Of a stretch of 64,000 nucleotides of DNA, positions 1 through 64,000 are shown in pieces. Source of the DNA: Escherichia coli (GTDB taxonomy: Bacteria > Pseudomonadota > Gammaproteobacteria > Enterobacterales > Enterobacteriaceae); assembly GCF_002854065.1 (NCBI RefSeq), contig NZ_CP024147.1. One strand, 5' to 3'. The position numbers and the translations under genes were made by a program. The notes under the pieces were generated by a model that was given only the letters and a program-made list of their open reading frames with translations, made no database searches and had not been told where the DNA came from. The number at the start of each line of letters is the position of its first letter. The first letter of the stretch is position 1.

Positions 1-1015
1 CCGCGTATCGCAAATGTCGACCCGTGCCAGCGAGCTGGCGTTAGAGCAGGCAGGGTTGATTGGCGATCCGATATTAACCAGCGGCGAAACGGGCATTGCG
101 TACGGTTCATCGACCGGCAGTACCGGCCCGGTAAGCGAGTTCGCCACCATGCTGACGGAAAAGCACACCAATAACATCACTGGCACCACCTATGTGCAGA
201 TGATGCCGCACACCACCGCCGTTAATACTGGCCTCTTTTTCGGCCTGCGCGGGCGGGTGATCCCAACCTCCAGCGCCTGTACTTCCGGCAGCCAGGCAAT
301 CGGTTATGCGTGGGAAGCCATTCGCCACGGTTATCAAACGGTGATGGTTGCTGGTGGTGCCGAAGAGTTATGTCCTTCAGAAGCAGCGGTATTTGATACG
401 CTTTTCGCCACCAGCCAGCACAATGATGCGCCGAAAACCACACCTTCACCGTTCGATGAAAACCGCGACGGGCTGGTGATTGGTGAAGGCGCAGGTACGC
501 TCATTCTCGAAGAACTGGAGCACGCCAAAGCGCGCGGCGCGACCATTTACGGTGAAATCGTCGGCTTTGCGACTAACTGCGACGCGGCACATATTACCCA
601 GCCGCAGCGCGAAACCATGCAGTATTGTATGGAGCAATCGCTGAAAATCGCCGGGTTAAGCGCACAAGATATCGGCTATATTTCAGCGCATGGTACGGCG
701 ACCGATCGCGGTGATATGGCAGAAAGTCTGGCGACAGCAACCATTTACGGTGATAATGTGCCGCTCTCCTCGCTGAAAAGTTATTTTGGTCATACGCTTG
801 GTGCCTGTGGCGCGCTCGAAGCCTGGATGAGTCTGCAAATGATGCGCGAAGGTTGGTTTGCGCCTACGCTAAACCTGAATAAACCAGACCCGAATTGTGG
901 CGCGCTGGATTACATCATGCATGAAGCCCGCAAGGTTGATTGTGAGTTTTTGCAGAGTAACAACTTTGCCTTTGGCGGCATTAATACATCCATCATCATT
1001 AAACGTTGGCCCTGA
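1..1015 (+). CDS. 3-oxoacyl-ACP synthase (KAS I/II family), 5-prime partial; gene continues upstream of the window
   Basis: Frame open from window start; KAS motifs SSACTSGSQAIG (active-site Cys), SAHGTATDRGD and FGHTLGACGALE (His); stop TGA at 1013-1015. Confidence 0.8.
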   Translation, partial: RVSQMSTRASELALEQAGLIGDPILTSGETGIAYGSSTGSTGPVSEFATMLTEKHTNNITGTTYVQMMPHTTAVNTGLFFGLRGRVIPTSSACTSGSQAIGYAWEAIRHGYQTVMVAGGAEELCPSEAAVFDTLFATSQHNDAPKTTPSPFDENRDGLVIGEGAGTLILEELEHAKARGATIYGEIVGFATNCDAAHITQPQRETMQYCMEQSLKIAGLSAQDIGYISAHGTATDRGDMAESLATATIYGDNVPLSSLKSYFGHTLGACGALEAWMSLQMMREGWFAPTLNLNKPDPNCGALDYIMHEARKVDCEFLQSNNFAFGGINTSIIIKRWP

Positions 1016-1016
1016 T

Positions 1017-1604
1017 ATGTATCGGATAGTTCTGGGGAAAGTTTCGACCTTAAGCGCAGCTCCACTGCCACCGGGTTTACGCGAGCAAGCACCGCAAGGT
1101 CCACGACGCGAACGCTGGCTGGCGGGGCGTGCATTGCTTTCGCACACGCTTTCCCCGCTACCGGAGATCATCTATGGCGAACAAGGCAAACCTGCATTCG
1201 CGCCGGAAACGCCGCTATGGTTCAACTTAAGCCATAGCGGTGACGATATCGCCCTGCTGTTGAGTGATGAAGGCGAAGTCGGCTGCGATATCGAAGTGAT
1301 TCGCCCGCGCGCCAACTGGCGCTGGCTGGCGAACGCCGTGTTCAGCCTCGGGGAACACGCTGAAATGGACGCCGTGCATCCTGATCAGCAACTGGAAATG
1401 TTCTGGCGCATCTGGACGCGCAAAGAAGCCATCGTTAAACAGCGTGGCGGCAGCGCCTGGCAAATCGTCAGCGTAGACAGCACCTATCACTCCTCGCTGT
1501 CAGTCAGCCATTGTCAGCTAGAAAATTTAAGCCTTGCGATCTGCACCCCCACCCCCTTTACGCTCACCGCCGACAGTGTGCAATGGATCGATTCAGTTAA
1601 CTGA
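1017..1604 (+). CDS. acpT: 4-prime-phosphopantetheinyl transferase AcpT
   Basis: ATG at 1017 in frame with ORF 897-1604; product MYRIVLGK...WFNLSHSGD...WTRKEA has PPTase motifs; position immediately upstream of nikA. Confidence 0.85.
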   Translation: MYRIVLGKVSTLSAAPLPPGLREQAPQGPRRERWLAGRALLSHTLSPLPEIIYGEQGKPAFAPETPLWFNLSHSGDDIALLLSDEGEVGCDIEVIRPRANWRWLANAVFSLGEHAEMDAVHPDQQLEMFWRIWTRKEAIVKQRGGSAWQIVSVDSTYHSSLSVSHCQLENLSLAICTPTPFTLTADSVQWIDSVN

Positions 1605-1650
1605 TCCCGCCCACCCGACTGCCCATCTATTGATCCAGAACAGGTAATCA

Positions 1651-1678
1651 GTATGACGAATACTTAAAATCGTCATAC
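1651..1678 (+). promoter_or_regulatory. NikR operator (GTATGA-N16-TCATAC) in nikA promoter
   Basis: Perfect inverted half-sites GTATGA (1651-1656) and TCATAC (1673-1678) separated by 16 nt, about 40 nt upstream of nikA start. Confidence 0.8.
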
Positions 1679-1715
1679 TTATTTCCGCCATCTATTTTAA
1701 TCCATTGGGGTTACC

Positions 1716-3290
1716 ATGCTCTCCACACTCCGCCGCACTCTATTTGCGCTGCTGGCTTGTGCGTCTTTTATCGTCCATGCCGCTGCACCAGATGAAATCA
1801 CCACCGCCTGGCCGGTGAATGTCGGGCCACTAAACCCGCACCTTTACACGCCTAACCAGATGTTCGCCCAGAGCATGGTTTATGAACCGCTGGTGAAATA
1901 TCAGGCTGATGGTTCGGTGATCCCGTGGCTGGCAAAAAGCTGGACTCATTCAGAAGATGGTAAAACCTGGACCTTCACCCTGCGTGATGACGTGAAATTC
2001 TCCAACGGCGAACCGTTTGATGCAGAGGCGGCGGCAGAAAACTTCCGCGCAGTGCTCGATAACCGTCAACGTCACGCCTGGCTGGAGCTGGCAAACCAGA
2101 TTGTTGATGTTAAAGCACTCAGTAAAACAGAGCTGCAAATCACCCTGAAAAGCGCCTACTATCCTTTCCTGCAAGAACTGGCCCTGCCGCGCCCTTTCCG
2201 CTTTATCGCCCCCTCGCAGTTTAAAAACCATGAAACCATGAACGGGATTAAAGCGCCGATTGGCACCGGGCCGTGGGTTTTGCAGGAATCGAAACTGAAT
2301 CAGTACGATGTCTTCGTCCGTAACGAAAACTACTGGGGCGAAAAGCCGGCAATTAAGAAGATCACTTTTAACGTCATCCCGGACCCGACTACCCGCGCGG
2401 TGGCGTTTGAAACTGGCGATATCGACCTGCTGTACGGAAACGAAGGGTTATTACCGCTCGATACCTTCGCCCGCTTTAGCCAGAACCCGGCTTACCACAC
2501 CCAACTGTCACAGCCGATCGAAACCGTGATGCTGGCGCTCAATACCGCCAAAGCCCCCACCAACGAGCTGGCAGTACGTGAAGCTCTTAATTACGCGGTA
2601 AACAAAAAATCGCTGATTGATAACGCGTTATATGGCACCCAGCAGGTCGCCGACACTCTGTTTGCCCCTTCTGTGCCTTACGCTAATCTCGGCCTGAAAC
2701 CGCGCCAGTACGATCCGCAGAAAGCGAAAGCGTTGCTGGAAAAAGCCGGTTGGACGCTGCCTGCGGGCAAAGACATCCGCGAGAAAAATGGTCAGCCGCT
2801 GCGCATTGAACTGTCGTTCATCGGCACCGATGCGTTAAGCAAATCGATGGCGGAAATCATTCAGGCTGATATGCGCCAGATTGGCGCAGATGTCTCGCTG
2901 ATTGGCGAAGAAGAGAGCAGTATCTATGCTCGTCAGCGCGACGGTCGTTTTGGCATGATTTTCCACCGCACCTGGGGCGCGCCATATGATCCACACGCCT
3001 TCCTGAGTTCAATGCGCGTACCGTCACACGCTGACTTCCAGGCACAGCAAGGATTAGCCGACAAACCGCTGATTGATAAAGAGATCGGCGAAGTGCTGGC
3101 GACCCATGACGAAACGCAACGTCAGGCGCTGTATCGCGACATTCTGACCCGTCTGCATGACGAGGCGGTTTATCTGCCTATCAGTTACATCTCAATGATG
3201 GTGGTATCAAAACCGGAGCTGGGTAACATCCCCTACGCGCCGATCGCCACCGAAATTCCGTTCGAACAGATTAAACCGGTGAAACCTTAA
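1716..3290 (+). CDS. nikA: nickel ABC transporter periplasmic binding protein NikA
   Basis: 524-aa ORF with signal peptide, first of five-gene ABC operon followed by nikR. Confidence 0.95.
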
Positions 3291-4230
3291 TGTTGCGTTA
3301 CGTATTACGCCGCTTTCTGCTGCTGCTCCCCATGGTGCTCGCCGCCTCGGTGATCATTTTTCTGATGCTGCGTCTCGGTACCGGCGACCCGGCGCTCGAT
3401 TATTTGCGTCTGTCTAACCTGCCGCCGACGCCGGAGATGCTGGCCTCTACCCGCACCATGCTGGGACTGGATCAGCCGCTGTACGTCCAGTACGGTACCT
3501 GGTTGTGGAAGGCGCTGCATCTTGACTTTGGTATCTCATTCGCCAGCCAACGCCCGGTGCTGGACGATATGCTGAACTTCCTGCCCGCCACGCTGGAACT
3601 TGCAGGTGCCGCGCTGGTATTAATTCTGCTCACTTCTGTGCCGCTCGGTATCTGGGCGGCGCGCCATCGCGATCGTCTGCCGGATTTCGCCGTACGTTTC
3701 ATCGCGTTTCTCGGCGTGTCGATGCCCAACTTCTGGCTGGCATTTTTACTGGTGATGGCGTTTTCGGTGTATCTGCAATGGCTACCCGCGATGGGCTACG
3801 GCGGCTGGCAGCACATCATTTTGCCTGCGGTTTCCATTGCCTTTATGTCGCTGGCGATTAACGCACGGCTGCTGCGCGCCAGTATGCTGGACGTCGCCGG
3901 TCAGCGTCACGTCACCTGGGCGCGGCTACGCGGCCTGAATGACAAACAGACCGAGCGTCGTCATATTCTGCGCAATGCCTCGCTGCCGATGATCACCGCC
4001 GTGGGGATGCACATTGGCGAACTGATTGGCGGGACGATGATTATCGAAAACATCTTTGCCTGGCCCGGCGTCGGGCGCTATGCGGTGTCGGCGATTTTTA
4101 ACCGTGACTATCCGGTGATCCAGTGCTTTACGCTGATGATGGTGGTGGTTTTTGTGGTCTGTAATTTGATTGTCGATTTGCTCAACGCCGCGCTGGACCC
4201 ACGCATTCGTCGTCATGAAGGAGCGCACGC

Positions 4231-4234
<4 letters not shown>
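3290..4234 (+). CDS. nikB: nickel ABC transporter permease NikB
   Basis: 314-aa polytopic permease, start overlaps nikA stop. Confidence 0.95.
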
Positions 4235-7038
<2,804 letters not shown>

Positions 7039-7070
7039 GTTATTTCTGAAACGAGGAAAGAAAAGATATT

Positions 7071-7103
7071 AACTGAACTTAATTTATAAAATTAAGTTCA
7101 GTT
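7071..7103. terminator. 15-bp perfect-stem hairpin between convergent nikR and hicB-like gene
   Basis: AACTGAACTTAATTT (7071-7085), loop ATA, AAATTAAGTTCAGTT (7089-7103). Confidence 0.5.
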
Positions 7104-7157
7104 GCATAGATAGATCCTGTAAAGGCAGATATTCTGCGTAATGTACGCCGCTAAAAT

Positions 7158-7517
7158 TTATAAATGATTCAAACGCTCATTCAGTGTTTCAATAATATAG
7201 GTATTAACAGAGACTTGTTGCTGCGCAGCCGCATTATTAAGGCGTTCACTCAGCGATTCTGGATAGCGTAACGTAAAGGTCTTAATCTTTTCTGTACGCG
7301 CATACGGCTCAATACCCGCAGCTTTACAATCCTCAAGATACTCTCGCAGAGAAAGTTCCCCTTCTTTTTGCAGCCCCTGAATGCTGTCAGAGACAAAATC
7401 ACAATAACCTGACAAGCCCAGGAATTTGCCACGAAATGCATTCAGTTCTGGCACGTAAGTGATAACAGCAGGTTGCCCGGCAATCTCCATAGAGTTTGGC
7501 GTCTTCAGTTTGATCAT
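7158..7517 (-). CDS. HicB-like antitoxin (RNase H-like N-terminal region plus C-terminal ribbon-helix-helix)
   Basis: 119-aa ORF, 4-nt overlap with upstream HicA-like gene; C-terminal SLSERLNNAAAQQQVSVNTYIIETLNERL resembles an RHH DNA-binding tail. Confidence 0.55.
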   Translation of the reverse strand: MIKLKTPNSMEIAGQPAVITYVPELNAFRGKFLGLSGYCDFVSDSIQGLQKEGELSLREYLEDCKAAGIEPYARTEKIKTFTLRYPESLSERLNNAAAQQQVSVNTYIIETLNERLNHL

Positions 7518-7789
7518 GGTTTTACCCCTATACTTAGTAACCAGTCACGCACGCTTTCTACAGCGCCTTTGTCGGTATCTGGCGACGGATGAGGCCGATG
7601 GAAACACGCAACGCTCATATTTAGTATGAACTTACAACGCGAACCTCTTCCTTCCTTAATTTCTCCGCCTAATGCTTTAACCAGTGACTCTATATCAGAC
7701 CACTTGATCCCTTGAGGAACAGGAGATTTAAATATTTGATCCAATGTATTTTTTTGTTTCTTCCGTAAAGCCTGTACCTTGGTTCTCAT
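7514..7789 (-). CDS. HicA-like mRNA interferase toxin
   Basis: 91-aa basic ORF; pattern LGGEIKEGRGSRCKF...FHRPHP...DKGAVESV matches the HicA G-x-GSH...HP signature; toxin-first gene order typical of hicAB. Confidence 0.55.
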   Translation of the reverse strand: MRTKVQALRKKQKNTLDQIFKSPVPQGIKWSDIESLVKALGGEIKEGRGSRCKFILNMSVACFHRPHPSPDTDKGAVESVRDWLLSIGVKP

Positions 7790-7798
7790 GGCATGTCC

Positions 7799-7850
7799 TT
7801 ATGACTTCACTTTATGACATCAATAGTATGACATCACAGTATGAAGTCAA
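7799..7850. promoter_or_regulatory. Four-fold TATGA(C/A)NTCA repeat array upstream of the HicAB-like operon (putative antitoxin operator)
   Basis: TATGACTTCA (7800), TATGACATCA (7813), TATGACATCA (7827), TATGAAGTCA (7840) at 13-14 bp spacing, starting 10 nt upstream of the hicA-like start codon. Confidence 0.5.
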
Positions 7851-7861
7851 GTTTCCCTTCC

Positions 7862-8989
7862 TCACGCCATTGTCCCAATCGTCTTCCTGAATCGCAGCAG
7901 TGCGATGGTGAAAAACGCGCCGCCAATTGCCATCAGCGTCAGGAACTGCGGCCAGACGATTTCGAATCCGGCACCCCGGTAGAGAATGGCCTGCGCGAGG
8001 CTAACAAAGTGTGTCGTCGGCATGGTCAGCATAATGTCCTGCACCATCTGCGGCATACTTTCGCGCGGCGTGGAGCCACCGGAAAGCATTTGCAGCGGCA
8101 GCAGCACCAGAATCACCAGCAGCCCCAGTTGCGGCATTGAACGCGCTATCGTCCCCATAAAAATGCCGATTGACGTGGTGGCAAACAGACTGAGCGCCAC
8201 GCCCAGCATAAACAGCGGGATCGAGCCTTCAATCGGTACGCCCAGCACGCCTTTCACCATCAGCACCAGCGATAATCCCGATACCACCAGCACCACCAGC
8301 CCCATCGACCAGACCTTAGCCATCATGATCTCAAACGGCGTTATCGGCATCACCAGTAAATGTTCCACCGTGCCGTGTTCACGCTCGCGGATCAGCGCCG
8401 ATCCGGTCAATACAATCGCCAGCATGGTAATGTTGTTGATGATTGCCATCACCCCGCCAAACCACGCGGGATCAAGGTTCGGGTTAAAGCGCATCCGGGT
8501 TTCCAGCGATACCAACGGTTCGCTGTTATCGCGGTAGCGCGCGACAAAGCTGTTCACTTCACCGTTGATAATATTCTGGATATACCCGTTGCCGGTAAAT
8601 GCCTGGCTCATGCGCGTGGCATCGACGTTCACCTGAATATCTGGCTGGCGTCCAGCGAGGACATCACGCTGAAAATTAGGCGGAATATTTATCGCGAAGG
8701 TATAGCGTCCGGCGTCCAGTCCGGCATCCATCTCATCGGCGGTGATCATCTCCGGTGGCAAAAACCACGGGCGATAGAAGCTGTTAACGATCCGATTCGA
8801 TAACTGCGATTGATCCATATCGGCAATGGCGATCGGTGCCAGGTTCAACGATCCTGGCGTAACGGTCGCTGACGAATACACCGACACCGTAAACGAGAAG
8901 ACAATCAATGTCAGCATCGCTTTATCACCGAGTAGACTGCGCAACTCTTTGATACCCAGATTAAAAATATTGCGTAAATGGCGCATCAT
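7862..8989 (-). CDS. yhhJ: ABC-2 family transporter permease YhhJ
   Basis: Polytopic permease; start MMRHLRNIF with ATG overlapping rbbA stop (ATGA); the longer ORF to 9070 is judged an upstream extension. Confidence 0.85.
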
Positions 8990-11721
8990 CCCTCCTGTTT
9001 TTTCAACAGCAGGATGCTTAAGCCCATCACCAGCGGTATGGCTATCAGCAACGGGATAAAAAGTTGCCACAAATCAGTCAGATCCAGCGCTTTCGAGAAC
9101 GTCCCGCGGGCGATAGTCAGAAAATGACTGGTCGGGTAAACCTCGCCGATCCAACGTCCCGGCCCTTCCAGCGAAGCTACCGGATCGATCATCCCGGAAA
9201 ACTGTGTCGCCGGGATCAACGTGATAATCGCCGTACCGAAAATGGCGGCAATCTGGCTTTTCATAAAGGTGGAGATCAGCAGCCCCATTCCGGTGGCGAT
9301 GATGATATACAGCAGCGCCGCCAGGGTGAGCGTCAGGAAACTGCCTTTATGCGGTACGCCAAACACAAACACCGACAGGCCGCAGAGCAGGAAAAAGTTC
9401 AGCATCCCCAGCGCGATGTACGGTAGCTGTTTGCCAAGCAAAAATTCGCTACGGGTGGTGGGAGTCACGTAAAGGTTGATAATCGACCCTAGTTCTTTTT
9501 CCCGCACCACGCTAAGGGCGCTTAGCATTGACGGGATCATCATCAGCAGAAGCGGGATCACCGCCGGAACAATCGCTGGCAGGCTTTTTACGTCCGGGTT
9601 ATAGCGATAGCGCGTCTCAATATTCATCAGCACGCTTTGGCTGGCGGGTGTGGATTGTCGGCTTGCCACATCCTGAAGCCAACTCTGGTGCATTGCCTGC
9701 ACGTAACCTTTTACCGTTTCGGCACGACTGGGCATCGCTCCGTCGATCCAGACGCCGAGTTCCACAGGCGTACCACGCGCGATATCACGCCCGAAATTTG
9801 GAGGGATCTCAATTGCCACCGTGATATCGCCCGCACGCATCCGACGATCAAGCTCGTCATAACTGGTAAGCGGCGGCTGTTCGATAAAGTAACGGGAACC
9901 GGAGAGGTTGAGCGTCCACGCCTGGCTACTGACGGTCTGGTCGCGGTCAAGCACCGCAAAGCGCAGGTTTTCCACATCCATACTGATGCCGTAACCCATT
10001 ATCAGCATCAGGATCACCGTTCCCATCAGCGCCAGCGTCGAACGGACCGGATCGCGGCGCAATTCCAGTGCTTCGCGCCGGCTGTAGCTAAACAGACGGC
10101 GCAGGCTAAATCCCTGGCGCGGCGCGTGTGTAGCATCGTGTATCACGGGAGGCGCTTCGGCTTCGTTGCTCTGTCCTGCCGCTTCCTGCAAATAGGCGAT
10201 AAATGCCTCTTCCAGACTGGCGGCTCCGCGTTTCTCAACCAGTTCCTGCGGTGTACCGCTGGCGAGCACTTTTCCGGCGTGCATCAGTGAGATACGGTCG
10301 CAGCGTTCCGCTTCGTTCATAAAGTGGGTGGAGATGAAGATAGTCACTTTGTCCTGGCGCGAGAGATCGACCATCAACTGCCAGAACATATCCCTCGCCA
10401 CCGGATCGACGCCAGAAGTAGGTTCATCGAGGATTAACATTTCCGGGCGATGAATCACCGCCACCGCCAGCGAAAGCCGCTGGCGAATGCCGAGCGGCAA
10501 TGACTCCGGCAGAACATCTTCAACGTCGTTGAGTTTAAAACGCTCGCTCATTTCAGCCACTCGCGCGGGAATTTCCGCTTCCGGGATGTGAAACAAACGG
10601 GCATGTAACTCAAGGTTTTGCCGCACGGTGAGTTCGTTATAGAGCGAAAACGCCTGCGACATATAGCCCACCCGACGGCGGGTATCGATATCTTTTGGAT
10701 CAACCGGTTGCCCAAATAGCCACGCCTCACCTTCGCTGGCGGGCAGCAGTCCGGTAAGCATTTTCATGGTGGTGGATTTACCGCAGCCATTCGAACCAAG
10801 AAAACCAAAAATCTCCCCGCGTGGAATGCGGAAATTAACGTGATCAACGGCAACGAAGGAACCAAAACGCATGGTCAGATCGCGCGCTTCGATGGCAATC
10901 TCTGCGTTTTCAGGTTGATACGGTGGGATCACTACCGCCTGATGCGCCTGGCGTTGTGCTTGCGGTAACAGATTAATAAATGCTTCTTCCAGCGTGGCGC
11001 TTTGCGTTTGCTGCCGCAGCTCTTCGGCGCTGCCAGTTGCCAGCACTTCTCCGGCATTCATCGCTACCAGCCAGTCGAAGCGTTCGGCCTCTTCCATATA
11101 GGCGGTGGCGACCAGCACGCTCATATTGCTCTGCCGCTGGCGAATACTGTCGATCAGATCCCAGAACTGGGCGCGGGAGAGCGGGTCAACCCCCGTTGTT
11201 GGCTCATCAAGAATCAACAGTTCCGGGTCGTGGATTAACGCACAGCACAGCCCCAGTTTTTGCTTCATCCCGCCGGAGAGTTTCCCTGCCGGACGATCGC
11301 GAAACGGTGCTAACCCGGTGCTGGTCAGCAGCTCATTAATTCGGACTTCCCGCTCCGCTTTATCGTGACCGAACAAGCGAGCGAAAAAATCGACATTTTC
11401 ATACACCGATAAGGTGTGGTAGAGATTTTTGCCCAGCCCCTGCGGCATCCAGGCGATGCGCGGGCAGACGTCGCGGCGATGCTTCGGGTCGCGCATATCG
11501 CCGCCCAGCACCATCACATTGCCCTGTTCAATGACGCGGGCACCGGAAATCAACGACAACAAGCTCGACTTCCCGACGCCATCCGGACCAATCAGCCCGA
11601 CCATACAGCGGGCCGGAATATCGAGTGTGATATTGTTCAGCGCAACGGTTTTTCCATAATGCTGGCTCACGCCCGCCAGTTGCGCGACAGGCGGGACGGG
11701 AACCAGTTCCAGATGCGTCAT
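8986..11721 (-). CDS. rbbA: ribosome-associated ATPase RbbA (tandem ABC ATPase domains fused to ABC-2 permease)
   Basis: 911 aa; two Walker A motifs ([18 protein letters not shown]), two signature motifs, C-terminal membrane domain. Confidence 0.9.
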
Positions 11722-12785
11722 TGCGGCAACCTCACCACGAGGTCGTCAGGCCACGGAAGTTCTTCATTCACCCGCACCCACGCTACGCCCGGCAAGCCCG
11801 TTTTGACATATTCCAGATGCTGCTGGAGTAATTCCGGTGGGATACGCGCTTTGACGCGGAACATCAGTTTCAGCCGTTCATCGCTGGTTTCGACGGTTTT
11901 TGGCGTGAACTGGGCGACACTGGCGACAAAACTGATGGTTGCAGGAATACGCAGATCTGGCGCGGCATCGAGGATCAGCCGGGCTTCACCGCCAAGTTTC
12001 AGCGTGCCCGCCTGTTCGGTTGGCAGAAAGAAGGTCATATAGACGTCGCTGAGATCGACCATATTCAGCACCCGACCGCCTGCCGCCAGCACTTCCCCTG
12101 GCTCGGCAACCCGATACTGCACGCGTCCGTCACGCGGGGCTTTCAGTTCGCTGTCATCGATATCTGCGACAATGCGCCGTTCAGTGGCTTGTGCGGCTTC
12201 GACGCGGGTTTGCGCCTGAATGATATTGGTGCGTGCCGCTTCTATAGCGGCTTTAGAAGCCGAAACCTGGGCTTTTGCTGATTCCAGCGCAGCTCGGGCG
12301 CTCTCAGCGGCGGCGCGGTCGTCATCCAGCTGTTGCGCAGAAATAGCCCCTCGTTGGGCCAGTGAACGGGAACGCGTATGACGTTTTGCTACGGAGTCCA
12401 GTTCTGCCTGGCGTTGATTAACCAGCGACTGTGCGGCACGAGTTTCGCTTTGGCGTTGCTCCAGCAAAGCCTGCGCGGCGGCAACGGCGCTTTGTGCCTC
12501 TTTGATTTGCGCGATGGCTTCCAGTCGCTGCTCCTGCAACACGCGAGTATCCATCTTCGCCAGCACTTCGCCTTCGCGAACAAACTGGCCTTCTTTCACC
12601 AGAATGGTGTCGATACGCCCGGCAATTTTGCTGGCGATATCCACTTCCGTCGCTTCAATGCGCCCATTGCTGACGGCAAAGCCTTCTGGCACACCTGCCG
12701 GGCGCAACAGCCACCACGCCACTATAGCCGCCACCGCCAGTAACCCGACAACCCACCACGCCAGATGGCGCTTACTTTTATCCAT
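11718..12785 (-). CDS. yhiI: HlyD-family membrane fusion protein YhiI
   Basis: 355 aa, N-terminal TM anchor, long coiled-coil, 4-nt overlap with rbbA start. Confidence 0.85.
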
Positions 12786-13150
12786 AATCGACCCGCCATA
12801 ATCCCTGTAAGCAAACGACGCGTGTTACAACTGCCGCCGAACGACGTTCAGCGGATTCTTCCATCCGGGATAAGAAGGAAACGGCAAATACGACCAGCGC
12901 GCAGAGCATTGAGCGCCAACGGGGAAGGCTTAGTGAAAACGGGTAGTAATGTTGTCATCATCAGCATTCCTGGCCGTAAATGAAACACGCATACTCATAA
13001 GTGTGATCTATAAAACTGGCTGACAAAACGGTATCCATCCTGTTGGATAGCGTTTCACGCCTGTTCAGTTGCAGGAACAGAGCATTCCTTTTTACGTTTT
13101 ATCAACAGTCTCAACCAGATAGTAACATTAATATTCATGTTGTCTATGGT

Positions 13151-25132: not shown

Positions 25133-27175
25133 TCAGCCCTTAATGCCGTAATGCTCCAGCATCGCATCCAGCTGCGGTTCACGCCCACGGAAGCGTTTGA
25201 ACAGATCCATCGGCTCTTCTGAACCGCCACGGCTCAGAATGTTGTCGAGGAACGACTGTCCGGTTTCACGGTTGAAAATGCCCTCTTCCTCAAAGCGCGA
25301 GAAGGCATCTGCCGCCAGCACGTCGGCCCACAGGTAGCTGTAGTAACCTGCGGCATAACCACCGGCGAAAATATGGCTGAAAGCGTGCGGGAAACGGCCC
25401 CAGGATGGAGACGGTACTACGGCAACCAGTTTCTTGATTTCTGCCAGAGTTTCGAGGATTTTCGCTCCCTGATCCGGGCGGAACTCGGCATGGAGGCGGA
25501 AATCGAACAGGCCGAACTCCAGCTGGCGCAGAATAAACAGCGCCGCCTGGTAGTTCTTCGCCGCCAGCATTTTATCCAGCAACTCTTTCGGCAGCGGTTC
25601 GCCGGTTTCGTAGTGACCGGAGATAAACTCCAGCGCCTCAGGCTCCCAGCACCAGTTTTCCATAAACTGACTCGGCAGTTCGACCGCATCCCACGGCACC
25701 CCGCTGATACCAGATACACCGGCAGTTTCGATGCGGGTCAGCATATGGTGCAGACCATGACCGAACTCGTGGAACAGGGTGATCACTTCGTCATGGGTAA
25801 ACAGCGCCGGTTTACCATTCACCGGGCGGTTGAAGTTACAGGTCAGATACGCGACCGGTTTTTGCAGCGAACCGTCGGCTTTACGCATCTGGCCTACGCA
25901 GTCATCCATCCACGCCCCGCCGCGCTTGTTTTCACGGGCATACAGGTCGAGGTAGAAGCTACCGCGCAGTTCGTTGTTCTCGTCATACAGTTCGAAGAAA
26001 CGTACATCCGGATGCCAGACATCAACATCTTTACGCTCTTTAGCGGTGATGCCGTAAATACGTTTCACCACTTCAAACAGGCCGTTAACCGCTTTGTTTT
26101 CCGGGAAGTACGGACGCAGCTGTTCGTCACTGATGCTGTAAAGGTGCTGTTTTTGTTTTTCGCTGTAGTATGCGATATCCCACGGTTGCAACTCATCCAC
26201 GCCAAATTCGGCTTTGGCGAAGGCACGCAGTTGCGCCAGCTCTTTTTCGCCCTGCGGACGCGCGCGTTTTGCCAGATCGGTTAAGAAATCAAGCACCTGC
26301 TGCGGGTTTTCCGCCATTTTGGTAGCCAGTGATTTAAACGCGTAGTTTTCAAAGCCCAGCAGTTGCGCCAGTTCGTGACGCAGCGCGAGGATCTCTTCCA
26401 TCACCTTGCTGTTATCCCATTTACCGGCGTTTGGACCTTGATCTGAAGCGCGGGTGCTGTAAGCGCGATACATCTCTTCGCGCAGAGCCTGGTTGTCGCA
26501 GTAGGTCATTACCGGCAGGTAGCTTGGGATATCCAGCGTCAGCAGGTAGCCTTCAAGTTCTTTCGCTTCAGCCTGGGCTTTTGCCGCAGCCAGCGCGCTT
26601 TCTGGCATCCCCGCCAGTTCCGCTTCGTCGGTAACGAGTTTGGTCCAGCCCATTGTCGCATCGAGGACGTTGTTGCTGTACTGGTTGCCCAGCTCGGAAA
26701 GACGAGTGGCAATCTCACCGTAGCGTTGTTGTTTCTCTTTTGGCAGACCGATGCCAGAGAGTTCGAAGTCGCGCAGTGCGTTATCAACCGCTTTTTTCTG
26801 CGCCGTGTTCAGCGTGGCGTAATGATCGCCATCGCGCAGGTCGCGATACGCTTTATACAGCCCTTCATGTTGCCCTACCCAGGTGCTGTATTCCGACAGC
26901 AGCGGCAGGGTTTGCTCGTACGCTTCACGCAGTTCCGGGCTATTTTTCACCGAGTTCAGGTGGCTGACCGGGGAGAAGATACGCCCCAGCACATCGTCCA
27001 CTTCCGCCAACGGCTGGCAGAGATTTTCCCAGGTGTACGGTGCTCCTTGCGCTACTACGCGCTCCACATTTTCGCGGCAGTCGTTCAGCGCCTTAGTCAC
27101 GGCTGGAACGACATGTTCCGGGAGAATTTTAGAAAACGGAGGCAATTCAAAGGGAGTCAGTAACGGATTCGTCAT
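25133..27175 (-). CDS. prlC: oligopeptidase A (M3 family)
   Basis: Zn-binding HEFGHGLHH motif; start [14 protein letters not shown] at 27175. Confidence 0.9.
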
Positions 27176-27377
27176 TAGCGCAGTCCTGGTTAAAGAGGTT
27201 AAGGAAGCGCTCAACAGGCGCTTTACATAATGTGTGTAGCATGGGGTTAAGTGTAGTGAATTTCAATGAGAAACGTTACGCTTTCGCGGCGGCGGCCTCT
27301 TTTCGGTATACTGTCCTGATAGGCTTTTGTGCGCCCCGAATACGGGCCGATTTTTACTTACCGGAACACCTTTACCC

Positions 27378-28220
27378 ATGCTCAGTTATCGCCACAGCTT
27401 TCACGCTGGCAACCACGCCGACGTCCTTAAACATACCGTTCAGAGCCTGATCATTGAGTCGCTGAAAGAGAAAGATAAACCGTTTCTCTATCTCGACACC
27501 CACGCAGGGGCCGGGCGTTATCAGTTAGGCAGCGAACATGCCGAGCGTACCGGCGAATATCTCGAAGGTATCGCCCGTATCTGGCAGCAGGACGATTTGC
27601 CTGCGGAGCTGGAGGCGTATATCAATGTGGTAAAACACTTTAACCGTAGCGGTCAGTTGCGTTACTACCCCGGTTCACCGTTGATTGCCCGCCAGCTACT
27701 GCGCGAACAGGACAGCCTGCAACTGACCGAACTGCACCCGAGCGATTACCCGTTGCTGCGTTCTGAATTTCAGAAAGACAGCCGTGCGCGCGTTGAAAAA
27801 GCCGACGGTTTCCAGCAGCTTAAGGCCAAACTGCCGCCGGTTTCCCGCCGTGGTTTAATCCTTATCGACCCGCCGTATGAAATGAAAACCGACTATCAAG
27901 CGGTGGTCAGCGGGATAGCAGAAGGTTACAAACGTTTCGCCACTGGTACATACGCACTGTGGTATCCGGTGGTGCTGCGTCAGCAAATTAAGCGCATGAT
28001 CCACGATCTGGAAGCGACCGGTATTCGCAAAATTCTGCAAATTGAACTGGCGGTACTGCCAGACAGCGATCGCCGTGGCATGACCGCTTCCGGCATGATT
28101 GTGATTAACCCGCCGTGGAAGCTGGAACAGCAGATGAATAACGTGCTGCCGTGGCTGCACAGCAAACTGGTTCCGGCAGGCACCGGGCACGCCACCGTAA
28201 GCTGGATCGTGCCGGAGTAA
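27378..28220 (+). CDS. rlmJ: 23S rRNA (adenine2030-N6)-methyltransferase RlmJ
   Basis: Start MLSYRHSFHAGNHADVLKH at 27378; catalytic LIDPPYE motif. Confidence 0.85.
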   Translation: MLSYRHSFHAGNHADVLKHTVQSLIIESLKEKDKPFLYLDTHAGAGRYQLGSEHAERTGEYLEGIARIWQQDDLPAELEAYINVVKHFNRSGQLRYYPGSPLIARQLLREQDSLQLTELHPSDYPLLRSEFQKDSRARVEKADGFQQLKAKLPPVSRRGLILIDPPYEMKTDYQAVVSGIAEGYKRFATGTYALWYPVVLRQQIKRMIHDLEATGIRKILQIELAVLPDSDRRGMTASGMIVINPPWKLEQQMNNVLPWLHSKLVPAGTGHATVSWIVPE

Positions 28221-28291
28221 TTGCAGCCATCGCTGGCACCTATTACGTCTCGCGCTACAATCGCGGTAATCAACGATAAGGACACTCTGTC

Positions 28292-29647
28292 ATGACTAAA
28301 CACTATGATTACATCGCCATCGGCGGCGGCAGCGGCGGTATCGCCTCCATCAACCGCGCGGCTATGTACGGCCAGAAATGCGCGCTGATTGAAGCCAAAG
28401 AGCTGGGCGGCACCTGCGTGAACGTCGGCTGCGTACCGAAGAAAGTGATGTGGCACGCGGCGCAAATCCGTGAAGCGATCCATATGTACGGCCCGGATTA
28501 TGGTTTTGATACCACTATCAATAAATTCAACTGGGAAACGTTGATCGCCAGCCGTACCGCCTATATCGACCGTATTCATACTTCTTATGAAAACGTGCTC
28601 GGTAAAAATAACGTTGATGTAATCAAAGGCTTTGCCCGCTTCGTTGATGCCAAAACGCTGGAAGTAAACGGCGAAACCATCACGGCCGCTCATATCCTGA
28701 TCGCCACCGGCGGTCGTCCGAGCCACCCGGATATTCCGGGCGTGGAATACGGTATTGATTCTGATGGTTTCTTTGCCCTTCCTGCTTTGCCAGAGCGTGT
28801 GGCGGTTGTTGGCGCGGGTTACATCGCCGTGGAACTGGCAGGCGTGATTAACGGCCTCGGCGCGAAAACGCATCTGTTTGTGCGTAAACATGCGCCGCTG
28901 CGCAGCTTCGACCCGATGATCTCTGAAACGCTGGTCGAAGTGATGAACGCCGAAGGCCCGCAGTTGCACACCAACGCCATCCCGAAAGCGGTAGTGAAAA
29001 ATGCCGATGGTAGCCTGACGCTGGAGCTGGAAGATGGTCGCAGTGAAACGGTGGATTGCCTGATTTGGGCGATTGGTCGCGAGCCTGCCAATGACAACAT
29101 CAACCTCGAAGCCGCTGGCGTTAAAACCAACGAAAAAGGCTATATCGTCGTCGATAAATATCAAAACACCAACATTGAAGGTATTTACGCGGTGGGCGAT
29201 AACACGGGTGCAGTAGAACTGACACCGGTGGCAGTTGCAGCGGGTCGCCGCCTCTCTGAGCGCCTGTTTAATAACAAGCCGGATGAGCATCTGGATTACA
29301 GCAACATTCCGACCGTGGTCTTCAGCCATCCGCCGATTGGTACTGTTGGTTTAACGGAACCGCAGGCGCGCGAGCAGTACGGCGACGATCAGGTGAAAGT
29401 GTATAAATCCTCTTTCACCGCGATGTATACCGCCGTCACCACTCACCGCCAGCCGTGCCGCATGAAGCTGGTGTGCGTTGGACCGGAAGAGAAGATTGTC
29501 GGTATTCACGGCATTGGTTTTGGTATGGACGAAATGTTGCAGGGCTTCGCGGTGGCACTGAAGATGGGGGCGACCAAAAAAGACTTCGACAATACCGTCG
29601 CCATTCACCCGACGGCGGCAGAAGAGTTCGTTACCATGAGAGGTTAG
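28292..29647 (+). CDS. gor: glutathione-disulfide reductase
   Basis: 451 aa; FAD site GGGSGG, redox-active [14 protein letters not shown]-terminal HPTAAEE. Confidence 0.95.
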
Positions 29648-29683
29648 TGTAGAAAAACCATACCTACACCTTTGCAAATCTGG

Positions 29684-29713
29684 AAAACTGGCCGTAACAA
29701 GCCAGTTTTTTCT
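29684..29713 (+). terminator. gor rho-independent terminator
   Basis: AAAACTGGC / GCCAGTTTT stem with 8-nt loop then T-run. Confidence 0.6.
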
Positions 29714-29919
29714 TTATAAGAATGATAGTTGACACTCTTGTTTATGTGTATTCTATATAAAATATTGATACCATAATTAAACAGATGAGAATAAAAAAGC
29801 ATCAATTACTTGTTTATATAGAGAACCAATTCTTAGATTTTTCGCATGATTTGAAATAGAAATTGATGATGTATTCGCGTCATTGAATTCCATTTTAAAA
29901 TCTGTTTCTCTAGGTTTAT

Positions 29920-31164
29920 TTAAATATTTTTTTGTATGGTGTCCGGAGATAAGGATAAACTCTCATGCCTAGATAATGGGCGTTCATCTTCTTGTGTATA
30001 TATAACTTTATAATCTTTTGGTAAGTCTTCAGCCAGGCGACCGGAGAATAAAGTTAGTTCGTCAGTAGCCATCGTAAATAACCAAGCTTCCTGATTTATA
30101 CTCTGGTTAACTCGTAAAATTCTACCCAGTACCTGCCTGAAATAGAGCTCAGTTTTAACAGCGCTTAGATGACAGCAAACCTGAAGTCGAGGGATGTCTG
30201 TACCCTCACTGATCATGCCAACACTGACAATCCACTCGGTAGTCGCATGTCGATAATGGTCAATTTTAGAAATGGCTCTTCTATCGTGATATGTCACAAT
30301 AGTTGTAGTTTGGCCAAACTCGTTTTCTAAAATACTTAGTAGTTCATATGCATGCTCGACTGATGAAGCAACAACCAGACCACCTGCGTCAGGGTTAAAT
30401 TTTCTAATTTCACGAAGTTTTTCACATCCAGATTTGATTACATACCTCATTGCATCAGGATACCAAATTATTGATTGATATGAAGTTACTGTCTCATTCA
30501 AAAAGTCTGCTATAGAACTATAATTTTTCATTGTTTCATCGGATGAGATAGCCAAATTGCTACTATTTACAAGGACAATTTTTGGCTTACGACAAACGTT
30601 ATCTGCAATAGCTTCTCTGAGACCGTATTCATAGTCACAGCTAACCACTCCATCCGAATCAGTGTAATTTGAAAACACTATTGGTGTATTGTCTGTTCGC
30701 CATGGAGTTCCTGTTAATGCCAATGTGTAACTGACACATTGTTGAACTTGAGACAGTATTTCCCCGCCCCAGACATTTGCATTTTCCAATGAATCACCAG
30801 AGCAATGATGTATTTCGTCGAAAACAGCCAACACACGATGACGCTTCAAAGAATCCCAGAAACGTTTATCGAAATACATCAGACTATGATAAGTATACAC
30901 CGCGCCAACCGCACCAAAGTCTCCATCAAAACTTCTTTCCAGAATACGGGAAAAATTACTTTTTATAGATGAGACTACCGCTGTTGAGGGGGCAAAGCAT
31001 ATAACCAGATCAACCATATCGAGCTCAAGCATTCTTTTGGTGACTTCGGCCGCCATTACAGTTTTTCCAGCACCAGGACTTGCAAGACATAGAAAGTGCT
31101 GTAATCCAGATTGATACTTTGTTAGCGCAGCGGCAACGCATTCTTTCTGCCAATCTCTCAACAT
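29920..31164 (-). CDS. compact SF2 (DEAD/DEAH-type) helicase, function unknown
   Basis: 414 aa, low GC; motif I SPGAGKT, motif II FDEIHH, motif III LTGTP, motif VI QVLGRILR; no extra nuclease domain. Confidence 0.7.
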   Translation of the reverse strand: MLRDWQKECVAAALTKYQSGLQHFLCLASPGAGKTVMAAEVTKRMLELDMVDLVICFAPSTAVVSSIKSNFSRILERSFDGDFGAVGAVYTYHSLMYFDKRFWDSLKRHRVLAVFDEIHHCSGDSLENANVWGGEILSQVQQCVSYTLALTGTPWRTDNTPIVFSNYTDSDGVVSCDYEYGLREAIADNVCRKPKIVLVNSSNLAISSDETMKNYSSIADFLNETVTSYQSIIWYPDAMRYVIKSGCEKLREIRKFNPDAGGLVVASSVEHAYELLSILENEFGQTTTIVTYHDRRAISKIDHYRHATTEWIVSVGMISEGTDIPRLQVCCHLSAVKTELYFRQVLGRILRVNQSINQEAWLFTMATDELTLFSGRLAEDLPKDYKVIYTQEDERPLSRHESLSLSPDTIQKNI

Positions 31165-31280
31165 ACTCGATGCTCATCACTATGTTGACTAGACTGGCCC
31201 CCTGAATCTCCAGACAACCAATATCACTTAAATAAGTGATAGTCTTAATACTAGTTTTTAGACTAGTCATTGGAGAACAG

Positions 31281-31646
31281 ATGATTGATGTCTTAGGGCC
31301 GGAGAAACGCAGACGGCGTACCACACAGGAAAAGATCGCAATTGTTCAGCAGAGCTTTGAACCGGGGATGACGGTCTCCCTCGTTGCCCGGCAACATGGT
31401 GTAGCAGCCAGCCAGTTATTTCTCTGGCGTAAGCAATACCAGGAAGGAAGTCTTACTGCTGTCGCCGCCGGAGAACAGGTTGTTCCTGCCTCTGAACTTG
31501 CTGCCGCCATGAAGCAGATTAAAGAACTCCAGCGCCTGCTCGGCAAGAAAACGATGGAAAATGAACTCCTCAAAGAAGCCGTTGAATATGGACGGGCAAA
31601 AAAGTGGATAGCGCACGCGCCCTTATTGCCCGGGGATGGGGAGTAA
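31281..31646 (+). CDS. insC: IS2 transposase OrfA (InsC)
   Basis: Product [30 protein letters not shown]... HTH protein. Confidence 0.85.
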
Positions 31647-32509
31647 GCTTAGTCAGCCGTTGTCTCCGGGTGTCGCGTGCGCAGTTGCACGTCATTCTCA
31701 GACGAACCGATGACTGGATGGATGGCCGCCGCAGTCGTCACACTGATGATACGGATGTGCTTCTCCGTATACACCATGTTATCGGAGAGCTGCCCACGTA
31801 TGGTTATCGTCGGGTATGGGCGCTGCTTCGCAGACAGGCAGAACTTGATGGTATGCCTGCGATCAATGCCAAACGTGTTTACCGGATCATGCGCCAGAAT
31901 GCGCTGTTGCTTGAGCGAAAACCTGCTGTACCGCCATCGAAACGGGCACATACAGGCAGAGTGGCCGTGAAAGAAAGCAATCAGCGATGGTGCTCTGACG
32001 GGTTCGAGTTCTGCTGTGATAACGGAGAGAGACTGCGTGTCACGTTCGCGCTGGACTGCTGTGATCGTGAGGCACTGCACTGGGCGGTCACTACCGGCGG
32101 CTTCAACAGTGAAACAGTACAGGACGTCATGCTGGGAGCGGTGGAACGCCGCTTCGGCAACGATCTTCCGTCGTCTCCAGTGGAGTGGCTGACGGATAAT
32201 GGTTCATGCTACCGGGCTAATGAAACACGCCAGTTCGCCCGGATGTTGGGACTTGAACCGAAGAACACGGCGGTGCGGAGTCCGGAGAGTAACGGAATAG
32301 CAGAGAGCTTCGTGAAAACGATAAAGCGTGACTACATCAGTATCATGCCCAAACCAGACGGGTTAACGGCAGCAAAGAACCTTGCAGAGGCGTTCGAGCA
32401 TTATAACGAATGGCATCCGCATAGTGCGCTGGGTTATCGCTCGCCACGGGAATATCTGCGGCAGCGGGCTTGTAATGGGTTAAGTGATAACAGATGTCTG
32501 GAAATATAG
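31604..32509 (+). CDS. insD: IS2 transposase OrfB (InsD), DDE integrase-like
   Basis: 301-aa ORF in the frame overlapping insC 3-prime end, as expected for IS3-family frameshift expression. Confidence 0.85.
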
Positions 32510-33063
32510 GGGCAAATCCATTGACCAAGTACTTTTGTTAAAGCGGTAACTCTGCCAAGCAATTCTGCCGACTGATTTTTTGCCTGCTGATAAAGGTCCA
32601 TAAAACATATCTTCTTGGCTGGAAAACGTTCCATCAAAGATTGATATTCTTCTAGCTCGCCCAGAATCACAGCAAGTTTGGCTTCATGAATAACTTTTTC
32701 TTTTTCTATATCGACCAAGAAACGATCAGCCCCCGGTGCCGACGGTTTCATTTTTTCGGGCATAGCGATAAGCCGCGAATTCTTTGGCAACGCTCTTGGT
32801 ATGAAAATAGTTGAATGAAAACTTTCCGTTTTCTTATACACACTTCTGGACTTGCCACCACTACTCTCAATTTTATAGATGAAGCCCAGGGACTCTAACC
32901 GAAGAAGTTGTCGGTGAATGAATTTTCTAGCCTCAGTAACTTCTGCGTAGTCATCTGTAATCTTCAGCAAAGCATCCCTGAGATGGATAGCGCAGAACTC
33001 ATTAAAACCCATCTCAATCAATAACTTATACATATATGGATGCAACTTTACTGCAGATTTCAT
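32434..33063 (-). CDS. hypothetical protein with putative winged-helix region; native C-terminus displaced by IS2 (last 27 codons are IS2-encoded)
   Basis: ORF reads into IS2 at 32520; removing IS2 and one TTGAC copy restores ...VLGQHSDEHRVC-stop, ending 4 nt downstream of the helicase ATG. Confidence 0.55.
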
Positions 33064-33161
33064 TATAAAAAATCCAAAATAACAAACTTAGAATTGCTAA
33101 GTATACAGAAACCAACGAAACTTAGACAATCTCAGCACCCTAAGGCAATGATGATGAATAC

Positions 33162-33473
33162 GTGGCTCACCCAAACCCGATACCCGAGAGGCTCAAAGCG
33201 GCCAGAACAAAAGCTGGGATCACTCAGAAGGAATTGGGGATCCGAATTGGCATGGAACCCAGCTCGGCGAGTGGTCGTATGAACCATTATGAGAAAGGGA
33301 GACACACTCCTGACATTGATACCCTCAAGCGTATGGCTGATGAACTTGGGGTACCAATTAACTATTTCTTTTGCGAGAACGACATAACTGCAGAATTAGC
33401 ATGTCTGATAGCTAAAATGACTGAGCAGCAGCAGATTGAATTGATTGCTATGCTAAAGAAAAATCAATCTTAG
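33162..33473 (+). CDS. XRE-family helix-turn-helix transcriptional regulator
   Basis: 103 aa; HTH LKAARTKAGITQKELGIRIGMEPSSASGRMNHYEKG typical of Cro/C1-type regulators. Confidence 0.7.
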   Translation: MAHPNPIPERLKAARTKAGITQKELGIRIGMEPSSASGRMNHYEKGRHTPDIDTLKRMADELGVPINYFFCENDITAELACLIAKMTEQQQIELIAMLKKNQS

Positions 33474-33861
33474 ATTTTTCACAGAACTCATACCTGAATA
33501 ATATCAGGGTTTCTTAGATATCCTTGACCTGCGACGTATACGCCTCCTCGAAGGGTATCCGCAATTTCTTATCTCATGTATCAGCTACCACCCAAACCGA
33601 ATCTTCATCAGTTCCGGACGTCATGTAATAAACCATAATTCTGGAAATCAAGGAAGCAAATCTAATTGTGTAAATGACCCCGTTGTTTCAGTAATTGAGT
33701 AACATGCCATAAACGGGATTAATAAAGACTTCATTTTAATTTCAACGCCCTTATCAGCCTGAAGTAAAATATGACTTGCAGATCACGTGAATACCTAAGC
33801 TGGAAGAGTATCTTTTACTATTGCAGTCCAACGTGAGAAAACAACAAGTCAACAAGGATTC

Positions 33862-36474
33862 ATGATGCTCAGTAGCGAGTTTTTGCGCTTTTTTCAAACC
33901 TTAAACACAACAGAAGTCCCCAGTAATGTCAGGAAAATAGCGAATCTTGTGTGGGATAACCTAGATGATATAACCCCATTGGGCACTTCGCAGGGTCAGC
34001 GAGTCAGGCGCATTGTCTCTCTGGCACAGTCTGCATGGGATGCCCTCAGTACAGAAGTACAGCCACTACCAGAGCAGACCGCTGAACGCGTCTCCACGTT
34101 TAGTCGGCTGAGAAAGATATCTGTTGGACCATTTAGAGGGTTTGCAAAGCAAGAAGAATTTGATCTGGATTCACGTCTAGTGCTGATTTACGGCCCCAAT
34201 GGTACTGGGAAGTCAAGTTTCTGCGAAGCGCTTGAATATACATTACTGGGCAATGTGGCTGAGGCCGAAAGCAAGCGTTTCCGGAATCAAAACGACTATT
34301 TTAAAAATGCACATGTCAATCGGTTTTCTGTTCCAGAGATAATTGGTGTCGGAGATCATGGGCAGGATGTGTCGATTGAGAATAACGAAGCACAGTATCG
34401 CTTTTGCTTTGTTGAAAAAAATCGTATCGACAACTTTTCAAGAATCGCGGCTCTGGTCCCAACAAGGCAGACTGAACTTATCTCAACACTATTCGGGCTA
34501 GATAGTTTTAATGATTTTGTGCGAAATTTTACATCAGATATTGATGCCAGATACATCGATCTAACAGGCGTAAAAGCAGGTCAGTTGGCAGAAAAGCGCA
34601 AGTCTCTTCTGGCTGCACAGCAGCAATTGGCGACAGGTCAGGCTGCCCTGGAAGGGTTGGCATCAGAGGAACAGACACTGGCTTCTGTTTATCGTGAAGG
34701 CCTGTCTTACCAGCAGATGCTAGCTGAGTTAAAAGGGGATGAACAAAATATCGGAACCATCCGACAGCTTGAAACAGAGTTACAAACGCCACTTCCGAAT
34801 CAGAGTAGCCTGACATCTGCTATTTTGAACGATATAAGTAGCGCTGTTGAAACGGCACTTATAGATCTGGAAAGCAAGCAGAAGCAACTGGCAGAGGCAA
34901 GTCAGCAGGTTTCATATAAAAATTTATTTGAAGCAGTTGTCCAGTTACAGGGTACCAGCCCGGAACAATGCCCTGCATGCCATACCCCTCTTCAGCAAAC
35001 CGCCAAAAACCCCTACAGCCATGCCTGTGATGAATTGCTAAAGCTTGAGTTTCTGTCGACATTACAGGGAGAAATAACTCAGCTGGAAAAATTAATTGGC
35101 CAGTTGATGTACAGTGTTTCACAAGTAATCGGCACATGCTGTCAGTTTTTGCCACATGACAATGCTCTTGAAGTATTCCGAAATGAAAATGGCATCACTT
35201 TATGGCGTAATCTGCGGCAGCAAACAGGAGATGGCATAACTCCCTGGGCTCAGCTTGAAAAACAGGTGTGGCATCTGGAGGGAGAAGATAAAAAAATAGA
35301 GGAAGCAACTAAATTGCGAGAATCCCGTCAGCGGGATCTTGCGAGAATGCGTGAATCTGATCGCCAGATAACGATTTTGCAGACAAGAAGAGATACGATA
35401 GAAAAAACCATCTCTGCGGCTCAGTTGTTGATTGGCAACTTTGATACTGAAAACAGGCAGCTAATTGAAGAAGTTGCTCACGAAGAAGACATTGTAAGGA
35501 AAAACAAAGCAATTTCAGAAGCGTATTCCCGGTTCGTTTTACAGCTGAACGCCTATAAAGAGGGATTACCTCAGAGACTTGTAGCGAATCTTGGGGATCA
35601 CATTGTCACTCTCTACAACGCATTTAACCGTAATGACCCCCCGGGAGAAAAGCTAGCAGGTATCAAACTACCTCTGCTGCAGAATCAGCGACTGGAAGTA
35701 GCGTTTCAGAATAATCCAACGCAACTATTCGATGCCCTGCATGTACTTAGTGAGGGGCATGTACGCTGTATAGGGCTGGCTATTTTGTTGGCAAAAAACA
35801 TTAATGAACAGTGTCCACTTTTGATATTTGATGACCCGGTCAATGCTATTGATGACGATCACAGAGAATCGATTCGGAGAACGTTGTTTGAAGATGCTTT
35901 CTTTGCTGAAAAACAAATCATTCTGGCCTGCCATGGAGAGGAATTCTTCAAAGACATCCAGAATTTATTGCCAGCGCCGGTTGCCGCACAGTCCAAGACT
36001 TTCAGCTTCTTACCGCGTCTTGACGAATTGCATATCCGCGTAGATTTTAACTGCGCTCCCAGGAACTATATTATTTCTGCACGAGGGCATTATGAGCGTA
36101 ATGAGATTCGGGAGGCGCTTGCAAAATGCAGACAGTCACTTGAATCGTTGATGAAGGGGAGAGTCTGGCGATATGTAAATAAATATGGTGATGGTAATCT
36201 TAGTCTCAAGCTAAGGTCAGCAACGGCACCTATTGAGTTACGTAACTTGTCGGATCAATTGAAGAAACAGATCAATAAAGCTGAGTTCCGTGACCAAAAT
36301 AAAAACGCCGTATTCACACCAATTGATGTGTTAACTGGGCTAAGTGGAGAATCACGAGAATGGCGCTATCTAAATAAAGGTACGCATGAGGAAGACGGCA
36401 GGGCTGAGTTTGATCGAGCAACAGTAGAAACCATGATTTCTGCCCTTGAGGCGCTCGATCAGGCTGTGAGTTAA
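33862..36474 (+). CDS. SMC/Rad50/RloC-like ABC ATPase with central CxxC hook and uncharacterised C-terminal domain
   Basis: 870 aa; Walker A LIYGPNGTGKSS, about 500 aa Q/E/L-rich coiled-coil with EQCPACH midway, signature-like LSEGHVRCIGLA, Walker B/D-loop LLIFDDPVNAIDDDH, H-loop ILACHGEEF, then about 170 aa of unknown function. Confidence 0.65.
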   Translation: MMLSSEFLRFFQTLNTTEVPSNVRKIANLVWDNLDDITPLGTSQGQRVRRIVSLAQSAWDALSTEVQPLPEQTAERVSTFSRLRKISVGPFRGFAKQEEFDLDSRLVLIYGPNGTGKSSFCEALEYTLLGNVAEAESKRFRNQNDYFKNAHVNRFSVPEIIGVGDHGQDVSIENNEAQYRFCFVEKNRIDNFSRIAALVPTRQTELISTLFGLDSFNDFVRNFTSDIDARYIDLTGVKAGQLAEKRKSLLAAQQQLATGQAALEGLASEEQTLASVYREGLSYQQMLAELKGDEQNIGTIRQLETELQTPLPNQSSLTSAILNDISSAVETALIDLESKQKQLAEASQQVSYKNLFEAVVQLQGTSPEQCPACHTPLQQTAKNPYSHACDELLKLEFLSTLQGEITQLEKLIGQLMYSVSQVIGTCCQFLPHDNALEVFRNENGITLWRNLRQQTGDGITPWAQLEKQVWHLEGEDKKIEEATKLRESRQRDLARMRESDRQITILQTRRDTIEKTISAAQLLIGNFDTENRQLIEEVAHEEDIVRKNKAISEAYSRFVLQLNAYKEGLPQRLVANLGDHIVTLYNAFNRNDPPGEKLAGIKLPLLQNQRLEVAFQNNPTQLFDALHVLSEGHVRCIGLAILLAKNINEQCPLLIFDDPVNAIDDDHRESIRRTLFEDAFFAEKQIILACHGEEFFKDIQNLLPAPVAAQSKTFSFLPRLDELHIRVDFNCAPRNYIISARGHYERNEIREALAKCRQSLESLMKGRVWRYVNKYGDGNLSLKLRSATAPIELRNLSDQLKKQINKAEFRDQNKNAVFTPIDVLTGLSGESREWRYLNKGTHEEDGRAEFDRATVETMISALEALDQAVS

Positions 36475-36607
36475 TATATGTAAAGTGGTCTATAAAATTG
36501 GCCACAACATGAGAATTACTGTTCGTTGGTTCCTGGCACAGAGCGTCTGTCAGATTTAGTTTAGCTCTGTGTCATACCAGTGGTAGCTCAAGTCGCGGCT
36601 AATGCAA

Positions 36608-37336
36608 TTAATCACTGAATACCAACGAATCTAATACACCTTGTCCACTATGAACTCCTCCTTCAACTGACTCTGCTGATTTGCTACGGATCAAATACCC
36701 AGCAAAACTGTGATCAGCGCTAGATGCATTGTTACCTATCTGGACGGAGAACATTCCTAGTTCGCTGACCAGATCAGTAACCTGATATAACTCCCCTTTA
36801 CGGACAACCAGAGAAGGTGTAGCTCGCGGGACAGGATGTATCCGACGCATGAACGACCAGGATTGATATTGCAGCGGGTCAAGTCTTGCCAGTTTTAACT
36901 GGATATCAGAGCCAAACAGACAATGCCCACCCCCTTCGCCCTGGTTTTTGAGAACCCATGAATCAGAAGGAGACTCTTTTACAATGCTGATTGTATCAGG
37001 GCTAACAGGAAGCATTTCGCCCAACACCATTTTTATGATATCAACCTCTTCCGGCTTCAGTCCAAAAGCAATCAGTTCATCGCACCCCAAATGAGAGAGC
37101 AACATTTGTACTCGCTTACTTGTCGCAAGTTGCTGAGCGACTGTTGCATTCACCGCAACTCGGTGCTGCTCAATCAATACTCGCGTGGCCATTAGCGTCT
37201 GGCAACACTCCTTCTCATTGAGACTGGCGGCTTCATAATCTGAGTATTGATATCCGGCACGTAAGTAAACAGAAGTAGTATGGGTGTATGAACTTGTCAT
37301 TGTTTTGACATTTATCAAATATATTCGATTATGCAT
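36608..37336 (-). CDS. hypothetical cysteine-containing protein, divergent from arsR
   Basis: 242-aa ORF (alternative start at 37300); no motif recognised. Confidence 0.4.
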   Translation of the reverse strand: MHNRIYLINVKTMTSSYTHTTSVYLRAGYQYSDYEAASLNEKECCQTLMATRVLIEQHRVAVNATVAQQLATSKRVQMLLSHLGCDELIAFGLKPEEVDIIKMVLGEMLPVSPDTISIVKESPSDSWVLKNQGEGGGHCLFGSDIQLKLARLDPLQYQSWSFMRRIHPVPRATPSLVVRKGELYQVTDLVSELGMFSVQIGNNASSADHSFAGYLIRSKSAESVEGGVHSGQGVLDSLVFSD

Positions 37337-37393
37337 ATGTGTTGTTGATTTTCATCTCCGCAGGAGATATCGTTACCTAAACGAACAGGAGGA

Positions 37394-37747
37394 ATGATGT
37401 CGCTTACTTCCCTACAACTCTTTAAGAATCTGTCTGATGAAACACGTCTGGGTATTGTTCTCATACTCAGAACTATGGGGGAGTTGTGCGTATGTGATCT
37501 TTGCACTGCACTTGATCAATCACAGCCTAAGATCTCCCGGCATCTGGCTATGTTGCGAGAAAGTGGGATTTTGCTTGATAGTAAACACGGTAAATGGGTT
37601 CATTACCGGTTATCCCCACACATTCCTTCATGGGCTGCACAGATTATTGAGCAGGCCTGGTTAAGCCAACAGGACGATCTTCAGGCCATCGCCCGTAAAC
37701 TGGCTTCAGTCAACTGCACTAACAGCAGTAAGGCTATTTGTATTTAA
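37394..37747 (+). CDS. arsR: arsenite-responsive repressor ArsR
   Basis: HTH plus As(III)-binding ELCVCDLC motif. Confidence 0.9.
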   Translation: MMSLTSLQLFKNLSDETRLGIVLILRTMGELCVCDLCTALDQSQPKISRHLAMLRESGILLDSKHGKWVHYRLSPHIPSWAAQIIEQAWLSQQDDLQAIARKLASVNCTNSSKAICI

Positions 37748-37787
37748 AAATTTGCCTGAATATATATGATTTCCCACATATGAGGTA

Positions 37788-38156
37788 TTGAGAATGAAAA
37801 CGCTAGCGGTATTCGACCCGGCAATGTGTTGTAGCACCGGTGTCTGCGGTACTGATGTCGATCAGGCTCTGGTTGATTTTTCCGCGGATGTGCAATGGCT
37901 GAAACAACGAGGTGTTCAGGTAGATCGTTTCAATCTGGCACAGCAACCGATGAGCTTTGTCCAGAACGAGAAAGTTAAAGCATTTATTGAGGCTTCTGGT
38001 GCGGAAGGGCTGCCATTACTGTTACTGGATGGCGAAACAGTGATGGCCGGGCGTTATCCGAAACGGGCTGAACTTGCACGGTGGTTTGGAATTCCGCTGG
38101 AGAAAGTAGGATTAGCGCCTTCAGGCTGCTGCGGTGGTAATACTTCTTGTTGTTAA
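37788..38156 (+). CDS. arsD: arsenic metallochaperone/regulator ArsD
   Basis: N-terminal MCCSTGVCG (Cys12/13/18) and C-terminal CCGGNTSCC. Confidence 0.9.
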   Translation: MRMKTLAVFDPAMCCSTGVCGTDVDQALVDFSADVQWLKQRGVQVDRFNLAQQPMSFVQNEKVKAFIEASGAEGLPLLLLDGETVMAGRYPKRAELARWFGIPLEKVGLAPSGCCGGNTSCC

Positions 38157-38173
38157 GTATGTCAGGAGGACAT

Positions 38174-39925
38174 ATGAAATTCTTACAGAACATCCCCCCT
38201 TATCTGTTTTTTACTGGTAAAGGAGGCGTTGGTAAAACCTCTATTTCCTGCGCCACGGCGATCCGTCTGGCAGAACAGGGTAAACGAGTGCTGCTGGTCA
38301 GTACCGATCCGGCCTCAAACGTAGGCCAGGTCTTTGGCCAGGTTATTGGCAATACTATTCAGCCAATAGCCACTGTTCCTGGATTGTCGGCACTTGAGAT
38401 TGATCCTCAGGCCGCTGCGCAACAGTACCGGGCCAGAATCGTTGACCCTATTAAAGGTGTCCTGCCTGATGACGTCGTTAGCAGCATCAACGAACAACTG
38501 TCTGGTGCATGCACAACAGAGATTGCGGCTTTTGATGAGTTTACCGGATTACTGACAGACGCCTCTTTGCTGACCCAGTTTGACCATATCATCTTTGATA
38601 CCGCGCCAACCGGCCATACTATTCGCCTTCTCCAGTTGCCAGGCGCCTGGAGCAGCTTTATTGACAGCAATCCCGAGGGCGCATCCTGCCTCGGCCCGAT
38701 GGCGGGGCTGGAAAAACAGCGTGAACAGTATGCCCATGCCGTTGAAGCACTGTCCGACCCAGCGCGTACCCGCCTGGTTTTAGTTGCCAGACTGCAAAAA
38801 TCCACCCTGCAAGAAGTCGCCCGAACTCATTTAGAACTCGCCGCAATTGGCCTTAAAAATCAGTACTTGGTCATTAATGGCGTTCTGCCCAAAACTGAAG
38901 CGGCAAACGATACACTGGCTGCGGCTATATGGGACCGTGAACAGGAGGCGCTGGCCAATCTTCCTTCTGACCTTTCCGGTCTGCCAACTGACACGTTATT
39001 CCTCCAACCACTCAATATGGTCGGCGTGGCTGCATTAAGTGGGCTTCTCTCCTCTCAGCCTGAGGCAGCATCATCTTCTGAAGAATACATTCAGCAACGA
39101 CCTGAAATTCCGTCGCTCTCAGCGTTAGTCGATGATATTGCCCGTAACGAACATGGTCTGATAATGCTAATGGGCAAAGGCGGTGTGGGGAAAACCACGA
39201 TGGCGGCAGCCATTGCCGTCAGACTGGCCGAAATGGGATTTGATGTCCATCTGACCACCTCAGATCCAGCAGCACACCTCAGCACAACCCTGAACGGTAG
39301 CCTTAACAATCTGCAGGTCAGTAGAATCGATCCTCACGAGGAAACAGAACGCTATCGTCAGCATGTTCTTGATACCAAGGGTGGAGAACTGGATGAAGCG
39401 GGTAAACGCCTGCTGGAAGAAGATTTACGCTCTCCTTGTACCGAAGAGATTGCGGTCTTCCAGGCCTTTTCACGGGTGATTCGTGAAGCGGGTAAGCGCT
39501 TCGTGGTCATGGATACGGCACCCACCGGGCATACCCTACTGCTGCTGGATGCCACCGGGGCGTATCACCGCGAAATTGCTAAGAAAATGGGCGATAAAGG
39601 CCATTTCACCACGCCAATGATGCAGCTTCAGGACCCGGAGCGAACCAAAGTGTTACTGGTCACGCTGCCGGAAACCACGCCCGTGCTTGAGGCGGCAAAT
39701 TTGCAGGCCGACCTTGAACGCGCAGGGATTCATCCCTGGGGCTGGATTATCAATAACAGCCTTTCCATTGCGGATACCCGTTCGCCGCTGCTTCGTCTGC
39801 GGGCGCAACAGGAACTTCCGCAGATCGAGAGTGTTAAACTCCAGCATGCCAGTCGCGTAGCTCTTGTTCCTGTACTGGCGTCAGAACCGACCGGCATCGA
39901 CAAACTCAAACAACTCGCTGGTTAA
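38174..39925 (+). CDS. arsA: arsenite pump ATPase ArsA
   Basis: Start [23 protein letters not shown]; duplicated P-loops (GKGGVGKTS / GKGGVGKTT) and DTAPTGH motifs. Confidence 0.9.
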
Positions 39926-39972
39926 TTATTGTCATTACTCGGGGCAGCTTTGCTGCCCTTTCGGGAGGTTAT

Positions 39973-41262
39973 ATGTTACTGGCAGGAGCCATTTTTATCC
40001 TGACCATCGTGTTGGTTATCTGGCAGCCAAAGGGATTAGGCATTGGCTGGAGCGCCACGCTGGGTGCCGTACTGGCTCTGGCATCGGGTGTGATTCATAT
40101 CGCCGATATTCCGGTGGTGTGGAATATCGTCTGGAACGCCACGGCCACCTTTATTGCCGTCATTATCATCAGTCTGTTGCTGGATGAGTCCGGCTTTTTT
40201 GAATGGGCTGCACTGCACGTTTCCCGCTGGGGCAATGGGCGTGGACGTCTGCTATTTACCTATATTGTTCTGCTCGGCGCGGCGGTGGCGGCATTGTTTG
40301 CCAACGATGGCGCGGCGTTAATTCTGACGCCGATCGTTATCGCCATGCTACTGGCGCTGGGATTCAGTAAAAGCACCACGCTGGCTTTCGTGATGGCCGC
40401 AGGGTTTATTGCCGATACCGCCAGCTTGCCACTTATCGTATCGAACCTGGTCAATATCGTTTCGGCTGATTTCTTCAAACTGGGATTCACGGAGTATGCG
40501 TCAGTTATGGTGCCGGTGGATATTGCCGCCATTGTCGCCACGCTGGTGATGCTGCATCTTTTTTTCCGCAAAGATATCCCGCCCACTTATGAGCTGGCGC
40601 GACTGAAAGAACCCGCAAAAGCCATCAAAGATCCTGCGACGTTCAGAACCGGCTGGGTTGTGCTCCTCCTTCTGCTGGTCGGTTTTTTTGTCCTTGAGCC
40701 GATGGGGATCCCTGTGAGTGCGATTGCGGCAGTGGGGGCGGCAATCCTGTTTGCGGTGGCCAAAAAAGGTCATGGTATTAACACCGGTAAAGTGCTGCGC
40801 GGCGCGCCCTGGCAGATCGTGATCTTCTCACTGGGGATGTATCTGGTGGTATACGGGTTGCGTAACGCCGGTCTGACGGATTATCTCTCTGACGTGCTGA
40901 ACGTACTGGCAGATAAAGGACTGTGGGCCGCGACGCTGGGGACAGGATTCCTGACTGCATTCCTCTCTTCTATCATGAACAATATGCCGACCGTACTGGT
41001 TGGCGCACTGTCGATTGATGGCAGCACCGCGACCGGCGTTATCAAAGAAGCGATGATTTATGCCAACGTCATTGGCTGCGATCTGGGGCCGAAAATCACC
41101 CCTATTGGTAGCCTGGCGACACTGCTCTGGCTGCACGTGCTTTCACAGAAGAATATGACAATCTCGTGGGGATACTACTTCCGCACCGGGATTATCATGA
41201 CCCTGCCTGTGCTGTTTGTAACGCTGGCTGCGCTGGCGCTACGTCTCTCTGTCACTTTGTAA
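39973..41262 (+). CDS. arsB: arsenite efflux permease ArsB
   Basis: 429-aa polytopic membrane protein between arsA and arsC. Confidence 0.9.
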
Positions 41263-41274
41263 TGAGATTCTGAT

Positions 41275-41700
41275 ATGAGCAACATCACTATTTATCACAA
41301 CCCAGCCTGCGGCACCTCGCGTAATACGCTGGAGATGATCCGCAACAGCGGTACCGAGCCGACCATTATTCTTTACCTTGAGAACCCACCTTCGAGGGAT
41401 GAATTGGTCAAACTCATTGCCGATATGGGTATTTCAGTACGAGCGCTGCTGCGTAAAAACGTTGAGCCTTACGAGCAACTGGGTCTTGCAGAAGATAAAT
41501 TTACTGACGATCAGCTCATCGACTTTATGTTGCAACACCCAATTCTGATTAACCGTCCGATCGTGGTTACGCCGCTGGGAACCAGACTGTGCCGTCCTTC
41601 TGAAGTGGTTCTGGATATCCTGCAGGATGCGCAGAAAGGGGCTTTCGCTAAGGAAGACGGTGAAAAGGTCGTTGATGAAGCAGGAAAACGGCTGAAATAA
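41275..41700 (+). CDS. arsC: arsenate reductase ArsC (glutaredoxin-coupled type)
   Basis: 141 aa, catalytic HNPACGTSRN motif. Confidence 0.9.
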   Translation: MSNITIYHNPACGTSRNTLEMIRNSGTEPTIILYLENPPSRDELVKLIADMGISVRALLRKNVEPYEQLGLAEDKFTDDQLIDFMLQHPILINRPIVVTPLGTRLCRPSEVVLDILQDAQKGAFAKEDGEKVVDEAGKRLK

Positions 41701-41702
41701 AT

Positions 41703-41728
41703 AATAAGGGGGCGAATGCCCCCTTATT
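41703..41728. terminator. 11-bp perfect palindrome after arsC
   Basis: AATAAGGGGGC gaat GCCCCCTTATT. Confidence 0.55.
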
Positions 41729-41734
41729 CGTACC

Positions 41735-42271
41735 TCAGAGCATCATGCCTGAATCCGATGGTAACGTGCTGTTCCCTTCGCCCAGATTTCGTTGCAGCAA
41801 CACTGTGTCAAGCCAACGACCATGCTTGAAGCCAATATTTTTCAGCGTACCAATCTCAGTAAATCCAACCTGCTGATGGACTTTCAGCGAACCTTGATTA
41901 TTGCTATCGCCGACAATAGCAATCATCTGCCGATAGCCGTGAGTTTCTGCCCAGGCAATGACGTAGCGCAGCAACGCTTTTCCTGTCCCCTGACGCTGTG
42001 CGTCCGGGTGAATATAAATCGAATCTTCGAGAGTGTGGCGGTAGGCGTAGCGTTCACGGTAACGAGTGAGATAACAATACCCGATAACCTTTTCTTCCTC
42101 TAACGCGACAACCCACGGTAGCGCCTGATTGCGGATCTTTTTCAGGCGGGTAAGCATCTCGTGGGTATCCGGAGGTTCAGTTTCAAAGCTGGCGGTACCG
42201 TGAAGAACATGATGGGCGTAGATATCGCGTATAGCGGGGATGTGCTTTTCTTCTGCGTTAACGATTTTCAT
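41735..42271 (-). CDS. GNAT family N-acetyltransferase (phosphinothricin acetyltransferase-like; possible ArsN-type)
   Basis: 178 aa; acetyl-CoA binding region QRQGTGKALL; located between two ars operons. Confidence 0.65.
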   Translation of the reverse strand: MKIVNAEEKHIPAIRDIYAHHVLHGTASFETEPPDTHEMLTRLKKIRNQALPWVVALEEEKVIGYCYLTRYRERYAYRHTLEDSIYIHPDAQRQGTGKALLRYVIAWAETHGYRQMIAIVGDSNNQGSLKVHQQVGFTEIGTLKNIGFKHGRWLDTVLLQRNLGEGNSTLPSDSGMML

Positions 42272-42483
42272 TGTTCTGTTCCCGTTGGCATCTTTTTCAA
42301 GGTTACTTGAAAATCCTGAGGAAAGGTAAATACAAAAGCTTATGACCCAATAAGCAGGCTAATCTTCAATCCCATCTTTTGTTTTCATTCATGCAGGGAG
42401 ACAAATATGTGCTTCCAGTATCCTTATTTTTTATGTTACCTTTTCCGTTATGTCTAAAATGACATAACGGAAAAGGTAAACCC

Positions 42484-43308
42484 ATGTCCTCAGAATCAAA
42501 ACGGAACGGAAAAGGTTTTTTATCAGGCACGTTAATCGGTGCTTTAGGCGGCTTAATTGGCCTCGGTGGCGCTGAGTTCCGCCTTCCCGTCCTGATGGGT
42601 AGTTTCAAAATGCCGACGCTTGAAGCGGTTATTTTTAACAAAGCGATGAGCCTTACTGTTGTCGCTGTTGCTTTGATATTCCGCACAAAATCCATCGCCG
42701 TCGACCAGCTGTTTGCTCATCTTGATATTGTCATCAATTTGCTGGCCGGGAGCCTTATAGGTGCATGGTGGGCAGCAGGAAGAGCCATAAAAATGTCCCG
42801 TATTTGGCTGGACAGAACCATTCTGCTCCTGCTTGTTATCCTGTCATTCGTCATGTTTTCAGAAGCATTGATGCCTCTGCATGATAGCTCCGCTGGATTA
42901 TTCCAGCCCGGAATCGCGACCATTATTGCGGGTGTTATTGCGGGTGTTATTGCGGGTTTCTTCATCGGGAATGTTGCTGCTTTGCTGGGTGTTGCAGGGG
43001 GAGAGCTCCTGATACCAACTATCGTTATCCTTTTTGGGGCTGACATTAAACTGGCTGGCAGTTTGTCACTCATGATCAGTTTACCGACGATGATTGTGGG
43101 GTTCTCTCGCTACACTAATGCAGATGCTTTCCAGATCCTGAGAAAAGAGAAAAAACTTTTTGTGTGGATGGTCATCGGTTCCGTTATAGGTGCCGCTATT
43201 GGGGGCCTTATGCTCGGTATGTTCCCGGTAAGAGTACTTATGACTCTGTTAGGCGCGGTACTTCTTATTTCCGCGATCAAAACCTTTAAGCATACCCGGC
43301 AAAGATAA
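42484..43308 (+). CDS. TauE/SafE (TSUP) family membrane transporter
   Basis: 274-aa, 4+4 TM repeat architecture with GxxGG motifs (GALGGLIGLGGAEF, AALLGVAGGELL). Confidence 0.7.
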   Translation: MSSESKRNGKGFLSGTLIGALGGLIGLGGAEFRLPVLMGSFKMPTLEAVIFNKAMSLTVVAVALIFRTKSIAVDQLFAHLDIVINLLAGSLIGAWWAAGRAIKMSRIWLDRTILLLLVILSFVMFSEALMPLHDSSAGLFQPGIATIIAGVIAGVIAGFFIGNVAALLGVAGGELLIPTIVILFGADIKLAGSLSLMISLPTMIVGFSRYTNADAFQILRKEKKLFVWMVIGSVIGAAIGGLMLGMFPVRVLMTLLGAVLLISAIKTFKHTRQR

Positions 43309-43370
43309 TAGCCGTTTACGCTTTGGACTATTCCGCATTACAGAGAAAATGATTTCGAAAAGGTATCAGA

Positions 43371-43739
43371 ATGAAAAAGAATCCCCTTAAATCAAACTTA
43401 ATCTTAGTCAGACCGAGGATCTATATTAACGACAACATCTCGCTGGGGCCGGGGAAGGTTGACCTTTTAAGGGCGATTGATGGCTTTCACTCTCTTTCTG
43501 CGGCAGCTAAAGATTTGGGGATACCTTATAAAAAAGCATGGCTCTTAATTGACACTTTGAATAAAGGGATTGGTCAGCCAGTTGTAACCACTTCCACTGG
43601 TGGTAACAAGGGCGGTGGTACAGTTCTGACGCCATTGGGGCGTAGCCTGCTGATCTGGTATGACCAGGCCGAGGCCCACCTCAATGAGCAATCTCAGCAA
43701 CAGTTAATCGAACTTGAAAAGATTCTTTTTGGAAAATGA
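43371..43739 (+). CDS. ModE N-terminal-domain-like winged-helix regulator
   Basis: LGPGKVDLLRAIDGFHSLSAAAKDLGIPYKKAW...GGNKGGGTVLTPLG matches the ModE-type HTH pattern. Confidence 0.6.
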   Translation: MKKNPLKSNLILVRPRIYINDNISLGPGKVDLLRAIDGFHSLSAAAKDLGIPYKKAWLLIDTLNKGIGQPVVTTSTGGNKGGGTVLTPLGRSLLIWYDQAEAHLNEQSQQQLIELEKILFGK

Positions 43740-43784
43740 CAGAGACCTTTGTTATCCATCGGGAAAATAGAGTGACAGCAATGC

Positions 43785-43810
43785 ATGAAGGGGGCTAATG
43801 CCCCCTTCAT
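43785..43810. terminator. 11-bp perfect palindrome, near-copy of the hairpin at 41703
   Basis: ATGAAGGGGGC taat GCCCCCTTCAT between convergent ModE-like gene and arsA2. Confidence 0.55.
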
Positions 43811-43812
43811 TA

Positions 43813-45570
43813 TTACTTCGCCATTTCTTCCAGCAGGTCAATACCAACCGGCTCTTCGCTCTGTAGCGCTGTTAATGCAATACGCTTTGCATACTGCTCT
43901 TCCACATCAGAGATGAGAGGCAGCTCGCGGTTAGCTCTGGTCTTCAGGAAAGGTGAAGACGGCTCAGCAGCTGCCAGGCTGTTATTCACAACCCATGCCC
44001 ACGGCTCAATGCCAGCCCGACGCAGATCCTGCTGCAGGTTAGCGGCTTCCAGTACAGGTGTCGTTTCGGCAAGCGTCACGATAATCACCTTCGTCTTCTC
44101 CGGGTCCTGCAATTGCATCATTGGCGTCATCACATGGTCATGTGTTTGCCCCATCTGGCGCACCATTTCCCGGTGATAGGCTCCAGTCGCATCCAGTAGC
44201 AGAAGTGTGTGACCCGTTGGCGCGGTGTCCATAATGACAAAATGATCGTCTGCCTCTTTGATTATCCGCGAGAATGCCTGGAAGACGGCGATCTCTTCAG
44301 TACATGGTGAGCGGAGATCTTCTTCCAGCACCGCCAGCCCCTCAGCGTCTAATCCTTTGCCCTGATTCTCCAGTACAAAACGGCGATAACGCTCTGTCTC
44401 CACCTTCGGATCGATACGGCTGACCTGCAGATTTGGCAGCGAGCCATCCAGCGTGTAAGACAGATGTGCTGCCGGATCGGACGTGGTCAGATGGACTTTA
44501 TGACCGCGTTTTGCCAGCGATACCGCGACCGATGCTGCAACAGTCGTTTTGCCCACGCCGCCTTTCCCCATCGTCATTACCAGCCCTTTGCCTGTCAGAC
44601 TGAGTTCATCCACTAACGAGGAAAGTTTCGGTAAATCCAGAGCATTTAGCGTTGTATTGGAGAGAGACAGTGGCGCTTTGCTCTCTGTTAATAACTCTCG
44701 CAGGGCTTCCAGACCGACCAGATTAAATGGCTTCAGAGACAGCTGCGAGCGGGGAAGATTAACCAGATTATCAGGCATTGCCTGTAATGCTTTTTCTTCC
44801 CGAGCCAGAATACTTTGCGCCAGTGGATCATTTTCACCGGCAAACGGTGGCAGCACACCATTAATGGCAAGGTGTTGATGCTGCAAACCAATAGCAGAAA
44901 GCTCATCGTGCGTATGAGAAACCTCTTTCAGCGTTGAAGCCTGAGCTCGGGCAACCAGCACTAAGCGTGTGAGAGCTGCGTCGGACAGCGCTTTAACCGC
45001 ATCGGAGTACTGGTGCTGTTGTTTCTCAAGCCCTACCAGAGGTCCAAGGTTTGCAGCGGCATCAGGGTTCGCTTCGAGATAACCGCTCCAGGCTCCCGGC
45101 AATTCAAGCATGCGGATGGTGTGACCGGTTGGCGCGGTATCAAATACGATATGGTCATATTTTCCCCGCAGCTCATGATTGGTCAGCAGACCAGTAAACT
45201 CATCAAACGCAGCGATTTCCGTGGTGCATGAGCCGGAAAGCTGCTCTTCAATGCTGCTGACCACATCGGCTGGCATCAGCCCGCGAACAGGGTCGAGCAC
45301 ACGGTCACGATAGGCTTGCGCTGCAGCCATCGGATCAACTTCCATCGCGGCAAGATTTTCTACAGTACTGATATCTGTGATTCGGTGGCCGATAGTCTGG
45401 CTAAATACCTGGCCGACATTGGAAGCCGGATCGGTACTCACCAGAAGCGTTCTCTTACCCTGATCGGCCAGCCATACTGCAGTAGCACAGGCCAGGGATG
45501 TCTTACCCACTCCACCTTTACCAGTGAAGAAGATGAACGGGGGAATGTCTTTTAAAAATGGCATATTCAT
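43813..45570 (-). CDS. arsA: second arsenite pump ATPase ArsA paralogue
   Basis: Start [25 protein letters not shown]; duplicated P-loops and DTAPTGH motifs; diverged from the copy at 38174. Confidence 0.85.
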   Translation of the reverse strand: MNMPFLKDIPPFIFFTGKGGVGKTSLACATAVWLADQGKRTLLVSTDPASNVGQVFSQTIGHRITDISTVENLAAMEVDPMAAAQAYRDRVLDPVRGLMPADVVSSIEEQLSGSCTTEIAAFDEFTGLLTNHELRGKYDHIVFDTAPTGHTIRMLELPGAWSGYLEANPDAAANLGPLVGLEKQQHQYSDAVKALSDAALTRLVLVARAQASTLKEVSHTHDELSAIGLQHQHLAINGVLPPFAGENDPLAQSILAREEKALQAMPDNLVNLPRSQLSLKPFNLVGLEALRELLTESKAPLSLSNTTLNALDLPKLSSLVDELSLTGKGLVMTMGKGGVGKTTVAASVAVSLAKRGHKVHLTTSDPAAHLSYTLDGSLPNLQVSRIDPKVETERYRRFVLENQGKGLDAEGLAVLEEDLRSPCTEEIAVFQAFSRIIKEADDHFVIMDTAPTGHTLLLLDATGAYHREMVRQMGQTHDHVMTPMMQLQDPEKTKVIIVTLAETTPVLEAANLQQDLRRAGIEPWAWVVNNSLAAAEPSSPFLKTRANRELPLISDVEEQYAKRIALTALQSEEPVGIDLLEEMAK

Positions 45571-45590
45571 CAGTGATAGCTCCTCTGGAA

Positions 45591-45953
45591 TTAAGGCATA
45601 CGTGGAATGCTGCAGCAACGCGGTTGCGTACTGTCTTCACTCCAGTCCTGAGTTAGCGGAATATCTGCCCAACGGGCGATATCTTCACGAGTCGGCAGTT
45701 TGCCTGCCATCACCAGCTTGCCGTCGAGCAAGGTGACAGGGAGGGATTCCATCCCTGATGTGTTCATAAACTCTTTGATTACAGGGGTATTCAGGAACTG
45801 CTGCGGGTTTTTCGCAAGGCTGTAGCGCTGAATATCAACGCCATTCTTTTTCGCCCATTCGGCGCTGGCATTCCATTTGACGGCTTCGTCGCTCACCACA
45901 ACGCTGCTGGTTGCGCAGCAGCCTGCTGCTTCAAAGATCTCAATTTTTGACAT
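45591..45953 (-). CDS. arsD: divergent ArsD-like metallochaperone
   Basis: 120 aa; vicinal Cys pair (AAGCCATS) at the ArsD Cys12/13 position but lacks Cys18; C-terminal CC. Confidence 0.7.
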   Translation of the reverse strand: MSKIEIFEAAGCCATSSVVVSDEAVKWNASAEWAKKNGVDIQRYSLAKNPQQFLNTPVIKEFMNTSGMESLPVTLLDGKLVMAGKLPTREDIARWADIPLTQDWSEDSTQPRCCSIPRMP

Positions 45954-46028
45954 GGATTGTTTACCTCAGTGTTTAGTCATTTGGCTTTACACTGAGGTAA
46001 ACGAAGGTGGTGGGAAAAAGATGCGCGA

Positions 46029-46586
46029 TTAATTCATTTTTTTGTGGCAGCAGACAAAAGATGTGTCATCCGCCTCAATCTGGCAGAGTTCTGTCATCGT
46101 CTCTTTCAGGTGTTTTCTGGCCCGAAGTAGTCGGGATTTAAACGCTGTAAGCGTGATTCCCCATTCATCGGCCAGGGACTGCTGGGGACGCCGGTTAAGG
46201 TCGGACTCTTCAATCAACCACCGCTCATCTTCGGGTAAAGCCTGTAATGTTTCAGGCAGGCAAATATCCAGTGTTGAGATTGCATCAAGGGATGCGTCTG
46301 TTAATAGGGCATCTTCTTCCAGCTCAACAAACGCCCTGGTGGTTCGGTACTCATCAATCAGCAGATTCCTTGCTACCCGATACAACCAGGCTCGCGGATT
46401 TTCCATCTCACAAAAAATGTCTGAATGGGCTCGGGCACGCAGGAAAAGGTCTTGCAGAAGGTCTGCTGCTTTTTCGCTATCGCCTGTCTTCGATATCAGA
46501 AAGCGAGAAAATTCGCCTTCATGCTGCCGCCAGAACACGCTCATACAGCTGTTGAATGCTGTTATGTCACTCATACTAACCTTCAA
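46029..46586 (-). CDS. sigma-70 family (ECF-like) RNA polymerase sigma factor with Cys-rich C-terminal tail
   Basis: Region 2-like [13 protein letters not shown]...[15 protein letters not shown] and region 4-like HTH; C-terminus [16 protein letters not shown]. Confidence 0.6.
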
Positions 46587-47293
46587 ATTTTGCTCTGATT
46601 AACCCGTCGGGAAAGTTCTTCTGCAGACTCTTTTCGTTCACTGTAGCGATCGACAAGATAGGCAGAATTTGCCCGGGTCAACAATGTAAACTTCATCAAT
46701 TCTTCCATCACATCCACGATGCGGTCGTAATATGGTGACGGTTTCATACGTCCATCGTCATCAAACTCCTGCCAGGCTTTTGCTACCGAGGACTGGTTCG
46801 GAATAGTGATCATTCTCATCCAACGACCAAGCACGCGCATCTGGTTGACTGTGTTGAATGACTGGGAACCTCCACACACTTGCATAACAGCCAGAGTTTT
46901 TCCCTGAGAAGGACGAACAGCACCTTCAGATAATGGTATCCAGTCAATTTGTGCCTTCATAATACCAGTCATCGCTCCGTGTCGTTCCGGAGAGCACCAC
47001 ACCATTCCTTCAGACCAGCGGACCAGTTCACGCAACTCCATAACTTTTGGATGTGACTCCGGTGCATCATCAGGAAGTGGAAGGCCAGATGGATTAAAAA
47101 TGCGGACTTCTGCGCCCATCGCAGTTAACAACCGACCAGCTTCCTCTGTCGCCAGTCGACTGTATGAGCGCTCACGAACTGAGCCATAAAGCATTAGTAT
47201 ACGAGGGGGGTGAGATATTGTCGGTATCCCCATTTTTTGCTCAGTTATTGCAGCATCAAATAAATCAGGAACTATATTATTTAGCTTATTCAT
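46583..47293 (-). CDS. arsH: ArsH, NADPH-dependent FMN reductase family
   Basis: 236 aa with [12 protein letters not shown] flavodoxin-like motif. Confidence 0.85.
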
Positions 47294-47391
47294 TTTTTAT
47301 TTTCCCTATAGATTCGGGATCTTAGTAGGATGGATTCAGACGGTTCGATGCAGCTTTCGTCAATCATGACAGTTATGAGTTTTTCGGTTAC

Positions 47392-47715
47392 TTATCCATT
47401 TTTGCCAGCGGGTTCCGTAACATCTGTTTTACTGTTTACACAGCACTCTTCACGTAAGAATTCGATGATAGCTTCCAGTATTTCGTATTGAGAGACGCAC
47501 ATGAGCGTTCGACTCTCCCGGTTTTGTGTGACGAGTCCTACTGATACTAAGGCTGAAATATGATGACTTAACGTTGATGAGGGAATGCCAAGCTGCTTTT
47601 GCAATTCACCTACAGGCAAACCTTGTTCTCCAGCTTTTACAAGATGTTTGAATATGAACAAACGGGTCGGGTGACCCAGCTCTTTTAGTGCTTTAGCTAC
47701 TTCTTCCAATTGCAT
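47392..47715 (-). CDS. arsR: ArsR/SmtB-family repressor (second ars regulator) with C-terminal vicinal cysteines
   Basis: 107 aa, HTH LPVGELQKQLGIPSSTLSHHISAL, C-terminal EECCVN. Confidence 0.75.
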   Translation of the reverse strand: MQLEEVAKALKELGHPTRLFIFKHLVKAGEQGLPVGELQKQLGIPSSTLSHHISALVSVGLVTQNRESRTLMCVSQYEILEAIIEFLREECCVNSKTDVTEPAGKNG

Positions 47716-47820
47716 GTGACAACCCTCTGTCTAATGATATTTCGATAATACCAGAAATATCTTGACCAGAATTATATTTCGATTATTCTAGAAATGTAGA
47801 TTTTGTCAAGAGGGTTTAGT

Positions 47821-48954
47821 ATGAATAGTTGGATTTCTATGCTGCAAGATGCCGCAGAGATGTTTTTGTTTTTGGCCGTCGAGCTATCTTTGCTGTTTAT
47901 TGTCATCAGTGCCGGTGTGAGCCTGATAAGGCAAAAGGTCCCGGACCATAAAATCCAGCAATTGTTGGGGGCGAAAAAAGGAAAAGGCTACCTGCTGGCC
48001 TCGTTGTTGGGAGCCGTTACCCCTTTCTGTAGTTGCTCAACAATTCCAATGCTACGAGGGTTGTTGTCGGCGAAAGCAGGGTTTGGTCCGACACTCACTT
48101 TTTTGTTTGTTTCACCGTTGCTTAATCCCATTATCGTGGGGTTAATGTGGGTTACCTTTGGCTGGAAAGTAACTTTGTTGTACGCGATCATCGCTGCCGG
48201 TGTCTCAGTCCTTGCCAGTATCGTATTGGATTTACTAGGATTTGAACGTCATATTGTTGATCACAAAAACTCAGCATCAAGTGGTTGCGCCACCAAATGT
48301 GATGATTCCGAAGCTTCGGTAAAAACGTCGGCGGGTTCCAGTTGTTGCAGCACTAGCTCGACTCAATTGCCTGTAAAAACGAGTTGCTGTACTTCATCAG
48401 CGAACCCCATAATTAACTTAAGGACGGTAAAGAACGAGCAGAACGTATCAACGTGTTGTTCATCAATATCATCTGAACAACCAGCTGTTAGCTGTTGCAG
48501 CAGCGAGAATCTGGGCAATGTGAATCTCACACCGAATACCACCTCTGGCCCAATAAAGTTAGCTATGAAAGATGCCTTACAGCAGTTTAAGGATGTTCTG
48601 CCTTATCTTTTGTTAGGTGTATTAATAGGTTCATTTATTTATGGCTTTATCCCTTCAGAGTGGATTGCAGCTCATGCCGGAGCAGATAATCCCTTAGCCA
48701 TACCGCTGAGTGCAGTTGTTGGTATTCCGTTGTATATACGCGCAGAGGCAGTGATACCACTTGCATCAGTGCTGATGACTAAAGGAATGGGCCTGGGGGC
48801 ATTAATGGCCTTGATAATCGGTAGTGCTGGAGCGAGTTTGACAGAAGTAATACTGCTTAAATCAATGTTCAGAATGCCTATGATAGTCGCTTTTCTGACA
48901 GTTATCTTAGGTATGGCAATTCTAATGGGTTATCTGACTCAATTCTTGTTTTAA
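47821..48954 (+). CDS. arsP: ArsP-type permease with extended Cys/Ser-rich loop
   Basis: TPFCSCS motif in TM region; ATG at 47821 after GAGGG; large S/T/C loop with four CC doublets. Confidence 0.75.
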   Translation: MNSWISMLQDAAEMFLFLAVELSLLFIVISAGVSLIRQKVPDHKIQQLLGAKKGKGYLLASLLGAVTPFCSCSTIPMLRGLLSAKAGFGPTLTFLFVSPLLNPIIVGLMWVTFGWKVTLLYAIIAAGVSVLASIVLDLLGFERHIVDHKNSASSGCATKCDDSEASVKTSAGSSCCSTSSTQLPVKTSCCTSSANPIINLRTVKNEQNVSTCCSSISSEQPAVSCCSSENLGNVNLTPNTTSGPIKLAMKDALQQFKDVLPYLLLGVLIGSFIYGFIPSEWIAAHAGADNPLAIPLSAVVGIPLYIRAEAVIPLASVLMTKGMGLGALMALIIGSAGASLTEVILLKSMFRMPMIVAFLTVILGMAILMGYLTQFLF

Positions 48955-49412
48955 AGCATTACAACAAGGGTCTTCTGCCTCAAGATCGAAGACCCTTCAG
49001 TTTCACTAGCAGATTGCCAGTTCTAGTAGCCAATTAAGAGAGGAGTGGATTGTTCTTTGGGTATTCGCAAACCCAGCAACGGTAAAATCAGGACTGACCC
49101 AAAAATTCAACGAGAATCCACCCCTTTAAATCTTTGATCCCTTCCCGGAAGCAGTATACGGCATATCTGAGTTAATCGTTTCTATTGGAGCTTCAGGGAA
49201 GCGACTCTTAATAGAAATCTGTTAATACTGTCCAAAACTGATTCCCTTTATCCCGAGCTGAACCGTAACAAAACCATCTCTCTTTGAGATCTCACATACT
49301 CAACGAACATAAGCCATTGCTGCTACATACAATTTTACGAAGCATATCACCTTAGTTGATCATGAAATCCATCCTGAATACAGATTGATTTTTATACTAT
49401 ATTAAGTGAGAT

Positions 49413-50756
49413 ATGATCTTCTTTAGAGTTGAGCTAAAAGGAGTCGAGGCGATGGCCAGGATAATCCAATCAGCCGGTATCAATCATGGTGCAACAGCAA
49501 AAATAATTTCCGATTCAATAGATTATAACTCCGGCATACATATTGCAGGATTACCAACGCTATATAATAAAGATGGTCATTTTGTAGAAATTGTAAATTT
49601 GTGGTTTTTGGATTTGATAACCGTTAAGAGGCTAGAGGATATTAGTTCTTCAGCCAGAGCAATTCTTCGTTACTGGTCTTTTCTAGAACGAGAAGAGCTT
49701 ACATGGAGTCATTTTCCTCCAGTGAAACGCCTGAAACCCACATACCTTTTCCGTAGCAACGACTTGTTAAAAGCAGTTAAAGAGGGAAGACTGGCGTACT
49801 CAACTGCAAATACTTATATGGGACATTTAGTTCAGTTTTACATCTGGGCAATTGAAAATCATCATCTTGTCATATCAAGTGAAAAAGAAGCTCCCTTTAC
49901 TATTGAGTTTGTTAAGCGTAACAATAGAGGCCTGCTGGCACATCTTCGCCCAATGATCAGTGTGCAAACGAGCGATTTACGTATCCGCGTTCCTAAAGTT
50001 ACAAACGCCGAGATCCAGTCATTAACTCCTTTAACTCAAGATCATCTTTCCTTACTATCATTCAACTTAAGCCATCAATCTGTTGAATTTATGTTGATGA
50101 CTTTACTGGCCTGTAAAAGTGGTTTGAGACTTCGTGAAGCATGTAGCCTCACAATTGAGGCTTTATCTCAAGCTTTGCCCGCCAACGAATTAAAGCTACG
50201 CTATATGATCAACATTTGGCCCCACAATGGTGTTGATACAAAATTTAGAAAAAAAAGAAATATTGAAGTCCCCTGGCCTCTACTAAACGCATTACAACGC
50301 TACTCGCTGTCAGAAAGAAGGCAAAAAAGACTTTCAAAATTACAGACAAAAATAGCCATTCCCTCAATTTCGGAAAAGATTAAAGAATCCCACAATAAAG
50401 CATCTCGATTCGAACCTCTTTTTATCAGTCAGCAAGGAAATTGTATCCAGCCCGAAGTTCTAAATGCAAGGTGGGTTGCATTTAGAAATGAACTTGCCAA
50501 AAAAGAACCTAGTTTTCGTTATCGTTTCCACGACCTCCGATGTACCTATGCCACATACAGACTTCAAGACCTGCTGGATAGCAATCTCTCAGAAGGGGAT
50601 GCCCTAGACTGTCTTATGGGATGGATGGGACACAATAACGAAAGAACCACATTTAAATATATCCGCTACTTGAAGAAAAACGAGATGCTCAAGTGTGCTT
50701 TTTCGCTATTAGACTCAGTGATGGATAATGCAATAAGGGATAATTTAAATGACTGA
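49413..50756 (+). CDS. tyrosine site-specific recombinase (first of trio)
   Basis: R...HxxR...H...Y signature: LRLREACSL, FHDLRCTYATY, GHNNERTTFKYIRY. Confidence 0.8.
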   Translation: MIFFRVELKGVEAMARIIQSAGINHGATAKIISDSIDYNSGIHIAGLPTLYNKDGHFVEIVNLWFLDLITVKRLEDISSSARAILRYWSFLEREELTWSHFPPVKRLKPTYLFRSNDLLKAVKEGRLAYSTANTYMGHLVQFYIWAIENHHLVISSEKEAPFTIEFVKRNNRGLLAHLRPMISVQTSDLRIRVPKVTNAEIQSLTPLTQDHLSLLSFNLSHQSVEFMLMTLLACKSGLRLREACSLTIEALSQALPANELKLRYMINIWPHNGVDTKFRKKRNIEVPWPLLNALQRYSLSERRQKRLSKLQTKIAIPSISEKIKESHNKASRFEPLFISQQGNCIQPEVLNARWVAFRNELAKKEPSFRYRFHDLRCTYATYRLQDLLDSNLSEGDALDCLMGWMGHNNERTTFKYIRYLKKNEMLKCAFSLLDSVMDNAIRDNLND

Positions 50757-52472
50757 TAAAATCCCTCAATCCAGACTCGGCCATGAAATACTACTGGAGG
50801 TTACAGATGGTGGAAATCGTTCTAAAACACTAGATTTCAATCGCTACAACTATTTATACTTCCCCACTCGAAATAAAATAAATAGAGGTCACAGTACATT
50901 TCAAGATAGATCAGTCAGCGCTGAATCGTTATATGTAGCATTCAGAGATTCAGACTACTCATCAGCCACAAAATATTATCTTTTTGAATACCTCAGGCAA
51001 TATATTGTATTTTGCGACAAGTGTCACCATCCCATTTTCACTAATGAATCCGTGCAGGCCTACTGTGATCTCCTTATTTATAAAAATAAATCAGGAATTA
51101 TTTTGAATAGTACTTATACTGCTATCATTAGTGCCACAAAACGCTTATTCGTTATGCTTGACTTACCTGGGCGGTGGTTTGATGAATTACCAACCTTAGG
51201 AAAGTCACAGGCACAGCCCTATAAGGCCTATAGTGACAATGATTTAAAAAAACTACTCCCTTTACTGAGGATATTTTTCAAGCAAATTTCCAATAAGTTC
51301 CTACAAGACCCCGCTTTGTATCTTTCTCAAGGTAAGAATGAAACTGATATGTTTTTCAGGTGGAATGGTAAAATATATGCAGTATATGGTAGTGTCGGGC
51401 AACTAATGGCTTCTGCTGTATATCTACTGTCTTACTATACATGGGCAAACACAAATACATTACTTTCTCTTGAAAGACCAGACATATGTGAAAGTAATGT
51501 AAATGGAGAATGGTACCAAATGCCAGCATTTAAGCGCCGGGCATTTAGAGTCATCACTATTCAGATCGGTGCCCACGACCAGATCAACATTCCAAAGTAT
51601 TCAATGGAATTTTTCAACCAACTTCTAAAAGTCTCAAAAGCTATTTCAGTTGAAAGTAACTTACTTTTTCAGTCCGGTTCATGTAATCGCATCACCCCAT
51701 TATCAGCGGTCCACTTACAAAATTTCAACAGTTTTCTCAAAAAGAACTTTAGATTAACTGATGATAAAGGACTTAGCTATCACCTGTAATATCGAGATTT
51801 CGTGCTACTGGTAGTCAATTTACGCAATTGCATTACTCTCATACACATAGTGCATCGCTATTAGGAAATTCACCGAAAACAACTCGCAAGCATTATTCAG
51901 AAGGGAATGAATACCAAAATCAGTCAATGCTCCAGGACTCTGTCTCTGTTTTTGCAGACAAGGCGGTAAATGGCGGGAATATAGAGACGTCTAAAAAAAG
52001 AATAAAAAGTGAACTTAATGTTGAGATTTTAACATATGAAAGTATGCTTAAAATGAAATCTCCACCAATGCGACAGGCCCACGGCAGTTACTGTAAAGAT
52101 CCATTCGGGGAGCAGGCTAAAAAGTTCTTGCTACGCGCCCAACGTCACGATTTGCTTTCTACAGAAAAATTTGCTTGCTCAGATCTACTGATGTGTTTTT
52201 CCTGTCCTCATCAAGTTGTGATAGCTGAACCTACTGATATTTGGTGTTTGCTGAGTTTTAAAGAATGCATAGAAGAGAGTATTTACAAGCATGTCAATCA
52301 CACTCATTTCCATAATAACTATGACTCTGTGTTGTCGGCAATTGAAAAAATTTTAATGAGTATTGATAAAAAAATACTTTCAAGTGCAACTCAAAAATTT
52401 CTCGATGAGGGTCCTCACCCTTTATGGAGAGACCAGTCATTTCTATATCCATATAGCAATAAGGATACATGA
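50749..52472 (+). pseudogene. tyrosine recombinase (second of trio) interrupted by a frameshift within the catalytic region
   Basis: ORF 50749-51789 ends ...DDKGLSYHL-stop; the overlapping frame continues ...LSPVISRFRATGSQFTQLHYSHTHSASLLGNSPKTTRKHY, carrying the box II and Tyr motifs; frames overlap only in 51777-51789. Confidence 0.6.
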
Positions 52473-54271
52473 TGAAAAAAGATACATTAAAAATTTATTT
52501 ACCCGATAGTGTAAATGAGAATCAGTGTCCTGAGGCTTGTGATGTAATATTTCTTCATAGAAGGCAATGCTGGGGGGAGTTAAATGACATTCCTATTTGC
52601 ATTGATAATAAGGGGAATGTAGTCGCCAGGTTTGGCGATATCATATGGAATTTGGAGCCTCTGGTCGTAACTAAAAATGCAACACATAGGCAAATTAATT
52701 TCTCAGTACTAAAGTCCCATCCATCTCTCTTATATGAGATGAAACTCATTTGCTACGGTTGGCTGTTCACAAAGAACATGCAATACAGTTTACCGACTAA
52801 AATATCAACAATCATCGGAAGAGCATCGGGTCTGAAGATGAGTTATAAATATCTGATGTCAAATTCCCTGGATAGTATTTCTCGTATATGCGAACCTGAA
52901 ATATGGGGGAAATATCTGAACTTTCTTGAAGAACAAAAAAAGAGCGCAGGGACTTTAGTTCATATACTGTGTTCCCTTCAGCAAGCCTATCTACTATTTC
53001 CATGGATGGGACTTGATTACCGAGAAATTAAATTCAGCCCTACGAATTTAAGTAAAAAAATATGTCGAGATGAAGCAATTGAGAGAGCACAAACCCTGGC
53101 TATACCGGAAGATATCGCAGATAAATTATTACACTTTGCAGTAAACCTCGTAGATACCGCATGGCAATACAGGGAGCAACTGGGTGAAACAGAACGACGC
53201 ATTCAGGAAAACTATAAGTTAGGAGAACAGGCGGTTCAAAACAAAATAATATCGGGCCAATGGAAGTGGCTAACGACTGAAGAAGGTACCCCTGCTTTTA
53301 GACACCATTTTGCCAAAGAAGCGGCCCGCTTCTTCCCCTTTAACCCAGCTGAAATCATATCTGAACTTCTCACTGACTACCCTGATCGCCCGACAGATGC
53401 TAATGGTTCCTGGTGGCATTTACAGCGAGGCAATCTTACATCAGCCTGTTTTGTTTGCTGTGCTGCATTCTCAGGTATGCGGGAAAGTGAACTTTATGAG
53501 CTAACATCTGAGAGTTATTACAATGCTGTTTACAGCGGCAGAACCTTTCATTTTCTAAAAGGCAAGACTCATAAAATGGGGGAAAGGCATACTGAGTGGG
53601 TTGTTGCCCCTATCGTTCAAAAAGCAGTCGAAGTTATGAGTGCCTTAACGAAACACTTAAGAGAGTATTTGCTACAAGATGCTTCAACTGCACGGGATAA
53701 AGAACTCGCGCAATGCCTTTGGCTTTCCCAGGGGCAGCGCTCAACTCAACCCAAAAGAATATCATGCTGGGCCCTACGCCTCACAAATTTCTCCAAATAC
53801 TCTGGTGCAATCGTTTCTGAAAAAGATTACGCAGAATGCCTTCGTTCCAACCCGAATAGTCAGGAAAAGATTAAAAATCATGTTCACATTGGAAAACACT
53901 GGGCGCTTTCCCCTCATCAGTTCAGAAGGACTCTTGCCTTTTTTACAATAAAAAATAGATTGGGAAATGCGATAGCCATCAAACAGCAATTCAAGCACCT
54001 CTATCTCCAGATGTCTGAGTGGTATTGCGAAGGTGGTATCCCTTCGCGCCTGGATGAAGTCGAGGCCGACAAAGAATTGCAGAAAATGATAGATACAGTA
54101 AGCAATGAGCAAATTACCCAAAAATACTGGTCATGGTTTCATGGTACCGAAACACTTTCAGGGAGTCATGGCAAAGATATTCTGAAGCTCAGGGATGATT
54201 TGCCAATCATGTTTAGAAGTTGGGAGAAATTATACAAATTGGTGAAAGATAAAAGGATCACGCTACACTGA
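52469..54271 (+). CDS. tyrosine site-specific recombinase (third of trio)
   Basis: 600 aa; FSGMRESELYEL, SPHQFRRTLAFF (HxxR), C-terminal KHLYLQMSEWY; 4-nt overlap with preceding gene. Confidence 0.75.
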   Translation: MMKKDTLKIYLPDSVNENQCPEACDVIFLHRRQCWGELNDIPICIDNKGNVVARFGDIIWNLEPLVVTKNATHRQINFSVLKSHPSLLYEMKLICYGWLFTKNMQYSLPTKISTIIGRASGLKMSYKYLMSNSLDSISRICEPEIWGKYLNFLEEQKKSAGTLVHILCSLQQAYLLFPWMGLDYREIKFSPTNLSKKICRDEAIERAQTLAIPEDIADKLLHFAVNLVDTAWQYREQLGETERRIQENYKLGEQAVQNKIISGQWKWLTTEEGTPAFRHHFAKEAARFFPFNPAEIISELLTDYPDRPTDANGSWWHLQRGNLTSACFVCCAAFSGMRESELYELTSESYYNAVYSGRTFHFLKGKTHKMGERHTEWVVAPIVQKAVEVMSALTKHLREYLLQDASTARDKELAQCLWLSQGQRSTQPKRISCWALRLTNFSKYSGAIVSEKDYAECLRSNPNSQEKIKNHVHIGKHWALSPHQFRRTLAFFTIKNRLGNAIAIKQQFKHLYLQMSEWYCEGGIPSRLDEVEADKELQKMIDTVSNEQITQKYWSWFHGTETLSGSHGKDILKLRDDLPIMFRSWEKLYKLVKDKRITLH

Positions 54272-54310
54272 ACTCTGCATAGTTATTGTAAGAACGGATA
54301 TGATTGTGAG

Positions 54311-54565
54311 ATGGAAGGGGTCATTAACCCAGCATTTTGTATAGATTGTAGTACAAATGGTAGTATTATTGATGGCGAACAAGCTGCCTGGTGGAAAAGC
54401 AAACATAATGCACTGATCTTATATTTGAGTGAAAACGCAGAGATATCTACTGCTGTTTATATTCACTGCCTAACACAAATTCATGCAGCTGAGAAGGTAA
54501 TGTCTGATTTTTCAATAGAATACATTCCATTTCAGCCCGAAATAGAGATCAGAACAGATGAGTAA
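54311..54565 (+). CDS. small hypothetical protein downstream of recombinase trio
   Basis: 84-aa ORF, 8-nt overlap with next ORF. Confidence 0.4.
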   Translation: MEGVINPAFCIDCSTNGSIIDGEQAAWWKSKHNALILYLSENAEISTAVYIHCLTQIHAAEKVMSDFSIEYIPFQPEIEIRTDE

Positions 54566-55013
54566 AAAAGACAACACACTGCTACTGCTTGAGGCAGCTC
54601 TGGACCGTATTTTACGCGGTGAATCACAGAAAATAGCACCATCCCGAAAACTCAGTGTTCGGGCGGTTGAGGTAGAATCAGGACTCGGTAATGGTAGTGC
54701 ATATTACCACACTAAAATTATCGAAAAAATCAAACAAATAAAAAACTCTTCCATAACGACAGGAAGTTTAAATCATCAACATCGAAAATGGAAACAAAAA
54801 GCACTTAAGGCTGAAAAATTAAAAAACAAATTCCGGGATGAAAACATTGCATTAAAATTATTAAATTCACAAATTGCCGCAGATCAGTATAGACAAATGA
54901 GCACTTTAAGAGATGCCTTACAACGTATATTGGAACTCGAAAAAACAATTGAAGAATTGAACATTGAACTGGTTGAGACCAGACGTAAAAACATTACTCT
55001 ATTTAAGCAATAA
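54558..55013 (+). CDS. small coiled-coil hypothetical protein, possible recombination accessory factor
   Basis: 151-aa ORF, basic and coiled-coil rich, translationally coupled to the preceding ORF. Confidence 0.45.
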   Translation: MSKKDNTLLLLEAALDRILRGESQKIAPSRKLSVRAVEVESGLGNGSAYYHTKIIEKIKQIKNSSITTGSLNHQHRKWKQKALKAEKLKNKFRDENIALKLLNSQIAADQYRQMSTLRDALQRILELEKTIEELNIELVETRRKNITLFKQ

Positions 55014-55738
55014 CTCAGTTATAACACAATACGATTTACAATAGATAGTTTCGCGATGATAAGCATTACTGCGTACCGTGAATATCCTACGTTATACAGG
55101 GTTACGGGTAAAAACTATCGGGTCTGCGGTGAGACATGTCATTTTCATCGGTACATCCCCCGTTAAAGGGGAAATTATCTTTCCGGTCTTCATTTTCTTA
55201 ATAAAGTCCAATTTTTGCTCAGTGTCATCCTGGTATCTCTTTCATTTCTGATTATCCCACACAGAGGATTCAGCCAGAAAAGTACATTTTTCAGTTTCTA
55301 TCCCCTCACTCCGGCTCCTCCCCTTTCAACACTGATTTCGGGAAAACAAGCATGCGCCTAAAAAACAATCAAAACAGTCCGTATAAGTTACTTAGGTTGT
55401 CTGCTACTACAATCCCCTACCTTCTCAGTCAGTTGTTTATGGACTGACAGGAAGTAAAAAAGCCTATTAAAAAGAGCAAAAATAAGCAGCTAAACAAACA
55501 GGAAGCCTCTCAATCAAATGATAGTATTCCGAAATCAGCAGTTCAGCATGTAATAGGTACACGAGGGAGTTATGGTCTCTAATGAGTCGAGTTCACCAAG
55601 CACAAGAAGGATGGAAATTGCCGGACACCAAACTCTGGAAAAGTCCCATCCTGCCCAGAAGCCTTCCCCCACAAGGCTTTCCAGTTTTTCTACAGTTAAA
55701 TCGTGTATGGGTACTGCGTGACCATGCGTTAAATGTTA

Positions 55739-55769
55739 AAGGGCTAAGAGTAGTGTGCTCTTAGCCCTT
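55739..55769 (-). terminator. hairpin downstream of dinQ
   Basis: AAGGGCTAAGAG tagtgtg CTCTTAGCCCTT. Confidence 0.4.
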
Positions 55770-55785
55770 AATTACGTTTCCGCTA

Positions 55786-55869
55786 TCAGTTCAGAAGCTG
55801 AAGCAGAAAGCGGATCAGTTCCAGCAGCGCAATTAACGCCCCAAGAACGATGATTGCTTTATCAATCAC
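55786..55869 (-). CDS. dinQ: DinQ small membrane toxin (27-aa peptide; longer in-frame ATG at 55914)
   Basis: Minus-strand translation gives VIDKAIIVLGALIALLELIRFLLQLLN-stop from GTG 55869; below the size cutoff of the ORF track. Confidence 0.75.
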   Translation of the reverse strand: MIDKAIIVLGALIALLELIRFLLQLLN

Positions 55870-55929
55870 CCGTTTTCTCCATGCGATGGAGTGAGAATGC
55901 ATCCGCTTACTCATCCATTGCCTGTCACG

Positions 55930-56020
55930 GCGCATGCCCTATTGTTAGATAATGGCATTCTCACTCCGGCCAGAGCATCAGTTAACGGCACCACCCGTAC
56001 CACTGATCAGGACTTTGAAA
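55930..56020 (+). ncRNA. agrA: agrA-like antisense region overlapping the dinQ 5-prime leader (approximate bounds)
   Basis: 33-nt core GTTAGATAATGGCATTCTCACTCCGGCCAGAGC (55944-55976), repeated 199 bp downstream; part is reverse-complementary to the dinQ leader segment GGAGTGAGAATGC (55888-55900). Confidence 0.4.
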
Positions 56021-56062
56021 GCGTTTATGCGCATTGCCAGAGTGAAAATGCCTCAGAGCTAA

Positions 56063-56078
56063 CTGGATAATCATACAG
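56063..56078 (-). promoter_or_regulatory. candidate LexA box (CTGT-N8-CCAG) for dinQ
   Basis: Minus-strand CTGTATGATTATCCAG about 150 nt upstream of the longer dinQ start. Confidence 0.35.
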
Positions 56079-56129
56079 TATATTCAGGTTATAAAACCAG
56101 CATGTCCTTGCAATAGTTTCAGTATGGTA

Positions 56130-56227
56130 TTAGCATTGATGCGTTAGATGATGGCATTCTCACTCCAGCCAGAGCCACCAACTCAGGGCTGGAAAGTAAA
56201 AAAACCGACGCAAAGTCGGTTTTTTTA
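56130..56227 (+). ncRNA. agrB: agrB-like small RNA with intrinsic terminator (approximate bounds)
   Basis: Second copy of the 33-nt core (56143-56175, 31/33 identical) followed by ACCGAC gcaaa GTCGGT hairpin and T-run (56197-56227). Confidence 0.4.
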
Positions 56228-56334
56228 CGTCCTGATTCAGACCTCCTTTCAAATGAATAGCCAACTCAAAATTCACACCTATTACCTTCCTCTGCACATA
56301 CGCATTCGTTAAACCATATATGTTTTTGACTTAT

Positions 56335-56391
56335 CCGCTTTGGTTTGTAACGCTGGTGGCGCTGGCGCTACGTCTCTCTTTCACTTTGTAA
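56335..56391 (+). pseudogene. arsB: arsB 3-prime remnant (last about 17 codons)
   Basis: ...PLWFVTLVALALRLSFTL-stop closely matches the C-terminus of the intact island ArsB; no upstream arsB sequence present. Confidence 0.6.
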
Positions 56392-56403
56392 TGAGATAAT
56401 GAT

Positions 56404-56772
56404 ATGAGCAACATTACCATTTATCACAACCCGGCCTGCGGCACGTCGCGTAATACGCTGGAGATGATCCGCAACAGCGGCACAGAACCGACCATTATCC
56501 ATTATCTGGAAACTCCGCCAACGCGCGATGAACTGGTCAAACTCATTGCCGATATGGGGATTTCCGTACGCGCGCTGCTGCGTAAAAACGTCGAGCCGTA
56601 TGAGGAACTGGGTCTTGCAGAAGATAAATTTACTGACGATCGGTTAATTGATTTTATGCTGCAACATCCTATCCTGATTAACCGTCCGATTGTGGTGACG
56701 CCGCTGGGAACTCGCCTATGCCGCCCCTCGGAAGTGGTGCTGGAAATTCTGCCAGATGCGCAAAAAGGCGCG
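56404..56772 (+). pseudogene. arsC: arsC truncated at about codon 123 by IS1
   Basis: MSNITIYHNPACGTSRN... reads into the IS1 terminal repeat at 56773; differs from the island arsC at several residues. Confidence 0.8.
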
Positions 56773-56787
56773 GGTAATGACTCCAAC

Positions 56788-57291
56788 TTATTGATAGTGT
56801 TTTATGTTCAGATAATGCCCGATGACTTTGTCATGCAGCTCCACCGATTTTGAGAACGACAGCGACTTCCGTCCCAGCCGTGCCAGGTGCTGCCTCAGAT
56901 TCAGGTTATGCCGCTCAATTCGCTGCGTATATCGCTTGCTGATTACGTGCAGCTTTCCCTTCAGGCGGGATTCATACAGCGGCCAGCCATCCGTCATCCA
57001 TATCACCACGTCAAAGGGTGACAGCAGGCTCATAAGACGCCCCAGCGTCGCCATAGTGCGTTCACCGAATACGTGCGCAACAACCGTCTTCCGGAGCCTG
57101 TCATACGCGTAAAACAGCCAGCGCTGGCGCGATTTAGCCCCGACGTATCCCCACTGTTCGTCCATTTCCGCGCAGACGATGACGTCACTGCCCGGCTGTA
57201 TGCGCGAGGTTACCGACTGCGGCCTGAGTTTTTTAAATGGCGGAAAATCGTGTTGAGGCCAACGCCCATAATGCGGGCGGTTGCCCGGCAT
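56788..57291 (-). CDS. insB: IS1 InsB
   Basis: 167-aa ORF inside IS1. Confidence 0.85.
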
Positions 57292-57485
57292 CCAACGCCA
57301 TTCATGGCCATATCAATGATTTTCTGGTGCGTACCGGGTTGAGAAGCGGTGTAAGTGAACTGCAGTTGCCATGTTTTACGGCAGTGAGAGCAGAGATAGC
57401 GCTGATGTCCGGCAGTGCTTTTGCCGTTACGCACCACCCCGTCAGTAGCTGAACAGGAGGGACAGCTGATAGAAACAGAAGCCAC
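57210..57485 (-). CDS. insA: IS1 InsA
   Basis: 91-aa zinc-finger/[28 protein letters not shown]. Confidence 0.85.
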
Positions 57486-57554
57486 TGGAGCACCTCAAAA
57501 ACACCATCATACACTAAATCAGTAAGTTGGCAGCATCACCTTACCAGGGATACG

Positions 57555-58058
57555 ATGTTCTTCACCGCGATGAAAAACATTCTGAGTAAAGGTAATGTCG
57601 TTCATATACAGAACGAAGAAGAGATCGACGTAATGTTGCATCAGAATGCCTTCGTCATTATTGATACATTAATGAATAATGTATTTCATTCTAATTTTCT
57701 CACTCAAATCGAACGATTAAAACCTGTCCATGTCATTATTTTCTCCCCCTTTAATATTAAACGCTGCCTGGGGAAAGTGCCGGTGACCTTTGTTCCGCGG
57801 ACTATCACTATCATTGATTTTGTCGCACTCATCAATGGCAGTTACTGCTCCGTGCCTGAAGCGAATGTGTCACTTTCGCGCAAGCAACATCAGGTTCTGA
57901 GCTGCATTGCGAATCAAATGACAACGGAAGATATTCTGGAGAAACTGAAAATATCGCTAAAAACGTTCTACTGCCATAAACACAATATCATGATGATCCT
58001 CAATCTTAAGCGGATCAATGAGCTGGTACGCCATCAGCATATTGATTATCTGGTGTGA
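57555..58058 (+). CDS. dctR: LuxR-family regulator DctR (YhiF)-like, 5-prime end and promoter replaced by IS1
   Basis: C-terminal LuxR HTH; reading frame is open back into the IS1 end; first in-frame ATG at 57555. Confidence 0.6.
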   Translation: MFFTAMKNILSKGNVVHIQNEEEIDVMLHQNAFVIIDTLMNNVFHSNFLTQIERLKPVHVIIFSPFNIKRCLGKVPVTFVPRTITIIDFVALINGSYCSVPEANVSLSRKQHQVLSCIANQMTTEDILEKLKISLKTFYCHKHNIMMILNLKRINELVRHQHIDYLV

Positions 58059-58118
58059 ACGATTGATCAATATAAAGAGGCCCAGCAATAAATAGCCAGA
58101 CCTCCCGTTAATTATACG

Positions 58119-59147
58119 TTATGCAGCAACGCCTTCCGGTATCAGCGAAGCAATTTGCTTACGCCATTGCGCTTGCTCCTGTTCGCCTTCTGTACGTTGA
58201 CCATAAAGTTGCGCTATCTGCGTACCATCATGGGCAAACAATTCCAGACTGGTTACGTAGCCATCGCTGGTCGGTTTACGGGTAACCCAGGCTTCAGCAA
58301 TGCTCTCTTCTAATAGATGAAGAGTAAACGTCGGGTTGAAAATATTCAGCCAACCTTTCATTGGCACCACTTTTTCTACCACACCAGTGAAAATCTGTAC
58401 GCAGCCACGGTTGCCAACAAACACCATGATTTCATTACCATCCTGCTGTGCAGATTCAAGAATTTGCGCCAACGCACTGTTGGATACTTTGCAGGCCAAA
58501 TCGTCTGCCACCAGATTGAACGCCTGTTGGCGCGTCAGATTGTGGCGCTTTAGCAACGTAAAAAACTGATGAACGTCGGTCATCGCCCGCCACTCTTGCT
58601 CGACCACAGTGGCATCGGCTCGCGTTTGAACAACTGGCGCATCAACGGCTTTTAACTCAAGCGGCATATTCTCATCGGTGATAAACCGTGCCAGAAGCTC
58701 ACTCCATGCCGCCATATCGGTATTGTCGGTGGCATAAACTTTTAGTAATGCATCACCCTGATGATCAAAGAACTGAATACTCTGGCGTTCGCCACGAGCC
58801 GTGTTTTCTTTGATGTGGAAAACACTGGCCCATTGATTGAGAAACAGACGTAAATCCAGCGCGCGCGGATTGAGGATCAATCCGGCATGTCCGTTCAAAT
58901 GCTGGTTTGTGAACGTACCAACTTGCTCATGGACTGCATATTCATTACGACAAATACATTTGGTTTCGCCAACACTTTCGAGCGCCGCCAGAATTTCACG
59001 GATATCGCCGTGCATCCGCCACGCATCGTGCGTGACGCGTGCAAATGCCAGTTCTGCTTCTCTAATATTCATTAACCCTGCGATGTCACGCGCGTACTTT
59101 CCGGGATTTTGTTCTTTTAACTCAAGCCAGCGTGTGTAGTGGTTCAT
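58119..59147 (-). CDS. chuS: heme utilisation/degradation protein ChuS
   Basis: 342-aa ORF immediately downstream of chuA. Confidence 0.8.
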   Translation of the reverse strand: MNHYTRWLELKEQNPGKYARDIAGLMNIREAELAFARVTHDAWRMHGDIREILAALESVGETKCICRNEYAVHEQVGTFTNQHLNGHAGLILNPRALDLRLFLNQWASVFHIKENTARGERQSIQFFDHQGDALLKVYATDNTDMAAWSELLARFITDENMPLELKAVDAPVVQTRADATVVEQEWRAMTDVHQFFTLLKRHNLTRQQAFNLVADDLACKVSNSALAQILESAQQDGNEIMVFVGNRGCVQIFTGVVEKVVPMKGWLNIFNPTFTLHLLEESIAEAWVTRKPTSDGYVTSLELFAHDGTQIAQLYGQRTEGEQEQAQWRKQIASLIPEGVAA

Positions 59148-59195
59148 TGTCTCTCTTCCTTCCAGATAAATGCCCCGAAATATCGGGGCAGATGA

Positions 59196-61178
59196 TTACC
59201 ATTGATAACTCACGAAAATTTTTCCGTTACGACCATCCTGTGGGATGCCTTGCGGCGACCAGTACTCTTTGTCGAAAGCGTTACCCAACACCAAAGTAGT
59301 GGTCATACCTTTGAGCGCCTGTTGTCCTTGATAACTGACGTAGAAATCATTCACGCCATAGCCTGGTTGTTTGCTGTAACTGCTGCTGATATGTGTTGAG
59401 CGATCGGCAAACGTACCAACCCACCCAACAGAGAAGCCACTGTGAGCGATCGGAATATTCAGAGTGCTGGTAACAGTATCCGGGTTAATGCTGGAGATGT
59501 ATTCGCCGGTATCGGTGTCTTTGCCGCGGGTACGGTTATAGGCCACATCAAGGCTAAACAGATCAGTGGTATATTTCGTCATCACATCCCAGCCCCAGAT
59601 TTTGGCGTTCGGGACGTTATACGACATAGTCGTCGCCGCCGCGAAATCGACGGTCGTGGAGATGTAATCCTTCGCTTTGGTATCAAAGTAGCTGGCTTTA
59701 AATTCCAGAGCATCATTGGACAACATCAGGTCATCAAAACGCAGCCCAAAACCGTACTCCTGAGTTTCGTTAGTTTCCGGACGTAAGTTCGGGTTTGGCA
59801 CCCAATAGTTGGTATAGAAGCGACCAATCGAGAAGTGCTTAGAATCGTTATACATTTCGCCCATCGTCGGGGCGCGGAATGCCTGGGCATATGAGCCAAA
59901 TAACATCAGCCAGTTAGTCGGATTGATAGTCATCCCCGCACGAGATGACCATTTGTCGGCATCAACATCTTTGTAACCGTCACTGCTACCGCGATAACTG
60001 TCATAGCGGGTTCCGCCAAGCAGGGTAATCGGCAGATCGCGTAAGGTGATCTCATCCTGTAGCCAGCCGGAGCTAAAATCGATTTTTGCTTGCGGGAAGC
60101 CCGTCGTCGCGCCGCCCGGATGTTGTTCCTGACGATAATACTCACCGCCATATGTCAGTAAGTGAGAAGCGAAACTGTCGGCAAAGAGAGTGGAACGGTT
60201 CTCCAGCCTGGCTCCTTTTGTTATCTGTTCACGATACTCGCCGGAACTCCCCGTGTTTTGCGCATTAATACGGACTTCCGACCAATAAATTTTTGCATCT
60301 GCATTTAACCAGTCGTTGCCCTGCGGGGCGAGTTTATAAGAAAGCTGCGCATCGCGTTGAATTGTTGAACGATCAACCATCGGGTTGCTGCTTTCAGAAG
60401 CCTCAACGGTCTGCGGATTTTTTGGTTCACGCGCGTCGTTGTTGTAGTAACGCACTAAACCGCTCAGAGACTGGGCTGAATCAATTTGCCAGGTCCCTTT
60501 CGCCAGCATGTTATTAATGGACTCGTCATTCGGCGCGGTTTCACCATTGCTTTGCCGTAAATCACCCCGATCGCGACTGGACCAGGCCACAATACCATCC
60601 AGATTTTCAGTTCGCCCAAACGCGCTCGCGCCTAATCCCAGGCTATGGTCCCCCGTACCGCCAGTACCAAAGACACGAAAACCACTGCTTTGTCCTTCCT
60701 GCAATAAATCTTTTGCATCGACCGTATCGTAGGAGATCACTCCACCCAGCGCGCCACTGCCATACAGTAATGCTGAAGGTCCGCGAACAATCTCAACACG
60801 CTTGATCAGCGCCGGATCGAGAAAAGTGCCATTCAGGTGTCCGGTATCCGTTCCCTGGCGAACACCATCGATAAGAACCAGCACGCCGCGATGATCATAG
60901 CCACGCATATTTACATCCTGACCGTTGGTTCGTCCGGTACCATCCAGAGTAATTCCAGGAACATGACGCAGCAGATCGGTGGCTGAAGTAGCCGTTTGAT
61001 TTTCAGGAGCGGAAGTGTCGATGACGCTGACCATCATAGGCGTTTCGAAGGAACTACGGGCATTCCCCGTTGCCGTAACGGTCATGGTTTCAGTAGCAAA
61101 AGCAAACGTTGGCAAGGTGGCAGAAACAGCCAAGGCCAACAAACTCAAACGCAACGAGGTAAATTGCGGACGTGACAT
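59196..61178 (-). CDS. chuA: TonB-dependent outer-membrane heme receptor ChuA
   Basis: 660 aa; signal peptide, TonB box ETMTVTA, C-terminal ...FVSYQW. Confidence 0.9.
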   Translation of the reverse strand: MSRPQFTSLRLSLLALAVSATLPTFAFATETMTVTATGNARSSFETPMMVSVIDTSAPENQTATSATDLLRHVPGITLDGTGRTNGQDVNMRGYDHRGVLVLIDGVRQGTDTGHLNGTFLDPALIKRVEIVRGPSALLYGSGALGGVISYDTVDAKDLLQEGQSSGFRVFGTGGTGDHSLGLGASAFGRTENLDGIVAWSSRDRGDLRQSNGETAPNDESINNMLAKGTWQIDSAQSLSGLVRYYNNDAREPKNPQTVEASESSNPMVDRSTIQRDAQLSYKLAPQGNDWLNADAKIYWSEVRINAQNTGSSGEYREQITKGARLENRSTLFADSFASHLLTYGGEYYRQEQHPGGATTGFPQAKIDFSSGWLQDEITLRDLPITLLGGTRYDSYRGSSDGYKDVDADKWSSRAGMTINPTNWLMLFGSYAQAFRAPTMGEMYNDSKHFSIGRFYTNYWVPNPNLRPETNETQEYGFGLRFDDLMLSNDALEFKASYFDTKAKDYISTTVDFAAATTMSYNVPNAKIWGWDVMTKYTTDLFSLDVAYNRTRGKDTDTGEYISSINPDTVTSTLNIPIAHSGFSVGWVGTFADRSTHISSSYSKQPGYGVNDFYVSYQGQQALKGMTTTLVLGNAFDKEYWSPQGIPQDGRNGKIFVSYQW

Positions 61179-61467
61179 AGCGATTCTCCATGAGGAAAAT
61201 AAAAAATGCTGGCTGCCTGGGTTAATACCGGGGTGGCTGGCGAAAAATAAATTTATTTAAAATTCAGAGCGATAATATTCGCCGGGTGAGTTTACAGGCG
61301 TTTATATCCCATGAAATTGCCTGATAACTCGGCAATTACGCAAAAGCACGCCCTCTTTGTCAGGCAAAACGATATGCCCCATCAGGAGTGAAGAGAGCTG
61401 TGCGTTATCCCTTGCAAATGCTATGGTTTTGTTATCCATATGGTCGTGTTTTGTTAAATGCAAACGT

Positions 61468-61486
61468 GATAATGAGAATTATTATC
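61468..61486. promoter_or_regulatory. Fur box upstream of chuA
   Basis: GATAATGAGAATTATTATC, 17/19 match to GATAATGATAATCATTATC; about 290 nt upstream of chuA start. Confidence 0.6.
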
Positions 61487-61818
61487 GATCAATTTTTTAT
61501 GATCAAGTTTTTTTTTAACCACCATTAACACAATAAACAGGGGGTTATGAAACCTATCCTGCGCCCTGTAAACCACCTTGTTTTTATGGTTATCCCCCCA
61601 TGCCTCATCACTAAATTTTGTCGTTAACAGTGATAATTTTTTCTTCTCTTTGCTCTGCAAGCCTCGATATCTCTGGGTTATCAGCTTTTTCCCGCGATGA
61701 AATTTAGTCGGTAACAAGAACGTTAGCTGACGAAGCATCTTGATAAAAATCAAAAATAAATACGCTTGTAACGCCTTGCGTATTGAATCGACGGTTGTAT
61801 TTCATATATAACTCAAAT

Positions 61819-61837
61819 GATAATCATAATCATTCTC
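61819..61837. promoter_or_regulatory. Fur box upstream of chuT
   Basis: GATAATCATAATCATTCTC, 17/19 match to consensus; 24 nt upstream of ATG 61861. Confidence 0.6.
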
Positions 61838-61860
61838 AATTTGATAAGAGTTCTCACATT

Positions 61861-62775
61861 ATGCCAAGGATCATCACCAGGCCGTTTCTTTTTTCCCCAC
61901 TGACGTTATGTATTTCAGCCGTGGCCTCTGCCGCGAAGACCGCAGTAAAACGAAAAAAATTGTTTACGGCAGTACTGGCTCTTAGCTGGGCTTTTAGCGT
62001 AACGGCTGCCGAACGTATCGTGGTCGCAGGAGGATCGCTGACGGAGCTAATCTACGCGATGGGCGCTGGCGAACGCGTGGTTGGTGTCGATGAAACGACA
62101 TCTTATCCACCAGAAACCGCCAAACTGCCGCATATTGGCTACTGGAAACAACTCAGCAGCGAAGGCATTTTGTCACTTCGCCCGGATAGCGTAATTACCT
62201 GGCAGGATGCCGGGCCACAAATTGTGCTCGACCAACTACGAGCGCAGAAAATCAACGTCGTCACCCTGCCGCGTGTGCCTGCCACCCTTCAGCAGATGTA
62301 CGCCAACATTCGCCAACTGGCAAAAACGCTACAGGTTCCTGAACAAGGCGAGGCACTGGTGACAAAAATCAGCCAACGCCTGGAGCGAGTACAGCAAAAC
62401 GTGGCGGCCAAAAAAGCCCCGGTTAAAGCCATGTTTATTCTCTCCGCGGGCGGAAGTGCGCCACAAGTTGCCGGTAAAGGCAGCGTCGCGGACGCCATTC
62501 TTTCGCTTGCCGGAGCAGAAAACGTCGCTCCCCACCAGCAGTACAAAAGCTACAGTGCAGAATCACTGATTGCGGCTAATCCAGAAGTGATTGTCGTAAC
62601 CTCACAAATGGTTGATGGCGATATTAATCGGCTACGTTCTATTGCTGGAATTACCCACACTGCCGCATGGAAAAACCAGCGCATTATCACCGTTGATCAA
62701 AACCTGATTCTGGGAATGGGTCCGCGTATTGCTGATGTCGTTGAGTCTTTACACCAGCAGCTTTGGCCGCAATAA
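61861..62775 (+). CDS. chuT: periplasmic heme-binding protein ChuT
   Basis: ATG at 61861 downstream of the Fur box; the ORF-track start at 61783 would overlap the Fur box. Confidence 0.8.
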   Translation: MPRIITRPFLFSPLTLCISAVASAAKTAVKRKKLFTAVLALSWAFSVTAAERIVVAGGSLTELIYAMGAGERVVGVDETTSYPPETAKLPHIGYWKQLSSEGILSLRPDSVITWQDAGPQIVLDQLRAQKINVVTLPRVPATLQQMYANIRQLAKTLQVPEQGEALVTKISQRLERVQQNVAAKKAPVKAMFILSAGGSAPQVAGKGSVADAILSLAGAENVAPHQQYKSYSAESLIAANPEVIVVTSQMVDGDINRLRSIAGITHTAAWKNQRIITVDQNLILGMGPRIADVVESLHQQLWPQ

Positions 62776-62794
62776 ATGGATTTAAATCAGACGA

Positions 62795-64000: not shown

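Follow-up and report, generated by a model that had tools for sequence, protein, structure and literature searches.

Architecture of the divergent chuA-chuT control region in an Escherichia coli heme-uptake locus, with a candidate FNR site upstream of chuT

The chu locus and the interval between chuA and chuT

Read from its genes and open reading frames, the end of the window (the whole 64,000-nucleotide stretch of Escherichia coli DNA analysed here) is the chu heme-utilisation locus. The minus strand carries chuS (58119-59147) and chuA (59196-61178, with the A of its ATG at 61178), while the plus strand carries the coding sequence of chuT, also called shuT (61861-62775, starting with the ATG at 61861), and chuW (from 62797 onwards). 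For an E. coli genome that is 99.9% identical, RefSeq lists the same genes and confirms the identities of chuA and chuT, the latter under the name shuT, with the same PGAP start for chuT as in four other strains. The closest genome has the locus within the acid-fitness island, flanked by dctR and yhiD. Of 5426 complete E. coli genomes, 2236 carry the region, every time as a single chromosomal copy, and over an 851-nt query (61100-61950) the window is 99.2% identical to O157:H7 strains. In particular, the chuA-chuT interval is 682 bp long and has the same length in the Sakai strain (NC_002695.2, with the chuA ATG at 4391571 and the chuT ATG at 4392254), with which the window is colinear.

It is very probable, to the point of leaving us little doubt, that these 682 bp form the divergent control region of the Escherichia/Shigella heme-uptake locus, with two Fur-repressed promoters and a long chuA leader. 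It should be noted that the Fur boxes, the 291-nt leader, the RNA thermometer and the chuT start have already been published, and are in part curated in Rfam. Namely, the positions, the conservation and the identity with published loci come from the present analysis, and Fur binding, transcription start sites and the effects of the thermometer, small RNAs and Rho come from the literature. The functional data were obtained in O157 Sakai, UPEC and S. dysenteriae, and we infer that these results transfer unchanged to the strain of the window.

Two side observations concern the surroundings of the locus. In the closest genome, the gorA-slp stretch upstream of it contains IS1 and IS3 copies together with genes for hypothetical proteins, a DEAD/DEAH helicase and an AAA ATPase; it resembles an inserted island and would occupy approximately 41,900-56,500 of the window, a placement that derives only from the correspondence with the closest genome (760-15387). 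In E. coli WP4-S17-ESBL-03 (locus 2231-3412), an IS26 element abuts the intergenic region near position +20 of the chuA leader, and a truncated rlmJ replaces chuA, chuS and their neighbours, the chuT side being intact.

The divergent arrangement is narrowly distributed. A ChuT scan of genome contigs gave 34 loci (33 close relatives and one distant match with 24% identity), and only three of these, from E. albertii and two divergent Escherichia, have chuA and chuT divergently arranged. The ChuT orthologues of Citrobacter, Enterobacter, Kluyvera, Klebsiella, Proteus and Providencia are 55-84% identical and share the same signal-peptide core (MKKL...), but in these six genera chuT is preceded by a receptor encoded on the same strand and only approximately 30% identical to ChuA, and there is no divergent intergenic region. 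Consequently, the chuA/chuT control region is specific to Escherichia/Shigella and, with chuT placed after a different receptor on the same strand, an alignment for footprinting across genera is impossible.

Within the genus, we aligned eight sequences, namely those of the window, Sakai, an O166:H15 strain, E2348/69, UTI89, two divergent Escherichia and E. albertii. Invariant islands cover the part from the chuA start codon to leader position +204 (leader +204 to +291 being almost invariant across Escherichia), the chuA Fur box and promoter with a T/A run, 61534-61547, 61722-61756, and the chuT promoter, Fur box and leader. The variable stretches are the middle of the chuA leader (+21 to +203) and 61550-61620. 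As a side observation, the invariant block at 61534-61547, TAAACAGGGGGTTA, lies at approximately -65 to -78 of the chuA promoter.

Fur boxes, promoters and transcription starts

The Fur consensus GATAATGATAATCATTATC was scanned over the full 64 kb at up to three mismatches, with 100 dinucleotide-preserving shuffles as the null. Two loci gave the only matches at this threshold, both in the interval between chuA and chuT; 0.01 were expected, and none of the 100 shuffles reached 4. Both boxes read on both strands, with two mismatches on the plus strand (17 of 19 consensus bases) and three on the minus strand. The chuA box, GATAATGAGAATTATTATC, spans 61468-61486, so that 290 nt separate its edge at 61468 from the A of the chuA ATG (61178, minus strand), and it is invariant in the eight Escherichia sequences, E. 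albertii included. The chuT box, GATAATCATAATCATTCTC, spans 61819-61837, and its end at 61837 lies 24 nt ahead of the ATG at 61861. At position 10 of this box (61828) the window has A where Shigella and Sakai have G, and it consequently matches the consensus at 17 of 19 bases, as compared with the published 16 of 19.

The original prediction had placed two Fur boxes at exactly these positions and distances, and the consensus scan and the coordinates confirm them. Its reading of the region as iron-repressed heme uptake under Fur is likewise borne out by published work. Namely, Fur ChIP-seq combined with RNA-seq in UPEC CFT073 identifies chuAS and chuTWXYU as direct Fur targets (PMC7157518), and in S. 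dysenteriae a 19-bp Fur site at +1 to +19 of shuT mediates iron repression, as seen with reporters and EMSA (PMC5458455).

On the chuA side, the promoter lies at 61506-61478 on the minus strand, with the -35 hexamer TTGATC at 61506-61501, a 17-bp spacer and the -10 hexamer AATAAT at 61483-61478. No other promoter-like match lies on the minus strand in 61000-62000; this one overlaps the distal Fur box, and both of its hexamers are unchanged throughout Escherichia. An A9 tract (61516-61508) just upstream of it could serve as an UP element. Differential RNA-seq in O157 Sakai mapped a single chuA start at 4,391,862, with a 5' UTR of 291 nt (Sy & Tree 2022, PMC9002310), and RT-PCR in S. dysenteriae put the length of the shuA leader in the range 278-342 nt (Kouse et al. 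2013, PMC3660397). Because the window is colinear with Sakai over the 682 bp, the published start falls at 61469, inside the distal Fur box, and the chuA leader covers 61179-61469 on the minus strand. That said, the base at the transferred start is U, and for this reason the true start may differ from it by 1-2 nt; the -10 hexamer ends 9 nt before the transferred start, at the long end of normal spacing. With the start so placed, the chuA Fur box spans -17 to +2.

On the chuT side, 5'-RACE in S. dysenteriae gave a distance of 42 nt from the shuT start to the ATG (Wei, Kouse & Murphy 2017, PMC5458455). Counting 42 nt upstream of 61861 puts the chuT start at 61819, on the base with which the second Fur box begins; this box then occupies +1 to +19 of the transcript. 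The promoter read from the sequence (61783-61812, plus strand) has the -35 hexamer TTGAAT at 61783-61788, an 18-bp spacer and the -10 hexamer TATAAC at 61807-61812. These hexamers stand at the proper distance from the published start, in a region conserved across Escherichia, and they fit the 62-nt shuT promoter fragment found to be active (PMC5458455). A different plus-strand promoter call, TTCATA-18-CATAAT (61801-61830), was rejected, as it misfits the RACE start and TTGAAT-18-TATAAC fits better. Given the transferred published start sites, the Fur boxes overlap the promoter or the start site at both genes.

The resulting 42-nt chuT leader (61819-61860, plus strand) has its Shine-Dalgarno sequence, AAGAG, at 61846-61850. 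In S. dysenteriae, mutagenesis identified the 42-nt shuT leader as an hsp17-like RNA thermometer, in which U15/U16 act as the anti-Shine-Dalgarno element (PMC5458455). The window shares with that system the 42-nt distance from start to ATG, the Fur site at +1 to +19, the Shine-Dalgarno sequence, the ATG and U15/U16, which are found at 61833-61834; it differs at +39 (61857), where S. dysenteriae has T and the window C. E2348/69 also carries the two window variants, A at 61828 and C at 61857. The ViennaRNA minimum-energy folds of the chuT leader at 25 and 37 °C differ, and pairing of U15/U16 with the Shine-Dalgarno sequence is not clearly seen in them.

Could chuA have a promoter near its ATG and a short leader, the distal Fur box being a relic or serving another transcript? 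Leaders of approximately 290 nt are indeed unusual in E. coli, and a very weak promoter-like match does exist near the chuA start, but it lies on the plus strand, which is the wrong one, and 61179-61468 contains no promoter-like site on the minus strand. What is more, the differential RNA-seq start is single and lies 291 nt out, the RT-PCR estimate of 278-342 nt agrees with it, and the distal box and hexamers are invariant across Escherichia. We consider a short chuA leader very improbable. The 5' UTR of approximately 290 nt that the original prediction had derived from the position of the distal box is matched by both published measurements, and the published mapping favours the long leader over a start close to the chuA ATG. 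A similar question arises at chuT, where the ORF track gives 61783..62775, with a TTG start, and where translation from TTG 61783 would yield a product of 330 amino acids. The frame is open from 61783, and this entry overlaps the second Fur box, on which ground the original prediction preferred ATG 61861. Overlap with a Fur box alone does not rule out a start codon; it is the mapped transcription start and the promoter hexamers that exclude 61783. Namely, 61783-61788 is the -35 hexamer itself and lies upstream of the mapped start at 61819. PGAP, moreover, uses 61861 in all five genomes inspected, and a Shine-Dalgarno sequence is absent before 61783, whereas AAGAG precedes 61861. The chance that chuT is translated from the TTG is thus close to nil, and the preference for ATG 61861 holds, on the PGAP start, the RACE start and the hexamers.

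The start at ATG 61861 has a history of its own. Compared with the proteins of other genera, which begin MKKL..., E. coli ChuT has a 30-residue N-terminal extension. E. albertii and the two divergent Escherichia (cryptic clades) have kept both the upstream ATG and the internal one (positions 2501-2610 compared), and in E. coli a 9-bp deletion has removed the internal, ancestral MKKLF start codon. As a consequence of this deletion, the lineage of the window has no in-frame ATG ahead of the signal peptide other than 61861. Taken together, this speaks for an upstream move of the E. coli ChuT start, by 30 codons, following the deletion, a shift that would explain the location of the published thermometer and Fur site. 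Two further details of this stretch may be mentioned. In UTI89, an in-frame ATG has reappeared, five codons ahead of KKLF, and in the window 61861-61960 encodes two signal-peptide-like segments of ChuT, ..CISAVASA/A.. and ..WAFSVTA/AE...

In mechanistic terms, the region would consist of two back-to-back sigma-70 promoters, approximately 350 bp apart, each repressed by Fe2+-Fur at a near-consensus 19-bp box. With iron plentiful, bound Fur would exclude or block RNA polymerase, the chuA box covering the -10 element and start site and the chuT box covering +1 to +19. Upon derepression, a chuTWXY transcript would begin at 61819, with a 42-nt leader that would itself act as a small RNA thermometer, and would be translated from ATG 61861.

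Elements of the chuA leader

In the long chuA leader, the original prediction saw room for post-transcriptional control, and the literature has demonstrated such control: a FourU thermometer has been described there (PMC3660397), along with CyaR, RyhB, Esr41 and Rho (PMC9002310). The thermometer, shuA_thermo (Rfam RF02597), is found at 61176-61207 on the minus strand, with 60.1 bits against a gathering score of 58, E = 1.1e-8, over its full length (1-32) and with 32 of 32 positions identical to the consensus. In it, UUUU (61199-61196) and the adjoining CC pair with the Shine-Dalgarno sequence GGAGAA (61189-61184). The minimum-energy fold is a 7-bp hairpin in which AUUUUCC (61200-61194) pairs with GGAGAAU (61189-61183), with a predicted free energy of -8.4 kcal/mol at 25 °C and -6.1 kcal/mol at 37 °C, i.e., with a loss of approximately 2.3 kcal/mol. 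The function of the thermometer in the shuA/chuA leader has been established by mutagenesis (PMC3660397), with experiments also in PMC9002310, and U(-19)/U273 and C(-17), the bases mutated in the published work, land on the expected nucleotides of the window. Other Rfam matches, namely Hammerhead_HH9 (61914-61989, 20.8 bits against 52), snoR25 and mir-743, are far below their gathering scores and were regarded as chance matches.

The predicted CyaR pairing site, GCAGCCAGCAUUUU, covers 61203-61216 on the minus strand (leader +254 to +267). It forms the best local duplex of the leader, with nucleotides 20-33 of CyaR as annotated in K-12, at -20 kcal/mol; the scan used a 30-nt sliding window, as unconstrained folding gave unrealistic interactions of 80 nt. 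The position of this duplex fits the published site, which lies approximately 15 nt upstream of the Shine-Dalgarno sequence (PMC9002310). Moreover, the leader has a C-rich, G-poor tract at 61199-61293 on the minus strand (+177 to +271), with 25 C and 13 G, a C/G ratio of 1.9, where the leader as a whole has 1.25; the excess of C over G, taken in 40-nt windows, is greatest (+8) around +201 to +260. Bicyclomycin and truncation data place a repressive, rut-containing segment at +177 to +217, corresponding to 61293-61253, and a Rho termination point at +271, corresponding to 61199 (PMC9002310).

A simple terminator scan also found a weak terminator-like feature at 61339-61366 on the minus strand, with a hairpin at +104 to +121, GCCUGACAAAGAGGGC, followed by UGCUUUUGCG, through +131. 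The 3' end seen by Term-seq at +129, i.e., 61341, lies right after the U run of this hairpin, and the terminator predictor of the same authors gave nothing at +129 (PMC9002310). The hairpin and U run are thus suggestive, and only suggestive, of an attenuator. The hairpin GCCUGACAAAGAGGGC is conserved, which we record as a side observation. The ops element GGCGGTAGnnTG has no match with two or fewer mismatches in 61179-61469 on either strand; a canonical ops element does not account for the effect of RfaH on chuA reported by Nagy 2001, as that work is cited in PMC9002310. As for the leader as a whole, its fold is not significantly more stable than those of shuffled sequences (z = -1.6), and RNAalifold on six Escherichia leaders gave 63 pairs with no compensatory changes and a positive covariation term. 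Consequently, structure beyond the FourU hairpin is unsupported.

In comparison with the shuA/chuA systems studied before (PMC3660397, PMC9002310, RF02597), the locus is the same, and the window shares with them the thermometer, the Sakai leader length and a Fur box overlapping the promoter. The CyaR site and the C-rich Rho-loading tract of PMC9002310 are the same in the window as well. The Sakai leader differs from that of the window by a few point changes, e.g., at 61297, where the window has G and Sakai A. In B2/UPEC strains, by contrast, the middle of the leader (+21 to +203) is strongly unlike that of the window, as already noted in PMC3660397 and PMC9002310. This mosaic conservation, seen at 61267-61449 when the B2 strains UTI89 and E2348/69 are set against the window/O157 type, is an observation in its own right: the 90 nt next to the chuA ATG and the promoter are identical between the two types. 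Such a mosaic leader suggests relaxed constraint or an old recombination patch.

Taken together with the published experiments, these elements would act as follows. A chuAS transcript would begin at approximately 61469, with the 291-nt leader adding post-transcriptional control to repression by Fur. CyaR would pair just upstream of the Shine-Dalgarno sequence and activate chuA translation, RyhB and Esr41 would repress at the chuA ribosome-binding site, and the C-rich tract would load Rho, with termination at approximately +271.

The spacer and a candidate FNR site

Between the two promoters lies a spacer of 330 bp (61487-61818). One could propose that it encodes a small protein, given that a 99-amino-acid ORF (61454-61753, minus strand) and a 26-codon ORF (61547-61627, plus strand) following AGGGGG do exist, and that the motif AGGGGGTTATG is invariant in E. 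coli. Against this, both frames shift from strain to strain through one-base indels, in the T-run (at approximately 61510) and near 61604, the plus-strand ORF has 26, 18 or more than 60 codons depending on the strain, and nothing is annotated there in current RefSeq, so we give a spacer-encoded protein very little credence.

What the spacer does contain is a perfect match, TTGAT-N4-ATCAA, to the FNR consensus TTGATAAAAATCAA at 61740-61753, with its centre at 61746.5, i.e., at -72.5 relative to the chuT start. No other stretch of the window matches without a mismatch, and 0.07 such matches would be expected by chance (approximately 0.002 in the intergenic region), an estimate that is post hoc, since the site was first noticed by eye. 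The site is invariant in the eight Escherichia sequences, although its flanks diverge in E. albertii; the 61-nt block around it is at least 95% identical in all 2236 chu-positive genomes, and the site is intact in the most divergent E. coli copy sampled among these. At class I promoters, FNR binds near -61.5, -71.5 or -82.5, on the activating face of the DNA. The value of -72.5 agrees with this spacing and depends on the transferred chuT start. Two side observations concern the adjacent sequence. The invariant block GTTAGCTGACGAAGCATC (61722-61739) lies immediately upstream of the FNR box, and E. coli HS-02 (locus 296-360) has a change from GTTAGCTGACG to GTTCACGACG in the block that precedes the box, the box itself being intact; chuT of HS-02 is annotated as frameshifted.

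Does FNR act here? The proposal would be that FNR bound at 61740-61753 activates chuTWXY anaerobically from a class I position, as an extra layer on top of the Fur-controlled architecture and not as an alternative to it. In its favour, one can cite the perfect consensus, unique in the window and conserved across Escherichia, as well as the precedent of E. coli hcp, which is directly activated by FNR from -72.5 (Myers et al. 2013, PMC3688515). Furthermore, ChuW and ChuY act anaerobically, and the small RNA FnrS, which depends on FNR, represses the aerobic ChuS (PMC9002310); with chuTWXY serving anaerobic heme degradation and ChuS so repressed, activation of chuTWXY by FNR would be coherent. Finally, a study in APEC reported that chuA-lacZ expression depends on FNR and that a fragment of the chuA promoter is shifted in EMSA (PMC5481319). 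On the other hand, that study names a different, weak site, TTGTAATGTTTCAA, which is absent from the intergenic region of the window at up to two mismatches. Class I FNR promoters are rare, and the DNA here is AT-rich (36% GC) and horizontally acquired, while H-NS masks many good FNR sites in vivo (PMC3688515). The hcp-hcr promoter shares with chuT the -72.5 spacing from a sigma-70 start and the position upstream of anaerobically needed genes; the chuT candidate differs in being situated in a Fur-controlled, AT-rich, horizontally acquired region. Weighing these points, we would give activation by FNR an even chance. The wider reading, that the chuTWXY promoter is under dual control by Fur and FNR and that the anaerobic heme-degradation operon responds to oxygen, is put forward tentatively, at slightly less than even chances.

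What is the value of these results? A reading made from the sequence only had recovered the start-site positions, the 291-nt leader and the chuT start codon, all of which several experimental papers had established. The architecture should therefore hold no surprise for a specialist, and its value is that of confirmation. Two details add modestly to it, namely the conserved FNR box and the shift of the E. coli ChuT start codon. Of these, the FNR site is possibly one new detail of the chuA-chuT region: the open-access papers on chu/shu regulation contain no mention that we found of such a site near chuT, and other journals may report one. If FNR does act at chuT, this would mirror the repression of the oxygen-dependent ChuS by FnrS, and the locus would switch its heme-degradation pathway by oxygen. 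In that case, oxygen would join iron, temperature, cAMP and Rho, the known inputs of this virulence-associated heme system.
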